Made by a program: the position numbers and the translations under genes. A DNA stretch of 64,000 nt from Candidatus Latescibacterota bacterium. Its GTDB lineage: Bacteria > Latescibacterota > UBA2968. The notes beneath the pieces are model-generated. The model saw only the letters and a program-made list of their open reading frames with translations, was not told the DNA's origin and did not search any database. Location: contig JAYODI010000001.1 in NCBI GenBank assembly GCA_038279365.1, positions 118,127-182,126 on the forward strand. The letters are read 5' to 3'. This document shows, in pieces, positions 1 to 64,000 of this stretch; within the stretch, counting starts at the first letter, position 1, and each line of letters starts with the position of its first letter.

Positions 1-186
1 TCATTTATTATATTTTGGTTTTTGCAGAAATAATATTTTAAACTTTTGTTTTTAATTGATTTGTGTGGTTTTGGGTTTTTAAATGGTTATGTGTCTATGC
101 TTGAATGGGATTTTTGACAAAATTTTATTTTTGTAAACCTATTTTCATAAATTATTGAAAATTTTTATTTTAACTGTTGTTATTGA

Positions 187-1482
187 TTACAATAATTGCA
201 TACTTGTGTGAATGGCCTCCTGTGCGAGGGTCAATTCGGTGGATGTGTGAGTAAGCCCCACGTACCAACGCCCATCGGGCAGCAGTTGCACGCCATTGTT
301 TAACATATGGGCTCGGAAACGGGTGTAGGTTTCCATATCGACTTGGGCATATTCGCGATAATGTGTGGGCGGTGTTTCGGTACCAAAGTGGATGTTAAAG
401 ACGGTGCCTGCCCCTGAAGAACAAAGGGGAATGCCTTTTTGTTGGGCTTCTTCTTCAAATGTTTTGCGAATTTGCTGGCCGTACATATGCATTTGGTTGT
501 GGTTGTCTGGGTTGTCTGCCAAAATGTCGAGTGTGGCTTTGCCGGCTGCAAGGCTCACGGTGTTGCCATTGTAGGTGCCTGCGTGAATGGTGCGTTTGTC
601 GCGCAATACATCAAAGATTTCTTTGCGCCCAGCAACAGCAGACAGTGTGAACCCTCCCGCGAGGGCTTTGGCGTAAACGGATAAGTCGGGAATGACGCCA
701 AAAAATTCTCGGGCACCTCCTAATGCAAGGCGAAAGCCTGTGATGACCTCGTCAAAGACCGATACAGCACCATGTTTTTTACACAAATCTACGAGCCCTT
801 GTAAGAAGCCATCTTGAGGCTCAATGGAGCCAGAGTTGGCCAAGAGGGGTTCTGTGAAAACAGCGGCAATTTCATGACCGTGTTTTTCAAAGGCTTGTTC
901 GAGTAAATCGAGCCGATTCCACGGCAATACAATGGCTTCGGCGTATTCGGATGCGGGTTGGCCCCCCATGGCGGGCACCACATTGGGAGATTCGAGGTTG
1001 CCAGCGTCTTCGTCTGAGGCGTGATAGCTGAGCAAGATGTTGTTGGCCCAACCGTGATAATGGCCTTCAAATTTGACAAAGCGTGTGCGCCCAGTGTGGG
1101 CACGCGCAAGGCGAAGCGCTGTTTGAATGGCTTCGGTGCCTGTGTTGGAGAAAATGACCTGTTCCACACCCGGTACCACTTCTGTCATTCTTTTGGCCAA
1201 GGCAATTTCGCCTGGGTGTTGTGCCCCAAGGGTGTAAGACTTTTGTAAGGCCTCGATGACGGCTTGATTGAGTTGGGGGTGGTTTGAGCCGAGAATAAGG
1301 GGGCCCCAAGCGAGTGTTTGGTCGAGGAGTTTGTTGCCATCTACATCATAATAATAGGGGCCGTCGGCGCGCTCAAAAAAAAGGGGTGGAGCAGTAACAT
1401 AAGTGCGCATGCCCGAGGAGACACCCATGGCAAGATATTGTGAACTTTCGGCGTGGTGTGCGGCAGACTGGGATGTGTTCAT
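187..1482 (-). CDS. Class III PLP-dependent aminotransferase (glutamate-1-semialdehyde 2,1-aminomutase-like paralog)
   Basis: DVDGN, NTGTEA, KFEGHYHG, FDEVITGFR, PDLSVYAKALAGG (PLP Lys) and AGTYNGN motifs; too divergent and out of tetrapyrrole context to call hemL. Confidence 0.85.
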   Translation of the reverse strand: MNTSQSAAHHAESSQYLAMGVSSGMRTYVTAPPLFFERADGPYYYDVDGNKLLDQTLAWGPLILGSNHPQLNQAVIEALQKSYTLGAQHPGEIALAKRMTEVVPGVEQVIFSNTGTEAIQTALRLARAHTGRTRFVKFEGHYHGWANNILLSYHASDEDAGNLESPNVVPAMGGQPASEYAEAIVLPWNRLDLLEQAFEKHGHEIAAVFTEPLLANSGSIEPQDGFLQGLVDLCKKHGAVSVFDEVITGFRLALGGAREFFGVIPDLSVYAKALAGGFTLSAVAGRKEIFDVLRDKRTIHAGTYNGNTVSLAAGKATLDILADNPDNHNQMHMYGQQIRKTFEEEAQQKGIPLCSSGAGTVFNIHFGTETPPTHYREYAQVDMETYTRFRAHMLNNGVQLLPDGRWYVGLTHTSTELTLAQEAIHTSMQLL

Positions 1483-1634
1483 GAATTCTCCAGAAATCAG
1501 GGATTAAGAAATAACGAGACAATGAAACTGCGAATCAACGAATAGACGAATAGACGATTCAAAACCTATTTGTCTATTCTGCCTATCCAACATAACCATT
1601 TTCTGTGAACCATTCAACTTTTCGACGTAAATCG

Positions 1635-4238
1635 TTACGCATTTGTATACCGTGGTTTTACAGGGCAGGTGGGACATACATTTTTTAAATGGCGTCGTCG
1701 GGCGTGCCACAAATCAATGGCTTTGACAAGGGTTGTGTCGGCATTGCCAACTTTGCCGTGTGTTTGGCGGTTTTTAAGTGCGCTGTTGAGTTTGCGTGGG
1801 GAAACAGGGCATGGGCCGCTGCGAAAAGCGAGGCCTGGCACTTCGCGCACGGTGCCGTTGATGACCACGCGGTCGGTGTGACCAAATGGGTCAATGCATC
1901 CACAAGGCACTGAGACTTCTGCGGCGTGATAGGCTGTGCTGCTGTTGTGATCAACGCCGAGTGAGAGAATGTAGCCGCCATTGTGGATGAGGCGAGAAAT
2001 GGGGCTGTCGGCGGTCCACACACCCGTGGTGAGGTGATCGGCACAAATGTATTCGGCTTTGGGGCCAAAGGCCGCCACGGCATGGGTGGGGTGCAAACTG
2101 CGGATCACACCGGGGCGTTGCCAAAAGGCGTTGGGGATGGCCCCGTTTGTTGAGGGTGTGATGAGTGGGTTATAGACGTGTGCGCCTCGGTGGTTAAAGG
2201 AGGGCATAACGAGTGTGCCGTGTTTGCCAATCACACTTAAAAGGGCATCAATAACCGTGTTTGCGCCACCAATGACCTGCCCTACTTTGGAGAGGGAGCT
2301 GTGAACCATCACGTCCATGCCTGTTTGTAGGCCGAGGTTTTTAAAGTCGCTAATGAGTTGTGTTTTGCTGATGCGTTGATCAGATTCAACGAGTTCTACA
2401 TAGTCAAGTTCGGCATGGGCTTCGAAAAATTGTATCACATTTTCGAGGTCTATTTTTTTGCTGTGTTCGGCAGAGAGCAGCGCTGTGATTTCTGCGAGTG
2501 TTCGGTTGCCATCTGCCCAAAAGAGTGCCCACGCGGGCAAGCCCGATTTGCGAATGCGTTCTGCTATGGGTGTGGGGGTGTTTTCTGGGGTGGGCGATAA
2601 AAAGGCGGTGCGTTTGGGCACGCGTTTGGCATTTTGAGGGATACGTGATTGGGTTTTGGGTTTGGGGCCTGTTTTTTTGACTTGTTGTTCTAAGTGTGCA
2701 AAGTGATTGAGCATGTCCTCTTTGTCACTGTTCCAAAACCAGCGTTTGAGTTGGTTGAGGGATGTTTGGTGTTGTTCGCGCAGATAGGATGCAATTTCTA
2801 TGGACTGTGTTTTGCGAAGGTGCTCGCAGGTGTGTTCGGTTTCGGTTTGGGCGATGTCGTGCACATCTTTGTCGGTGGCGTTTGCCAAATAGTAGAGGTA
2901 AGCGGCCATGCTCGCCGCACATGCTTTGAGGCCCGATGTGCTTAGAAGGGTGTGTATGTCGTTTGAGGAATGGTAGGCACTCCAGTTTTTACCTTCTTCG
3001 CGGTAGTGTGTCGTGATCCACGGACAGGGGAAGCCATATTTGGGGTCGCCTGCAAGGGTGTCGGATGTAGAGACAAAGCCGCCTTCCGTGAGCGTGTAAC
3101 CCGAATCACTTTTTTTGAGGGTGGCCTGAATGATGTGTGCGCCAACGCGGTCGACAAATGTGGCCGACATGGGGATGGTAGATCGCCAAGAGAGTTGGCT
3201 GGCACAAATATTTGGGCGTGCGCCCACAGTGTCGATACACACACCCGCAATGGGTGTTTGTAGCCTGCGTGTGTGTTCCATGTAGTTGAAAAAGCTGTAA
3301 CACTCATAACCGCTTAAGAGGCGAATAGTACGTTTGGGGCGGGGGAGTTTTCCTGAGGCGATGAGGCTTTCAAGTGTGCGGGCAATTTCAAGGCAAACGG
3401 CCACACCCGAGGCATTGTCAATGGCACCGGGTTCGGCACTGTGTGCGAGGGCCCACACTTCATCTTGTGGGTTGTCTTGGCCCATAATGAGACCGCTTAC
3501 GAGGTCGTGTGAACCGACGTAGTCGTGTATGTCTACTTTAACGTGAACGGTGAGGGTGCCGTGCTTTTGGATGTGTTTGCGAAGTTTTTTGCCATCGTTT
3601 TGTGAGAGCACAAGACCCACAAGGTGAAGGTTGCCGTAAGCACTGTTGATAGACCCCCAGCCAAATTTGACCCACGGGGTTGCGTTGGGGAGTTCGGCTT
3701 GTGGGCAATCGGTGACAACACCTACTGCGCCTTTGTCGGCTATGGTTTTGAAGATGCTGCGGGCGTTGAGGTGGGTGAGAACGAGTTTGTTGCGCAAAGC
3801 GGTTGGACGGAGGGCTTCAAGTTGTTTTTGATCGTCAATGACCACGAGTTCACAGTCTATGCCTTGAGGCGGAGTGGCTGCGCTCCATTGAATGACGTGC
3901 CACGGATTGTCTTTGTAGTTGAGCACACGTTGGGTAATGGGAGAGATGATGTCGAGTGTGGCCGAGCGAATGTCACTGGCTTTGGGAATGATCCATCGCC
4001 CCGAACCAATTTTCCCACCTGTAGGGATTTTGTAGACTTCGGCTTTTGCGCCCGAGGCTTCGTAAGATTTGACGAGGGTTTCTGTGGTGTGGTGAAAGCG
4101 GTCAAACGAGTTCCAGCGATCCGTTTCAACAATGCGTTTGACATCGTTGAGAATGCGACGGCCTTGTGTGGCATTGTTGATGAGAGGCAAGGTTTTGCGA
4201 TTAAAAGCGGCGAGGCTACGGGGTGTGCGAGCTGGCAT
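1635..4238 (-). CDS. Fusion protein: PA-domain/M28 (DUF4910-like) Zn peptidase + winged helix + AAC(3)/YokD-family N-acetyltransferase
   Basis: M28 motifs AHSAEPGAIDNASG, GYEC, IDTVG, YHSSND; wHTH-like WADGNRTLAEI; AAC(3) motifs VHSSLS, GTLVMP, RSLHPTH, LGVDHNSSTAYHAAE. Start moved to ATG 4238 (AGGAG RBS at 4246-4250). Confidence 0.8.
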   Translation of the reverse strand: MPARTPRSLAAFNRKTLPLINNATQGRRILNDVKRIVETDRWNSFDRFHHTTETLVKSYEASGAKAEVYKIPTGGKIGSGRWIIPKASDIRSATLDIISPITQRVLNYKDNPWHVIQWSAATPPQGIDCELVVIDDQKQLEALRPTALRNKLVLTHLNARSIFKTIADKGAVGVVTDCPQAELPNATPWVKFGWGSINSAYGNLHLVGLVLSQNDGKKLRKHIQKHGTLTVHVKVDIHDYVGSHDLVSGLIMGQDNPQDEVWALAHSAEPGAIDNASGVAVCLEIARTLESLIASGKLPRPKRTIRLLSGYECYSFFNYMEHTRRLQTPIAGVCIDTVGARPNICASQLSWRSTIPMSATFVDRVGAHIIQATLKKSDSGYTLTEGGFVSTSDTLAGDPKYGFPCPWITTHYREEGKNWSAYHSSNDIHTLLSTSGLKACAASMAAYLYYLANATDKDVHDIAQTETEHTCEHLRKTQSIEIASYLREQHQTSLNQLKRWFWNSDKEDMLNHFAHLEQQVKKTGPKPKTQSRIPQNAKRVPKRTAFLSPTPENTPTPIAERIRKSGLPAWALFWADGNRTLAEITALLSAEHSKKIDLENVIQFFEAHAELDYVELVESDQRISKTQLISDFKNLGLQTGMDVMVHSSLSKVGQVIGGANTVIDALLSVIGKHGTLVMPSFNHRGAHVYNPLITPSTNGAIPNAFWQRPGVIRSLHPTHAVAAFGPKAEYICADHLTTGVWTADSPISRLIHNGGYILSLGVDHNSSTAYHAAEVSVPCGCIDPFGHTDRVVINGTVREVPGLAFRSGPCPVSPRKLNSALKNRQTHGKVGNADTTLVKAIDLWHARRRHLKNVCPTCPVKPRYTNA

Positions 4239-4422
4239 GGGCAAACTCCTGTAGGTACAAGGCAATAAAAAGAAGTGATCGTCCATTTATTACAACGAGT
4301 TTTGCCAATTTGCAACATCAATTTATTCCGGCGCGTTTGCTCGAGCGATTACTGAAGTCATTTTTCAATCTCTTTTGGTCACTTCCTTATTGTGACGCAA
4401 CATCGCTGATGAAAGTTTTGGG

Positions 4423-4449
4423 TAAAGTTTTTTTGGTATTGGTCGATAT
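4423..4449 (+). promoter_or_regulatory. Sigma28 (FliA/WhiG-type) promoter
   Basis: TAAAGTTT-N11-GTCGATAT versus consensus TAAAGTTT-N11-GCCGATAA. Confidence 0.7.
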
Positions 4450-4536
4450 AAGTAACAAGTGATACAAAGATGTTGCGTGAAAGGTGTTGTGAAGTAATTA
4501 AGTTTTTTATTTACAGTTTCTTAAAGGTGGCTCAAA

Positions 4537-4722
4537 ATGACATACATTTACTTACTTGTCGTTCTTCATTTGGTTTTAGGCGTAGCGTGTGCCTGTATTG
4601 CCAATGAAACCCGCCACAATGTAAAGTCTTGGTATATCGCAGGTACGTTGTTGGGCGGTTTGGCACTGATCGCATTGGTGGGCATCAATTTTCACAAGCA
4701 GATGCCCGCTGTGAGGTCCTAA
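4537..4722 (+). CDS. Small membrane protein (two hydrophobic segments)
   Basis: 61-aa ORF with two TM-like stretches, AAGGTGG upstream, abuts the next ORF. Confidence 0.55.
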   Translation: MTYIYLLVVLHLVLGVACACIANETRHNVKSWYIAGTLLGGLALIALVGINFHKQMPAVRS

Positions 4723-5094
4723 ATGATTGCAGGTGTTGGACATACACAAGCCAATTTGCTCAATCAAGCATTGGAACGCGCAAAAAGTGCGACAGAAGAT
4801 ATCACCACACTGTCACAAAAAAATGATGATGCTTCTGTGATGGGATTTTTAGATGACGTGCTCGATTTAAGTGATGGCAAGTCGTTGATGGGTGCATTGG
4901 GTGATTTGTCGCCCAATGAAGCCGATGGCGCACTCAAAGCTTTGGGGAAGTTGTTGCAGGCAGGCGTGGTTGGGTATGAATATCGCAAAGTGAATGGCGA
5001 AGTGCGCAAGGTGTTTATAGATGTGGCCATCGGCAGTGATTTGCATCGTGCCCCACTGGCGCGTGATGATGAAAAGTTTGACCGATTTGCATAG
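4723..5094 (+). CDS. Hypothetical protein
   Basis: 123-aa ORF with natural composition, directly after the previous stop, followed by a terminator. Confidence 0.7.
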   Translation: MIAGVGHTQANLLNQALERAKSATEDITTLSQKNDDASVMGFLDDVLDLSDGKSLMGALGDLSPNEADGALKALGKLLQAGVVGYEYRKVNGEVRKVFIDVAIGSDLHRAPLARDDEKFDRFA

Positions 5095-5116
5095 TTCACA
5101 ACACGGGGTGTGAGTG

Positions 5117-5150
5117 AAAGCCGTTGGATCTTTTGATCCAACGGCTTTTT
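5117..5150 (+). terminator. Rho-independent terminator; copy 1 of a 31-bp direct repeat
   Basis: aaagccgttggatc-tttt-gatccaacggcttt perfect stem plus T-run. Confidence 0.8.
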
Positions 5151-5158
5151 GTTTTGAT

Positions 5159-5192
5159 ACGTGGCTCAAATATGGGCATGTTTGAGCCACGT
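5159..5192. repeat. Inverted repeat (12-bp arms) upstream of the biosynthetic operon
   Basis: acgtggctcaaa-N10-tttgagccacgt. Confidence 0.6.
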
Positions 5193-5333
5193 GGGGACAG
5201 CGATATCCGTCTGTGAAATTTTTTTGTCATTTGTTTTATGATGACTTTTAGCTATTATAGGCTTCTGGATATTGCCACACGCTTATTGCAGGATTGCCTA
5301 AAATTTCACCCCAAAATGTGAGGGTAGATACCT

Positions 5334-6221
5334 ATGAAAGAAGACACTCCCAGTTCTACGGCGTTTACCGTTTTGCAGGGGCTTATGTATATTGCAGGAC
5401 ACCCTCGTTATTCATATCTGGTGAATGATGAAATTGCAAAAACGGGAAAACAAATTCTTTCTGCGTCTGATAAAGGGCTGAAGTTGCTCAAGCAACTTAA
5501 AAGCCCATTTTTTAAAGTACTTTTCCGTTTGGGTGAAAAGGCCTTGATGCCAGGCATTACCCTACATTATGCATTGCGTAAAAGTTACATTGAAGACATC
5601 ACACGTCAAGCAATTGCCGATGGTAAAACACAAGTGATCAGTTTGGGTGCTGGGTTTGATACCTTAGAATGGCGTTTGCACACCGAGTTTCCAGATGTAA
5701 ACTTTATCGAGATTGACCACCCTGCCACCAGCGCGTTTAAAGCCAAAGCACTCTTTGGCGAAAATTCTTCGCCATCCAATCTACATTTGTTGGCGGTTGA
5801 TTTTAGCAAGCAGAGTTTGTTGGAGGCGTTGGGGCCTTTTGCTGGGTTTGATGCCACACGGCCGACCCACTTTATTTGTGAAGGGGTGTTGCCCTATTTG
5901 TTGGAAAAAGATGTGGTCATTCTTCTGAATTCTTTAAATGAGCTTACGGGCAAAGGGACGCGTTTTGTGTTTAGCAGTGTCGCACCAATGGACAGCCCCA
6001 ATAACAATACGGGACCGTTGTTAAATTTGTATCTGTTTTTTATTAAAGAATCACTCAACTGGACCATTGAAAGTGTAGATATCCCAGCCTTTTTGGAGAA
6101 AAATGGTTTTAAGTTTATAGAATCGGCGTCTGTAGAAACTTTTAGAGACCGATATTTGGCAAAAGATCACGAAGGTGAGCTCCATCGCGGGGAATATCTG
6201 ATTTTGTCAGAAATTCCTTAA
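5334..6221 (+). CDS. SAM-dependent methyltransferase, leucine carboxyl methyltransferase (LCM)/O-MT family
   Basis: RKSYIED, QVISLGAGFDT, FIEIDHPAT, LAVDF, CEGVLPYL motifs. Confidence 0.85.
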   Translation: MKEDTPSSTAFTVLQGLMYIAGHPRYSYLVNDEIAKTGKQILSASDKGLKLLKQLKSPFFKVLFRLGEKALMPGITLHYALRKSYIEDITRQAIADGKTQVISLGAGFDTLEWRLHTEFPDVNFIEIDHPATSAFKAKALFGENSSPSNLHLLAVDFSKQSLLEALGPFAGFDATRPTHFICEGVLPYLLEKDVVILLNSLNELTGKGTRFVFSSVAPMDSPNNNTGPLLNLYLFFIKESLNWTIESVDIPAFLEKNGFKFIESASVETFRDRYLAKDHEGELHRGEYLILSEIP

Positions 6222-6247
6222 GCTTGATACAAGGTATGGTGATAAAA

Positions 6248-7954
6248 ATGGCAGATCGCAAGACGTTTAAAGTGATTTTGATTAAACCCTCTCAGTATGA
6301 TACCGATGGGTATGTCGTACAATGGTTTCGTTCAATTACGCCCTCAAATGCTTTGGCCTGTGTGTGTGGCATCGTACAAGATGCTGCACTGCGCCATGCA
6401 TTGGGTGACGACATTGAGATCGTTGTGACGGCATATGATGAATACAATACCCGCATTCCTATTAAGGCGATCAAACGCGATTTGAAGAATCCATCTGATG
6501 GGGTTGTGATGTTGGTGGGGGTTCACACACACCAATATCCACGTGCCATGGATTTGGCGCGTCCTTTACGCGAAGCGGGGGTGCAGGTGATGATGGGTGG
6601 GTTTCATGTTTCGGGGTGCCTTGCCATGGTGCCCGATTGGGAGCCTGCACTTGCATTGGCCAAAGAGTTGGGTGTGTCTCTGTTTGCGGGTGAGCTAGAA
6701 GACCATGTCGATGCGGTGTTAAAAGATGCACAAGAAGGATGCCTTAAACCCTTGTATAATGTGATGGATCAATTGCCCACATTAGATGTTGCTCCTACAC
6801 CATGGTTGCCAAAAGAAGCTTTAAAAAAAGCTTGGAATTGGACGAGTATCGACTTGGGCAGAGGGTGCCCTTTTTTGTGTAGTTTTTGTACCATTATCAA
6901 TGTGCAAGGGCGTTTGTCGCGTAGTCGATCTGTTGAGAGCGTGGTTGAGTATTTTCGTGTGCAGGCAAAGCGTGGTGTGACGCGTTATTTATTTACTGAT
7001 GACAATTTTGCAAGAAATAAAAATTGGGAAGTGTTGTTGGATGGCATTATAAAATTGCGGGAAGAAGAAGGAATCATCATTGATTATTTTATGCAAGTAG
7101 ATACCAAAGCAACCCGCATTCCGCGTTTTGTTGAAAAGGCAAAGCTTTCGGGGTGTTCAATCGTTTTTTTGGGTATCGAATCGGTTCGCCAAGAAAGTGT
7201 AAAGGCAGCAGGCAAAACACAAAATAAAGTGGCCGAGTTGCGGGATATGGTGATGACTTGGAAGCGGGCAGGTATTTTGACACAGGGCGCTTTTATTATT
7301 GGGTTTCCAACAGACACGCCTGAAAGTATTGCAGAAGATTTAGAATTTATTAAAACCAATATCCCTATAGATGTCTATGAATCGACGATGCTGATGCCGT
7401 TGCCAGGATCTGCAGATCACAGGCAACTGCTTGGTGACGGTGTGGCAATGGATTTGGACTTTAATAGATATGATGGTACGATGACGGCTATGGAACATCC
7501 CAATATGTCACGCGAGCAGTGGGCAGCACTTTATTGGAAGATGTATCATGTGTTTTATTCTTGGTCTCATATTGAGACCATTTTTAAGCGTGCTTTGGCC
7601 TGTGGTTTGTCTCCTTCAAGGGTGTTTGGGAGTGTTTTTGGTTATTATGGTCCCATAAAAATAGAAAATCTGCATCCGTTGGTATGTGGCACGATGCGAC
7701 GAAAGTTTCGTCACGCAAGGCGTTATGGTTTGCCACTTGAGTCGCCTTGGATATTTTATCCCAAGCGTTTATTGGAAGTGGTGAGAACCCAAGTGCGTAG
7801 AATGGTTTTTATTTCCAAATTAGCAGTCGTCATGGTGTGGGCTTGGCAAAAAGTGCGTAAAAATGGTTATACCGATACTGCAATTGAGCAAAGAGAAAAT
7901 GATCAAGTCACTCCAGAGATGTCAACCAAACTTAGTCAGGTGGCGTTGGGTTAA
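6248..7954 (+). CDS. Cobalamin-binding (class B) radical SAM enzyme
   Basis: N-terminal B12-binding-like domain (MGGFHVSG, FAGE), RGCPFLCSFC CxxxCxxC motif, DDNF, GIES, FIIGFPTDT. Confidence 0.85.
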   Translation: MADRKTFKVILIKPSQYDTDGYVVQWFRSITPSNALACVCGIVQDAALRHALGDDIEIVVTAYDEYNTRIPIKAIKRDLKNPSDGVVMLVGVHTHQYPRAMDLARPLREAGVQVMMGGFHVSGCLAMVPDWEPALALAKELGVSLFAGELEDHVDAVLKDAQEGCLKPLYNVMDQLPTLDVAPTPWLPKEALKKAWNWTSIDLGRGCPFLCSFCTIINVQGRLSRSRSVESVVEYFRVQAKRGVTRYLFTDDNFARNKNWEVLLDGIIKLREEEGIIIDYFMQVDTKATRIPRFVEKAKLSGCSIVFLGIESVRQESVKAAGKTQNKVAELRDMVMTWKRAGILTQGAFIIGFPTDTPESIAEDLEFIKTNIPIDVYESTMLMPLPGSADHRQLLGDGVAMDLDFNRYDGTMTAMEHPNMSREQWAALYWKMYHVFYSWSHIETIFKRALACGLSPSRVFGSVFGYYGPIKIENLHPLVCGTMRRKFRHARRYGLPLESPWIFYPKRLLEVVRTQVRRMVFISKLAVVMVWAWQKVRKNGYTDTAIEQRENDQVTPEMSTKLSQVALG

Positions 7955-8007
7955 TGTGTGGATGATTGTCATGGCTATGGTGCTGTTTTCCCTGTTGCCC
8001 CATATTA

Positions 8008-11000
8008 ATGTTTATGAAATATGATGTGAATACTGATTTGTCAAATACCTCGCCAATCTACCATCCGCTCACATCCGGGCAAAGAGATGTGTGGTTAGAT
8101 CAAATGGTGTACCCAGATGTGCCGTTTTATAACATTGGAGGGTATCTCAGAATTGATGGGCATATTGATCCCGTTGTGTTTGAACAGGCGCTGCGTCGGG
8201 TTGTGCAGAGTAATGATGCTTTAAGAATTGTATTACACAAAGGGAACCCACTGCCCGTTCAAGAATTTAGAAATGATGGTGTTTTTGATATTCCTTTTAT
8301 AGATTTTTCTGAACAAAAAGATCCCATGCAGAAGGCCGAAGCTTGGATGCAAGCGCAATTTGTACGGCCATTTGAACTGTATGGGCATTTTCTTTTTCGT
8401 TATGCTATTATCAAGGTATCAGACCAATGTTATTGTTATTTTAACAATCAACACCATTTGGTTGCCGATGGTTTGTCTATTCTTATCCTTACAGAACAAC
8501 TTTCAAAAGAATATAATGCCCTGATGATGGACCAATTGAGCAACGAAGTTCCCCCATCTTATCATGCGTTTATCTTAGAAGAACAAAAGTTTTTCCAGTC
8601 TAAACGATGTGAACAATCCAAGGCATTCTGGCAAAAAATTTATCAAGACCTGCCAGAACCACTTGTTTCTTACCCTAAGCGTGATACCGAAAATGATGTG
8701 CCGTTTCGAGGTGGTTTGTCTGCGCTGAGAATCAAGCCCAGTGAATATGCCGTTTTAGAGGATTTTTGCAAGGCACAAGGTGTTACGCCCTATCATCTTT
8801 TGCTTGCCGCGCTTTATGTGTGTTTTTTGCACAATGGCATTCAGAAGGACTTTGTATATGGGGCGCCTGTGTTGAATCGTTCTCATGCAAAGGCAAAAAA
8901 AACGATTGGGCTTTTTACCAGTGTGAGCCCTGTTCGTTTTTGTTTTGGGTTGGATATCAATACGCTTGATCTTTTGGGTTTGATCAGCGAGGAGTTAAAG
9001 CGTGTCTATCGTTATCAGCGTTTGCCATTGGGAGAAATTAATAAGCTTTGTGGGATATCTCAGGCGTTTGGTCGTTCGTTGTTTGATATTGGTGTGTCGT
9101 ATGAAAAAAACGATTATGGTATGACATTTCAAGGTGCCCGTGCACAGGCTATTACCTATTCAAATGGATTTGAAAGACAGGCACTCTCTATTGCGCTTAA
9201 AGAATATCGCAAGGGCGATGATATCGAGTTGGATTTTTCCTTCAATCTGCAGGTTTTTGATGCCAAAGAGATCGACTATTTGAAACACCGTGTTCTTTTT
9301 GTTATGGAGGAGATGGTTCGCAACTCACATACAAATTTGAACAGGTTAGATATTTTACCCGCGTCAGAGAAGACGGATGTTTTGAGAGGTTGGAACGAGA
9401 CCCAAAAAGAAATACCCAAGAAGTTGGCGCACCATTTTTTTGAAGATTGTGCAAAGACTATGCCTGAGCAATTGGCCGCTGTTTGTGGCCAACAGCAAAT
9501 GACGTATCGGGTTTTGAATGAACAGGCCAATCAATTGGCGCATTATCTCACTGCTTGTGGCATTGGAAAACAAGATTTTGTTGGCATTTGTATCGATCGT
9601 TCATTTCATATGTTGGTTGCCATTTTGGGGGTGTTAAAAGCGGGCGCGGCCTATATTCCGCTGGATCCTAATTATCCAAATGCACGTCTTGCTTTTATGA
9701 TTGGTGATGCCAAGGTCAAGTTGATTTTGACCCAAGAGGATCTGCTGTCTGTGTTGCCTCAAGATGGGGGCGATGTTTTTTGTCTGGATCGAGATAGGGC
9801 CCATTGGCAGGTGCAAAGTGCCAAACCGGTTGTTTTACAAACTGCCGATACAGATGATTTGGCTTATGTGATTTATACCTCTGGGTCAACGGGGCAACCC
9901 AAGGGGGTGATGATTGGCCATCAAAGTTTGGTGAATCTCATTGTTGCTCAAACTCGTTTGTTTGATATTCAAGCGCAAAGTCGCGTATTGCAGTTTGCTT
10001 CGTTTAGTTTTGATGCCTCTGTGTCCGAAATTTTTACAACATTGTCATCGGGCGCAACGCTTGTGTTGGCCTCCAAAGACGAGATAATGCCAGGCCCCAA
10101 TTTGGTGCAAACATTAAACGCGTTTGAAGTTACCCATGTCACTCTGCCTCCATCTTCATTGGGGGTGCTTCCCTATACCGATCTGCCTGCTCTGGAAACG
10201 TTGGTGGTTGCGGGTGAAGCGTGTGCCGAAGATTTGGCAAAGAAGTGGGGCCCAGGACGGCGCTTTATGAATGCCTATGGCCCAACTGAGGCCACCGTAT
10301 GTGCATCAACTTGGGTGTTTGAAAAGGAGATGGGCAAACCTTTGATTGGGCGTCCTATCGACAATGTTCAACTTTATGTTTTAAATGATGATTTGCGTCC
10401 GGTTTCTGTTGGTCAAGCTGGTGAGTTGCATATTGCGGGTATGGGAGTGGCAAAAGGATATTTGAATCGACCAGAATTAGAGTGTGAAAAATTCATTCCC
10501 AATCCTTTTGATAAGCGTGATGGTTCTCGTCTTTATAAAACGGGAGACTTGGTTCGCTGGTTGGCAGATGGTAATCTCGATTTTTTAGGACGCAAAGACT
10601 TTCAAGTGAAAATTCGAGGCTTTCGCGTGGAGCTTGAAGAAATCGAATCAACGCTTAGACAACATGCATCTGTGCAAGATGCGGTTGTGATTGTGACCGA
10701 ATGGGGCCCACAGATACAAAACTTGGTGGCTTATTTTATTCCATCAGGAAAGGTGTTGCAAGACGACACGTCGATTTTGAAATCCTTTTTGCAATCAAAA
10801 CTGCCCAATTATATGGTTCCTCATTTTATGCTTCCCATCGATCAGTTTCCATTAACACCCAGTGGAAAAATAGATCGCAATGGGTTTCCCAAACCGACGG
10901 GTGCCTTTTCAAAAGATGCTGAAAACAATCAACCTGTTACAGATGCCGAACAAAAATTGCTGTCCATTTGGAATGGTGTTATGCCGGGGGTTCAGATTGG

Positions 11001-11907
11001 GATTCATGCCCCTTTTTTTGATGTGGGACTCGATTCTTTAAAAACCATACAGTTTATTTATCATGTAGAGGCCGAGTTTGACGTGAAGCTCCATCCCAGT
11101 GTTTTGTTTCAGCAGAATACGGTTTCGGCGTTGGGGCAATTTCTTTCCGAAAAAAAAGATGGTTTTAAACCCTCTCAAAGTCTCGTTCACATTCAAATAA
11201 AAGAAAAAAAGGTGCCTTTTTTTTGTGTGACGGGTGGATATGGTGATGTTTTGGTTTTCAAAGACCTGGCTCAGTTTATGCCACGTTCATTTTATGCCTT
11301 ACAACCGCCGAGTTGGACAAACGACAATGCGCTCTCCTTTGCGGATCTTGCAAGATACTATGTTCGCGATATTCAATCGGTTCAAAAAAAGGGGCCTTAT
11401 CTATTGGGTGGATACAGTTTGGGAGGAATTATTGCCTTGGAGATGGCGCGAGAATTCAAAGAGATGGGTGAACAGGTTGATGCGCTGGTTGTGTTTGGTG
11501 CCCCGCTGACCCATGGGGTTTTGGGGCATTGGATATATAAGCGTTTGATGGGGACAGTAAAGAAATTTGTTCCAGAATCAGAGCAAAGCGAGTCGGAGGT
11601 TGTGCGTATTCTTAAAGGGTTGTTTCGCGATGAAGGTTTGCAACGACATATGAATAGTTTGACTGGGTATGTTGCCAGCCCGTATTCGGGTAAGATTACC
11701 ATTTTTGAAGGCAAGCAGGCATCGTCTCGATTTTATCCGTGGAAGAAGAAGTGGCAACAGTTGGCATACGGCGGGCTAGAGATTGTTATGTTGCCAGGCA
11801 ATCACCACAGTTTTATTCGATCACCCAACAATGCGGCGTTTGCCCAGCATTTGGAATGTTGTTTAGAAGGCGTTATGGCCAATTCTGTGGGTGAGGTGGG
11901 TAGATGA
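8008..11907 (+). CDS. Monomodular NRPS (C-A-T-TE)
   Basis: C: HHLVADG; A: YVIYTSGSTGQPKG, FDASV, NAYGPTE, YKTGD, QVKIRGFRVEL, SGKIDR; T: FFDVGLDSL; TE: GYSLGG and PGNHH. Exact start (8008/8014) uncertain. Confidence 0.95.
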   Translation: MFMKYDVNTDLSNTSPIYHPLTSGQRDVWLDQMVYPDVPFYNIGGYLRIDGHIDPVVFEQALRRVVQSNDALRIVLHKGNPLPVQEFRNDGVFDIPFIDFSEQKDPMQKAEAWMQAQFVRPFELYGHFLFRYAIIKVSDQCYCYFNNQHHLVADGLSILILTEQLSKEYNALMMDQLSNEVPPSYHAFILEEQKFFQSKRCEQSKAFWQKIYQDLPEPLVSYPKRDTENDVPFRGGLSALRIKPSEYAVLEDFCKAQGVTPYHLLLAALYVCFLHNGIQKDFVYGAPVLNRSHAKAKKTIGLFTSVSPVRFCFGLDINTLDLLGLISEELKRVYRYQRLPLGEINKLCGISQAFGRSLFDIGVSYEKNDYGMTFQGARAQAITYSNGFERQALSIALKEYRKGDDIELDFSFNLQVFDAKEIDYLKHRVLFVMEEMVRNSHTNLNRLDILPASEKTDVLRGWNETQKEIPKKLAHHFFEDCAKTMPEQLAAVCGQQQMTYRVLNEQANQLAHYLTACGIGKQDFVGICIDRSFHMLVAILGVLKAGAAYIPLDPNYPNARLAFMIGDAKVKLILTQEDLLSVLPQDGGDVFCLDRDRAHWQVQSAKPVVLQTADTDDLAYVIYTSGSTGQPKGVMIGHQSLVNLIVAQTRLFDIQAQSRVLQFASFSFDASVSEIFTTLSSGATLVLASKDEIMPGPNLVQTLNAFEVTHVTLPPSSLGVLPYTDLPALETLVVAGEACAEDLAKKWGPGRRFMNAYGPTEATVCASTWVFEKEMGKPLIGRPIDNVQLYVLNDDLRPVSVGQAGELHIAGMGVAKGYLNRPELECEKFIPNPFDKRDGSRLYKTGDLVRWLADGNLDFLGRKDFQVKIRGFRVELEEIESTLRQHASVQDAVVIVTEWGPQIQNLVAYFIPSGKVLQDDTSILKSFLQSKLPNYMVPHFMLPIDQFPLTPSGKIDRNGFPKPTGAFSKDAENNQPVTDAEQKLLSIWNGVMPGVQIGIHAPFFDVGLDSLKTIQFIYHVEAEFDVKLHPSVLFQQNTVSALGQFLSEKKDGFKPSQSLVHIQIKEKKVPFFCVTGGYGDVLVFKDLAQFMPRSFYALQPPSWTNDNALSFADLARYYVRDIQSVQKKGPYLLGGYSLGGIIALEMAREFKEMGEQVDALVVFGAPLTHGVLGHWIYKRLMGTVKKFVPESEQSESEVVRILKGLFRDEGLQRHMNSLTGYVASPYSGKITIFEGKQASSRFYPWKKKWQQLAYGGLEIVMLPGNHHSFIRSPNNAAFAQHLECCLEGVMANSVGEVGR

Positions 11908-13175
11908 AGATTACGATTGTCACACTCGGAACCCGTGGTGATGTGCAACCGTGTATTGCGATGGGGTTGGGGTTGCGGGCTGCAGGTCATGAGGTGAAGA
12001 TCGCTGCTCCTGCAGAATACGGCCACCTGGCTCGTAACAAAGGGTTGGACTATTTTCCGCTTCAAAATGCGTTTAGACATATTTTTGAAACCGAATCAGA
12101 ATGCAGTCGGTTGAAGGAAGAGATCAATCCGTTACGCCTGATTTTTCGCCAAAGAAGTGTGGTAGAACCTGTTGTTAATCAAATTTTTTCAGATTTATGG
12201 ACTGCCTGCCAAGATACCGATCTCATCCTTTATACAATATTGGCTTTGCCGGCTTATTATTATGCTCAAGATTTGGGTATTCCTGCTTTTATGGTATGCT
12301 TGCAACCGCTTTGTCGCACGCGGGCATTTCCGAGTGTTTTGTTTTCGCCAAAAATTTCAAATATTGCCTGGGTCAACCGTGCAAGTTACATATTGGTCGA
12401 GCAAGCGATGTGGCGATTTTTGCGGCCCTATTTTGTGTGTTGGCGAAAGAAAATGGGATTGTCGGCCGTTTCTTTTTGGGGGCACTTTAATCAGTTTGAT
12501 GGCCATAAAACACCTATTTTTAATGGGTATAGCTCTTCGGTTGTTCCTAAACCCAAAGATTGGGGCGATCGAAACTATGTGACGGGATATTGGTTTTTAG
12601 ACAGCACTCCTCCCAATTGGCAACCCCCTCCAGATCTGGTTCGTTTTCTCAAGCAGGGTTCACGGCCCGTGTGTTTTGGTTTTGGGAGCATGAACGACAG
12701 CCGTGTTGCAAACATGGTAAAAATGGCGATTGGTGCTTTAGAAAAAAGTGGTCAACGGGGAATCTTATTAACGGGGAAAAGTGATCTCAAAAAAGATGAG
12801 TTACCGCTGTCTGATCATGTTTTTGTGGCCGAAGAAATACCTCATGCCTGGTTGTTTCAGCACGCGGCCGCCGTGATTCACCACGGTGGTGCGGGAACGA
12901 CCGCCACAGCCATTCGAGCAGGAATTCCGTCTATTATTATTCCTTTCTTTTTTGATCAGCTTTTTTGGGGGCGGCAGCTTGCCACTTTGGGTGTGGGGCC
13001 CGAGCCTGTGATCAAGAGGCGGCTATCGGTTGATGGATTGGCATTGTCATTAAAAGATGCGTTGGATAACAAGACGTATCAAAATCGGCTTCAAGCGTTA
13101 AGCAAGCAGATCAATGATGAAAATGGAGTTGGATGTGTTGTTGATACTTTTCATCGCGAGTTGGCCAGACTTTAA
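11904..13175 (+). CDS. GT1/GT28-type glycosyltransferase (sterol glucosyltransferase-like)
   Basis: GTRGDVQP N-terminal motif; FGSM, PHAWLF, HHGGAGTT, PFFFDQLFWG; ATGA overlap with the NRPS stop. Confidence 0.92.
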   Translation: MKITIVTLGTRGDVQPCIAMGLGLRAAGHEVKIAAPAEYGHLARNKGLDYFPLQNAFRHIFETESECSRLKEEINPLRLIFRQRSVVEPVVNQIFSDLWTACQDTDLILYTILALPAYYYAQDLGIPAFMVCLQPLCRTRAFPSVLFSPKISNIAWVNRASYILVEQAMWRFLRPYFVCWRKKMGLSAVSFWGHFNQFDGHKTPIFNGYSSSVVPKPKDWGDRNYVTGYWFLDSTPPNWQPPPDLVRFLKQGSRPVCFGFGSMNDSRVANMVKMAIGALEKSGQRGILLTGKSDLKKDELPLSDHVFVAEEIPHAWLFQHAAAVIHHGGAGTTATAIRAGIPSIIIPFFFDQLFWGRQLATLGVGPEPVIKRRLSVDGLALSLKDALDNKTYQNRLQALSKQINDENGVGCVVDTFHRELARL

Positions 13176-13197
13176 AACGGATCGTGTGGATTTATAG

Positions 13198-15519
13198 ATG
13201 CCTACGCATAACCATTTTAACCCATCATCAGAGAATGACATTTTACGTGTTTTTCAATCTGCACCTCTTTTTCAAGGTTTGGGTCAAGGTATTTTGGAGC
13301 TGTTGGCCGCAGAGGCAGATTGGGTGGGGCTTGAGAGTGGCGATTTCCTTTTTAAAAAAGGAGATCCATCCGATGCGATGTATTTGGCAGTAACGGCGGG
13401 ATTGGCTGTTTGGATTGAGCAAGAAGTCGTGGTTGGTTCAGCGGATACCAAAGAGGCTGGTGAAGAATCTGTTATTACCATGACCGAAGCGGATGGGACA
13501 ACGTTGGTTGCCAAGGAAATTGATCAGGGAGAAACCATCGGTGAAATGCAATTTTTGACCAGTGGCAAACGCACGGCAAATGTGAGTGCGTTACAAGATA
13601 CAAACGTGGTTCGGGTTCGTTATGATGCGCTTGAGTTTTTGGGCGATCAAAAAATGGTTTTTTTAGAACATTTGAGTCGCATTGTTCGCAAGCGTTTACA
13701 ATTTAACCAGTTGGCCACCATTCTTCCTAAATTATTTGGTGTTCTTACAGCCGACGAGCTTGAAGATATTGTCGAACGGGCCGATTGGTTTGAGGTCCAA
13801 AGAGGAGAAACGCTCTTTTCTCAAGGAGATGTAGGCGATAGTTTTTACATTTTGTTGAGTGGTCGATTGGGAATCGCTGTGGTGGGTGAGGGTGGCGAAC
13901 GCAAGTTGGTAAGTGAAGTGATGGCTGGTGAGATTTTGGGTGAAATGGCATTGTTAACCGAAGAAAGTCGTTCGGCAACGGTTTATGCGATTCGCAATTC
14001 CAATTTGTTTAGGCTTTCAAAAAGTGAATTTGATCGTTTACTGGAAAAATATCCTAAGTTTTTATCGCAAATCAACCGTGTGCTGATTGAGCGCCTTCGC
14101 GTTTCAATTGGTTCAAAGCGCAAAACCGAACCCACCTCTGTAATTGCCATTGTGCCTACAAGTCCCAATACGGCAACGGAAGATTTTGCACGTCACTTGT
14201 CTCAAGCCTTATTGGCAAGTTATGCCACATTGAGTGTCAACAGCAAACAAGTAGATGCCTTGCTCAATGCGCCGAACATTTCACAGGTGTCAGAAACCGA
14301 CCCCAATGCCATCAGAATTGCAACGTGGTTTAGTGCCCAAGAATTGGCTTATCCGTTCATCCTACTTGTGGCCGACTCTCAGTTGACGCACTGGACGCGG
14401 TGGTGCGTGCGTCATGCCGACCATGTTTTGATTTTGGGAGAAGACGATGCTTCGGCAAATTTGGGCGAAATAGAAGATGGGCTATTATTTCATGATAAAA
14501 CGTTTACGCCAGATTTCTTTTCATTGGTGCTTGTACATTCAGATCCTGAAACCAAGCCTGTCAGTACCCAGAAGTGGCTCAAAGAAAGAACGGTTGCCAT
14601 GGTGCATCATGTTCGTAGACATGCACCTCAAGATTTTCAACGGTTGGCACGCTATTTAACGGGGCAATCTGTGGGGTTGGTTTTAAGTGGTGGGGGCGCG
14701 CGAGGGTTTGCCCATCTTGGTGCCATTCGCGCATTACAAGAAAATGGTGTTCCAATTGATATGATTGCAGGAACCAGTTTTGGTTCGATTGTGTCTGGGC
14801 TTTTTGCAATGGGGTGGAGCTTAGAAAAAATAACCCATGAGTTTCGTTTTGATCGGTCTGACTTATTGAAAGATATCACGCTTCCAATGGCCTCTCTTTT
14901 TTCTGGCAAAAAGATGGCCAAGGCGTTTAGAGGTTTTTTTGGCGATACGCGTATTGAGGATCTCTGGATTCCTTTTTTTTGTGTTTCAAGCAATCTCACA
15001 CGCGCCGAAATAAAGGTGCATCAGTCGGGCGCGATGTGGCAAAGCATTCAGGCCAGTAATGCGGCACCGGGTATTTTTCCGCCAGTGGTGTTGAATGGCG
15101 ACTTGCATGTCGATGGGGCATTGTTGAGCAATTTGCCCGCAGATATAATGAGCCAATATTGCAAAGGCACGGTGATTTCGGTCGATGTGAGTCCTGCTGT
15201 TGATTTGGCAGAGAATGCAGATTATGGAGATGGGCTGTCTGGGTGGGATATATTATGGCGCAAGTTAAATCCATTTTCTTCGCCAATTTCTGTACCAAGT
15301 TTGCTTTCTATTTTACATCGCTCTGGCGAACTGGCCAGTGTGGCCAATCAAAAAGAAATTGCAGAACGTGTTTCAGATTTGTATCTGCGCATGCCTGTTG
15401 AAAAATATAATTTGCAAGAGTATGATTTGTCCCAAGAAATTGCCGAAACCGGCTATCACTATGCTCAGATAAAAATTGCAGAGTGGTTACGTGACTCACC
15501 GCCATCATGGCTCAAGTGA
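13198..15519 (+). CDS. Two cNMP-binding domains + patatin-like phospholipase (NTE/RssA-like)
   Basis: Two CAP-type domains (GEMQFL...RTANV; GEMALL...RSATV); patatin GGGARG, GTSFG nucleophile, DGA. Confidence 0.9.
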   Translation: MPTHNHFNPSSENDILRVFQSAPLFQGLGQGILELLAAEADWVGLESGDFLFKKGDPSDAMYLAVTAGLAVWIEQEVVVGSADTKEAGEESVITMTEADGTTLVAKEIDQGETIGEMQFLTSGKRTANVSALQDTNVVRVRYDALEFLGDQKMVFLEHLSRIVRKRLQFNQLATILPKLFGVLTADELEDIVERADWFEVQRGETLFSQGDVGDSFYILLSGRLGIAVVGEGGERKLVSEVMAGEILGEMALLTEESRSATVYAIRNSNLFRLSKSEFDRLLEKYPKFLSQINRVLIERLRVSIGSKRKTEPTSVIAIVPTSPNTATEDFARHLSQALLASYATLSVNSKQVDALLNAPNISQVSETDPNAIRIATWFSAQELAYPFILLVADSQLTHWTRWCVRHADHVLILGEDDASANLGEIEDGLLFHDKTFTPDFFSLVLVHSDPETKPVSTQKWLKERTVAMVHHVRRHAPQDFQRLARYLTGQSVGLVLSGGGARGFAHLGAIRALQENGVPIDMIAGTSFGSIVSGLFAMGWSLEKITHEFRFDRSDLLKDITLPMASLFSGKKMAKAFRGFFGDTRIEDLWIPFFCVSSNLTRAEIKVHQSGAMWQSIQASNAAPGIFPPVVLNGDLHVDGALLSNLPADIMSQYCKGTVISVDVSPAVDLAENADYGDGLSGWDILWRKLNPFSSPISVPSLLSILHRSGELASVANQKEIAERVSDLYLRMPVEKYNLQEYDLSQEIAETGYHYAQIKIAEWLRDSPPSWLK

Positions 15520-15525
15520 AAAAAT

Positions 15526-16518
15526 ATGTGGTTCGGTTTAATTGTTTTGCTCGTTTTCGCAGTATGGGCCTTTACGGGTTATGATTTTGCCTTGGTGGTG
15601 TCTTCATTGGCTTCAGCAGATTGGCGATGGATATGTGTGGGGGTGGGGCTCAATGTTTTGTTGTTGTATTTGCGTGTGTATAAGTGGCGCTTTTTTAATT
15701 CGGCATTTAGGGATTTTTCATATTTCAATATGTCATTGGCGGCATTTGCTGCTTATACTTGCAATATGGTTGTGCCTGCCAAAGTGGGTGCATTTGTTCA
15801 AGCGTGGCTTTTGAGTCAAAAAGAACCGATTCCAGCGAGTACTGTTTTGAGCACGTTGGTGTTGGTGCGTGTTATGGATGGGGTTTCTCTTACTTTTGTT
15901 GGGTTGTTGGTTTTTAATTTTGTCGAGGTATCATCTGAGCAAAGTTCAATATGGGATGCTTATAAAACGGCAGGTGTTTTATTGGCGTCCTTTTTGTTTT
16001 TTGTGATTGTTTTTTTATTTTGGTTGGGGCGTTATCCAAGTGCCCGTATTGTTTTTGAGCGGTTTGTCAGGTTCTTTTTGCCAACGCGTTTTAAAGCCTC
16101 TTGTGGCAAGGTGGTGAATTCGCTTTGGGAGGGCTTTGCTGTTTTGAACCACGGTGGGAGCTTAGGTATTATTGCGTTTTTGAGTTTTGTTTTTTGGGGG
16201 GTGGCAGCAACGATGGTTTTTGTGTATCTTAAGGCTTTTTATGTTATAGATGTTCCGATGTATCTCCCTTTGTGTATTATTTTGGCACAAGCAGTCGGAT
16301 TTATGATTCCCTCTCCTGGGTATGTGGGGCCTTTTCATGCCGCCACGGTTACTGCGTTGTCTTTTTTTGATATTTCTGGCGAGTTGGCGTTGTCCATCGC
16401 CATTATGATGCACGCGGCTTTGTTTGTGACCAATTCTTTGCTGGGTATTATTTATCTGTGGATCGAAAATTTGAATGTTGTTGCTGTCATTAAAAAGGCA
16501 AAAGATGGATTTGGTTAA
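15526..16518 (+). CDS. Lysylphosphatidylglycerol synthase TM-region / flippase-like membrane protein (UPF0104)
   Basis: Multi-TM; R..KW, NMVVPAKVG, RVMDG, PSPGYVGPFH motifs typical of the family. Confidence 0.8.
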   Translation: MWFGLIVLLVFAVWAFTGYDFALVVSSLASADWRWICVGVGLNVLLLYLRVYKWRFFNSAFRDFSYFNMSLAAFAAYTCNMVVPAKVGAFVQAWLLSQKEPIPASTVLSTLVLVRVMDGVSLTFVGLLVFNFVEVSSEQSSIWDAYKTAGVLLASFLFFVIVFLFWLGRYPSARIVFERFVRFFLPTRFKASCGKVVNSLWEGFAVLNHGGSLGIIAFLSFVFWGVAATMVFVYLKAFYVIDVPMYLPLCIILAQAVGFMIPSPGYVGPFHAATVTALSFFDISGELALSIAIMMHAALFVTNSLLGIIYLWIENLNVVAVIKKAKDGFG

Positions 16519-16649
16519 GATCAATGCAAAATTGAAAAAGTGACACTTGGCGTGTGTTGAATGATACGGGTGCGGTATTGGAGCAGGTGATCGAAATGTG
16601 AGTGGGATGATACTTTCTCGTATTGGAGTTGATGTGTATTGTAAAAGAG

Positions 16650-16682
16650 GCCGTTGGATCTTTTGATCCAACGGCTTTTTTT
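16650..16682. terminator. Terminator between convergent genes; copy 2 of the 31-bp direct repeat
   Basis: gccgttggatcttttgatccaacggcttttt identical to 5120-5150. Confidence 0.8.
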
Positions 16683-16721
16683 ACATCGTGGATGTTTTTG
16701 GCCTCATAGGGCTGGGTTGTG

Positions 16722-17768
16722 TTATTTAGGATCTGGAATGACTACGCCGAGTTCATTGGCTGCTTCACAAATGGCATCCCAAGTGTTGTCTTCAATGAAG
16801 ATGCCTTCGGCTTCGCGTTGGGTTTGGCGTTCTTGTTCAATTTCTCCGGGCAGATAAACTTTGCCGTGGTCGGGGTGAACGGGTGATGATTTGACCCAAT
16901 CGATCAGTTTTTGGATTTCGGCCTTGTATTCGTCTATGTCGATAAAGCTGTTGATGTTGATGGCTATGGCAACAAACCCACTGCCGCCACGGGTGGGTTT
17001 TTCACTGCTACACCCAGCCCAAGAAAGGCCACCGGCAATGGCTTCAATCATCATGCCCAAGCCATATCCTTTGTGTCCCATTGTGCCACCCAAGGGCAAC
17101 ATGGCCGCCAAGCCATCTTTAAAGAGATTGGGGTCTGTGACTGTGTTGCCGTCTTTGTCTACGAGCCAGCCTTCAGGCACATCTTGTTCACGCGCTTTAT
17201 ACACATCCACTTTGCCACCTGCGGCCATGCTGGTGGTGATGTCAAGCATAAGGGGGGGGCCACTTTGTGTGGGCGCACTAAATGCAATGGGGTTAGGTGG
17301 TAAGCGACGGCCTGTGCCACCAAAGGGTGCCGTAAAGCGTGCGCCACCATTGAGCATGAGCAAACCAATACAGTCGCGTTTTGCAGCTATGGGCGGAAAA
17401 TCACCCAAGCGACCTATGTGACTGCATTGGTGTACGGCCACGGCACCAAAGGTGTGGGTGAGCGCCCGGTCTGTGGCCATTTCCATGGCGCGTCGGGCAA
17501 GCACGATGCCCAAGCATCCTTCGCCATCAATGACCACTGAGGCGGGGGTCTCGCGCACAATTTTGAGTTTGCCCACGGGTTTCATACCACCGGCTTTGAT
17601 GCTTTTTAAATAGGAGGGGGTGCGAATAACGCCGTGTGAATCGTGGCCCATGAGATTGGCTTCTACAAGATGGTCGGCCATAATTTTTGCCTGATCTTGA
17701 GGCAGATCAACCGATTGAAACAGGTCGGTGACGAGTTTGCGAAGGGGCATATGGTCTATATGTGGCAT
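16722..17768 (-). CDS. Ldh_2 family (type-2 malate/L-lactate, YbiC-like) oxidoreductase
   Basis: ANLMGHDSHG, SHIGRLG, APFGG..NPIA, LDITTS, GHKGYGL, LPGE. Confidence 0.9.
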   Translation of the reverse strand: MPHIDHMPLRKLVTDLFQSVDLPQDQAKIMADHLVEANLMGHDSHGVIRTPSYLKSIKAGGMKPVGKLKIVRETPASVVIDGEGCLGIVLARRAMEMATDRALTHTFGAVAVHQCSHIGRLGDFPPIAAKRDCIGLLMLNGGARFTAPFGGTGRRLPPNPIAFSAPTQSGPPLMLDITTSMAAGGKVDVYKAREQDVPEGWLVDKDGNTVTDPNLFKDGLAAMLPLGGTMGHKGYGLGMMIEAIAGGLSWAGCSSEKPTRGGSGFVAIAININSFIDIDEYKAEIQKLIDWVKSSPVHPDHGKVYLPGEIEQERQTQREAEGIFIEDNTWDAICEAANELGVVIPDPK

Positions 17769-17781
17769 GTGTTTTCCTTTT

Positions 17782-18963
17782 TTATAGGGATGAAAACGAT
17801 TGGGCTTGTTTGATGGCTTGTTTAACCCACTCTAAGGATGGCGTGGGCATAATGCCGTAGTTGTAAAATGCAAATTTTGTGATGCCAAGCTGTTGTGCTG
17901 TGTCAACATGTTGACACAGTGTTTCTGCGTTGACAGATGCGGGTGCATAAGCCTGTAAACCCACAATGAGCTGATCGGGACTTTTTAAGTGTGGCAAGTG
18001 TGTTGAAATGGCGCGGTGGGTTTGTTTTGGATCGTGTGTATAAGAGAGGATTTCAACACTGTCGGCAATTTCAACAATGGCTCTGGCATTTGCACCGCTT
18101 ATTGTGGGGGTGCCCATGAAGATGAAGGAGAGGGGGATCTGAATGGCATTTTTAATGTCATAAACCAGTGAAGCAACCACATTCTCACGCATGTGATTCA
18201 ATGCTGTGAGTTCAGGCATTTCTTCGGCGAGTGCTTCTGGCGATGCCTCAATGGGTTGCCCTGTGGCAAATAGCGTATGGATTTTTTGGGTAACCTGTTC
18301 ACGTAAGCGGGTAATATCGATGTTGGCTTCCATGGCTTTGTGTTGACAGGCAGGGCAAAAGCAGAGTGAATAAAGATATTGACCACCCGGGCCAAATGGC
18401 ACACCATGTTTGAGGTGATAATGTGCATGCCCCCAACCTGCATAATCGAGTGATTCACATTCGAGCATTGTGACGCCATAATTTTGTACCAAGTCTTGAG
18501 AGAGTGCTCTGGCATAATGACGCACGTTGGGGTTGGCTGGGCAAAGGGCCGAGGTGCTGATGTCTCCCGTACAGCGTTCAATGGCACAGTTGGGATATTT
18601 TTGAGCGAGGTTGGAATTGTGCAAAAAGACGGTCCAGGCTTGTATGTCTATGCCTATGCGCATTGCCTCATCTGTTGCTTTGCCCCACCAATTGTCTTTG
18701 CCCATCCACGTGCTGGTAGGTGGTTTGATACAGGTTTGGTTGTAAAGATCTAATTGGGGTTGGAAATAGGTGGCGGCTTGTGCAATATGTAGGGTATTGT
18801 TTTGGGGCAGATGTGGGCGCAACATATCAAAGGTGTGATAGGCCGATGCAAGATTGATGGCGTTGAGGCCCACCTCATTTTTGAGTGTGCTTAGAACTGT
18901 ATGATATCCTTCGTCATTTAAATCCCAAGGATAGGTCCACATGGTGGTGTGAATAGATGGCAT
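17782..18963 (-). CDS. Hypothetical TIM-barrel protein (glycoside-hydrolase-like)
   Basis: YPWD, SAYH, WTVFLHN, LCPANP, LCFCPAC, FYNYG; start moved to ATG 18963. Confidence 0.65.
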   Translation of the reverse strand: MPSIHTTMWTYPWDLNDEGYHTVLSTLKNEVGLNAINLASAYHTFDMLRPHLPQNNTLHIAQAATYFQPQLDLYNQTCIKPPTSTWMGKDNWWGKATDEAMRIGIDIQAWTVFLHNSNLAQKYPNCAIERCTGDISTSALCPANPNVRHYARALSQDLVQNYGVTMLECESLDYAGWGHAHYHLKHGVPFGPGGQYLYSLCFCPACQHKAMEANIDITRLREQVTQKIHTLFATGQPIEASPEALAEEMPELTALNHMRENVVASLVYDIKNAIQIPLSFIFMGTPTISGANARAIVEIADSVEILSYTHDPKQTHRAISTHLPHLKSPDQLIVGLQAYAPASVNAETLCQHVDTAQQLGITKFAFYNYGIMPTPSLEWVKQAIKQAQSFSSL

Positions 18964-19089
18964 TGGCTTTTGCTTTCTGAATGGTATCATAAAATTAAAT
19001 GCAGTGGACTGAATACATGATTGGTTTTGATCATCTGTCAAGCAGTTTCACGGTTTGCACTTGCGTGAACATGGCAAATGCATTAAAAT

Positions 19090-19330
19090 CAACGAATGGG
19101 CGAATGGGCGAATGGGCGAATGGGCGAATAGGCGAATAGGCGAATGGACGAGGAGGTTTTGATTTGTTGATGACTCGCTACGCTCGTTGTCGCCAGTGAC
19201 TGTGCATTGATTCGTTGATTCGCAGATGACTCGCTACGCTCGTTGTAGGCTTTGCCTGTGCATTGATTCGTTAATTCGTTAATTCGTTGATTCGTTGATT
19301 CGTTGTCGCCTGCGGTTGTGCGTTGATTTG
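19090..19330. repeat. Octamer tandem repeats in inverted arrangement with an internal 56-bp-period duplication
   Basis: (CGAATRGR)x7 at 19093-19148; TTGATTCG-type units at 19207-19222 and 19263-19302; GATGACTCGCTACGCTCGTTGT at 19169-19190 and 19225-19246. Confidence 0.85.
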
Positions 19331-19364
19331 TGGTTTCGCAATTTCTGTTTTTAAAGGAGTCATT

Positions 19365-20378
19365 ATGGAAACGCTTGGTTTGGGTGTGATTGGTTGTGGC
19401 AATATGGGGGCGAGTTTAGCCAAAGGGGCGGCGGTGTTAGATTGTGCACAAGTGGTGTGTGTGAGCGATGTGGATGAAGAAAAAGGGCGTGCATTATCGG
19501 GTGAGATGACGTGTGATTATGAACCCGATTATCGGGCGATGTTGGCGCGAGAAGATGTGCAAGCTGTGTTGATTGCAACACCGCCTTTTTTGCATGCAGA
19601 ACCCACACTTGCGGCTGCAGAAGCTGGGGTACACATTTTTTCTGAAAAACCGATGGCACCCACCTTGGCAGGATGTGATGCTATGCTTAAAGCTGTTGCA
19701 CAACACGGTGTAAAATTGGGTATCGGTTTGGTGTGTCGGTTTCATCCGGTGCATCGCAAAGTGCGCGACTTGGCACACGAGGGGGGCTTAGGGGTGCCTA
19801 CAACGATGACGGTGCATCGTTTGGGGGGTGGGTGGGGTGGGCAGTGGACAGCTCCTTGGCGACGGTCGCGTGCTCAAAGTGGTGGAACATTGATGGAGAT
19901 TAATGCACACGAAATTGATTTTTTGCGGTTTGTAATGGGAGAGGCCGAGTCGGTCTATGCGGTGGGGGGCACCTATTTGCAGCGAGATTCCGATTTCCCA
20001 GATGTGGCATTGGTGTCGGTGCGCTTTAAAAATGGTGGTGTGGGGCTGTTGCATTCAAGCCAAGCCAGTGCCATTGGTGGGTATGGTGGGCGTTTGGATT
20101 GTTCTGAAGGTTCGGTCGTGTTTCCCTCCTTTTGGGGCAATGAGGGTGGGCTGCGTTATAAACGGCATGATGGTGACGAAACGGCTATTGCGGCCTCCGA
20201 TTTGGCCAAAAGTGAAAGCCCCGTTACGCAAGAGTTACGTGCCTTTAGTGAGGCTGTTTTAAAAGGTGAAGACCCACCTGTGGGTGGGGCAGAGGGGCGT
20301 GCGGCCACCGAGATCGCATTGGCGGCTTATCGGTCTATTGAAACAAATGCGGTTGTTGACTTGCCAATGTCTGAGTAA
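19365..20378 (+). CDS. Gfo/Idh/MocA family oxidoreductase
   Basis: GVIGCGNMG, ATPPFLH, SEKPMA, SGGTLMEINAHEID; AAGGAG RBS before ATG 19365. Confidence 0.92.
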   Translation: METLGLGVIGCGNMGASLAKGAAVLDCAQVVCVSDVDEEKGRALSGEMTCDYEPDYRAMLAREDVQAVLIATPPFLHAEPTLAAAEAGVHIFSEKPMAPTLAGCDAMLKAVAQHGVKLGIGLVCRFHPVHRKVRDLAHEGGLGVPTTMTVHRLGGGWGGQWTAPWRRSRAQSGGTLMEINAHEIDFLRFVMGEAESVYAVGGTYLQRDSDFPDVALVSVRFKNGGVGLLHSSQASAIGGYGGRLDCSEGSVVFPSFWGNEGGLRYKRHDGDETAIAASDLAKSESPVTQELRAFSEAVLKGEDPPVGGAEGRAATEIALAAYRSIETNAVVDLPMSE

Positions 20379-20411
20379 GTGTGTATAGAACTTTGTTAAG
20401 GATGAAATTTT

Positions 20412-21656
20412 ATGGCTCGTCGGTTTGAAATTCCAACATTTTATAAGAGCGATATCATCTCACGTGTTAAACGCGCCCGCCAACTACAAGATTCTAAGAA
20501 GCGCGATTTGCATCCTTCGATATTGGATTTTGGGCCGGTTCGGTTTTTTTTGGCGCGGCATTTTGGGTTTTGTTTTGGTGTCGAAAATGCCATTGAGATC
20601 GCTTATAAAACATTGGACGAACACGGCGACAAGCGGGTTTTTTTCTTGAGCGAAATGATTCATAATCCCAATGTGAATCAAGATTTACAAGACCGAGGGG
20701 TTCAATTTATTTTTACCCCATCGGGTGAGCAGTTGGTTCATTGGGATCTTTTGACGCCCGATGACATTGTGGTGGTACCTGCTTTTGGTACGACAGTGGA
20801 AATACAAGAAGCTCTGGAAAAACGAGGGGTAGACCCTTACACATACAATACAACGTGCCCATTTGTTGAAAAGGTATGGAAACGCAGCGCTCAGTTGGGT
20901 GCTGAAGATTATACGGTGGTCATTCACGGCAAAGCAAGTCATGAAGAAACCCGTGCCACGTTTTCGCATACCGTACAAGGTGCTCGGGCTGTGGTGGTCT
21001 TGGATTTGAAAGAGGCGCATTTGTTGGGTGGGATTATTCGGGGGGAGTTGGGGATAGACGTTTTTGAAGAACGATTTGGACATAAGTGTTCCGATGGGTT
21101 TGATCCTTTGCGGCATTTGTCGCGCTTAGGCGTGGTTAATCAAACGACCATGCTGGCTTCAGAAACACGAGAAATTGCGCGGGTTATTCGCGAAGCATTG
21201 GTCGATCGTTTTGGTGCCGATCAAATTCATGAACACTTTGCCGATACATCTGATACCTTGTGTTATGCCACAAATGAAAACCAAAATGCCACGTATGCAC
21301 TTATTAAACAAACAGCCGATTTGACACTTGTTGTGGGTGGTTACAATTCTTCCAATACTTCACATATTGTCGAATTGTGTGAAAAGGCAATGCCTACTTA
21401 TTTTGTAAAAAATGCCGATGAATTGATTTCTGATGAAGCCATTCAACATTTTGTGTTGTCTACGCGCAAGGTCACTACCACAACGCATTGGTTGCCCTCA
21501 AAACGTCCATTGGATATTGCTTTGACCAGTGGTGCATCTTGTCCAGACGCTGTTGTGGATGATGTGTTGTTGCGCGTTTTGTCATTTTTTGATGACGTAC
21601 GTGCTATTGAGGATGTTTTAAACCCTTATCCACTGATCCCCATCGAATCGGCATGA
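20412..21656 (+). CDS. ispH: 4-hydroxy-3-methylbut-2-enyl diphosphate reductase
   Basis: GFCFGV, MIHNP, TTCPFV, HEET, NQTT, TLCYATNENQ, GGYNSSNT, TSGASCPD. Confidence 0.95.
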   Translation: MARRFEIPTFYKSDIISRVKRARQLQDSKKRDLHPSILDFGPVRFFLARHFGFCFGVENAIEIAYKTLDEHGDKRVFFLSEMIHNPNVNQDLQDRGVQFIFTPSGEQLVHWDLLTPDDIVVVPAFGTTVEIQEALEKRGVDPYTYNTTCPFVEKVWKRSAQLGAEDYTVVIHGKASHEETRATFSHTVQGARAVVVLDLKEAHLLGGIIRGELGIDVFEERFGHKCSDGFDPLRHLSRLGVVNQTTMLASETREIARVIREALVDRFGADQIHEHFADTSDTLCYATNENQNATYALIKQTADLTLVVGGYNSSNTSHIVELCEKAMPTYFVKNADELISDEAIQHFVLSTRKVTTTTHWLPSKRPLDIALTSGASCPDAVVDDVLLRVLSFFDDVRAIEDVLNPYPLIPIESA

Positions 21657-21672
21657 TGTGGATTTGTTTTAA

Positions 21673-21716
21673 TAAAAAAGCCTCTTAAAACAAAATGGTT
21701 TTAAGAGGCTTTTTTT
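21673..21716. terminator. Bidirectional rho-independent terminator
   Basis: aaaaaagcctcttaaaac...gttttaagaggctttttt between convergent genes. Confidence 0.85.
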
Positions 21717-21730
21717 GTGTGAGATATGGT

Positions 21731-22963
21731 TTACAGTTTTTCTAAAGGTCCCAATGCCACAAGTGCAGGTTCTGTGTCTAAGGGATATTTTTCTAAGTAT
21801 TCGGCAATGTGTTTGGGTGTAACGGCAGCAATTTCGGCCTGTTCTTCAACCAGTGATTTTAATGGGGTTTGAGTGCTGAGACTGCCCACAATTTGCGAAA
21901 AACGCGAAAGACCATTTTCGCCACTACAGGCCAAACTGGTTGCAAACTTTGTTTTGGTTCGTTGAAGCGCCTCTTGGTCTATACCTTTTTTGAGATCGGC
22001 CATTTCTTTTTTGATAATGTCAATGACCTGTGAGGCGTTTTTGGGATCTACAGAAGTATACAGATAAAAGAGGCCAGTGTCGCTAAAGCCAATGTAATCT
22101 GAGGAGGCTTCATCGGCCAGACCTTGTTGGATCACAGACCAAAAGAGTTTGCTGTTTGAAGATGCACCCAAATAAGAGGCCAGCAAGTCCGCTGTTGTGG
22201 CGTCATCGGCAGAGGCTGGTGGTGCTGGCAAGGCCAGGGCGATGTGTTCACGCGTGACGTCTTCTTTTGGAACCACACGATGGGTTGCCTGAAATGTGGG
22301 TGGTGTTTGTGTGCGCCCTTTGTCTTGTGGTTCCCAGTGGCTGCAATGTTTTTCAACTGTTTTGATGATTTCGGTTTTGTCAAATGCACCTGTAATAATA
22401 AATGTAAGGTTGTTGGGGCCATAGCGCTTTTGAAAGTAGTTGGCCATTTGATCGCGCGTGATGTCTCCTACGGTTTCTTCTGTGCCTAATACACTTTGCC
22501 CCAATGGATGTGTGCCATATGCGGCTTGGATGAGGTCGTCTATGATGAGGGCATCGGGTTGGTCTCTATACATGGCAATTTCTTCTAAGATAACTTTTTT
22601 TTCCATGTCAAATTCGTCATTGGGCAAATGCGAGCGCATCATGTCTGCAAGTATTTCAACCGAATCTTTTGCACGTTGAGATTGTACCCAATGAAAATAT
22701 GCTGTACCTTCCCACCACGTATAAGCATTCCACATGGCACCCAAATCGTCTACGTCGAGCGAGAGCTGACGCCAATCGCGATTGGGGGTGCCCTTAAAGC
22801 ACATGTGTTCTAAAAAATGTGAGATACCCATGACCGATGCTGGTTCATCTCGTGAGCCAGTGTTGACAAAAAACCCCAACGCGGCAGAATGAATACGCGG
22901 TATGGATTCAAAGATGAGCGTGAGGCCATTGTCGAAGGTATGGGTTGAAAACGGTGATGACAT
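21731..22963 (-). CDS. M16B zinc peptidase, catalytic subunit
   Basis: GSRDE, inverted zincin HFLEH, NAYT, EKKVILEE, HPLGQSVLG; start at ATG 22963 with CAGGAG RBS. Confidence 0.9.
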   Translation of the reverse strand: MSSPFSTHTFDNGLTLIFESIPRIHSAALGFFVNTGSRDEPASVMGISHFLEHMCFKGTPNRDWRQLSLDVDDLGAMWNAYTWWEGTAYFHWVQSQRAKDSVEILADMMRSHLPNDEFDMEKKVILEEIAMYRDQPDALIIDDLIQAAYGTHPLGQSVLGTEETVGDITRDQMANYFQKRYGPNNLTFIITGAFDKTEIIKTVEKHCSHWEPQDKGRTQTPPTFQATHRVVPKEDVTREHIALALPAPPASADDATTADLLASYLGASSNSKLFWSVIQQGLADEASSDYIGFSDTGLFYLYTSVDPKNASQVIDIIKKEMADLKKGIDQEALQRTKTKFATSLACSGENGLSRFSQIVGSLSTQTPLKSLVEEQAEIAAVTPKHIAEYLEKYPLDTEPALVALGPLEKL

Positions 22964-22983
22964 TGAAGCTCCTGAAAAAACGG

Positions 22984-23070
22984 TGAAACGGCAAATGGCA
23001 AACGGCAAACGTGAAAACAATTCTTCTCTTGATGGGAAGAAGTTTGCCCTCTCACGTTTGCCGTTTGTCT
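22984..23070. repeat. Short heptamer inverted tandem repeat
   Basis: aaacggc-aaatggc-aaacggc-aaacgtg ... cacgttt-gccgttt. Confidence 0.6.
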
Positions 23071-23073
23071 GCT

Positions 23074-23943
23074 TTACAATTTTTTCTGCATCGCAATTTC
23101 TTCATGCTCTGGCAAATAAGGCACATCTGTGCGGTCCCAACCTCGGCGACCATGCACGCAGTGGATGCCCATAAGTTGCCGTTTCATGGGCGTATCGGCC
23201 CATTTGACAACACTTTCTTGTGGGGTACGTGCCACATATTTTTTGACAAAGAAGGGCATGTAACCAAATATGGCCAAACGACGATCTCGGGTTGTGGTAT
23301 TGGCACAACCGGTGTGCCAACAGACGACATTCCACAAAACGGCATCACCGGCTTTGTAGGCCATTTTTTTCATGTTGGGCATTTTTTCTAAGTCTTCACC
23401 TTTGTATTGATCTTTGGGAGGGCCTTCTGGGTTTTTATGCGTGCCTGGAACCAATGAAAAACACCCCATGTTTTCGTCTTGATCATCGAGAAAGTAGAAG
23501 ACTTTTATTTTTAGAGAGTATTGAGGGTGTGTCCAAGGTGGCCAATCACGGTGCCAACCCGTATGCGCAGCGGCACCTGCATGGTGATTGTGATAGAGCA
23601 TTTCCATCACCTGATAGTCGGGGCCAGTGATGTTTGCCACATATGGCAAAATTTTGGGGTTGTTGGCCAGATCGAGCAATGTGGTGTCTGTGTCAAAGTT
23701 TGGCGAAATGGTGTGGGCGTTGGGCCCATTGCCATAGCCACCTTTTACAGTCCCGTCTTTGACCGACCTTTCCCAATCAGGCTTGAGTTCGCTTTCGCGT
23801 TGTTCAAACCCTGCGCGTAAACGTTCCAAACCAATAGGTTCTACCGCATTGGGAATGATGATATACCCATGTTGGTCGTAAAACGCACGCTCCTCAGTAG
23901 TTGGTGGCGGATATTCCGCCACATCTGTTACAGCCATGGTCAA
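23074..23943 (-). CDS. PhyH-family Fe(II)/2OG dioxygenase
   Basis: FYDQHGY, WHRD (HxD), VPGTH, KAGDA, WHTG, DRR. Confidence 0.9.
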   Translation of the reverse strand: MTMAVTDVAEYPPPTTEERAFYDQHGYIIIPNAVEPIGLERLRAGFEQRESELKPDWERSVKDGTVKGGYGNGPNAHTISPNFDTDTTLLDLANNPKILPYVANITGPDYQVMEMLYHNHHAGAAAHTGWHRDWPPWTHPQYSLKIKVFYFLDDQDENMGCFSLVPGTHKNPEGPPKDQYKGEDLEKMPNMKKMAYKAGDAVLWNVVCWHTGCANTTTRDRRLAIFGYMPFFVKKYVARTPQESVVKWADTPMKRQLMGIHCVHGRRGWDRTDVPYLPEHEEIAMQKKL

Positions 23944-23994
23944 CTCCTATCGGGTTGTTGTATGATGTGTGTATTCGACAACACACGGTGTGGG

Positions 23995-24822
23995 CTAAAA
24001 TTTTTTCAGTTTGACAAGTTCTTCGTGTTCTGGCAAATAAGGCACATCTAAGCGATCCCAAGAAGCACGCCCTTCTACAGCATGAATGCCTTGTAATTCG
24101 CGCTTTTTGGGTGTGTCTGCCCAATTGACGACCAACGGAGGTGGGGTTCTGCTCACCCATTTTTTGACCCAAAAAGGTTGGTAACTGCCAATGACAATCC
24201 TGCGGTCTTTGTTGCTGGTATTGGCTGTACCCGTGTGCCACATTAAAACATTCCACAAGATGGCATCACCTGCTTTGCCTGTCACCTTTTTCATGTTAGG
24301 CATGGTTTCTAATGCATCATCGCGGTATTGATCTTTGGGTGGGCCATCGGGCAAAGTGTGTGTGCCTGGAACAATGGAAAAACACCCCATATCTTCGGTT
24401 TGGTCGTCGAGAAAATAGAATATTTTAGCTTTGATAATCCATTTATGATGTGTCCAAGCAGGCCAATCTCTGTGCCAGTTGGTGTGGGCTTTTGTGCCGG
24501 CATGGTGGCAATGCGCGGTGACGCTCATAGATTGTGTTTGGCCAATGATGTCTTCAACCAAGGGTAAGACTTTGGGGTTGGCAGATAAGTCGAGAAAGAC
24601 TTCATCTTGCTCATCTACACGAGACATGGTATGTGCATTGGGGCCGTGTCCGTAGCCTCCTTTGGCTGTGCCTTGTGCAATGTCTTGACGCCATTTTTGT
24701 TCTGTTTGAGACTGTATGCGTTCGTAGGCTTTTCGCACACGTTCTAAACCGATGGGTTCAATGGCGTTTTCGATCATGACATAACCTTGTTCGTCTATTT
24801 CTTTGCGCTGTTCAGGTGTCAT
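23995..24822 (-). CDS. PhyH-family Fe(II)/2OG dioxygenase (tandem paralog)
   Basis: Same motifs; shares long blocks with the neighbour (IEPIGLER/VEPIGLER, KGGYG.GPNAHT, YFLDDQ, GPPKDQY, DVPYLPEHEE). Confidence 0.9.
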   Translation of the reverse strand: MTPEQRKEIDEQGYVMIENAIEPIGLERVRKAYERIQSQTEQKWRQDIAQGTAKGGYGHGPNAHTMSRVDEQDEVFLDLSANPKVLPLVEDIIGQTQSMSVTAHCHHAGTKAHTNWHRDWPAWTHHKWIIKAKIFYFLDDQTEDMGCFSIVPGTHTLPDGPPKDQYRDDALETMPNMKKVTGKAGDAILWNVLMWHTGTANTSNKDRRIVIGSYQPFWVKKWVSRTPPPLVVNWADTPKKRELQGIHAVEGRASWDRLDVPYLPEHEELVKLKKF

Positions 24823-24858
24823 ACCATTTCCTTTTGTTGCTTTGTTATTTAAGATGGG

Positions 24859-26100
24859 TTATGACTTGTTGAGTGGGCTTGGTCCCAAGACACATAGCGT
24901 ACTTGGGGTGGGCGGGTATGTTTCTAAATACTGTTGAATCTGATCTTTGGTGACCGCATCTATGCTTTGAGCAATTTCGTCTATTGACCGCACTTTGTTT
25001 TCGAGAAAAAGATCTTCCAGAATACCCGATGCTCGGCCTTCGGGTAAATCACCTGTGGTAAACAAACGGCCTTTGAGCACCGTTTTGGCCCGGGTGATTT
25101 CTTCTTGGGTTATGTCTTGTCCCAGGCGCGTTATTTCATGTTGGCACACATCAAGCGTTTCTTGGGCGCGTTCAGCGGTGGTGCCTGCATAAAGCGCCAC
25201 CAAACCACCGTGTCTTCTGGCACGATAAAAAGCGGAGACGCTGTAGGCCAACCCACGTTTTTCACGCACTTCGGTAAACAGCCTGCTCGACCCGCCCCCA
25301 GATAGCACACCTATGGCGAGTTGGGCGGGGTAATAGCTTGTATGACCCCGCGGTGGACCACCGTAGAGCAAGCCAATATGGGCTTGCTCTGAAGGTTTGG
25401 CATGATGTTCATTTCGGTTGGCAATCATAATTTCTGGTGATGTATGGGGTAAAGATGTGTTCCCTTCCCAACTGCCAAAGACTTGATGAACGGTTTGAAA
25501 AATTTCTTCGGATGATAGACCACCAGAGACGGCGATCAGCAGATTTTTGGGGGTGCAATGGGTGGCCCAATGTTGGCGCACATCGGCTGGTGTAATAACA
25601 GAGATGCTTTCTGGATGTCCTAATGGCACACGCCCCATTGGTGAACCCAAACCGATTTGGTAGGTGAGATAAAGAACCTGTTGTAAGGGATCGTCTTCAA
25701 GTCGTTTGAGTTCTTCAAGGGTGAGGGCTTTGGCAATTTCAACCTGTTGGTCTGGAAAAGATGCACTGCGAAAAAATTCGGCATAAAGGGTTAGAGCAGG
25801 CTTAAAGTTGGCAGGCAACATCTGAGCTTGAAACGTGGTATGTTCTACGGCGGTGGTTGAGCTTCGCCTGATACCCAAATTGTCAAAGGCATTAAATATG
25901 GCGTGGGCATCGTGTTTGGGCGTGCCTTTAAAGAGTACATCTTCGGCAATGCGGGTGATACCCAAGCGGTCTTCGGGGTCATCTTTGGCACCTATGGTAA
26001 AGCGCAACCCCATGACAATAGACTGGGCACCTGGCATGGATTCAATGACCACAGAAATACCATTTTTAAGTGTTCTTATTTCAGGTGCAGGCATAGACAT
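24859..26100 (-). CDS. M16B peptidase, non-catalytic partner subunit
   Basis: M16 fold but HxxEH replaced (TRIAEDV); carries the SSRLFTEVREKRGLAYSV R/Y motif of partner subunits. Confidence 0.85.
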   Translation of the reverse strand: MSMPAPEIRTLKNGISVVIESMPGAQSIVMGLRFTIGAKDDPEDRLGITRIAEDVLFKGTPKHDAHAIFNAFDNLGIRRSSTTAVEHTTFQAQMLPANFKPALTLYAEFFRSASFPDQQVEIAKALTLEELKRLEDDPLQQVLYLTYQIGLGSPMGRVPLGHPESISVITPADVRQHWATHCTPKNLLIAVSGGLSSEEIFQTVHQVFGSWEGNTSLPHTSPEIMIANRNEHHAKPSEQAHIGLLYGGPPRGHTSYYPAQLAIGVLSGGGSSRLFTEVREKRGLAYSVSAFYRARRHGGLVALYAGTTAERAQETLDVCQHEITRLGQDITQEEITRAKTVLKGRLFTTGDLPEGRASGILEDLFLENKVRSIDEIAQSIDAVTKDQIQQYLETYPPTPSTLCVLGPSPLNKS

Positions 26101-26255
26101 AAAAACCTCAAGGTTGGAGCAGAATATTCTAAATTACGGTATGAGCACCAACAATCTAAAACAGGCACATCAAAACACAAATCTAAAAATAGGTGTGGTA
26201 TTTGTGATTTGGCAAGGTGTATTTGAAGGGATGCAAGTGACGTGTGTTTGGGATG

Positions 26256-29200
26256 TTAACTTTCGAGGTTTGAGGCTTGCCAGGCAATGGAGAGATTGGG
26301 ATTTAGCGATTGGAAACGGGCTGTTGGCGTGTTGACCAAACCAAAGTTTTGCACGCTTCCAAGAGAGGGGAAAGATTTGTGAAAGGCACGACGGATATAG
26401 TCGCGGTTGGAAATGTGTGTGTCTTGTGGGCTGGTGAGCAGATAGTGGAACCCATTTTTTGGGGCGGTTTGAATGATTTGGTGCATAAGCACTTTGATGA
26501 AGTTTTCATTTTCCATTTTGAGTCCGCTAAAATTGAGCACATCTAAAAGCAGAGCCCGGGTGTTTCGGTTGCGCAATTCCACAAGGGTAAAATACCCTTT
26601 CCAAAGTCCGTCAGATATGATTTTGTAAAATGATCCGTCTGGACACATAATTTGCTTGAGGTCGCCTGTGTTGCAATCGTTTCCTGGCCAACTGCGGTAA
26701 ATGATGCTGACATCTTTGCTGGGCGCACAAAGAATTTGCGAGGTACCAATGACCACTTGGCGCAGTTTGGTGATTTCATTTTGTACAATTTCTACATGAT
26801 CTGAAAGGGTGTTTTCAAGTACAAAATCGCTCATTAGTTTGCCCAGTTTACCCAATTCTTTGCGGGCATATTTGAGGTATGCTTGTGGGGCCACTTGGCG
26901 TTCTTTTTGATCGTCTTCGGCAAAACCTGTGGCCAAGTGCTTTGCTTGAGATGGATTTTGAGCAGGATGTTCTCGGCTTGCAAAAGAGATTTCGTCTTGA
27001 AGAACGAGATACACTTCTTTGTAAATGCGTTTGAGTTGACGCACATTGCGTACATTTAAGAGGGCAGTGTAGACCTTAAAACATTCTCTGTGACGGTCGT
27101 GAAATGCCACCAAGTCTGCACCATCAATGTTGAGAGTTTGGAGAAGTTGCCCCATACCAATATCGGGTAATTTGTTGCCCAGGTCATTGCGTTTGCGCCG
27201 TGCTTGTTCGATGGCGGGAGTGAATAATATTTGAATGAGGCGATTGAGGTTGGTGTCGAGCAAATTGGAGTCTTCTGCGTCGTAGATGTCATATGTCAGC
27301 ATGGCTTGTTCGGTTGAAGAAATGAGTCTGGTAGCGCGTTCATTGGTAAAGCGTTTTTTGAGTTCTCGAAAAATATTTTTCCACTGACTGGTATAAAATT
27401 GTGCCAAAGATTTGATGTGTTTGTCTTTGAGTTCGGGAAAAACATCTTCTGATAATTCGCGTTCAGATTCATAAACGCGGTCGGTTAAAAGGTCGTTGAG
27501 GTTGTCGAGCAACAAGTCGGTTTCACCCGTGTCAAATGCGTCGCGAATTTCGGGGTGATTGACCAATGCATATTCAATGGCATAATCGGCAAGCAGTGGA
27601 ATTACGGCATCATTACGATGTTTCATGCGAATGCGCATGAGTGTGGGAAAGACCACTTGTGGCACTGGGCGATAGGCGGCATCAAAGTCGAAGTCGATGC
27701 CTGCTAAAACGGCGTTTGTGCGTTCTTCAATGGTGTTTAATGGCATGATGTTCAGGTCAAAGGCTTCTGCCAATCCATTGACAAGGCGTTGGCGTTCGCG
27801 TTTGGCCAAGTGTTTGGCATTGAGTACATCACGCAGACGGTTTTTGCGGCTTTCGCGGTTGGGAAGGCTGTCTATGAGGGTGCGAATGCGTTCGCGGTTG
27901 ACGGTGCCAACTTCTTCTATGCGATCACCTGCGATGGTGAAGGCTTTGCAATAAGGTTTGAGCGGTGGAAAGAGCAAGTTACGCGCTTCTTGAATGTGTT
28001 TGAGATAGCGTGTGCGATCCGGCATTTTTGGGCTTTGTTTGAGCAAATAGAGGTAATACAATTCGACATCTCGCGGTTCATTCATGTCTAACTGTGCACC
28101 ATTGGTATATTCGCGTAGGCGCGCCAAAATGGTGGTGAGCGGAATTTGTTTTTCAAGCCAAACCAGGTGTTCCAGAAAGCGCGCATTTTCGTGTGAAACC
28201 AAGTTGAGAAAATCTGGGTCTTCAAAAATGTTTTTCTGTATGGCCATTTGTGCAAAGTGGCTGCGTGTTTGGTCGTCGGTATCTTCAAGTAATTCGGCTA
28301 ACTTTTCCAATTCGATGCTGTTGGGATAGTGTTTGGCAATGTGGTTATAAAAGATGATGCTGCGTCGTTTATCCCACCTTGACAAGGCATCCAAATTGTT
28401 TATTTGGGGCAAGTTTAAATAATGCTTGAGCAAGAGCAATTGCGAGGGATCGTTTAGGCTAAATGTGGGGCCATAGCGGGTGTTTAAGTGGTGTGGCAGT
28501 TGTGCAAATTCTGCTTCGGTTGATTGGTCATGTTTGTTAAACAAACGACGGACAAAGGGTGCAAATTCGATGTCATTGCCCAAACGTGTGACCACTTCGT
28601 TTATGGCTGGTGTGCCAATGCTGTCTAGTGCCCATTCGACCAAACTGCGGTTGCGACACATATAGGGGGTGAGTAAAAGGTCGATCAAGGGCGTAATGGC
28701 TTGCTGCATTTTGTGTGTGCCCGAAAAATGCACGGCGGTTTCTTGAACGCCAAGTTGGCGGCTTTTGAGGTTGTGTAAAATGCGGTCGGCAATGCGTGAG
28801 GTTTTGGATGGGTCAATAAAACCGATGGCAATTTTTTGTGTGGCGGCACTGTCATGTGTAAATATCCATTCGAGCATTTCGGGCAAGATGCGGTCTTCTT
28901 CTAAGAGCAGTTGTAAAATGTTTTGCCGAATGGTGGTCCACCGAATCTCTGTTTCTCGCGAACGGGTATTTCTGCTTACAATACGGTTGCCTATTTGGTG
29001 CCGTTCCCAGGCGGTGCGGTTGCGATTACAAAATGCCACAGTAAGGGCATGGATGGCATCGTTGAGGTTGGCAGATAAAAATTGTCGGGTGGTTTGAATA
29101 ACATTTTTTGAGGGGCTTTGTAAACTGAGAATAAAGATACGCAAGAGGCGGTTTTTGATGGCGACACGGCGCGTTTTTTGGAACAATTCGGTTAAGAAAT

Positions 29201-30575
29201 GGAGTGCATTCAGGCGTGAAGCATCATCTCCACTGCGTTCAATCATGAGGTGTGCCACCTCAATAAGTGGTTCGAGAGGGCGCACATCGGCCAAGTTTGT
29301 GGCTAAATGAGACATGGCCAATGTAAGGTCTCGCAAAACTTGTGGTACTTGGTCTATGCGTATGCATTGGGTGTAGGCATAGACCACATCTTGGAGCAGG
29401 GCTGGGTCTCCAATGCGCGGTGCAATGGCCGATAAATGTACCAAGGCTGGTACTTGTTGGGGGCCAGATCGATTTGATAAATTTTGTGCGAGCGCTCGTT
29501 TTTCTTGGAGCAATGCTGGGGTGAGTGGTACTTGTTTGCGCACGCCAGTAAGGGCACCAATAGGTTCGTCTCCATAAATAGATCGCATATCTAAATGGGA
29601 TGGATGAAATGCAAGTGCGCGTTCAACAGTTGCAAGCATCCAATTGGTTTGATGGATCAAGTCCTCAAAACGGATGTGTTCATTTTGGGTATGTGGATAT
29701 CGGCTGGTGGAACAAAAGTCGATCACCCAAACCCCCAACGGAGACAAACAAATGGTATCTCCTCCCACATAACCCTCTTCGGCAAATAAGATGCGGGGAT
29801 TAAAACCACAATCGTGTGCGGCTTGCTGGGCAAGATGTACAAAAGGATGTGTTGCTGGCATATGCAAAACGGCCATGCGGGCCGTTTCGTTTCGTTCGAC
29901 ACGCACGGGCGGATCCATGCTGATGACGAGGTGTATGTTGTTGAGCAAGCTTGCTGGCACTTGTTTGATGCCGCGATAACCCAATTCTTCTTGCACTGTG
30001 AAAACAATGCGAATATCACCATGTGATAAGTTGGCCTTATGTATGTAATCAAGGGCCGATAAAATGGCTGCGATACCTGCTTTGTCATCGGCCCCTAAGC
30101 TGTTTTTACTGTCTGATCGAATTTCACCTGATGCGTGAAAACAATGAGAAATGGGGACATCGCCACCTGGATACACACAGTCCATATGCGCGGTAAACAT
30201 GAGGTTGAGTGCTTGGGGAGCGTTGGCAGGCTTTTGGGCAATCACATTGCCATAGGTGTCTTGTTCTATATTCTCAAAGCCCATGTTTTTTAGTTGGGCA
30301 ATGAGATATTGGGCAACGGGCTGTTCGTTTTGAGAGGGGCTGTAGAGGCTGATAAGGTCGAGAAAAGTGTTGAGAAGTATTTGAGGGTTTGTCCAGCAGG
30401 GGATGTTGAAAAATTGCTTTTCAAAGACGGCTTGCGAAATCGTACGGTTTTGTGCACTGACTGGATGGATGCGTGTCAGTCGTTCTACGCCGCGCCCTTT
30501 GAGGCGACCTGCAGCTGCGAGCATGCGCAGCTCTTCGGACGAATAGGTGCGGATGGTTTGATCGGGAGAAGGCAT
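26256..30575 (-). CDS. Large multidomain protein: N-terminal M20/M28-type metallohydrolase + HEAT-like helical region + unknown C-terminal domain
   Basis: TAHMD, GADDKAG, VQEELG, SMD, GGDT, PHTQNEHI; then about 1100 aa of mostly helical sequence (AITPLIDLL, ALDSIGTPAINEVV). Confidence 0.8.
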   Translation of the reverse strand: MPSPDQTIRTYSSEELRMLAAAGRLKGRGVERLTRIHPVSAQNRTISQAVFEKQFFNIPCWTNPQILLNTFLDLISLYSPSQNEQPVAQYLIAQLKNMGFENIEQDTYGNVIAQKPANAPQALNLMFTAHMDCVYPGGDVPISHCFHASGEIRSDSKNSLGADDKAGIAAILSALDYIHKANLSHGDIRIVFTVQEELGYRGIKQVPASLLNNIHLVISMDPPVRVERNETARMAVLHMPATHPFVHLAQQAAHDCGFNPRILFAEEGYVGGDTICLSPLGVWVIDFCSTSRYPHTQNEHIRFEDLIHQTNWMLATVERALAFHPSHLDMRSIYGDEPIGALTGVRKQVPLTPALLQEKRALAQNLSNRSGPQQVPALVHLSAIAPRIGDPALLQDVVYAYTQCIRIDQVPQVLRDLTLAMSHLATNLADVRPLEPLIEVAHLMIERSGDDASRLNALHFLTELFQKTRRVAIKNRLLRIFILSLQSPSKNVIQTTRQFLSANLNDAIHALTVAFCNRNRTAWERHQIGNRIVSRNTRSRETEIRWTTIRQNILQLLLEEDRILPEMLEWIFTHDSAATQKIAIGFIDPSKTSRIADRILHNLKSRQLGVQETAVHFSGTHKMQQAITPLIDLLLTPYMCRNRSLVEWALDSIGTPAINEVVTRLGNDIEFAPFVRRLFNKHDQSTEAEFAQLPHHLNTRYGPTFSLNDPSQLLLLKHYLNLPQINNLDALSRWDKRRSIIFYNHIAKHYPNSIELEKLAELLEDTDDQTRSHFAQMAIQKNIFEDPDFLNLVSHENARFLEHLVWLEKQIPLTTILARLREYTNGAQLDMNEPRDVELYYLYLLKQSPKMPDRTRYLKHIQEARNLLFPPLKPYCKAFTIAGDRIEEVGTVNRERIRTLIDSLPNRESRKNRLRDVLNAKHLAKRERQRLVNGLAEAFDLNIMPLNTIEERTNAVLAGIDFDFDAAYRPVPQVVFPTLMRIRMKHRNDAVIPLLADYAIEYALVNHPEIRDAFDTGETDLLLDNLNDLLTDRVYESERELSEDVFPELKDKHIKSLAQFYTSQWKNIFRELKKRFTNERATRLISSTEQAMLTYDIYDAEDSNLLDTNLNRLIQILFTPAIEQARRKRNDLGNKLPDIGMGQLLQTLNIDGADLVAFHDRHRECFKVYTALLNVRNVRQLKRIYKEVYLVLQDEISFASREHPAQNPSQAKHLATGFAEDDQKERQVAPQAYLKYARKELGKLGKLMSDFVLENTLSDHVEIVQNEITKLRQVVIGTSQILCAPSKDVSIIYRSWPGNDCNTGDLKQIMCPDGSFYKIISDGLWKGYFTLVELRNRNTRALLLDVLNFSGLKMENENFIKVLMHQIIQTAPKNGFHYLLTSPQDTHISNRDYIRRAFHKSFPSLGSVQNFGLVNTPTARFQSLNPNLSIAWQASNLES

Positions 30576-30649
30576 GAGGTAGAAATAAAAATTAAAAAAA
30601 TTACTGCCGTCTTGAACTTCGTCTATGGTGTTGATTTGGTTTTTTCATT

Positions 30650-31066
30650 TTATCTTTTTAATTGCTTCTGACTGTTTACTTGCCCTGGATTAAGGGCTGG
30701 CTGGTTGGTGATAAATTTGCCGTGGGGAGGCAATTGGGTGACGCCGTGAGGGACGAAGCGCACTTGCTCCACTTTGCCTGTTTGATAGTGACTGACGCCA
30801 AAAACCAAAGGGGGAGGCATACCATTGGTGTGGTTGAGGGCTTCGAGGGTGGCGTATAACACACCGTAAACATCATCGTCGAGACGGCCTCGGGCAGCTT
30901 TGGCTTTGTTCAAAATTTCAGAGACAAAATGACGAACGGGTTCTTTGAGGGTGCGAAAGCGTTCGAGCAAATCTTGTTTGTCTTGCTCGGTGAGTGCTCG
31001 CATTTGCTTTTTGGCCAGTTGTTGTTGGCTGTGGACAAGTGCACGGTGTTGTTTCTTTGATGGCAT
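30650..31066 (-). CDS. Hypothetical protein
   Basis: 138-aa ORF with GAGG RBS, co-oriented upstream of the 1439-aa gene. Confidence 0.7.
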   Translation of the reverse strand: MPSKKQHRALVHSQQQLAKKQMRALTEQDKQDLLERFRTLKEPVRHFVSEILNKAKAARGRLDDDVYGVLYATLEALNHTNGMPPPLVFGVSHYQTGKVEQVRFVPHGVTQLPPHGKFITNQPALNPGQVNSQKQLKR

Positions 31067-31291
31067 AAAAACCTCTTAGGTATGCTATGTCTATTTGAAA
31101 ATATGGCTTTATGGCAATTTGTTGTCAAGTTTCCATTTGACGTCTATCTGTTTGTAGGATATTATCTGAGGCAATATATATACTGTGTTATGGATGCAGT
31201 TAAATATAAAAGGAAGCGATGGTGGTTGTTAGATTGTCGCAATTAATGGGTTTGATGTCTGTTTGTTTTGGTTTTTTAATATGGGGTGTTT

Positions 31292-32269
31292 ATGATTGTT
31301 GATGTTGAAACCTTGCGATCTGTTTGTCAGAAAATTTTGACAGATCGCGAGTTAAGTGATTCGGATGCACATATTGTGACCGATATCTTAATAGAGGCCG
31401 AGTTGCGAGGGCGGCCCACCCATGGTGTGATTCGTTTGCCCGCAATTGCTGATCGTGTGATATCCAGTACACGAAGACCTATGTTGTTGGCCAAAGATGG
31501 GCCTGTTAGTGCATCTGTTGATGGACAAGAAAACTTGGGCTATTTGGTGGCTCACCGATGTGCGCGTTCCGTGATTGGCAAGGCCGACAAAACGGGTATG
31601 GGGGTTGTGGCAGGGTTCAATACGGGGCATTGTGGGATGTTGGGATATTATGCGTCAATGATTGCCGATGCGGGGTTGGTGGGGTTGGTGATGTGCGATA
31701 CCAGCCCGCGTGTGGCGCCGTGGGGAGGCATTGAACCCGTGTTGGGTACCAACCCCATTGCGGCAGGATTTCCTGCGCCCAATGGGCAAATTTTGATCGA
31801 CTTGTCAGCCGCAGCCATTACGAGTGGCGAAATTTTAATGGCGCTCAAAGACGGCAAAGATATTCCGTCTGGGCGAGCACTGAGCCCCGATGGCAAAATG
31901 ACAACTGACCCAGGTGTGGCACGCCGAGGTGCGGTATTGCCGTTTGGCGAGCACAAAGGGTATGCGCTGGCCATGATGATTCAGTTGTTTTCTGGTGTGT
32001 TAACGGGAGCTGCGCCCATTCCCAAGCCCGGGCAAAATTATGGCATTTTTATGTTGGCTTTGTCATCGGCTTTGTTTTTAGAACAAGAAGATTTTGTCCA
32101 AGGTGTGGGCGAAGTGGTTAAGCGGATAAAGACGTCTTTACCAGCTGAGGGTGTTGAAGAGATATTGGTACCTGGCGAGCGTGCATTTCGCGAACGAGAG
32201 ATGCGGTTGCAGTCGGGCATAGGTGTGGATGATGATTTAATGGATGCATTGAGGAGGTTGGCAAAATGA
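31292..32269 (+). CDS. Ldh_2 family oxidoreductase (ComC/AllD-like)
   Basis: AELRGRPTHG, HCGMLG, APWGG..LGTNPIA, FGEHKGYAL, VPGE. Confidence 0.9.
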   Translation: MIVDVETLRSVCQKILTDRELSDSDAHIVTDILIEAELRGRPTHGVIRLPAIADRVISSTRRPMLLAKDGPVSASVDGQENLGYLVAHRCARSVIGKADKTGMGVVAGFNTGHCGMLGYYASMIADAGLVGLVMCDTSPRVAPWGGIEPVLGTNPIAAGFPAPNGQILIDLSAAAITSGEILMALKDGKDIPSGRALSPDGKMTTDPGVARRGAVLPFGEHKGYALAMMIQLFSGVLTGAAPIPKPGQNYGIFMLALSSALFLEQEDFVQGVGEVVKRIKTSLPAEGVEEILVPGERAFREREMRLQSGIGVDDDLMDALRRLAK

Positions 32270-32952
32270 AGAAGCTGGTTTTGTTTGATATTGACGGCAC
32301 CATTATGAATACAGATGGTGGTGGGGCCAGTTCTTGTCAAAAGGCATTGGAGCATGTTTTTAATATGAAAGTGCCTTTGGATAATTACTCGATGAGTGGT
32401 AAGACCGATACACAAATTGTGTTGGATTTGATGGAACGTGTGGGTGTTGCAAGAGAGGTGACGACCACTAAGTTGGATGAGATAAATGTTTTGTATATTG
32501 ACCTGTTATCGAAGGAAGTCGATTCTTGGAACCCCGAACTCTGTCCAGGTATTGTTGAGGTGTTGGATGCGTTGGTGGATCGAGATGATTTGGTGTTGGG
32601 ACTTTTGACGGGCAATATTGTTCGGGGAGCCGAAGTGAAACTCAATCGGGTAGGGTTGTGGTCTTATTTCAAAACGGGTGCTTTTGGAGATCGAGCACCT
32701 GAGCGAAAGATGCTTCCTGATATTGCGCAAAAGACCGCCCATGAATTAACGGGAAAAATATTTGAAGGCAAAGATATGGTAATCATTGGTGACACACCCA
32801 ATGATGTGTTATGTGGGCGACACTTAAATGTGAAGGCCATTGCTGTGGCAACCGGTGGTTTTGACGGACCCACGTTGCAATCGTATGATCCAGATTTTTT
32901 CTTTGAAGATTTGAGTGACACGCCCACGGTGGTGGAGGCCATTATGGCATAA
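32266..32952 (+). CDS. HAD-superfamily hydrolase (phosphoglycolate phosphatase-like)
   Basis: LFDIDGT, SGKTD, LTGN, IGDTPND; ATGA overlap with the upstream gene. Confidence 0.9.
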   Translation: MKKLVLFDIDGTIMNTDGGGASSCQKALEHVFNMKVPLDNYSMSGKTDTQIVLDLMERVGVAREVTTTKLDEINVLYIDLLSKEVDSWNPELCPGIVEVLDALVDRDDLVLGLLTGNIVRGAEVKLNRVGLWSYFKTGAFGDRAPERKMLPDIAQKTAHELTGKIFEGKDMVIIGDTPNDVLCGRHLNVKAIAVATGGFDGPTLQSYDPDFFFEDLSDTPTVVEAIMA

Positions 32953-33094
32953 TAAGAAAGAAATGGTCAAGAAAGTAACATAAGCTTTTTGGATTTTTGG
33001 AGCACCCGTTTAAACTGTGTATTGTGAGTTTGTTGTGGGTGATGTCGCAATATTGCTTGACAGGTTCCATTGGCTTGGCTACTTTTTGTGTCCC

Positions 33095-33275
33095 ACAAGG
33101 GTAGAGGCGCGTGCCATGATCAGTACACAACACAAGAGGCGAACTTTCATATGTGTTGATGGAAAGGGATGGTACGCCGAAGTTTTGGTTTGTTTCGCCA
33201 CGGGCCAAAGCTGGTTTGATGGATAATATCTGTTAGACTGTCACGAGAAGTGTTCTCGTGGAGGGCTCTCTTGTC
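33095..33275 (+). ncRNA. Lysine riboswitch (L-box)
   Basis: Ordered conserved elements AGAGGCGC, AGTA, GGAAAGG, GCCGAA, CTGG, ACTGTC, GAGGGCT; P1 ends pair (acaagggtag/ctctcttgt); upstream of dapA-dapB. Confidence 0.88.
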
Positions 33276-33298
33276 GCGAGATTTTTCTGCTGAAGTAT

Positions 33299-33338
33299 AG
33301 CGTCTGGCGATGTCCCTTAAATTGCCAGCGCTTTTTTT
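33299..33338 (+). terminator. Riboswitch expression-platform terminator
   Basis: agcgtctggcga...ttgccagcgct followed by a T-run, between the aptamer and dapA. Confidence 0.75.
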
Positions 33339-33454
33339 GTGCAGAAATCAGGAAGAGGAAAGAAGCAAGAAGAAACTGTCTCATTTTTATTTGTGCGTCA
33401 TTTCTACTTTCTTTTGTCATTTCTCTTCTTCCCATATTTATCAGGAGGTTTTCA

Positions 33455-34483
33455 ATGTTACAAGGGTGTCATACCGCACTCATTACGCCGTTTAAAGCCG
33501 ACCACTCTTTGGATCAAGAAGGTGTTGAAAAATTGGTGGCCTATCAAATTGCCGAGGGCATAGACGGCATTTTGGCGTGTGGTACTACTGCAGAAAGCCC
33601 TACTTTGAGCAATGATGAACACAGTTTAATTACACGTATTGCGTGTGGGCAGGCCAAAGAACAGTGCCGTGCCATTGCTGGGGCTGGGAGCAATTCGACA
33701 GCCAAAACATTAAAGGCTGCCGAATATGCTGCTCAGGTTGGTGCCGATTCTATTTTGTTGGTTGATCCTTATTACAACGGCCCCAGTTCTTTGGAAATTC
33801 GCAAAGAATATGTAGAACCTGTGGCCAAGGCATTTCCCGAGTTGGACATGATTCCCTATGTGATTCCTGGGCGTTCGGGGACCAAACTGTTGCCCGAAGA
33901 TTTGGGCATTTTGTTTCGCGAATATAAAAATGTCAGCACGGTCAAAGAAGCAACTGGTGATTTAAACAATATGGCACGAACCCGCGAATGTTGTGGAGAT
34001 GACTTTTCTATCATGTCGGGTGATGACGATAAAACTTTTGATATGATGACCGATTCGCGCATCAATGCAGCGGGTGTGATTTCGGTGATGTCCAATGTGG
34101 TGCCAGGTGCGGTTGTTCAATTTGTGAAAGCTTTGCGCAACGGTGATTTGGCCCAAGCCGAAAAATGGCGCAATGCATTAAAGCCGTTGTTTGGGATGGT
34201 GGGTGTGGTTTCACAAGAACAAACCCCATTCGGTCCAGCCGAAGTGAAATCGCGCAATCCTGTGCCAGTAAAGGCCTTGATGAATATTTTGGGTATGCCA
34301 TCGGGCCCTTGCCGACAACCGTTGGGCAAGATGAATAAAGCGGGTTTGGATATTGTGCTGAAAAATGCGCGTCAGGTGCAGGCCAATAATCCTGAAATTT
34401 TTGCACCCATAGCGTCCTTTTTTGGTGTTGATATAGACAAACGGTTACAAGATGCCTCGGTATTGGAAGGTCTTGCATATTGA
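33455..34483 (+). CDS. dapA: 4-hydroxy-tetrahydrodipicolinate synthase
   Basis: TALITPF, CGTTAES, GAGSNST, PYYN, YVIPGRS, VKEATG (Schiff-base Lys), SGDD, NPVPVK; riboswitch and dapB context. Confidence 0.92.
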   Translation: MLQGCHTALITPFKADHSLDQEGVEKLVAYQIAEGIDGILACGTTAESPTLSNDEHSLITRIACGQAKEQCRAIAGAGSNSTAKTLKAAEYAAQVGADSILLVDPYYNGPSSLEIRKEYVEPVAKAFPELDMIPYVIPGRSGTKLLPEDLGILFREYKNVSTVKEATGDLNNMARTRECCGDDFSIMSGDDDKTFDMMTDSRINAAGVISVMSNVVPGAVVQFVKALRNGDLAQAEKWRNALKPLFGMVGVVSQEQTPFGPAEVKSRNPVPVKALMNILGMPSGPCRQPLGKMNKAGLDIVLKNARQVQANNPEIFAPIASFFGVDIDKRLQDASVLEGLAY

Positions 34484-34560
34484 TTTTTAACCAAGATGCA
34501 TGAAACTTTTTGGGACCGAAAAAATACGTTTTTCGGTCCCTTCACTTTATGGAGTGACGT

Positions 34561-35367
34561 ATGACACGGGTTGCTATTTGTGGTATTGCTGGGCGCATGG
34601 GTGTGCGGATTTCACAATTAACGCTTGAAGCCAATGATTTGGATTTGCGCGGTGGGGTGGAGTATGTGGGCTCTCCCATAATTGGTAAAGATATTGGAGA
34701 GGTGATTGGCAGCGGGCATTTGGGTGTGCATGTGGTGGACAATTTGGATACCATTATCAACAATGTGGATGCGGTTGTGGCTTTTACTGCACCACCTGAT
34801 GGGACGATTGAAGCAGCAAAAATTGCTGGGGCAGCAGGTGTGCCTATGGTGATTGGTACGACGGGTATTTCACCCGTACAATTGGAAACGATGCGAACCG
34901 CATTAAAAGATGTGGCCTGTGTTTTTGCGCCCAATTATAGTGTTGGGGTCACTGCACTGGTGAAGTTGGTAGAAGAAGCCGCACGTATATTAGGTGGCGA
35001 TTATGATGCAGAGATTGTTGAGGCACATCATCGTTTTAAAACAGATGCACCATCTGGAACTGCGTTGGCTCTTGCAGAGGCCGCCGCGCGTGGTTTAGAT
35101 CGCAATTTGCAAGAAGTGGGAGTCTTTGGTCGTCATGGTGATACGGGTGCGCGCACACGAGAAGAGATTGGTGTGCATGCCGTACGGGCAGGTGATATTG
35201 TGGGTGAGCACACCGTGATGTTTGGCGGTATTGGCGAAACGGTGCAGTTGGTGCATCGTGCACAAAGCCGAGATACATTTGCGGCAGGGGTGATTCGAGC
35301 AGTTCGGTTTGTGGCACAAGCCCATGCGGGGATGTATGATATGCGTGATGTATTGGGAATAAAATAA
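34561..35367 (+). CDS. dapB: 4-hydroxy-tetrahydrodipicolinate reductase
   Basis: GIAGRMG, IGTTG, APNYSVG, EAHHRFKTDAPSGTA, RAGDIVGEH. Confidence 0.96.
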   Translation: MTRVAICGIAGRMGVRISQLTLEANDLDLRGGVEYVGSPIIGKDIGEVIGSGHLGVHVVDNLDTIINNVDAVVAFTAPPDGTIEAAKIAGAAGVPMVIGTTGISPVQLETMRTALKDVACVFAPNYSVGVTALVKLVEEAARILGGDYDAEIVEAHHRFKTDAPSGTALALAEAAARGLDRNLQEVGVFGRHGDTGARTREEIGVHAVRAGDIVGEHTVMFGGIGETVQLVHRAQSRDTFAAGVIRAVRFVAQAHAGMYDMRDVLGIK

Positions 35368-35423
35368 AGTTGGGCGAAGGTGATGTGCAAATGCTAATGG
35401 TAAGCATTTTTTTTATGAAAAGG

Positions 35424-35458
35424 AAAAACGGGCGATTCATTTAGATTCGCCCGTTTTT
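35424..35458. terminator. Bidirectional terminator
   Basis: aaaaacgggcga...tcgcccgttttt between convergent genes. Confidence 0.75.
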
Positions 35459-35826
35459 TATGTTTGGAGTGCCACTTTTAGCGCTTCGATGAGTTCGTCA
35501 CGCAAAAAGGGTTTGTGTAACGTGGCATGTGCGCCAAAGGCTTTGGCTTGAGGCAAAAAGTTGAATCCCCCCGTTGCGCCTCCACCTGTAATGGCCAATA
35601 TTTTTAGATTGGGATTCTCTTGGTGTAATTTTTGAATGACTTCCAAACCATCTGTTTCTGGCATAAAAATATCTGTAATAAGAAGATCAAATGGGTGATT
35701 GTACACCAACTTAAGACCTTCTTGCCCCGATGAGGCTTCTGCGATCGTATGTCCTTCTTTTTCTAAAATCTTGCGTACAGATCGCCTTACAAGGTCTTCG
35801 TCATCAATAATCAGAATATTTGCCAT
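35458..35826 (-). CDS. Stand-alone response regulator receiver protein
   Basis: ILIIDDE, LITDIFMPETDG (phospho-Asp), AITGG, KPF. Confidence 0.92.
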   Translation of the reverse strand: MANILIIDDEDLVRRSVRKILEKEGHTIAEASSGQEGLKLVYNHPFDLLITDIFMPETDGLEVIQKLHQENPNLKILAITGGGATGGFNFLPQAKAFGAHATLHKPFLRDELIEALKVALQT

Positions 35827-35952
35827 AGTTTAAATCTTTCGGGTCTCAAGCGTGTGATATATAATATACCATGGTTTCTGAGGCGATTGCACATAAAAGG
35901 CTTAAGTGTTTATGTGTGTTTTTTTGTATAAAAATAAGTAAATATGCTTAAT

Positions 35953-36711
35953 TTATTTGAAATGGGTTAAGTAATCATTTTGCATATATGGGACAGATTC
36001 ATAGCGGTTGAGTTGTGCGGCATGGGTGACATCTGTCTCAAACCCTTTGGCGACCAGTTCTCGGCCACTGGCACAATTGACCAGTGTGGGAGTGAGTTGG
36101 TCTTTAAGGTGGAGAAACATGCCTTCAACGGCCATGGCTTCGGGCGATTTGTCACCTTCTAAGTAGGAAAGAATGGCCCCAGCTCCAAGGTCATCTTCGA
36201 GAGCCCAGCGAAGTTCGCCATCGGCATTGGGTGCAATCCAGCGTTCACCACAGGATAAAAGTGTTATGGTGTGATGGGTGGTTTTAAGCAAATGCGCCAG
36301 GGCTTTTGCGACAGCCTTGGCATTGATGAGGGTGCCAATGAACAGGTAGGGCACGTCACGTGCATAACGACTGCATGTTGCGCCATTGGGAGATGCCAGC
36401 ACCAAGCGCGTTTCGGGTTCTAAGTTAAGGTATGTGCGTGGCGAAAGTGAAAAACGTCCTTTTGTGGGCACATCCAAACGGCCAACAGCAGCTTCGGCGT
36501 GTATGCTTTTGGCAAAGGCAATGGGGTCTTCGTCTTTGGCACAAGGAAAGACGATGCCACCGTGGTGCACGGCAGTGATGGCGGCAGTGGAAAAACTGAG
36601 GGTGTCGATGACAACAAGGATGTGTTTGCCAATGGCCGTTTCTTTGGCACCTTGGTGACCACGTGCCAAACGAATACGGTGGGGGGCTTGCGAGTAAATT
36701 TCGGATGGCAT
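35953..36711 (-). CDS. 2-phosphosulfolactate phosphatase (ComB) family
   Basis: VVIDTLSFST, SLSP, SPNG, CGERW, ALEDDLGAG, SGREL. Confidence 0.85.
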   Translation of the reverse strand: MPSEIYSQAPHRIRLARGHQGAKETAIGKHILVVIDTLSFSTAAITAVHHGGIVFPCAKDEDPIAFAKSIHAEAAVGRLDVPTKGRFSLSPRTYLNLEPETRLVLASPNGATCSRYARDVPYLFIGTLINAKAVAKALAHLLKTTHHTITLLSCGERWIAPNADGELRWALEDDLGAGAILSYLEGDKSPEAMAVEGMFLHLKDQLTPTLVNCASGRELVAKGFETDVTHAAQLNRYESVPYMQNDYLTHFK

Positions 36712-36797
36712 TTTATTGGGCCTTTGAAAATCGTTTGGTCAAGTTTGGGCTTGGATATGCCATTGGGGGGTGTAGCGATTGGCAAAATGAAGACTAA

Positions 36798-36964
36798 GAA
36801 GCTGTTTTAAAATGTCGCTTTTAGGCCCAAGCACGAGCGAAATGGTCGTGAGCAAGGCGTGTGATGGAGGCCCATCTATTAATGATAGATGCGGTGATTA
36901 AGCCCAACGCTGCATACGGCCATTGCAGCCGCCCGACGCCAAAGTAGAGGTTTTAAACAGCTTC
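36798..36964. mobile_element. MITE (non-autonomous, IS5-like ends)
   Basis: Terminal inverted repeats gaagctgttttaaa / tttaaacagcttc flanked on both sides by TAA; about 167 bp with no ORF; internal hairpins. Confidence 0.75.
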
Positions 36965-36987
36965 TAAGGGGTGATTGCCATTGGGGG

Positions 36988-37554
36988 TTATGTGTCGCAA
37001 TCCTTGCGAGGCACTATTTCCATTCGACCTTCATTCGGTTTGATTTGGCCGAAATTCTTGAGGTAAAATTCTTGGCGTGAGAGTTTGGATTGATCGCGTT
37101 TGTTATAGAGTTCTTTGCGTGTATTGACGGCGTTGTCAAATGGCCAAGGTGTGTCGTGCCACCACACAACGCTGCCTCCAATGCCATTAAGCGCATCGGT
37201 AATGCGTTGGGCATGGTCGGCTAAGAGTTTTTGATTGAGGGCTTCTTCACGCGTGAAATAGCCAATATCGACCACTTCACTGGCTTGGGGGGTGAGAGCA
37301 CCTGAAATGGGTTTGGCGGCAAAGAGAATGTTGTGAATGGCTTGTTGGCCCCTTGAGCGACCATAAATGCCTACAAGAGAAGTGAGCTCAATGGTGAGCC
37401 CTGTCTCTTCTTTGGCTTCGCGTATGGCGGCTTGTGGAATGGATTCACCCATTTCTACAGCTCCACCAGGCAAACACCACACTTCAAAATCTTCGCGTTT
37501 GGTGAGTAGAATTTTGTTTTCTTTGATGATTGCGACACTGGTACCAAATGGCAT
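36988..37554 (-). CDS. NUDIX hydrolase
   Basis: LPGGAVEMGESIPQAAIREAKEETGL Nudix box. Confidence 0.92.
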   Translation of the reverse strand: MPFGTSVAIIKENKILLTKREDFEVWCLPGGAVEMGESIPQAAIREAKEETGLTIELTSLVGIYGRSRGQQAIHNILFAAKPISGALTPQASEVVDIGYFTREEALNQKLLADHAQRITDALNGIGGSVVWWHDTPWPFDNAVNTRKELYNKRDQSKLSRQEFYLKNFGQIKPNEGRMEIVPRKDCDT

Positions 37555-37631
37555 AGTAGCTCCCGAACAAAACAAATTCCCATTTGTTTATATGAAATGG
37601 GAATTTATCAATTTATAGCTATATTCACAAG

Positions 37632-39014
37632 CTATTTGGCCAAAAAGTGTGCATCTTGCTCTCTTCGCAGTGTCCAAACAACATTGTCTGTGGGTTCTTT
37701 AATATGGCTTACTTTTAACATCTCACCTTTGGCAACATCTTGTGTGAGGGTGTTGCCATTGGCCAAGTGGAAGGGAATGGGGTTGTTGGCATCAATGGGT
37801 TTTGATGGATGCATGAGATATTCAACATTTTTGCTGTGGTCGGTACCTATTTGATCCCCTGCTTTGAGGTTTTCTTTGGCACGAGCAACAATGTCGTAAT
37901 GGGGGTGGTAGTGGATGGCTGCTGTGGGTTGGTTGAGCAAACCTGCGACCAATGTGGTGATGGGGGTTTCAACGCCACACAAATGATAAGGTCGAAAGAT
38001 GAGTGCGGTGCTTTCTTTTTCGTTGGAAATAAGTCCTTTGGTTGTGAGTATGTGCCGAGAGTAGTCATTGTCACAAGACACAACAACAAAGACACCGCCT
38101 CCCAAACCTGCTTCATAAGGACGACGCAGACAGGATACGCTGTCTATGACACCGCGATGAGATAAGATGCCACCGTCTTCTTTGGGGGCCAGCACTTGTG
38201 GTATTTCAGGTATGCTCACAATGGGGGCGTGTAAGGTTTCTATGTCGGGTTTTAAACCTGTGGCATTTGCCGCAATGGCCATTTCGGTAAGGTCAAAACC
38301 TGCAATGGCCCCCAAGTCACCGACCACTTCACGGCGTTTGGAAACAAGCTGAGAGGCGCGTTCGGGTGTTTTGGCACTGAATAAGTCTTGATGTTCTGCC
38401 GAAAGCTGTAAGGTGTTTCGCCCCCAACGTATGAGGTGTGTGTCGGGGTCATAAATGTGATCGGATTCGAGGGCTTTGCCACCTGAAAGGACTTCAAGGC
38501 CCAAGTCGCGTGCCCATTGAACCAATGCAATCAACAACCCGTGTTGGTCGCCATCTACGGCACTGTAGGTTAAGCCTGCTTGAGCGGCATGATATTTGAG
38601 AATGGGGCCTACCAAAACGTCCGTTTCTTTAGAAACCATGGCCACGTGTTTGCCGTGACGAATGGATTCAAGTGCATGTTTGGCACCGGCGTTGGGGTTG
38701 CCCGTTGATTCGACAATGACGTCGAGCGGCAACCCCATCATGAGCATCGCATCGGTGAGAATGACATGCTTGCCATTTTTTATGGCATCCAATGCTTGTT
38801 GGGTGGTATCACAAATAGCGGTTTTGTCTGAATCTAATCCAGCCTGATCATAAGCTTTTTGTGCGGCATCGGGGTTGACATCGCATACAACGGGTACGTT
38901 GAGTTGGTGGATGACTTGCGACTGGGTGATGATGGCGGTGGCAAAGTGACCGGTACCAATAACACCCACACGTACGGTGCGATCAATTTGAGAAAAGAGC
39001 TGGTGGTAGATCAT
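37632..39014 (-). CDS. NAD(P)-dependent oxidoreductase (homoserine dehydrogenase-like) with C-terminal SAF domain
   Basis: VGVIGTGHFA, ESTG, KETD, DGDQHG, EMAIAANATG, RPYHLCGVE, SAF-type AKENLKAG...DVAKGE. Confidence 0.85.
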   Translation of the reverse strand: MIYHQLFSQIDRTVRVGVIGTGHFATAIITQSQVIHQLNVPVVCDVNPDAAQKAYDQAGLDSDKTAICDTTQQALDAIKNGKHVILTDAMLMMGLPLDVIVESTGNPNAGAKHALESIRHGKHVAMVSKETDVLVGPILKYHAAQAGLTYSAVDGDQHGLLIALVQWARDLGLEVLSGGKALESDHIYDPDTHLIRWGRNTLQLSAEHQDLFSAKTPERASQLVSKRREVVGDLGAIAGFDLTEMAIAANATGLKPDIETLHAPIVSIPEIPQVLAPKEDGGILSHRGVIDSVSCLRRPYEAGLGGGVFVVVSCDNDYSRHILTTKGLISNEKESTALIFRPYHLCGVETPITTLVAGLLNQPTAAIHYHPHYDIVARAKENLKAGDQIGTDHSKNVEYLMHPSKPIDANNPIPFHLANGNTLTQDVAKGEMLKVSHIKEPTDNVVWTLRREQDAHFLAK

Positions 39015-39112
39015 AACAAACCTCGTAATATGTGGTGTGAAACGATTTGTCAAAACAAAAGACGCACGTTTTGGGGGAGAAGATGCGTCTTCGTCTTTAT
39101 TATTGCTGTTGC

Positions 39113-39718
39113 TTAGATGATGTTGTGTTCTTCTAAGTAAGCAATGATTTTGATTGCAGCTTCTTGGGGGGTGTATTCATCGGTTTTAATCACCAACTCG
39201 GGGTTTTCGGGTGCTTCATAAGGAGCAGAAATGCCTGTGAAGTCGGGTATTTCCCCTGCGCGCGCTTTTTTATACAATCCCTTGGGGTCGCGTTCTTCGC
39301 ACTTTTCTAAAGGGGTATCGACGAAGATTTCGACAAAGTCACCTTCTCCCATGAGTGCGCGCACACCATCGCGATCTGCGCGATAGGGGCTTACAAAGCT
39401 GGATAGGGTGATGATACCTGCATCTGTAAAGAGCTTGCCCACTTCGCCAATACGTCGAATGTTTTCTGCGCGGTCTTCGGCCGAAAAACCGAGGTTTTTG
39501 TTGAGGCCATGACGAATATTGTCTCCATCGAGCACATAGGCCAAACGACCCTGGGCAATAAGCGCGTGTTCGACAGTAAATGCAATGGTGCTTTTGCCAG
39601 ATCCGGATAAACCTGTAAACCAAATATGTGCGCCTTTCTGCTTGAGCAATGCTTCGCGCTTTTTGCGGTCTACATGACCTTCGTGCCACACGATGTTGGT
39701 GGCTTTTTCTTTTGCCAA
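39113..39718 (-). CDS. cysC: Adenylyl-sulfate kinase
   Basis: [56 protein letters not shown] start at 39718 behind an AGGAGG RBS. Confidence 0.95.
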
Positions 39719-40017
39719 GAAGGGCCTCCTCTGGCGTTTTTTTCTTGAATGGTTGGTGGTCATCTACTTGAAAGCAAATCAAGATATTTGAATTTAAACA
39801 CCTATTAAGATACCAAATTTCTGTATAAAAATGATCAACTTTACATTTTTTTGTTATAAATCATTGTTTTTTTATTTTCTTATTACAGTCTTTTAAGAGG
39901 AGGTGAGCCAGGTGTCAGCTGCTGAAGCTTTTGGGCAGTGGCAAATGTGCTGGGGGCGAAATGAGATGGGTGTATGAGATCGTTTTCGGGTGCCGTTTGT
40001 GGTGGTAATATGTGTGC

Positions 40018-40773
40018 TTATATCATCAAGTCTCCACCATTAATGTCGAGTGATGCACCCGTGATATAAGCCGCTTTGTCTGAACAAAGGAAGGCCACCA
40101 GGTCGGCCACTTCTTCGGGTTTGCCAAGGCGCGAAATGGGAAAGCTGTTGGCGTAGGCTTGTTGGCGATCTGGGGCTATGGTGTTGCGCACCATGTCGGT
40201 ATCAATGAGGCCAGGGCATACGGCATTGACGGTGATGTTGTGTGTGGCCACTTCTTTGGCGAGGTGTCGCGTGAAGCCGAGAATACCTGCTTTGGCGGCG
40301 GTATAGTGTGCACCGCCCACAGTGCTGATGTTTTTGCCAGCTGTGGATGAAAAGTTGACGATGCGCCCCCAGTTGTTTTTTTGAAGTGTGGGCAATACGG
40401 CTTGTGAACAGAGAAAGGTGCCTTTGAGATTGACGTCGATTACGCGATCCCACTCATCTTCAGGGATGTCGATGACTTTGGTGGGGTAGAGAATACCTGC
40501 ATTGTTGATGAGGATGTGGAGGGTGCCAAAATGCCCCATTGTTTTTTGGATCATATGTTGGACATCGTTTTTTTGGGTGACATCGGCTGGTACAGCAATG
40601 GCGTTGAAACCTAATTTTTGGAGTTCTGATACGGTTTCTTCTGCGGCGTCTTTGTTGCGGTCGTTGATCGCTATTTGGGCACCTTGCTGGGCAAGTGTGA
40701 AGGCAACGGCTTTGCCCATGCCTTGACCAGCGCCCGTGATAAGGGCGATTTTTTGTTCAAAAATAAAACTCAT
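40018..40773 (-). CDS. SDR family oxidoreductase (FabG-like)
   Basis: TGAGQGMG, NNAG, YTAAK, NAVCPG, INGG. Confidence 0.92.
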   Translation of the reverse strand: MSFIFEQKIALITGAGQGMGKAVAFTLAQQGAQIAINDRNKDAAEETVSELQKLGFNAIAVPADVTQKNDVQHMIQKTMGHFGTLHILINNAGILYPTKVIDIPEDEWDRVIDVNLKGTFLCSQAVLPTLQKNNWGRIVNFSSTAGKNISTVGGAHYTAAKAGILGFTRHLAKEVATHNITVNAVCPGLIDTDMVRNTIAPDRQQAYANSFPISRLGKPEEVADLVAFLCSDKAAYITGASLDINGGDLMI

Positions 40774-40795
40774 GAGTCACTCTCAATTTAAAATG

Positions 40796-41983
40796 TTATA
40801 TCACACCGACAGCTTTGCCAGTTTCTTCAAAAACGGCAATGGCTTTGTCGAGCTGGGTTTGTGTGTGTGCGGCTGAAATTTGTACGCGAATGCGAGCTTC
40901 TCCCTTGGGCACAACGGGATAACTGAATCCTACGGCGAAAATACCGCGTTCATTGATCATTTTGGCCATGGTGACAGTGCGCTTTTCATCGCCCAACATA
41001 ATGGGTACAATGGGGTGAATGCCCGCCTTAATTTGGAAGCCACGCAATGTCATCTGCTCGCGAAAGTAATGGGTGTTCGCAAAGAGTGTTTTGCGCAAGT
41101 GTGGATTTTGTTGTACCAGTTCGAGGGCTTTGATGGATGCGGCGGTAATGGGTGGTGCGAGGGTGTTGGAGAAGAGATATGGACGTGACCGTTGGCGTAG
41201 AAAATCGATGATTTCTTGCCGCCCTGTGGTAAAACCACCCGATGCGCCACCGAGTGCTTTGCCCAAGGTGCTGGTGAGGATGTCGATGCGGTCTAAAACG
41301 CCAAAGTGTTCGGGGGTGCCGCGTCCATTGGGGCCGAGAAACCCTGTGGCATGAGAATCGTCCACCATGACCAGTGCATCGTATTGTTCTGCAAGGTCAC
41401 AAACTTTGTCGAGTGGCGCCAAATCACCATGCATGCTGAAGACACCATCTGTGGCAATCATGCGAAAACGCGTTGAAGTTGCTTTTTGGAGTTGGGTTTC
41501 AAGGTCGGCCATGTCATCGTATTTGTACACAAAACGTTGGGCTTTGCACAAGCGCACACCGTCAATAATGCTGGCGTGGTTGAGAGATGCGCTGATGATG
41601 GCATCTTCGGAGCTCAGCAAGGTCTCAAACAACCCGCCATTGGCATCAAAACAGGAAGAGTAGAGAATGGTGTCGTCTGTGCTCAAGAAGTCGGCAATTT
41701 TGCGCTCTAAGTTTTTGTGAAGCTGTTGGGTGCCACAGATGAAGCGTACTGAGGCCATACCGTAGCCATGTGTGTTGAGGGCATCGTGTGCGGCGGCGAC
41801 AATATCTGGATGATTGGCAAGCCCAAGATAATTGTTGGCGCAAAAGTTGATGGTGTTGCCACTTGTTGTAGAAATATCCGAACCTTGAGGCGTTGTGATT
41901 TGTTGCTCTACTTTGAGCAGGCCATTATCCGTAATGGTTTGTAATTCTTTTTGTAAGTGTTTTTGCATGTTGCTATAGGCCAT
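40796..41983 (-). CDS. kbl: Glycine C-acetyltransferase (2-amino-3-ketobutyrate CoA ligase)
   Basis: [60 protein letters not shown]. Confidence 0.93.
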
Positions 41984-42110
41984 GGTGATGCTCCAAATGT
42001 GAAGTGCTAAAAATTCAGGTGGTGGATGCAAAATAGGGGATGGTTTGAAGGAACGCAAGCAGGTTTCGGGCTTTGACCTTGACAGGGGGTAGGGTGATTC
42101 CGATATTCGA

Positions 42111-42130
42111 TCACGTTATATTTAACGTGA
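42111..42130. promoter_or_regulatory. Perfect palindrome, candidate transcription-factor operator
   Basis: TCACGTTA-TATT-TAACGTGA in a divergent intergenic region, just after a TTGACA-N17-GATATT candidate promoter. Confidence 0.45.
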
Positions 42131-42258
42131 GATGGTTCTGTCTTTAAAAGAAAATTCAAAATGTTTTTTTATAGGTATAAAATTGGCAGCCTGATATCGT
42201 GTTATCGCGGTGTGAAAACTGTATATACGAAGTTGGGGTGTTTTGGGAAGGTTTGTGT

Positions 42259-43296
42259 ATGAATCGGCGTGATTTTGTCAAAAGGGCAGCTATGGTGACG
42301 GGGGCGATGATGGTGTCACCTTCTGTATTTGCAGATGCGGAGATGGATATGACCGGAAAAATTATGACGGCCACGGGGGCAATTGATCCTAAAAAAATGG
42401 GCTTTGTGCTGACACATGAACATATTTTGGTGGACTTCATTGGCGCCGATGAGGTAAGCAAAGACCGCTATGATGAAGATGAAGCTTTTCATGTCATTTT
42501 GCCCTATTTGGAACAGGCCAAAAAATTGGGCTGCCAGACATTTGTGGAGTGTACCCCTTCGTATATTGGAAAAGATGCGGCATTGGTACAGCGGTTGTCA
42601 CGGGCAACGGGCCTGTATATGCTTACCAACACAGGGTATTATGGTGCGGCAAATGATAAGTATGTGCCTGCACACGCTTATGAAGAAACCGAAGATGAAT
42701 TATCTGATCGATGGGTAATGGAATGGGAAGAGGGCATTGAAGGCACCGATGTGCGCCCTGGGTTTATTAAGATAGGTGTGGATCGAGAATCTTTGTCGGA
42801 AATTGATGAAAAGCTGGTGCGTGCGGCGGCCAGAACCCATTTGCGAACAGGTTTAACGATTATGTCGCACACGGGATATGGCATACCCGCCCACGAAGAA
42901 ATTGCCGTATTAAAAGAAGAAGGTGTGGATGCGCGTGCTTGGATTTGGACACATGCCCAAAATGAACAGGACAATGAACTGCACAAAAAAGCCGCCCAGG
43001 CGGGTGCTTGGATTGCATTTGATGGCGTGAATGCAAACGAGAAACGTTTGGCACGTGATGTGACCCATTTGAAAGCGATGAAGCAATATGGTTTGTTGGA
43101 TCACGTTTTGTTGTCTCACGATGCGGGATGGTATCGCCCTGGCGAACCCAACGGGGGCAATTTTCGGCCATTTGTTGATTTGTTTGAGACGGTTTTGCCG
43201 GCATTAAAAAAGAACGGTTTTACACAAAAAGAAATTGATTTGATGACATTGGAAAATCCACAGCGTGCATTTGCAATTGGTGTGAGGGAGATTTAG
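42259..43296 (+). CDS. Phosphotriesterase-related (PTE/PHP) amidohydrolase with Tat signal peptide
   Basis: MNRRDFVK twin-Arg signal; THEH, GFIKIG (carboxy-Lys), SHTG, THA, SHDAG. Confidence 0.9.
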   Translation: MNRRDFVKRAAMVTGAMMVSPSVFADAEMDMTGKIMTATGAIDPKKMGFVLTHEHILVDFIGADEVSKDRYDEDEAFHVILPYLEQAKKLGCQTFVECTPSYIGKDAALVQRLSRATGLYMLTNTGYYGAANDKYVPAHAYEETEDELSDRWVMEWEEGIEGTDVRPGFIKIGVDRESLSEIDEKLVRAAARTHLRTGLTIMSHTGYGIPAHEEIAVLKEEGVDARAWIWTHAQNEQDNELHKKAAQAGAWIAFDGVNANEKRLARDVTHLKAMKQYGLLDHVLLSHDAGWYRPGEPNGGNFRPFVDLFETVLPALKKNGFTQKEIDLMTLENPQRAFAIGVREI

Positions 43297-43297
43297 T

Positions 43298-44461
43298 ATG
43301 GCAGATCGAAAAAAGATTGCGGCAATTGTCACGGCCTATTATCCACGCTCACATGCAGATGTGGTGGTCACCAAGTTTTTAAAAGGTTTTCCTACAGACG
43401 AGGGATTGTTACCCCCCGAAGTGGATATTGTGTCCATGTATTTGGATCAGGTTCACGAGCGTGATATTGGGCGTGAAACAGCCAAAGATTTTGGTGTGCC
43501 CATTTATGAGAGTATTCCCCAAGCGTTGACATTGGGGGGGAAAGAATTGGCCGTAGATGGGGTGCTTATTATTGGTGAACACGGTGATTATGCTTGGAAT
43601 GAAAAAGAGCAACATTTGTATCCGCGCAAGTTTTTCTTTGAGCAGGTGTGTGGTGTGTTTGCAACATCGGGGCGCTCTGTGCCCGTGTTCACTGACAAGC
43701 ATTTGTCGTATAATTGGCCTGACGCAAAATGGATGTACGATCGTGCAAAAGCATTGCAGGTGCCCTTTATGGCTGGGTCGTCTGTGCCTTTGGCCTGGCG
43801 CAAACCTTGGATTGAATACGATTTGGGCGTTGAAATAGACGAGGCTTTGTCAGTGTCTTATGGCGGTTTGGATTCGTATGGGTTTCATGCTTTGGAAGCT
43901 TTGCAGTGTATGGTTGAACGTCGAAGAGGTGATGAGACGGGCATTGTTGCAGTGCAATGTTTAGAAGGCGATGCTGTGTGGGCGTCTGATGGGTGGGATC
44001 GCGCCCTTTTTGATGCAGCTATTAAACATGTGGAAACAAAAGAAGATGGAGACGTTAATACACGGTGTGAAAATCCGGCATTGTTTGTCATGGAATATGC
44101 CGATGGTCTTAAAACATCTACGCTGATGTTAAATGGGTTTATGAAAGGTTGGGGGTATGCGGCAAAACGCAATGGGAAAGTGGAAGGCATGCGTATTCTT
44201 TTGCCCGATAATCCGCATAGCCATTTTAGTTATTTGAGTTTAAATATTCAGCACATGTTTTTGACTGGCAAACCCCAATATCCTGTCGAGCGAACATTGT
44301 TGATTACAGGTGCCTTAGAAGCGCTTCTGGATTCTCGTTATCAGGGCCATGTGCGTATCGAGACGCCACATTTGAATATTGCCTATCGGTCTTATGACAC
44401 CCTGCCCATACGGTCTCAAAATGAAGATCCTGTTGGTGCAAGTTTGGTACCCTTTCATTAA
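43298..44461 (+). CDS. Conserved hypothetical oxidoreductase-like protein (Gfo/Idh/MocA-related fold, tentative)
   Basis: SHAD, IGEHGDY, DKHLS, AGSS, YGFHALE, YPVERTLL; long ORF in operon. Confidence 0.7.
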   Translation: MADRKKIAAIVTAYYPRSHADVVVTKFLKGFPTDEGLLPPEVDIVSMYLDQVHERDIGRETAKDFGVPIYESIPQALTLGGKELAVDGVLIIGEHGDYAWNEKEQHLYPRKFFFEQVCGVFATSGRSVPVFTDKHLSYNWPDAKWMYDRAKALQVPFMAGSSVPLAWRKPWIEYDLGVEIDEALSVSYGGLDSYGFHALEALQCMVERRRGDETGIVAVQCLEGDAVWASDGWDRALFDAAIKHVETKEDGDVNTRCENPALFVMEYADGLKTSTLMLNGFMKGWGYAAKRNGKVEGMRILLPDNPHSHFSYLSLNIQHMFLTGKPQYPVERTLLITGALEALLDSRYQGHVRIETPHLNIAYRSYDTLPIRSQNEDPVGASLVPFH

Positions 44462-44485
44462 AATTCAATATAGGTATTGTGATAT

Positions 44486-44827
44486 ATGCTTGACTGTGTC
44501 GAGAACCCAGAAAAAGAACGGTCTTATACGATTGAATTTGAGACATCGGAATTTACCGCATTGTATGCAAAGACGGGGCAACCCATTTTTGCGACACTTG
44601 AAATTTCGTATATACCACAAGACAAATGTCTTGAACAAATGTCATTGAAGCAATTTTTAAAATCTTTTCGAGATGAAAAAGTGTATTACGAAGGTGTGAT
44701 CAATCAGATATTAGATGCTTTGATCGCTGCTTGTGACCCCGTAGAGTTAAAGGTGGTTGGGCATTTTACGGTAAGAGGAGGTATTACAACAAAGGTGACT
44801 GCAGGCTATGTGGGAGGGGTGCGATGA
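44486..44827 (+). CDS. QueF-like T-fold protein lacking the catalytic Cys/Asp
   Basis: Aligns with the neighbour: EFTALYAKTGQPIFA (C->Y, D->I), EQMSLKQF, YYE, VRGG. Confidence 0.75.
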   Translation: MLDCVENPEKERSYTIEFETSEFTALYAKTGQPIFATLEISYIPQDKCLEQMSLKQFLKSFRDEKVYYEGVINQILDALIAACDPVELKVVGHFTVRGGITTKVTAGYVGGVR

Positions 44828-45177
44828 GCCGTGCGAGAGATTTGCTGGAAGCGTTTGAAAATCCAAATCCTGAACGATCGTATACCATAGAATTTACCTA
44901 TCCTGAGTTTACGTCGCTGTGTCCCAAAACTGGTGAACCCGATTTTGCAACCATTGTGATTCGATATATTCCTGGCCCGCGGTGTGTCGAATTACGATCT
45001 TTGAAGCATTATTATTGGTCTTATCGCAATCAGGGCATTTATATGGAGCCTGTGACCAATCAGATTTTGGATGATTTGGTTGCTGTGTGTGATCCTGTGG
45101 AAATGACGGTGATCAGTCGGTTTAATATTCGCGGTGCTGTGGATCATGAAATTACGGCATCGTATCAAAAAGGATAA
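44824..45177 (+). CDS. queF: NADPH-dependent preQ0 reductase (unimodular)
   Basis: EFTSLCPKTGEPDFA, ELRSLKHY, R.G motif; ATGA overlap. Confidence 0.85.
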   Translation: MSRARDLLEAFENPNPERSYTIEFTYPEFTSLCPKTGEPDFATIVIRYIPGPRCVELRSLKHYYWSYRNQGIYMEPVTNQILDDLVAVCDPVEMTVISRFNIRGAVDHEITASYQKG

Positions 45178-45247
45178 ATTTGTTACAGGTCTCAGGGCAG
45201 TGACTTGTGACGTGCAGACCTGTGACTGTTTTTCATAAGAGGGATAT

Positions 45248-46297
45248 ATGAAACTTTTAAAAGAGTTGTGTGAATGTTCGGGCATTCCGGGGCGTGAGGA
45301 TCGTTTGCGTAAGGTGGTGGGGCGTGAGTTGAAAGCTTTAGCAGACGATATGCGTGTGGATGGTTTGGGTAATTTGATTGTGAAAAAGGGCGCAAGCAAA
45401 GGGAAAAAACCTAAAAAGCTGATGTTGGCGGCACACATGGATGAAATCGGTTTTGTGGTGTCACATATTGACAATAAGGGGTTGTTGCGTTTGGTGCCTA
45501 TGGGTGGGCATGATCCGCGCAATATGGTTTCTCAGCGCGTGACGGTTGCTGGTATCAAAAAAGATTTTACGGGTTTGATGTATCCTGGGGTCAAACCACC
45601 TCATATTCAAACCGATGCAGAGCGCAATAAATCGTTGAGTATTGGCGATTTTTTTGTGGATTTGTATATGCCCGTAGAGCAGGTAAAAAAAGAAATTGAG
45701 TTGGGAGCGATGGTCACTTTGCAGCGCGATTTTGCCGAAATTGGTGAGGGTGTAAGTTGTAAAGCGATGGATGATCGCTTGGCTGTTTATGTGATGATTG
45801 AAGCGATGAAGATGGCCAAATCGTTTGCTTTTGAGACTTATGCGGTAGCAACCGTGCAAGAAGAAATTGGTTTGCGAGGTGCCGTGTCCAGTGCATATGG
45901 TGTGGACCCTGATGTGGGGGTGGCATTGGATGTGACTTTGGCGGCAGACATTCCAGGTGTGCCAGAACATGAATATGTGACGCAGTTGGGCAATGGCACT
46001 GCGATCAAGATTCAAGATTCAAGCACCATATCCCATCCTGGTTTGGTGGCTCACATGAAGGCTTTGGCCACACGTCGTAAAATTCCTTTTCAGATGGAGA
46101 TTTTGCCGCGAGGTGGCACAGATGCAGGGGGTATTCAACGGGCGCGTGCTGGGGTGCCAGTAATTACGCTTTCGATTCCCACGCGATATGTGCATACCTC
46201 TATTGAGTTGGCAGATAAAAAAGATATTCAGGCAACCATTAAATTGTTGGCCGCATTTTTGGAAGATGGGCACCGAGCAGATATGGATTTGGTATGA
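45248..46297 (+). CDS. M42 family metallo-aminopeptidase
   Basis: AAHMDEIG, KAMDDR, TVQEEIGLRGA, LDV, GGTDA, PTRYVHT. Confidence 0.93.
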   Translation: MKLLKELCECSGIPGREDRLRKVVGRELKALADDMRVDGLGNLIVKKGASKGKKPKKLMLAAHMDEIGFVVSHIDNKGLLRLVPMGGHDPRNMVSQRVTVAGIKKDFTGLMYPGVKPPHIQTDAERNKSLSIGDFFVDLYMPVEQVKKEIELGAMVTLQRDFAEIGEGVSCKAMDDRLAVYVMIEAMKMAKSFAFETYAVATVQEEIGLRGAVSSAYGVDPDVGVALDVTLAADIPGVPEHEYVTQLGNGTAIKIQDSSTISHPGLVAHMKALATRRKIPFQMEILPRGGTDAGGIQRARAGVPVITLSIPTRYVHTSIELADKKDIQATIKLLAAFLEDGHRADMDLV

Positions 46298-47478
46298 ACC
46301 AATTAAAAGTTAAAAATGAAAAATTTAAAAATATTGTCTTGTGGATGGCTTTCTGTTTTGCGCTCATTATTTTTAATTTTTCATTTGTATCAGCACAAGA
46401 TCGCCCTGCTCGTGTTTTGTTGGATTGTCGAGAAGGTATTGGTCTGTTTCCCAATATGTGGCGTGGTATGACGTTACAAACGGGTGATCGGCCCGAGCAA
46501 CTGAACTTGCATACCGTATGTTTGGGGCCAGAACCCGTTGCCCACGCGTGGACGATGAGACGACGTGGGGGGAGCTATGACTGGGGGCCATTGGATCGTG
46601 CTTTGGCGGCATTAAAACGCCATCGGGCAGATGTGGTTTTGGTGTTGCCTGTGCCGCTTTATGAAGATGTGCATTGGACGGAATTGGTCGTTGAAACCGT
46701 GCGTCATGTGGGGCGTCAGGTGTCTTTGTTTGAATTTCGAGCAGCACCAGAAACAGATTTTGAGCGGTATTTGGGTTTTTATGAAGCGGGTGTTTGGGCC
46801 GTGCACCAATTGGGTATGAATGTGCGTGTTGGTGGCCCAGGCTTAGATTGGACGAGTGAAAATGTGACAGCATTTATACAACGTTGTGCCATACGAAAAC
46901 TGCCCTTACATGTGGTCACCTGGCATGTTGCGGTTCAAGAGGCAGATGATATGCGCCGTTCCATTGATTACATCAATCAACAGACGTCTCAATATCCTGT
47001 AAGTCGCATGCCCAGCCGTTTAATTACGGGTTGGGATGCAAAAAAAAGTGATTTTGGCCAAGGAATGTCGGCACTGATGCGTGCGATGACCACAGATGTT
47101 GAGGCGATCTGTTTGGCCGATACATCCGATGTGGCTGGGTGGTCGGCACTAAAGGGGTTGGCTCCTCTTTCGGGGGTAAGGGTGCCCGTGGTGATTCAGG
47201 CTCCCGATGGTGGCGTATCGGGGGCAGCGCATTTACATCACGACACAATACTGGCTGTTTTTTGGCATGGACGTGAAGATGGCAATACACCTATTACGGC
47301 CACATTTAGTGGGCTTCTTTTGGGAGATCGTATTCGTGTGGAGCAACTCAGGTTGACGGGCGATCAAGGGCATATGAAACCCGTATTTTCTGAAACCCGC
47401 CCTTTTCAGGAGCCGCTTTCGGTTCATTTTAACCTAACGGGAGATGCCGTAAGGGCTGTGCGGTTGGTGGTAGAATGA
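46294..47478 (+). CDS. Secreted GH39-like protein with degenerate catalytic residues
   Basis: Signal peptide; YDWGPLDR, RVGGPG, LPLHVVTWH GH39-like blocks; expected NEP and ITEW sites read FEFRAAPE and ITGW. Confidence 0.55.
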   Translation: MNQLKVKNEKFKNIVLWMAFCFALIIFNFSFVSAQDRPARVLLDCREGIGLFPNMWRGMTLQTGDRPEQLNLHTVCLGPEPVAHAWTMRRRGGSYDWGPLDRALAALKRHRADVVLVLPVPLYEDVHWTELVVETVRHVGRQVSLFEFRAAPETDFERYLGFYEAGVWAVHQLGMNVRVGGPGLDWTSENVTAFIQRCAIRKLPLHVVTWHVAVQEADDMRRSIDYINQQTSQYPVSRMPSRLITGWDAKKSDFGQGMSALMRAMTTDVEAICLADTSDVAGWSALKGLAPLSGVRVPVVIQAPDGGVSGAAHLHHDTILAVFWHGREDGNTPITATFSGLLLGDRIRVEQLRLTGDQGHMKPVFSETRPFQEPLSVHFNLTGDAVRAVRLVVE

Positions 47479-47511
47479 GTCTTGATGGGAGTGATTATTA
47501 AGGATGAATGC

Positions 47512-48390
47512 TTATGCCTGAGCGAGTTGCTCAGGCTTTTTTGTATCAAATTGGGCGATGAGCATGCCTGCAAGCATGAGGCCACATCCGAAACCTTCGC
47601 GAGCAGTTAAGGTTTCATGAAGGACTGCCCAACCTGCTAAGGCCGCAAAGACAGCTTCGAGGCTAAAGATGATTGCGGCATGTGTTTCGGGTGTGTGCTT
47701 TTGGGCATAAATTTGAAGTGTGAAGGCAATGGCGGCGGAGAAGATGCCACTGTAAACGATAGATGTGGTGGCACCTTGAAGATGAGCGAGTGAGATGGTT
47801 TCTGTGAAAAGTGCCATTGTGAAGCTCAAACAGGCACAGATCCCAAATTGTAGAGTGGCCAAGTGGAATACATTATGATGGGGAGCCACACGTCCTACGA
47901 ATAGGATATGTAAGGCCCAAAAAAATGCCCCAATGAAAACCAATAGGTCACCATATGAAAAGGTGAAGTCACCACGAATGCTGAGAAAATACAGCCCCAC
48001 AGTAGCAAGTAGAGCGCCTACCCATGCATTGCGCCCAATGCGCATGCTCAGAAACAGCCCCATAAAAGGAACGATAATAACATACAGACCCGTAATAAAA
48101 CCGGCTTTGCCTGCGGTGGTATAAACCAATCCTATTTGCTGGAGAGCTGCGCCAAAAAATAAAATAGCCCCCAAAATGATGCCAGCTTGGCATGTTTGTC
48201 GTAATGGGTTTTGTAGTGGGTATTTTCGCGCAATTGGAAGCAGAATCATGGCACCCAAGAAAAAGCGTGCCGCATTAAAAATGAATGGTTCCACATAGTC
48301 CATTCCGGTGCGTTGGGCAACAAATGTGGTGCCCCAAATAAAAGCGGCAAGCAACAGCAGTGCGTCGGCTTTATAGGTTTGTTTGGTCAT
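47512..48390 (-). CDS. DMT/EamA family transporter
   Basis: IWGTTF, GKAGFITGLY, about 10 TM, SLEAVFA. Confidence 0.9.
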   Translation of the reverse strand: MTKQTYKADALLLLAAFIWGTTFVAQRTGMDYVEPFIFNAARFFLGAMILLPIARKYPLQNPLRQTCQAGIILGAILFFGAALQQIGLVYTTAGKAGFITGLYVIIVPFMGLFLSMRIGRNAWVGALLATVGLYFLSIRGDFTFSYGDLLVFIGAFFWALHILFVGRVAPHHNVFHLATLQFGICACLSFTMALFTETISLAHLQGATTSIVYSGIFSAAIAFTLQIYAQKHTPETHAAIIFSLEAVFAALAGWAVLHETLTAREGFGCGLMLAGMLIAQFDTKKPEQLAQA

Positions 48391-49544
48391 TAAAAGGCGG
48401 CGTGGTAGAGATTGACCATATCTGCTTCGGTGCAAGGGCGTGGGTTGGTTCGATGATTGGCATCGGCAATGGCTTGTTTGGCCAGCGCTGGGATGAGGTC
48501 TTTGGTAATGCCAACGAGTGAAAGACGGTTGGGAATATCTACGCGCCCGAGTAGGTCATGCACAAATTCGATGGCCAAGTCGGCACTTTCTTCATCGGTT
48601 TTGTTGTCGGTTTGACAACCGAGTGCCTGAGCGACATCTTTGAGCCCCGATGCGGCTGCCGATTTGTTAAAGGCCATGGTGTGTGGCAAAACAATGGCGT
48701 TTGCTAACCCATGTGGCACATCTGCCAATGTGGATAAGGGGTGAGCCAGTGCATGGGCAACGCCCAAATCTTTTTGGAAAGAAATGGCCCCCATGCTGGA
48801 GGCCAACATCATATTGCCACGGGCTTCGATGTCGGTTCCATTTTTGACAGCGCGTTCTAAATTTTCGGCCACCAAACGTATGCCACCTAAGGCAATGGCA
48901 CCGCATATGGGGTGATAGGTGGTTGCGATATAGGCTTCGAGATTGTGTGTGAGTGCGTCCATGCCTGTGGCGGCGGTGATGTGTGGGGGCAATCCAATGG
49001 TCAGTTCGGGATCACACAATGCCACAACGGGCAATAGTTTGGGGCTAAAGATAACCACCTTACGACCTTCTTCTTTATTGGTGATGACGGCACTGCGCCC
49101 TACTTCGCTGCCAGTCCCTGAGGTTGTGGGAATAGCAATGAGTGGGGGCACTGGATGGATTATTTTTAAGTGACCGTCTACCTGAATTTCGTAAGGGGCC
49201 AGAGCACCTGTGTGGTTGAGGCGAAAACAGGCAGCTTTGGCGGTGTCGATGGCACTGCCCCCACCAAGCCCAATGACAAGATCACACGCCGATGTACGTA
49301 AGGCATCGGTTGCCGCTTCCATGCAGGCTTCGGTTGGGTTGGGTTCTACGCCGTCGAAACACAGGGTTTCAACGTGCCCTTTGAGCGTGTTTAAAACACG
49401 ATCTGCCAAACCCGCTTTTACCAAACCAGGGTCTGTGATGAGGAGCACTTTTTTGGCTTGGCGTTCTTGGATCAGATTGGGAAGTTGGGATAATGCACCG
49501 GGTCCAAAGACCATGCGGGTAGGAAATGAAAAATTGGATATCAT
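48390..49544 (-). CDS. Iron-containing alcohol dehydrogenase
   Basis: GGGSAID, PTTSGTGSE, GMDALTHNLE, HALAH, HGLAN. Confidence 0.93.
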   Translation of the reverse strand: MISNFSFPTRMVFGPGALSQLPNLIQERQAKKVLLITDPGLVKAGLADRVLNTLKGHVETLCFDGVEPNPTEACMEAATDALRTSACDLVIGLGGGSAIDTAKAACFRLNHTGALAPYEIQVDGHLKIIHPVPPLIAIPTTSGTGSEVGRSAVITNKEEGRKVVIFSPKLLPVVALCDPELTIGLPPHITAATGMDALTHNLEAYIATTYHPICGAIALGGIRLVAENLERAVKNGTDIEARGNMMLASSMGAISFQKDLGVAHALAHPLSTLADVPHGLANAIVLPHTMAFNKSAAASGLKDVAQALGCQTDNKTDEESADLAIEFVHDLLGRVDIPNRLSLVGITKDLIPALAKQAIADANHRTNPRPCTEADMVNLYHAAF

Positions 49545-49661
49545 AAAAACCTCGATCAAAAGGGTTGGTGTGTGTGCACTGGTAATATGGTTTGAGTTTC
49601 TGTTTGTATTAAGAAAGAGTGTATTCGATGTGGTTGGTTGCGCTGTGATGGTAGATTTTGA

Positions 49662-51014
49662 TTAAATGACTTCAAAATATCGTTTGAGTTCCCAATTGGT
49701 AACGGCTTTGTTATATAATCTGACTTCGTAATCTCTGATGAGGATGTAATGGTCAATAAAGGTATCGCCAAAAATTTGGCGCGCAGGTTCGCTGTTTTTG
49801 AGTTGGACAACTGCGGCTTCCAAACTTGTGGGTAACATGGTGAGATTTGTATCTGTATAGGCATTTCCAGCAATGGCATCGCCGGGTTCAAGTTTGTTTT
49901 CAATGCCATAAAGCCCTGCGGCCAATCCTGCGGCCATGACAAGGTAGGGGTTGGTGTCGGCACCACATAGGCGGTTTTCGAGGCGTGTTGATTTGCCAGA
50001 GTTTCCGGGAATGGCCCGAATGGCACTGGTGCGGTTTTCGATGCCCCAAGATACATTGATGGGTGACCACACGCCAGGAACGGCGCGTTTGTAGGAGTTG
50101 ATGTTGGGGCAATAAAAAGATGTGAATGCTGGCATAAGGTGTAACAATCCACCCAAATAATGTCGGGCGGTTTCTGACAACGGTTGCGTGGCATCGGCAA
50201 AGAGATTTTTTTTGCCCGCGACATCCCAAAGGCTTTGGTGTACGTGCCCACTACAACCAGGGAGATCGGCATTCCATTTGGCCATAAAGGTGGCGATCAG
50301 ATTGTGTCTGGGGGCTAGTTCTTTGATGCCTGTTTTGAACAGGGCGGCTTTGTCTGCGGCTTTGACACCTTCGTCATATTTGATGGCCGTTTCATAAACG
50401 CCAGGACCCGTTTCGGTATGAATGCCTTCCAGTTCTATGTCGTAGGCACTCATTTTGTCGATGATGTCATGCACCAAGTCGGCATAGGTCGAGGCTCTTA
50501 CTGCGCTGTATCCAAACATACCCGGAGAGAGTGGTTTGAGATTTGTAAAGTTTTTGTCATAAACGGTGTGACTGGACTCTTCAAAGAAAAAATATTCATA
50601 TTCGGCAGAAGCATAAAAACGAAAGCCCATGTCGCGGGCTTTGTTGACCATTTTTTGAAGCAGGTGGCGCGGGGAGAGTGGGTAGGGTTCGCCATTTTTA
50701 TCGTAGAGATCCATCACAAAAAGTGCCGTATTGGGCTCCCAGGGAACGATGCGAAAAGTGCTGGTATCAATTTTGGCCAACGTGTCGGGGTAACCCGTGT
50801 GCCACCCTGTGAGACTGTCGCGGTCATAGAGTTCGTCATTGGCGTCCCAGCCAAAAAGGACATCGCAAAAACTCATGCCCGACTCAACGGCGGAGTAAAA
50901 TTTGTCGAGAGAAACGTATTTGCCTCGGCAGATGCCTTCTATGTCGAAGGTGACAAGCTTCACTTTTTTGATGTTGTGTGTTGTGAAGGTGTTTTGAAGT
51001 GTGGTGATATTCAT
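49662..51014 (-). CDS. Glutamine synthetase-like gamma-glutamyl-amine ligase
   Basis: RGK, EYEYF, HTETGPGVYE, TFMAK, GCSGHVHQSL, NSYKR, ENRT, ENRLCGADTNPY. Confidence 0.9.
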   Translation of the reverse strand: MNITTLQNTFTTHNIKKVKLVTFDIEGICRGKYVSLDKFYSAVESGMSFCDVLFGWDANDELYDRDSLTGWHTGYPDTLAKIDTSTFRIVPWEPNTALFVMDLYDKNGEPYPLSPRHLLQKMVNKARDMGFRFYASAEYEYFFFEESSHTVYDKNFTNLKPLSPGMFGYSAVRASTYADLVHDIIDKMSAYDIELEGIHTETGPGVYETAIKYDEGVKAADKAALFKTGIKELAPRHNLIATFMAKWNADLPGCSGHVHQSLWDVAGKKNLFADATQPLSETARHYLGGLLHLMPAFTSFYCPNINSYKRAVPGVWSPINVSWGIENRTSAIRAIPGNSGKSTRLENRLCGADTNPYLVMAAGLAAGLYGIENKLEPGDAIAGNAYTDTNLTMLPTSLEAAVVQLKNSEPARQIFGDTFIDHYILIRDYEVRLYNKAVTNWELKRYFEVI

Positions 51015-51067
51015 ATGGGCCTCGTGTTTGTATGTCCATTAAGAGTGATCTTTGTTGGGTTGCAAGT

Positions 51068-51895
51068 TTATGTGTTTATAAATGATTTGAGAAAATCTGC
51101 CGAGCGTTGGGCTGCTTCTTGGGGAGGCAGGTCGCCGCCAAAAGCGTGATGAAGCGTGACATAACCTGTGTATTGAATGGCTTTTAAACCGTCAAAGACG
51201 TGTTGAAATTGAATGCCACCGGGTTTGTCTAATGGACGCAGTGTGGATGGAACCACACCTTTTACCCAAGTTGGCATGGGCAACCCCCCATTGGGGTCGG
51301 GTACATGGTTTTGAAGATAGACGTTGAAGAGATGGGGTTCAAAAGCTTTGATGGTTTCTGTGTCGTAAGGTTCGCCGCATAGGGCCAAATTGGCGGGTTC
51401 GTATATGATGCCAAAGTTGGGTCGATTGATTTGGGAAAGGGTGTTGAGGCTGCCCTCCACGGTTTCAAACAGGCTTTGGGTGTGGCATTGATGGGCCAAT
51501 CGCATATTGCGCTCAAGGGCTTCATCGGCGGCGCGTTGAGCAAACGGAATGTCACTTTTGTTTTTGAGGCATACGCGCATCAAATCGCACCCTAATGTTT
51601 CTGCTAAGTTTAAGTGTGGTGTGATGTTGCGCAGGCAGCCTGGGCCATCTAAGCCGTTTTCTGGTATGGCAAAATCACCTGTGACCATAGAAATAGCCAA
51701 TTGGGCTTGATCGACAAGGCGTTTGACTTCTGACATACGCTCAGGTGTATGGTGAATTCCCACCATTGATGCGCGCATACACAAGGCATCATACCCTGCT
51801 TTTTTGGCGATGGATGATAGTTCGGGAAGGGCAATGTCAATTTCCCGTTTGTTGCTAAACTTTTCGGCCACACGCACCGAGAGTGAAAGTTTCAT
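51068..51895 (-). CDS. Sugar phosphate isomerase/epimerase (xylose isomerase-like TIM barrel)
   Basis: HQCH, NFGIIYEPANL, NVYLQN, YTGYVT; start ATG 51895 with GAGG RBS. Confidence 0.8.
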   Translation of the reverse strand: MKLSLSVRVAEKFSNKREIDIALPELSSIAKKAGYDALCMRASMVGIHHTPERMSEVKRLVDQAQLAISMVTGDFAIPENGLDGPGCLRNITPHLNLAETLGCDLMRVCLKNKSDIPFAQRAADEALERNMRLAHQCHTQSLFETVEGSLNTLSQINRPNFGIIYEPANLALCGEPYDTETIKAFEPHLFNVYLQNHVPDPNGGLPMPTWVKGVVPSTLRPLDKPGGIQFQHVFDGLKAIQYTGYVTLHHAFGGDLPPQEAAQRSADFLKSFINT

Positions 51896-52131
51896 GGGGT
51901 GATCCTCGTGTTTTGTTGGTGTATATGCATGTATGATTTTTGTTGTTCTGTCAATGGATGATTGGGCATACAAAAAATCAATTTGGCATCTGACGAAAAT
52001 TTGGCTATTCTTTAGGTGATGTCTATTTGCCGATGTATCAAATTTGTCATATATTATGCCACAGCGATCTCCCCCGAGATCTGTGGGCTGCGCAAAAATT
52101 TGCGCCAAAAAAGTCAGGAGGATGGGGCATT

Positions 52132-52812
52132 ATGATCGAAATGCGTGTAGATAATTTGAGTGAACCCAATTCAGGACAAGAAGTGGTGTGGTTGCGAAGC
52201 TTAGAGGGCAGTGTGCTTGTGCCCATTGAAATTGGCCACACAGAATGGCTTTCGATTTGGGCAGAAGTGACTGGCGAGCGCTTGCCACGTCCATTAACCC
52301 ATGATTTATTACGCACGCTTTTAACACATTTTGATGCCGAAGTTGAAGAGATACAGGTGGTTGATTTTCGAGATGGTATTTTTTATGCCGAGTTGGTGTT
52401 GTCAAGCGGTGGTGAGCAGGTTCGGTTTGATGCCCGTCCCAGCGATTGTATTGCATTGGCATTGAAGTTTGGTGCGCCTATTTTTATGGATGGCAAGATC
52501 ATTCAACAAGTTGGCTATAACGCAAAAGTTCGTCAAGATGGTTTGGAGCTTGAACCATTGAACCCTTCAGTAGAAGATATTTCTGCACCGATGGATGTGG
52601 AAGAACCAGAGATGGTTGTACAAGCCGTAGATGATCTGATTGCCGACGCCGAGGATGCTTTTGCTTTACAAGGGGATGATATTGACCCGGGTGAGTTGTT
52701 AACGGTGTTGAAAGAGCAGATGCAAAAAGCTGTTATTGAAGAACGGTATGAAGATGCCGGTATGATTCGCGATGAAATTGAACGCATTGAGGTCACAAAG
52801 CAATCTTCGTAA
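52132..52812 (+). CDS. Bifunctional nuclease (DUF151) family with C-terminal UvrB/UvrC motif
   Basis: PIEIG, RPLTHDL, DARPSDCIALA; AVIEERYEDAGMIRDEI UVR motif. Confidence 0.9.
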   Translation: MIEMRVDNLSEPNSGQEVVWLRSLEGSVLVPIEIGHTEWLSIWAEVTGERLPRPLTHDLLRTLLTHFDAEVEEIQVVDFRDGIFYAELVLSSGGEQVRFDARPSDCIALALKFGAPIFMDGKIIQQVGYNAKVRQDGLELEPLNPSVEDISAPMDVEEPEMVVQAVDDLIADAEDAFALQGDDIDPGELLTVLKEQMQKAVIEERYEDAGMIRDEIERIEVTKQSS

Positions 52813-53004
52813 GTGATGGAAGTGTTTTTTTAATTTTCGACCCCCAAGAACAGGTTTTGGTTCTTGGGGGTTTGTTTTGTGGTGTGTTAAATGGGTGGAT
52901 TTTTAGCGCTGACAGTTGGGGTTTTAGGGTGTCTTATGTATATTACAGTGCTTCTATCGAAATTGTTCATTGCCGTTTTGTGATTATGAAGGAGTTTTGG
53001 TGCT

Positions 53005-54054
53005 ATGAAATTGGGTCTTGTAGGGTTGCCTCAAGTGGGCAAACGAACATTGTTTAGCCTTTTGACGGGACAAGATGGTGATAAGGTCAATATTGGTTTG
53101 GCAAAGGTAAGAGATGCTCGATTTGAGAAATTGGTTGACATGTTTCATCCTAAAAAAGAAACGCCTGCTCAAATGGAGTTTATGTTGTTGCCCGATATGG
53201 ATACCGAAGCAAGTCGCAATGCCGAAACGTTACGAGGGTTGGAAAAAGTAGATGTGATTTGTTATTTGGCCCGGGCTTTTGAAGATGAGACAGTTTTTCA
53301 TGTTGAAGGAGATGTCAATGCTTTGCGCGATGTTCAGTCGTTTTGGGATGAACTGATTTTAAGTGACCAGATTTTTGTGGAAAAACGTTTGGAACGTTTG
53401 GCCAAAGAGAAACGCCCCAATGATGTACAACGGGCGGCCAAAGAAACCGAGCTGATGACCAAAATGCAGGCCCATTTGGAAGATGGTAAACCATTGAGCT
53501 TGTTTGTGTTGACGGATGAGGACAAGAAGCTGATTTCAAGCTATCCCTTTTTGACCTTAAAAGCCGTTATGGTAGTGCTCAATGTAGGTGAAGATCAAAT
53601 AGGTGATGACAGTTTGTCTCAGGAAATTGAGGAACGATTTGCCGATCAAGGTTTTCGGTGGATTGCTATTTCGGCTCAAATTGAGCAAGAAGTATCGCAA
53701 TTGGATGACGAAGAGCGCATTGCATTTTTGGAAGAATTGGGCATTGAACAGCCAGCGTTAGACCGTTTGACTTTGCTGTGTTATGAGACGTTGGGATTGA
53801 TGTCTTACTTTACTGTGGGTGAAGACGAAGTGCGTGCTTGGACGATTCGTCAAGGGGCTTTGGCTCCTGAAGCGGGTGGCGTGATTCATGGCGACATAGA
53901 ACGCGGTTTTATTCGTGCTGAGGTCATGAAGTATGACGATTTGATGGAATTGGGCAGTGAGCAAAAAGTGAAAGCGGCGGGAAAATTTGTGCAAAAAGGC
54001 CGTGATGCGGCTATTGATGATGGCGATATTATCCACTTTTTGTTTAAGGTGTAA
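53005..54054 (+). CDS. ychF: YchF-like ATPase (divergent G motifs), C-terminal TGS/DUF933
   Basis: GLPQVGKRT; FTVGEDEVRAWT, GVIHGDIERGFIRAEV, DGDIIHF. Confidence 0.85.
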   Translation: MKLGLVGLPQVGKRTLFSLLTGQDGDKVNIGLAKVRDARFEKLVDMFHPKKETPAQMEFMLLPDMDTEASRNAETLRGLEKVDVICYLARAFEDETVFHVEGDVNALRDVQSFWDELILSDQIFVEKRLERLAKEKRPNDVQRAAKETELMTKMQAHLEDGKPLSLFVLTDEDKKLISSYPFLTLKAVMVVLNVGEDQIGDDSLSQEIEERFADQGFRWIAISAQIEQEVSQLDDEERIAFLEELGIEQPALDRLTLLCYETLGLMSYFTVGEDEVRAWTIRQGALAPEAGGVIHGDIERGFIRAEVMKYDDLMELGSEQKVKAAGKFVQKGRDAAIDDGDIIHFLFKV

Positions 54055-54069
54055 AACGGCAGATATGTC

Positions 54070-54135
54070 ACTGGTCACAAGTCACAGGTCTACAAATCTC
54101 AAGTCAAAACCTTAAGACCTGCGACTTGTGACTGA
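54070..54135. repeat. Heptamer inverted repeat element; related sequence at 45181-45230
   Basis: gtcacaa-gtcacag-gtc ... gacct-gcgactt-gtgac. Confidence 0.55.
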
Positions 54136-54156
54136 ATTTACAGAGGTTATTGTATG

Positions 54157-54189
54157 CGTCTGAAAGGTTATCCTTTCGGGCGTTTTTTT
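54157..54189. terminator. Terminator
   Basis: cgtctgaaagg-ttat-cctttcgggcg followed by a T-run. Confidence 0.7.
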
Positions 54190-54517
54190 ATGTTAAGCTG
54201 GAGCTTTGAATGATGGATTGTAGGGCATGGAGGTGCGATTTGAGGGCGTGACGGCCTTGATCTGAGAGGGTATACCACGTGACGGGTTTTCGGTTTTGAA
54301 ATTCTTTTTTTATGGTGACATAGTTGGCTTCTTCGAGTTTGCGCATGTGGGCTCCCATGTTGCCGTCGGTTTCTTTTAAGAGTTTTTTGAGATTGGTGAA
54401 ACTCATGGCATCAGTATCTGCCAACAAAATACAAGTGCCGAGACGGCTGCGATGTTCGAGAAGTTTGTCGAGTTTGGCAAGGCCATTGGCAGTGGCTTCG
54501 GTATCAGACGTCTTCAT
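54188..54517 (-). CDS. Winged-helix transcriptional regulator (HTH_34/MarR-like)
   Basis: RL, FTNLK, TDGNMGAHMRKLEEANY, KPVTWYTLSDQGR. Confidence 0.88.
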   Translation of the reverse strand: MKTSDTEATANGLAKLDKLLEHRSRLGTCILLADTDAMSFTNLKKLLKETDGNMGAHMRKLEEANYVTIKKEFQNRKPVTWYTLSDQGRHALKSHLHALQSIIQSSSLT

Positions 54518-55076
54518 GCTGAGGCCTCATTTTGATGGCACTGATGATCAAGCTTGCTGAAAATGCGAATCCAATTACGGTCCAAGGATAAGGGCCAACA
54601 AAATCTACAGCAGCCGCACCGACGACCATGACAATACCTGGAAAAAGGTATCGTTTGTCGAGGTGTAAGCCTGCAAAATAACCGCACAAACCGCTGATGA
54701 GCATGAAAAGTTGGCCAACGACCCACCCATTGAGGTTGTGAACATTTGATATGGATAAGATTGCTATAAAAACAAAAAACATGCTGCCCCAATGGATGCT
54801 GTGCTTTCGTCCTTCGGCTTTGCTTAAGGTGCCACAATTGCGACTGGCACGTTTGCCCAAATAGAAACTAACAAAAAAACCTATAAGAGGTGCTGTTAAC
54901 CAATACCAGCCAGAGTATTGGTGAAAAAAATCGTTTAGCAGAGAACCAATGGCAACGATGATGGCCCATAAAATGGATATGGCAATAGAAGTATATCTCT
55001 GTTTGTTGCGTTCGCCAACGGTTTCGCGTAAAAAAGCGATGTCGGACTCTATTTTTTCTATGTTGGGTGTTGTCAT
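54504..55076 (-). CDS. Integral membrane protein coupled to the wHTH regulator
   Basis: About 6 TM segments; overlaps the regulator start; AAGGAG RBS. Confidence 0.75.
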   Translation of the reverse strand: MTTPNIEKIESDIAFLRETVGERNKQRYTSIAISILWAIIVAIGSLLNDFFHQYSGWYWLTAPLIGFFVSFYLGKRASRNCGTLSKAEGRKHSIHWGSMFFVFIAILSISNVHNLNGWVVGQLFMLISGLCGYFAGLHLDKRYLFPGIVMVVGAAAVDFVGPYPWTVIGFAFSASLIISAIKMRPQHEDV

Positions 55077-55101
55077 TGTTGTTCTCCTTGTTGCGTTGAG
55101 A

Positions 55102-55641
55102 TTATGCATCACCTATGCGGTTAAGGGTCATTTCAAAAAACTGTGTCCAAGTTTTACCATCTGTTGAGCGTTCACCTATTTCGTACCATTGCCCTGCTTT
55201 ATTTAAGCGAATGGTGTAGCGCATTTGTCCCATGTTGGGGATATCCATTTCCCAAATCAGTGCATCATTTTCCCAATGGGCAGTATAATCACCTTCTTGT
55301 CCTTTGTGTAAATATGTGCGGAAACGAAAATGTTGTCCTGCTGGGTTGTATGAAAATATGCCAAGTGCATGGTGAACCACGATGGGCTCTGGGCGATTGG
55401 GTATTTGGGTTTTATGCAGCCCCTCAACCATAAGGATGAGTCCATCGAGTTTGCGTTGCACGGTTTATGTGCCAGAAAATACGCTTCGATTAGGACCATA
55501 TTGAATCCAACCCGTGCCTTCCCACTTTCCAACAAGAAAATCAAGTTTTTGCATTTCTGTTTTCAGCACTTCTGGGTTGGGTTGTGCAAAGGTTGGGGTG
55601 GTGGAAATTAGAAGGAATAAGAGGTAGATGACGGTGTGCAT
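55102..55641 (-). pseudogene. Secreted DUF1579-like protein interrupted by an in-frame TAA
   Basis: ATG 55641 gives signal peptide + MQKLDFLVGKWEGTGW...FSGT, then TAA (55465-55467), then TVQRKLDG in the same frame. Confidence 0.7.
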
Positions 55642-55919
55642 GACTTGCTACTTTTTAGTTGTTTGTAGAGTTCTCTGAAAAATAGAGTAAATAAAAATAT
55701 ATGTCAATGCTTTTTTCAGTTTTTTGTTAAACAAGCATATATCTCACACATTTCTGAGTGGAAAAAAAGATCGTCATTTTTTTAAGTTATTGTTATTTAT
55801 TGGTATTTGCATTGTGTGTGTGGTGGTATGTTTTTTGTTATATAGGGTGAATGTGAGGTTTGGAAATGCGATATTTATAGACTTTGACAAGTTGTTTTTT
55901 TAGTGAAAGGTGGCAGGGT

Positions 55920-56384
55920 ATGTTGCGATTCGTGTGTTGTTGGATTGCGATAGTGACGTTGGGGATGACCAGGGATGCAGATGCAGAACGGTGGTATTTT
56001 TCTGGTTTAACACCAGGTATTGTACTTGAAGGTGAGATGGAGGCTGCGGGGCATGTGTTTGTGGGTGTCGAAGGCATTTTATGGCGGTTTTTAGGATACA
56101 GTGCCGATGTGGGTTATTTGGCACCTTGGAAAGCACCCAGACATGGGGCAGGTGTCTTGTCTGTTGGTGGTTTAATTTTTCCAGTAAAAAACAGAAGGAA
56201 TGCGTTATTTATTTCATCGGGATATACGCTTGGTAAACAGAGCCAACAGGCCAATTTTTTACATACAGGTTTGGGCACGCGGTTGGGTAAGCGTGTGCGT
56301 GTAGAGGTGCGTCATTATGTTAACTTTGACGGAAGTGATCCCAATACCCATGTATGGGCATTGCGTTTGGGAATCGTTTTTTAG
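55920..56384 (+). CDS. Small outer-membrane beta-barrel-like protein
   Basis: Signal peptide, alternating beta-strand pattern, C-terminal LRLGIVF ending in Phe. Confidence 0.65.
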   Translation: MLRFVCCWIAIVTLGMTRDADAERWYFSGLTPGIVLEGEMEAAGHVFVGVEGILWRFLGYSADVGYLAPWKAPRHGAGVLSVGGLIFPVKNRRNALFISSGYTLGKQSQQANFLHTGLGTRLGKRVRVEVRHYVNFDGSDPNTHVWALRLGIVF

Positions 56385-56406
56385 CGGATTTGAATGGTTG
56401 TTATGC

Positions 56407-56441
56407 GCCCAGAAGATGTGTGTGACTTCTGGGCATTTTTT
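56407..56441 (+). terminator. Terminator
   Basis: gcccagaag...cttctgggc followed by a T-run. Confidence 0.7.
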
Positions 56442-56573
56442 ATGCCAAGTTAGAACCCTGTTGGAATCATATATTCGTTATTTCTCCTTGACTTTCAGTA
56501 TTGTAATTTGTATTACGATATATCATTTGGAGAATATATTTGTTTCATTCATAACATTTGAAAGGGATGAGGT

Positions 56574-57124
56574 ATGCCTTCGGAGATTAGCAAATCCTCA
56601 GAGTCTGTAAGTGAAGTTATTTTGAGCATTTGCAGGGAGGTTCACAGCACAATGGTTGGATTAAGTGGATTGCTGTGAGTGCCATGATTATGGCTCTTTT
56701 TTCGGCCATTGGCGCATTGTTGGCGGGAATTACGGCCAATGATTCGTTAATGGAGCGAACGGAGGAAGTGCTTGAGGTCTCTCGTATGGCGAATGACGAG
56801 CTTCATGTTGAGGTGTTGCGCACCAAACATGAACTTTTGAAATCATTGGGAAAAATGCCCGCCGAATCAGAACTTGCAAGGATCCACGCCTATGAAACAG
56901 ACGCGGCAAAATTAAAACTGGCTGTTCAAAAAGAGGAAATGCTGGTTCGCTTGTCGAGTTATAAACACGAAATTTTTGCCATTGGTGTGACCCTACTTGC
57001 TATGGCTATTTCTTTGAGTGGGATGGCCATTGTGGTAGGGCGGAATGGTTTGTGGCATGTGGGAATTGTTTTTGGTGTGTTGGGGTGTGGTTTTGTGGCG
57101 TTTGGGGTGTATCAACTTTTGTAG
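56574..57124 (+). CDS. DUF4337-like membrane protein, apparent frameshift near 56620
   Basis: Three TM segments with a coiled linker (WIAVSAMIMA...; FAIGVTLLAMAISLSG); ATG 56574 is out of frame with the main ORF (TTG 56630) across a T4 run. Confidence 0.55.
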
Positions 57125-57135
57125 AGGTGGGCATC

Positions 57136-58278
57136 ATGTCTGATCTCATTTATTTGGATTACAATGCAACAACACCACACGACCCAGACGTTATTGAGGC
57201 GATGCGGCCGTTTTTAGAAATACATTTTGGAAACCCATCGAGTACGCATAAGTACGGTCAGATAACCCATCGAGCCGTTGAAACTGCGCGGGTACAAGTG
57301 GCACAGATGCTAAAGTGCGTGCCCCATGAGGTGGTGTTTACAGGTGGGGGCACAGAGGCGAATAATTTTGCGCTCAAAGGTTTGGCATTTGCGCGGAGTG
57401 ATTTGGGCAATCATATTGTGACCACGCAAATTGAACATCCTGCGGTGAGTGAGGTGTGTGCGTGGCTGGAAACACAAGGTTTTGAAGTCACGTATTTGCC
57501 AGTGGATGAAATGGGGCGTGTGGATGTGTCCGATGTTGAAGCGGCATTGTTACCCGAAACAATTTTGATCAGTGTGATGCATGCCAATAATGAAGTGGGC
57601 ACCATTCAACCAATAGAAGAGATTGCTGCTCTATCGCAAGACCGGCAGATTGCTTTTCACACGGATGCGGCTCAGTCTGTGGGCAAAATAGGTGTGGATG
57701 TTCAAACTTTGGGTGTGGATCTTTTGTCGGTTGCCGGACACAAGTTATATGCGCCCAAAGGAGTTGGGGTTTTGTTTGTGAGAGATGGTATTGAATTGGA
57801 AAAATTTATGCACGGAGCTGGGCATGAAATGGGTTGGCGTGCTGGGACTGAAAATGTGTTGGAGATTGTTGGGTTAGGCAAAGCATGTGAGATTATTACA
57901 ACAGATTTGGAGGCACATCATGCACACCAGAGAAAATTGCGCGATCATTTAGAAAATACTTTGTTGGCGAGGGTGCCAGACACACAAATTAATGGTCATT
58001 TGGAATATCGACTGCCCAATACGTTGAGTATTTCTTTTTTAGGTGTGAATGCGGATAATCTGTTGGCGGAAATGAAAGATGGCATTGCGGCTTCTGCGGG
58101 GGCTGCGTGCCACTCGGGTGGTGTTCACGTGTCGCAGGTTCTTTCGGCAATGAAAGTACCTACGGAATGGGCAAGAGGAACATTGCGATTGTCTGTGGGG
58201 CGATTTACAACATTGGATGATGTGGATCGGGCTGGAGAGATTGTGGTGAAAGCAATTGAAAAATTGCGCGCAAAATAG
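57136..58278 (+). CDS. Cysteine desulfurase (IscS/NifS group I)
   Basis: YLDYNATT, GNPSS, FTGGGTEANN, HANNEVG, HTDAAQ, GHKLYAPKG, RAGTEN, SAGAACHS. Confidence 0.93.
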   Translation: MSDLIYLDYNATTPHDPDVIEAMRPFLEIHFGNPSSTHKYGQITHRAVETARVQVAQMLKCVPHEVVFTGGGTEANNFALKGLAFARSDLGNHIVTTQIEHPAVSEVCAWLETQGFEVTYLPVDEMGRVDVSDVEAALLPETILISVMHANNEVGTIQPIEEIAALSQDRQIAFHTDAAQSVGKIGVDVQTLGVDLLSVAGHKLYAPKGVGVLFVRDGIELEKFMHGAGHEMGWRAGTENVLEIVGLGKACEIITTDLEAHHAHQRKLRDHLENTLLARVPDTQINGHLEYRLPNTLSISFLGVNADNLLAEMKDGIAASAGAACHSGGVHVSQVLSAMKVPTEWARGTLRLSVGRFTTLDDVDRAGEIVVKAIEKLRAK

Positions 58279-58318
58279 TGGAAGACAAGCCAAGGTAGCC
58301 TTTTTAAAGGAGCGGGTT

Positions 58319-59290
58319 ATGCAAGACCTGAAGATGCGCGTGGCATTGGGCCAGTTTAATGAACTGACCGATGAAATGTTGATTTATGTCAAACAGTTGG
58401 GGGCCAATGATTTTTTGATGAACACCCCAAGATTGCCTGGGGAAAATCAGTGGGAGTACGAAGATTTAAAAGCCTTGGTAGACAAATCGACACAGCATGG
58501 TGTGCGCTTGATGGCACTTGAAAATGTGCCCGTGCATTATTATGAAAAGGCGATGTTGGGTTTGCCAGGTCGCGATGAGCAGATCGCACACATGAGTACC
58601 ACCATTCGCAATATGGGCAAGGCTGGGATTCCAATTTTAGGGTATCACTGGATGCCCAATAAAGTATGGCGAACACCCGACCCAGCAACCCTGCGGGGCG
58701 GGGCCAAAGGCACAAGGTTTAATTTGGATGAACACAAAGATGCCCCCTTGACTCATGAACGGGTTTATGATGCCGATGAAATGTGGGATAATTACGCATA
58801 TTATTTGGAGCGCATTTTACCTGTGGCAGAAGAGGCGGGTGTGACGTTGGCGTTGCATCCTGATGATCCACCTGTAGAAACTTTGGGTGGGGTTGCACGT
58901 ATTTTTCGCAATTTTGACTGTTTCAAGCGGGCAATGGATAGCTTTGACAGCCCCAATCATGGCTTGGATTTTTGTATGGGCTGCTGGTCTGAGATGGGGC
59001 CTGACGGTGTCATTCCTGCCATTCGTCATTTTGGTGAGCGTAAAAAACTCGTTTATATTCACATGCGCGATGTGCAAGGTCAGGTGCCCTGTTTTAATGA
59101 GTGTTTTATTGACGAAGGGAACTTGAATGTGTTTGAAGTGGTTAAGGCGCTTAAAGAAGTGAATTTTACGGGTTTTATTATTGACGATCATGTGCCTCGT
59201 ATGATAGACGATACCCCTTGGGGGCATCGGGGGCGGGCATATGCTATTGGGTATATTCGCGCTTTGATTGATGTGGTGGAGAAGTTGTAA
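58319..59290 (+). CDS. uxuA: Mannonate dehydratase
   Basis: LPGRDEQI, YHWM, ALHPDDPP, FCMG, HMRDV, DHVP. Confidence 0.85.
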   Translation: MQDLKMRVALGQFNELTDEMLIYVKQLGANDFLMNTPRLPGENQWEYEDLKALVDKSTQHGVRLMALENVPVHYYEKAMLGLPGRDEQIAHMSTTIRNMGKAGIPILGYHWMPNKVWRTPDPATLRGGAKGTRFNLDEHKDAPLTHERVYDADEMWDNYAYYLERILPVAEEAGVTLALHPDDPPVETLGGVARIFRNFDCFKRAMDSFDSPNHGLDFCMGCWSEMGPDGVIPAIRHFGERKKLVYIHMRDVQGQVPCFNECFIDEGNLNVFEVVKALKEVNFTGFIIDDHVPRMIDDTPWGHRGRAYAIGYIRALIDVVEKL

Positions 59291-59367
59291 TGGGCAAATT
59301 ATAACAACGTCGCGTTGCGTCCAATGGTTTGTGTGGGTTCATCCCGTGGGCATTTTTTGAGTTAAAA

Positions 59368-59492
59368 AGCTTTCTGCCATCAGCTTTCAGCCATCAGCCA
59401 TCAGCCATCAGCTTTCAGCTTTCAGCCTGTCATCTGGTCTTTGGGTTATGGTTTTTTGCTGACTACTGACTACTGACTGCTGACTGCTGACC
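59368..59492. repeat. Heptamer tandem repeats in inverted orientation
   Basis: TCAGCCA/TCAGCTT units at 59368-59427 and GCTGACT/ACTGACT units at 59458-59492. Confidence 0.8.
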
Positions 59493-59529
59493 GCCTAACC
59501 ACAATTTGATACACCAAGCCTCATTTTTC

Positions 59530-59563
59530 AAAAACGCAGAAGATTTTTGTCCTCTGCGTTTTT
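59530..59563. terminator. Bidirectional terminator
   Basis: aaaaacgcaga...tctgcgttttt. Confidence 0.7.
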
Positions 59564-61491
59564 TATGTACTGGCAATTTCAGACCCTCTATCTGTGAGCG
59601 CATAGGTTCTGGCACTGCCGCGTTTTTGCCACGTGAGATATCCCATTTCGGCCAGTTTGCGCAAATCATTTTGCAAGGTGCGTTTTGATTTGCCCATGCC
59701 TTCTGAGAGTGTGTTGCTTTGTGCAAAGAGGTCGTCTACCGTACAGGTGTTGGCTGCTTGGTGAACAAGTGTAATGATTTCTTGTTGGCGCACACTCAGA
59801 ACGGATGGCATGGTACGTGGTGTTTGAATGCCAAAGGCTTGTTCGATATGTTCTGCGGTGATGGTGCTGCCGTGTGCATAAATGGCCACGGCGCGTTCGA
59901 TGACATGTTGTAGCTCGCGGATATTTCCTGGCCAGGTGTGGGCAAGCAAACGATCCAAAGCACCGCGCGAAATTTTGGCAGGTGAGGCTTGGGTGCGTGC
60001 GGCGATGGTATGTAGAAAGTGATTGGCCAGCAATGGAATGTCTTCGAGGCGTTCACGCAATGGCGGAAGATTGATGGGTAAAACATTGAGGCGATAATAA
60101 AAGTCTTCTCGAAAAACGCCTTCGGCAACGAGGCTTTCGAGGTCGCGATTGGTGGCCGCTATGATGCGCACATCGGTGGTGAATATTTCGGTACCACCGA
60201 CGCGTTCATACTCTCGGTTTTCGAGTACGCGAAGGAGTTTGATTTGGGTGGTGAGGGGAATGTCACCAGCTTCGTCTAAAAACAAAGTACCGCCATTGGC
60301 GCGTTCAAAACGACCTGGTTTGGTTTGGTCGGCTCCGGTGAACGCGCCTTTTTCGTGCCCAAACAACTCGGTTTCGAGCAGGCTTTCGGAAAAAGCGGCG
60401 CAGTTGACGGCCACAAAAGGTTTGTTTCGACGTGGGCTGCTGTTGTGCAGGGCACGGGCAACGAGTTCTTTGCCCGTACCTGAGGCACCGCGAATGAGCA
60501 CGGTGAGATCTGTGCTGGCTATTTGTTGCACAATTTCATAAACCCGACGCATTTGGGGGCTGTTGCCAATAAGGTCATGATAACCACCTTCAAGTTCTTG
60601 AAGGCGTGTTTCGAGAGTTTTGATGCGCTCTTGGAAGTACTCAAGGTCGCGTCTGTGTAGTGTGTCATAAATGGTTTGAACTTGGTCAAGTATGTGATCG
60701 GGGTTTTCTGTGCGTCTGAGATGTACGTTGGGTTTCCAGGTGACTGTCCAGGTGTGTTGACAAGTGGTTTGGAGGGTGTATTGTTGGGCCAGTGATTGGC
60801 GTTCAATAGAAGGTGTGATGCGTACGGCCCGTATTTGTTGGGCAAATGTACGCAGGCCCAGTTGAATGGTGCCTTGTATTTGTAGTGCCATGATTTGAAA
60901 ATAAATACCAATATCTTGCACCAAGCCCAGTTTGGCCAAGTGGGAAAGGGTTTGGTTTTGGTTGTTGTATTGAAGTGAAACTTCGAGTGTGTGACTGGAT
61001 GTAAATTGGCTGGTGACTTGGAAGAGGTTGGCGGGAAAGATTTTGTCGAGCATCATGGGCGAGAGGGCTTGTACTAAGAGGCCAATGTTGCGGTCATCTT
61101 GGTTTTGGGGTAAGGCTGAAACAAGCAGTTGGGTGAGACTTAAAACATCGGTTTCTGGGTTGATATACAAACCGCCTCCGTTGCGTCCTACTTCAATTGG
61201 AAATGTGAGGAGATTGGGGCGATTGATGTGTTGAAAAATAAACGCATAAAAATATTGGATAACATGGAAATATGTGAACCCACGGCCTTGAAGCAAGAGG
61301 TCACATTCGTCTTGGTCGATGCGTGTGCGAAGGTCTTGAATGAGTTGTTTGGCAATTGATGTGTGATTGGCTTGGAGGGTGTGATAGATGGTTTGTGTCA
61401 ATCGGGAACTGACAGCGAGGGGTTCTTGAATATCGGCGGTGAGTCCTGTGTGGCGCATGGCTTGATGTAGGTGGCTTAAGTCGTTTACCAC
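59563..61491 (-). CDS. Sigma54-dependent enhancer-binding protein with unknown N-terminal sensor and C-terminal winged helix
   Basis: GASGTGKE, ELFGHEKGAFTGA, GTLFLDE, FREDFYYRLNV, WPGNIREL; GTG start with AGGAGG RBS. Confidence 0.92.
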   Translation of the reverse strand: MVNDLSHLHQAMRHTGLTADIQEPLAVSSRLTQTIYHTLQANHTSIAKQLIQDLRTRIDQDECDLLLQGRGFTYFHVIQYFYAFIFQHINRPNLLTFPIEVGRNGGGLYINPETDVLSLTQLLVSALPQNQDDRNIGLLVQALSPMMLDKIFPANLFQVTSQFTSSHTLEVSLQYNNQNQTLSHLAKLGLVQDIGIYFQIMALQIQGTIQLGLRTFAQQIRAVRITPSIERQSLAQQYTLQTTCQHTWTVTWKPNVHLRRTENPDHILDQVQTIYDTLHRRDLEYFQERIKTLETRLQELEGGYHDLIGNSPQMRRVYEIVQQIASTDLTVLIRGASGTGKELVARALHNSSPRRNKPFVAVNCAAFSESLLETELFGHEKGAFTGADQTKPGRFERANGGTLFLDEAGDIPLTTQIKLLRVLENREYERVGGTEIFTTDVRIIAATNRDLESLVAEGVFREDFYYRLNVLPINLPPLRERLEDIPLLANHFLHTIAARTQASPAKISRGALDRLLAHTWPGNIRELQHVIERAVAIYAHGSTITAEHIEQAFGIQTPRTMPSVLSVRQQEIITLVHQAANTCTVDDLFAQSNTLSEGMGKSKRTLQNDLRKLAEMGYLTWQKRGSARTYALTDRGSEIAST

Positions 61492-61700
61492 AACAACCTC
61501 CTAATGTGGGTGATTGATCCATAAACCTAAATCACAGTTGAAATCAGATGGATACAGATCTGTTTTTATCTAAATGTGCAATAATACGCATTAATATGAC
61601 AAATAGTGCAAAGTCACGCAATGTTTTTTGCCAGTGATCCTACAAGTTGTTTTAGTAGCAACTATTTGTTTATAAACGCCATATGTGTTTTGGGTGGAAG

Positions 61701-61717
61701 TTGGCATTCTTCTTGCA
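61701..61717 (+). promoter_or_regulatory. Sigma54 (-24/-12) promoter
   Basis: TTGGCATTCTTCTTGCA, GG-N10-GC spacing, divergent from the bEBP gene. Confidence 0.8.
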
Positions 61718-61761
61718 AAGTGATATTGCGAAATTGAGGCCATTTTGTTTGGGAGGAAGAC

Positions 61762-61815
61762 ATGAAATTGATCGGTATGTTATTGGTGATGTGTAGTTTG
61801 TATTTGATGGGGTGA
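61762..61815 (+). other. 17-codon ORF resembling a lipoprotein signal peptide (MKLIGMLLVMCSLYLMG*)
   Basis: GGGAGG RBS at 61751-61756; TGA sits where the lipobox Cys (LMG-C) would be. Confidence 0.5.
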
Positions 61816-62085
61816 TGGGTATGTGACAGTTTTTTTTAAATGGTCACTGTCGCGAGGGATTTCTGTGAGAAAGAGCGTTTTAACAGGCAGGGAGTGATGC
61901 TTATGGTGAGAAACACGGTGCGTAAAGTGGCGATTGGTGGTATTGGTCGCGTGTGTGACTTGTCTCAATTTGATACGTGGTTTGCTTATGGCATGTTTTC
62001 GTGTCGTGTGTTGGCTGTGTGGATGAATACCACATCGGGTTTAAAGCTTGTGATGCATGGATTTTAGGCCATGTCTTTGGGCCTT

Positions 62086-62165
62086 GCCCTCACCCTGTCA
62101 ACTTTCTCTATACAGACCTTGTGCAGAGAAAGGATTAGGTTCGCCTAATCGGGTGAGGGTTTTTT
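62086..62165 (+). repeat. Three-way-junction REP-like/terminator element
   Basis: Outer stem gccctcaccc/gggtgagggt enclosing two hairpins (ctttctct..agagaaag; gattagg-ttcg-cctaatc), then a T-run. Confidence 0.65.
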
Positions 62166-62239
62166 ACTTTCCTTTCTTATTTGACTACACTATTTTTAAC
62201 CTCTCAAGTGTTTTACGATGACATTATTGGAGGTTAGAT

Positions 62240-62809
62240 ATGGATGTGATGGAAGCCATTCGTTCACGGCGCTCAATCTTTAAATTTAAACCCGAACCTG
62301 TGCCTAAAGATGTGATTGAACGGATTTATGAAGCAGGTATTTGGGCGCCAAATCACCGATTGACAGAGCCGTGGCGCTTTATTGTGATTGGTGAAGCGAC
62401 CAAAGAAATTTTGGCACAACGCTACAGCGAAATTCAAGAGGCCAAAGCCGCTGCTGGTGCAAGTAGCGAGGCTCGAGAAGCTTTGAAAAAGGCGGGGTAC
62501 GCCAAATTTATGTCTAAACCTACTATTGTGGCTGTGGTGTGTTTGCAAGATGGCGATGAGATCAAAAAGCGCGAAGACTATGCCGCAGTGTGTTGTGCCA
62601 TGCAAAATGTGGCTCTGGCAGGGTGGGCTGAAGGGGTGGGGATGCAGTGGAGTACGGGGCCGATTACTTTGGAAGAAAATACATTTCAGTTGCTGGGGGT
62701 GAACCCCAAGAATGAATATATCATTGGCTTTTTTTATACGGGATATCCTGATGAGGTATTGGTGCCAAGGCGAAAACCTTTGGCAGATGTGCTTCGCTGG
62801 ACGGAATAG
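62240..62809 (+). CDS. Nitroreductase family protein (YdjA-like)
   Basis: IRSRRSI, WAPNHRLTEPWRF, MQNVALA, WSTG, GYP. Confidence 0.92.
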   Translation: MDVMEAIRSRRSIFKFKPEPVPKDVIERIYEAGIWAPNHRLTEPWRFIVIGEATKEILAQRYSEIQEAKAAAGASSEAREALKKAGYAKFMSKPTIVAVVCLQDGDEIKKREDYAAVCCAMQNVALAGWAEGVGMQWSTGPITLEENTFQLLGVNPKNEYIIGFFYTGYPDEVLVPRRKPLADVLRWTE

Positions 62810-62881
62810 GTTTCTTTGGTGATATGTACGTATTGTGATTCATAAATATTACTTTTTCTGCAATATGTGGATGTGGGGGTT

Positions 62882-62914
62882 TAAAGCGTGTCTGGTCATT
62901 CAGACACGCTTTTT
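62882..62914 (+). terminator. Terminator
   Basis: aaagcgtgtctg-gtcatt-cagacacgcttttt. Confidence 0.8.
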
Positions 62915-63010
62915 ATTTAGTGTGAAGCCCGTGGGTGTATACACGATGTTGTAGCTTTATTTTTATTTATACACAATATCGTTTATGCGCTCATTGGGCG
63001 ATACTTTCGA

Positions 63011-63026
63011 TGGCATTGTATTTGCG
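63011..63026 (+). promoter_or_regulatory. Sigma54 promoter candidate upstream of the MCP
   Basis: TGGCATTGTATTTGCG, GG-N10-GC. Confidence 0.6.
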
Positions 63027-63045
63027 ATATGTATTGGCATATGAT

Positions 63046-63072
63046 TAAATTTAGCAAACTAAATGTCGATAT
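63046..63072 (+). promoter_or_regulatory. Sigma28 promoter upstream of the MCP
   Basis: TAAA-N15-GTCGATAT, the same -10 variant as at 4442. Confidence 0.7.
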
Positions 63073-63199
63073 TCTAAAGAGATATCTTCAAATTGCATCG
63101 TTTGTTTTTTTAAGGTCTTATGCAGAATTTGGCATGAAATTTAGTATTGTGTGCAAAATTTGACACATTTTAAGTTGAAGTGAAAGGATGGGTGTTGGC

Positions 63200-64000
63200 A
63201 TGTCTATTAAGCAAAAACTACTGGGTGCCTTTTGTTTTATCAGCTTGTTGTTGGTTGGGCAACTTCTAGAGAGTTGGATGATGTCGAATAAGGGGATTGA
63301 GGCAATTGAACGTGCACGGAGTCACGGATATGCGGGTGCTTTTCTTGCCAAAGAGATAGAATTGGATGTGGTGCAGGTGCAGCAGTGGTTAACAGATATT
63401 AGTGCCACGCGAGGTGTTGAAGGTTTTGATGACGGTTTTGATGAGGCGGCCAAATATGCCGATCAGTTTCGGACACATATTGCTGAGTTGGAGCGCATAT
63501 TTCCCGAACGTGCCGATTCTTTTGAGGAGGCCAGCAAAGCATTTGAGGCTTTTTATGAGCGCGGTCGATGGATGGCTCAAAAATATATTGATGGGGGGCC
63601 TCCGTCGGGTAACGTTGCCATGGAGGTGTTCGATACGGACGCAGAGGCGATGGCCACGGCGCTTCATGGAATGTTAGAGACCATGCGTGAACGTGCAGAA
63701 AGCGATATTCAAGAAGCGATCGATACAAGCAAGGCCAGTTTGCAATGGGGTATGACATTTACGGTGATCATTATTGTTTTGACAATTGGCATTGCACTGG
63801 TAATGGCCTCAAAAATTGCCAACCCAATTCAACGCATTACGGACATTGCAAACCATTTGGCACAAGGAGATTTGAACCAACAAGTGACCATTCGGCAAAG
63901 TGATGAAATTGGACGATTGGCCGAGGCTTTTAGACAATTGATACTTTATATTCAGAATGTGTCTTCGGCTGCTGGTGCTTTGAGTGAGGGAGATTTGACC
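63200..64000 (+). CDS. Methyl-accepting chemotaxis protein / HAMP sensor, 5' part (truncated by the window end; not in the ORF track)
   Basis: MSIKQKLLGAF TM1, periplasmic LDVVQVQQWLTDISATRG, TM2, HAMP PIQRITDIANHLAQGDL...DEIGRLAEAF; open to the end. Confidence 0.85.
   Translation, partial: MSIKQKLLGAFCFISLLLVGQLLESWMMSNKGIEAIERARSHGYAGAFLAKEIELDVVQVQQWLTDISATRGVEGFDDGFDEAAKYADQFRTHIAELERIFPERADSFEEASKAFEAFYERGRWMAQKYIDGGPPSGNVAMEVFDTDAEAMATALHGMLETMRERAESDIQEAIDTSKASLQWGMTFTVIIIVLTIGIALVMASKIANPIQRITDIANHLAQGDLNQQVTIRQSDEIGRLAEAFRQLILYIQNVSSAAGALSEGDLT

Follow-up and report, generated by a model that had tools for sequence, protein, structure and literature searches.

A six-gene cassette built around a single-module nonribosomal peptide synthetase (NRPS) lies on a horizontally acquired 11.5-kb island in a Candidatus Latescibacterota genome (positions 5150-16649 of the window, the 64,000-nucleotide stretch of DNA analysed here). 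We estimate at somewhat above one half (about 0.55) the probability that this cassette makes a glycosylated lipo-amino acid located in or on the cell envelope, the product most likely being a lipid or surfactant in which an aromatic amino acid is N-acylated and glycosylated.

Organization of the six-gene cluster

The listing of open reading frames, together with the Pfam and NCBIfam profiles by which domains were assigned, bore out the initial annotation of six co-oriented, tightly packed genes, all on the forward strand between 5334 and 16518 (Table 1). The intergenic gaps were, in gene order, 2, 11, -4, 22 and 6 nt, with the negative value reflecting an ATGA overlap between the NRPS stop codon and the glycosyltransferase start codon (11904-11907). 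The second gap, between the radical SAM and NRPS genes, would widen to 53 nt if the NRPS started at the ATG at 8008, which is likely its true start, as in a relative of 98% identity (P0121). The catalytic motifs were intact, including HHxxxDG, the carrier serine and the thioesterase GxSxG in the NRPS, CxxxCxxC in the radical SAM protein, and GGGxR, GxSxG and DGA in the patatin. As had also been claimed, no phosphopantetheinyl transferase (PPTase), MbtH, acyl-CoA ligase or pump domain was detected in the six genes with Pfam and NCBIfam. RNA-library contigs from two runs, with 98-100% identity, covered the methyltransferase, NRPS, glycosyltransferase and patatin genes, which does not by itself prove transcription, and none of the matched contigs fell on the radical SAM or LPG_synthase_TM genes.

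Table 1. Features of the island and its boundaries (window coordinates).
Feature	Position	Strand	Basis or remark
Left copy of 31-nt direct repeat	5119-5149	+	Identical to 16650-16680
Island leader	5150-5333	+	Second strong hairpin ~5159-5195; promoter-like site 5213-5242
LCM/TIGR00027-type SAM-dependent methyltransferase	5334-6221	+	Pfam LCM, TIGR00027
Radical SAM protein, large stand-alone family, class-B-like	6224-7954	+	Pfam Radical_SAM
Single-module NRPS (Condensation, AMP-binding, PP-binding, Thioesterase)	7966-11907	+	Pfam
NRPS C domain, typed as starter	~8065-9378	+	Pfam; residues 34-471
NRPS A domain	~9439-10869	+	Pfam
NRPS T domain	~10954-11145	+	Pfam
NRPS TE domain	~11218-11850	+	Pfam
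GT1 glycosyltransferase (Glyco_transf_28 N-terminal, EryCIII-like_C/UDPGT)	11904-13175	+	Pfam
NTE-type patatin-like phospholipase (2x cNMP_binding, NTE_Ploop, Patatin)	13198-15519	+	Pfam
LPG_synthase_TM (MprF flippase-domain-like) membrane protein	15526-16518	+	Pfam, TIGR00374
Right copy of 31-nt direct repeat, island end	16650-16680	+	Identical to left copy

The cluster lies on a horizontally acquired island

The left copy of the repeat that bounds the island doubles as the terminator hairpin and T-run of the upstream gene (4723-5094) and was the top-scoring terminator-like site in a terminator scan, strong terminator-like hairpins being found at the island ends only. The 26-nt core of this repeat occurred just twice in the 6.03-Mb genome, even with up to three mismatches allowed. 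Moreover, in three relatives (G002, G001 and G007) the flanking genes lie about 0.8-0.9 kb apart with no island between them, and the empty site of G002 has one hairpin copy. Direct repeats at both ends and an empty site in relatives are two marks of a site-specifically integrated island. GC and GC3 were lower inside the island, with GC3 uniform over the six genes, and searching the 168 genomes of the phylum turned up no ortholog of the NRPS. The end repeats found nowhere else in the genome, the empty sites, the composition and the absence of an ortholog from those genomes all support acquisition of the six genes as one island. Neither Pfam nor NCBIfam detected an integrase or transposase among the six island genes. 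In the leader, the hairpin fold had a z of -8.6, the promoter-like site matched 9 of 12 positions when scored against the consensus only, and an Rfam scan returned no family at threshold. Two further studies, with metagenome runs from estuary and marine settings, yielded contigs that carry the cassette at near identity.

The NRPS and its predicted substrates

The NRPS holds the sole Condensation domain of the whole genome, placed N-terminally ahead of the A domain and with an intact HHLVADG at residue 163. Its N-terminus also carries a YNIGGY motif, as in lipopeptide synthetase A proteins. In comparisons with 15 dimodular synthetases, the domain scored 157-266 bits against the first C domain and at most 121 bits against the internal one, a preference held in all 15 cases, and its top solved match was RzmA-Cs, followed by CDA-PS1 among others. 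By this best-hit comparison, as distinct from a NaPDoS-style tree, it types as a starter (lipoinitiation) C domain, in agreement with what had been predicted. The position of the chain-length-limiting Arg148 of RzmA is occupied by Ile, the sole hint as to use of an acyl-CoA or acyl-ACP donor, and we propose that fatty acyl or 3-hydroxyacyl donors may be used.

Motif anchoring yielded the A-domain signature DASSVAAVCK, which, read against signature tables, points to an aromatic, Tyr/Phe-like residue. The form DASS[V/I]AAVCK was shared by 8 of 11 aligned full-length C-A-T-TE relatives, the remaining three having DAWSVAAVCK (two) and DSSSIGAVCK (one); the signature was the same at two relative loci (L119 and L103), and seven further single-module matches carried different ones. 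The best single-domain solved matches of the A domain were GrsA-PheA, ApnA-A1 and TycA. The A domain would therefore probably load an aromatic (Tyr/Phe-like) amino acid, judging from motif anchoring and signature tables rather than from a predictor. A candidate PPTase of Sfp/HetI type, a HetI-like gene, is encoded on another contig of the genome, and a genome search returned no MbtH, which is relevant only if the A domain requires one.

Glycosyltransferase, tailoring enzymes and membrane protein

The glycosyltransferase aligned over its full length (residues 2-420, E 1e-52) with the yeast sterol 3-beta-glucosyltransferase (5gl5, 5xvm), the next-best solved matches being vancomycin GtfB/D/A. 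This proximity to a lipid (sterol) glucosyltransferase supports the assignment of a lipophilic acceptor in the initial annotation, and the enzyme, as a UGT51-like GT1, may use a UDP-glucose donor and a lipid hydroxyl acceptor. The methyltransferase matched Pfam LCM at 8e-31 and TIGR00027 with 121 bits, above the cut-off of that model; its nearest solved proteins were the mycobacterial Rv0731c and ML2640, and carboxyl O-methylation is its putative activity.

The radical SAM protein had been described as a B12 enzyme. Its radical SAM core stands (PF04055, 1.5e-18; CPFLCSFC as the CxxxCxxC motif at residue 215), but the B12-binding domain PF02310 gave no Pfam match at E <= 1, and the putative cobalamin assignment draws on weak NCBIfam alignments of the N-terminal part to B12-type models (residues 78-257) and on the automatic B12-binding names of look-alike Atlas clusters. 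The best solved relative was AprD4 (4e-11). The family is large: its relatives number over 8000, and identity was about 46-53% for the best 120 of them. None of 80 loci of this family had another gene of the cluster beside the radical SAM gene, any given neighbour was shared by at most 4 of the 80, and none of 22 loci of NRPS relatives included it. The protein thus appears to be a member of a stand-alone family and not a conserved NRPS partner, and of all parts of the scheme its putative role, in which it would methylate the acyl or side chain or modify it by some other radical reaction, has the least support.

The patatin combines cNMP-binding, NTE P-loop-like and patatin domains, the architecture of the NTE/PNPLA6 type, with GGGARG, GTSFG and DGA motifs for a Ser-Asp dyad. 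A second, native paralog is present elsewhere in the genome; within the genus such an NTE-type paralog stands in an unrelated context. The last gene encodes a 330-aa protein spanning positions 2-302 of the 302 of PF03706 (2.5e-39) and matching the 'flippase-like' TIGR00374. The C-terminal aminoacyl-phosphatidylglycerol synthase domain of MprF is absent, which rules out MprF itself, as only the transmembrane region is present without a fused synthase domain; by sequence, the protein may work like the flippase half of MprF.

Conserved neighbourhoods in relatives

More than the NRPS alone was conserved at only 2 of 22 loci found through the starter-C motif, most of the others being multi-module synthetases or short contigs. 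At L110, the order NRPS-glycosyltransferase-patatin-LPG_synthase_TM was kept at 46-57% identity, with the glycosyltransferase homolog (57%) immediately 3' of the NRPS relative and followed by the patatin (48%) and LPG_synthase_TM (54%) homologs. The more distant L119 has an LCM methyltransferase (45%), an NRPS and a patatin (31%), with no glycosyltransferase or LPG_synthase_TM gene within 10 kb. The patatin gene was linked to the NRPS in all three contexts long enough for judgement. In addition, two glycosyltransferase relatives (P0243 and P0244) lie on contigs equal in size to those of NRPS relatives (P0123 and P0126). The refuting outcome foreseen by the initial annotation, that these genes never co-occur in other genomes, thus did not apply to the L110 block or to the methyltransferase-NRPS-patatin set of L119, while for the radical SAM gene no co-occurrence was seen.

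Both loci also have MMPL and LolA_like genes, and L119 a DUF1302 gene, families that are tied to lipid transport to the envelope. No MMPL or LolA_like export gene was found within the window, and the best MMPL-like gene of the genome reached 25% identity over partial coverage. As MMPL and LolA_like genes accompany relatives of the cluster, a lipid or surfactant is favoured over a classical antibiotic; this part of the earlier proposal gains support, while methylation and flipping of the product we only infer.

Comparison with known systems

The serrawettin W1 synthetase SwrW, a unimodular C-A-T-TE enzyme, resembles the NRPS described here in having a single module with a starter C domain, and builds its aminolipid surfactant from one amino acid and a 3-hydroxy fatty acid; it differs in using serine and in a TE that dimerises and cyclises the product, and no glycosyltransferase, patatin or flippase-like partner is known for it. 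Mycobacterial glycopeptidolipid loci are alike in their main features, namely an NRPS-made lipopeptide, GT1 glycosylation, methylation and MMPL export to the surface, but have a tetrapeptide core, multi-module NRPSs and a different phylum and envelope. The MMPL gene that stands beside the NRPS, glycosyltransferase and methyltransferase genes of those loci is missing from the island and present at L110 and L119.

Short C-A-PCP-TE NRPS genes overlapping a glycosyltransferase gene were described by Royer et al. in 2013 (PMC3849588) in Xanthomonas albilineans (XALc_0364/0365 and XALc_1145/1144), X. campestris, X. citri, Alcanivorax borkumensis (ABO_1784/ABO_1783) and Bradyrhizobium BTAi1. The present pair resembles them, in described architecture rather than by direct sequence comparison, in its gene for a single C-A-T-TE module, some 4 kb in length (here a 3.9-kb ORF), its starter-clade C domain (here typed by best hits), a 3' overlap with the glycosyltransferase gene of 4 bp (4 or 8 bp in the described pairs) and, as in most of those genomes, a PPTase encoded away from the NRPS. 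It differs in its signature, DASSVAAVCK as opposed to a mostly Gly signature, DILQLGLIWK, and the sections of that paper dealing with the pairs make no mention of patatin, LPG_synthase_TM, LCM methyltransferase or radical SAM partners. The NRPS-glycosyltransferase core is therefore not new, having been described in Xanthomonas, Alcanivorax and Bradyrhizobium, and the initial statement that the six-gene combination matches no characterised cluster has to be narrowed to the added genes: the patatin, flippase-like, methyltransferase and radical SAM additions, with the aromatic signature, are a new combination. No NRPS-adjacent glycosyltransferase was present in six loci from a 400-genome sample, of the class of G168 (two of the six from the unpublished G313).

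The glycine-glucolipid of A. borkumensis, a cell-associated surfactant, is of the predicted kind, with an amide-linked amino acid on 3-hydroxy fatty acids bearing glucose, although that amino acid is glycine and not the aromatic residue predicted here (PMC10710537). Its candidate glycosyltransferase ABO_1783 adjoins a short NRPS, as in the present cluster (PMC3849588). The NRPS and glucosyltransferase logic cited earlier as reported for this lipid holds for the gene pair, whereas the pathway was stated in 2023 as not elucidated, in the part of PMC10710537 concerned with it. A further precedent for the chemotype is hyellamide, a glycosylated N-acyl-tyrosine derivative (PMC11959600). Hyellamide and N-acyl tyrosines match the prediction in the acylated aromatic amino acid, the sugar on a hydroxyl and the methylated variants, but the pathways given for them employ SGNH/GDSL acyltransferases or NasY-type N-acyl amino acid synthases and not NRPSs (PMC11959600; PMC12479983).

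Proposed pathway and alternative explanations

In the proposed pathway, the carrier domain would be primed by the PPTase of Sfp/HetI type from another contig, and the A domain would load a probably aromatic (Tyr/Phe-like) amino acid, whose identity, like release and every later step, we infer. The starter C domain would then N-acylate this residue, drawing a fatty acyl or 3-hydroxyacyl thioester from primary metabolism, and the TE would release the product through hydrolysis or perhaps through oligomerisation with ester formation. The translationally coupled, sterol-glucosyltransferase-like enzyme would glycosylate this lipophilic acceptor at a hydroxyl, the LCM-type methyltransferase would methyl-esterify the free alpha-carboxylate, and the NTE-type patatin could remodel the acyl chains by deacylation or transacylation under cyclic-nucleotide control. 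Finally, the amphiphile would cross the inner membrane via the MprF-like protein, with onward transport in the relatives by the MMPL pump and the LolA-like protein.

The same enzymes could also make a diffusible bioactive N-acyl amino acid glycoside (an antibiotic, a signal or a free surfactant), with the patatin and the MprF-like protein providing self-protection or membrane repair. Such a product would suit an island without dedicated outer-membrane export genes, and flippase domains of the MprF type have been connected with resistance to membrane-active compounds; it sits poorly with the lipid-transport genes at L110 and L119 and with the consistent linkage of patatin and NRPS, and we consider it unlikely, though not negligibly so. 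Long-chain N-acyl tyrosines are nevertheless cited as antibacterial in the hyellamide paper (PMC11959600). Quite unlikely, too, is a reading of the island as a mosaic, two or three independent units that moved together: the NRPS-glycosyltransferase pair would make a glycolipo-amino acid, the patatin and LPG_synthase_TM proteins would remodel phospholipids, and the methyltransferase and radical SAM protein would act on some unrelated substrate. The tiny gaps and the overlap, the uniform GC3, the confinement of strong hairpins to the island ends and the associations kept at L110 and L119 all argue against independent units, whereas the radical SAM family without conserved context, the native NTE-type paralog in another setting and the described short pairs, for which such partners go unmentioned, speak for a mosaic.

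A defence island, with the patatin as a nucleotide-activated anti-phage phospholipase effector (Pycsar/CBASS-like), is very improbable. In PADLOC, the cNMP-binding domains did match models of Pycsar effectors and the patatin domain matched those of CBASS phospholipase effectors, and the island is indeed horizontally acquired, but these matches are at domain level only, the domain arrangement as a whole, NTE_Ploop included, is typical of the NTE family, and the island has no cyclase or other defence gene. PADLOC gave no match for the methyltransferase, glycosyltransferase or LPG_synthase_TM proteins and one weak match for the radical SAM protein, and NRPS-glycosyltransferase pairs are not known from defence systems.

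Within the preferred reading of an envelope glycolipo-amino acid, a bolder and unlikely version would see in the conserved pairing of the starter-C NRPS with the cyclic-nucleotide-gated NTE-type patatin an undescribed, OlsB- and tRNA-independent route to two-tailed envelope aminolipids. Here the NRPS would make an N-(3-hydroxyacyl) aromatic amino acid, and the patatin, as a transacylase, would draw on a phospholipid for a second acyl chain, giving an ornithine-lipid-like acyloxyacyl lipid. The glycosyltransferase and the carboxyl methyltransferase would cap this product as a neutral glycolipid, and the MprF-like flippase, or MMPL/LolA-like proteins in the relatives, would place it in the outer leaflet or outer membrane. 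Coastal bacteria could pass such a cassette round as an 11.5-kb plug-in.

If the preferred reading is true, a small, self-contained cassette would equip the bacterial surface with a sugar-bearing aminolipid or surfactant free of phosphorus, which bears on envelope and interface tuning by coastal bacteria. It would also provide a broader functional frame for the short NRPS-glycosyltransferase pairs of Xanthomonas and Alcanivorax, and a first biosynthetic context for bacterial NTE-type patatins and stand-alone MprF-like transmembrane proteins. Measuring 11.5 kb and having a single promoter region, the cassette is also a compact target ready for expression, for which a PPTase would be supplied in trans.

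The six genes and their arrangement

ORF listing combined with Pfam and NCBIfam searches placed and named all six genes of the island, and the co-oriented cluster proposed in the initial annotation is therefore real. The stop codon of the NRPS gene and the start codon of the GT1 glycosyltransferase (GT) gene share an ATGA, as read from the sequence, and the remaining intergenic gaps measure, in gene order, 2, 11 (or 53), 22 and 6 nt. Translation of the NRPS probably begins at the ATG at 8008, as in its 98% identical database relative P0121. Every catalytic motif looked for was found intact in the island proteins.

Genes of the island, with window coordinates, strand and profile assignments
Gene	Coordinates	Strand	Assignment
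Methyltransferase	5334-6221	+	LCM/TIGR00027 (Pfam, NCBIfam)
Radical SAM protein	6224-7954	+	Radical SAM (Pfam, NCBIfam)
NRPS	7966-11907	+	Condensation, AMP-binding, PP-binding, Thioesterase (Pfam, NCBIfam)
GT1 enzyme	11904-13175	+	Glyco_transf_28 N-terminal domain, EryCIII-like_C/UDPGT
Patatin	13198-15519	+	2x cNMP_binding, NTE_Ploop, Patatin
LPG_synthase_TM	15526-16518	+	Profile matched over full length

The cluster is a mobile unit

On either side of the six genes stand the region's two strongest terminator-like hairpins, both formed by one identical 31-nt sequence in direct orientation (5119-5149 and 16650-16680), the 26-nt core of which occurs at these two sites only in the 6.03-Mb assembly when up to 3 mismatches are allowed. 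In G002, a genome of the same genus, orthologs of the flanking genes, an M28/NAT fusion and Ldh_2 (84% identity each), lie approximately 900 nt apart, and the alignment revealed a single hairpin copy between them with nothing inserted. The same adjacency was detected in G001, also of this genus, and in G007, of the same family. The G+C content of the island is 43.9%, compared to 46.9% elsewhere in the window, and lies below that of every 11.5-kb stretch there, with a uniform GC3 in the six genes (0.405-0.427). Together, the direct repeats, the empty site in relatives and the G+C and GC3 values imply that the six genes were gained, or are lost, together; they are a mobile unit. Pfam and NCBIfam searches of the six genes found no integrase inside the island.

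Half or more of the island's sampled sequence words were present in nine sequencing runs from five studies, one of which may be the source. In two independent DNA runs (X5 and X7), contigs of up to 3.3 kb covered parts of it at 98.7-100% identity. A right-junction contig from X5, an estuary sample, spanning 16364-18200, diverged by about 5% from around 16440 onward into the flank, compared to 0.05-1.3% inside the island; the island may thus be located in a diverged strain in this sample, and the step in divergence hints that diverged strains share it. No flank-to-flank contig across the island was found in four runs, a result that argues neither for nor against a form with the empty site there. 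At 98-100% identity, contigs of two RNA libraries matched the leader and the genes for the methyltransferase, NRPS, GT and patatin, which is no proof of transcription; the radical SAM and LPG_synthase_TM genes had no such contigs, and these gaps are equally uninformative.

A second long perfect hairpin, at 5159-5195 and with a stem of about 16 bp, is located within the island, close to its left end and ahead of a promoter-like site; an operator, a terminator remnant and a recombination site are candidate roles. An Rfam search of the leader and cluster returned neither a riboswitch nor any other family. Outside the island, the window encodes on the minus strand (1635-4286) an 883-aa protein that fuses an M28 peptidase domain to an aminoglycoside 3-N-acetyltransferase domain; the reading of its ortholog in G002 (C10:4966-7596) runs through one in-frame TGA, and that of a fragment in G001 (C920:2-712) through one TAA. 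A LytB/IspH homolog of 414 aa (20412-21656) matches 262 profile positions with 341 residues, which implies an insertion of roughly 80 residues.

The NRPS has a starter C domain and a possibly aromatic-type A domain

The island NRPS is the only gene of its genome with a Condensation domain. Among 168 genomes of the phylum no ortholog was found, and 14 of them, including the genome carrying the window, encode some NRPS (E <= 1e-100, 27-40% identity), the matches at 38-40% identity covering the A domain only. The cluster likewise had no ortholog in these 168 genomes, in 60 relatives or in a 400-genome sample from the class of the database genome G168. The three best single-ORF candidates retrieved (in G419, G246 and G172) proved to be terminal modules of multi-gene assembly lines. 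Database search yielded 11 relatives with the full C-A-T-TE order, at 98, 66, 58, 57, 53, 50, 50-51, 41, 40, 36-37 and 36% identity, and the next best matches were first modules of arthrofactin-type cyclic lipopeptide synthetases. All 11 relatives and these first modules carry a YNIGGY motif some 30-40 residues from the N-terminus.

Comparison with 15 dimodular synthetases bore out the assignment of a starter C domain made in the initial annotation: the window C domain matched the first C domain in 15 of 15 cases (157-266 bits) and the internal one at no more than 121 bits, four internal domains being undetected. Its best solved relatives (7C1K, 7C1H and 7C1P) are structures of the RzmA starter C domain, reported to use acyl-CoA donors; CDA-PS1, also a starter C, was within the top eight solved matches. 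In RzmA, shorter side chains in place of Arg148 reportedly lead to longer acyl chains. The window residue at this position is Ile, a hint from sequence against a donor restricted to acetyl. An Sfp/HetI-type PPTase gene is located on another contig of the genome, in which a search for MbtH gave no match.

Among solved proteins compared by a single domain, the A domain was closest to GrsA-PheA (416 bits), ApnA-A1 and TycA; LgrA ranked first among the solved matches because two LgrA domains add up. Signatures were read by motif anchoring at GrsA-numbering positions, and as a control the arthrofactin-type first modules gave a signature fitting the Leu expected of them. The window A domain reads DASSVAAVCK. 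In the alignment of full-length relatives (A2), DASS[V/I]AAVCK was present in 8 of 11, with DAWSVAAVCK in P0123 and P0124 and DSSSIGAVCK in P0127; NRPSs at the loci L119 and L103 also have DASS[V/I]AAVCK, and seven further single-module NRPS matches have other signatures. Compared with a tyrosine signature, DASSVAAVCK is changed at one position, and the variant with Trp, DAWSVAAVCK, resembles phenylalanine signatures. These comparisons tip the balance slightly towards an A domain that would load an aromatic amino acid.

Functions of the accompanying proteins

The GT matched yeast sterol 3-beta-glucosyltransferase over its full length (1e-52), followed by vancomycin GtfB/D/A, and many of its bacterial relatives bear the automatic name sterol glucosyltransferase. 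LPG_synthase_TM (LPG_TM) corresponds to the flippase-like half of MprF and has no synthase part (Pfam, NCBIfam). The methyltransferase is a TIGR00027 member with the mycobacterial Rv0731c and ML2640 as nearest solved proteins. The LCM family methylates carboxyl groups, and since an N-acyl amino acid presents an alpha-carboxylate similar to a protein C-terminus, this enzyme would form a methyl ester at that carboxylate.

The island patatin has the complete NTE architecture. PADLOC matched it to Pycsar/CBASS effectors at domain level only, and a role as defence effector was dropped as the main reading; production of a lipid or surfactant is the best supported one. The native NTE-type patatin paralog of the genus (G000:C169:30513-32618; L155:7514-9619), common to both same-genus genomes, has one cNMP domain and an unrelated context, adjoining genes for a FadL/TodX-type outer-membrane protein and an aldehyde dehydrogenase.

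The part of the radical SAM protein is the weakest link in the lipid or surfactant reading. Its label as a B12 radical SAM enzyme held for the radical SAM part and calls for caution as to a B12-binding domain, for which Pfam gave no match even at E <= 1. The best solved relative was AprD4 (4e-11). The protein is one of over 8000 in a stand-alone family that is well conserved (about 45-50% identity across phyla), the best 120 relatives being at 46-53% identity, plus one at 82%. Among 80 genome loci of this family (L008-L087), none contained the methyltransferase, GT, patatin or LPG_TM genes, two had something NRPS-like and no neighbour family recurred in more than four. The protein was absent from all 22 metagenome loci of NRPS relatives and, as indirect evidence, no contig of the best 120 relatives equalled any NRPS-ortholog contig in size.

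Gene order around NRPS relatives

Those 22 loci were retrieved with a pattern from an ortholog-specific NRPS N-terminal motif, and all encode an NRPS relative; one domain scan covered 81 of 89 ORFs, all but the 8 long NRPS ORFs. Locus L110 has the order MMPL, small ORF, NRPS (46% identity to the island protein, split in two frames), GT (57%), patatin (48%), LPG_TM (54%) and LolA_like. L119 comprises an LCM methyltransferase (45%), LolA_like, DUF1302, an NRPS on the opposite strand (36%), MMPL and patatin (31%), and L122 LolA_like, a 635-aa ORF and an NRPS. MMPL and LolA_like are 47% and 58% identical between L110 and L119, and the genome carrying the window has a close copy of neither. The remaining loci of the 22 are multi-module synthetases or short contigs. 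Indirect evidence for co-location of GT and NRPS came from the GT relatives P0243 (66%) and P0244 (59%), whose contigs of 675,716 and 5,362 bp match in size those of the NRPS relatives P0123 and P0126, respectively.

Two further metagenome contigs encode unusual relatives. In L120 (2598-6821), a PilZ domain (PF07238, 3e-09) lies between the A core and AMP-binding_C, so that this NRPS could be a c-di-GMP-sensing synthetase. The 14-kb L107 has starter-C one-module C-A-T-TE genes in tandem, of which two are complete and a third is either split or partial; the first has the A-domain signature DVGFIGSI-K.

Relation to described systems

The initial annotation had regarded the six-gene combination as unrecognised. 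This stands for the wider set, as NRPS, NTE-patatin and flippase-like gene were not described together in a search largely confined to literature outside subscription journals, and not for the NRPS-GT core, which is of a kind noted in 2013 and still poorly understood. Royer et al. 2013 (PMC3849588) report "short NRPS" genes (C-A-PCP-TE) with C domains in the starter clade and a 3' end that runs 4 or 8 bp into a GT gene, in Xanthomonas albilineans, X. campestris, X. citri, Alcanivorax borkumensis (ABO_1784/1783, with the PPTase ABO_1782) and Bradyrhizobium BTAi1; their function was then unknown. Most of these short NRPSs have a Gly signature there, whereas that of the island looks aromatic. A 2023 paper (PMC10710537) names ABO_1783 as candidate GT for the glycine-glucolipid, in a pathway stated as not elucidated. 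The aromatic signature and the added patatin, flippase-like, methyltransferase and radical SAM genes set the island apart as a new version of this kind. A precedent exists for the predicted chemotype in hyellamide, a xylosylated N-myristoyl-tyrosine-derived eneamide that is NRPS-independent (PMC11959600); NasY synthases are the other source of N-acyl tyrosines (PMC12479983).
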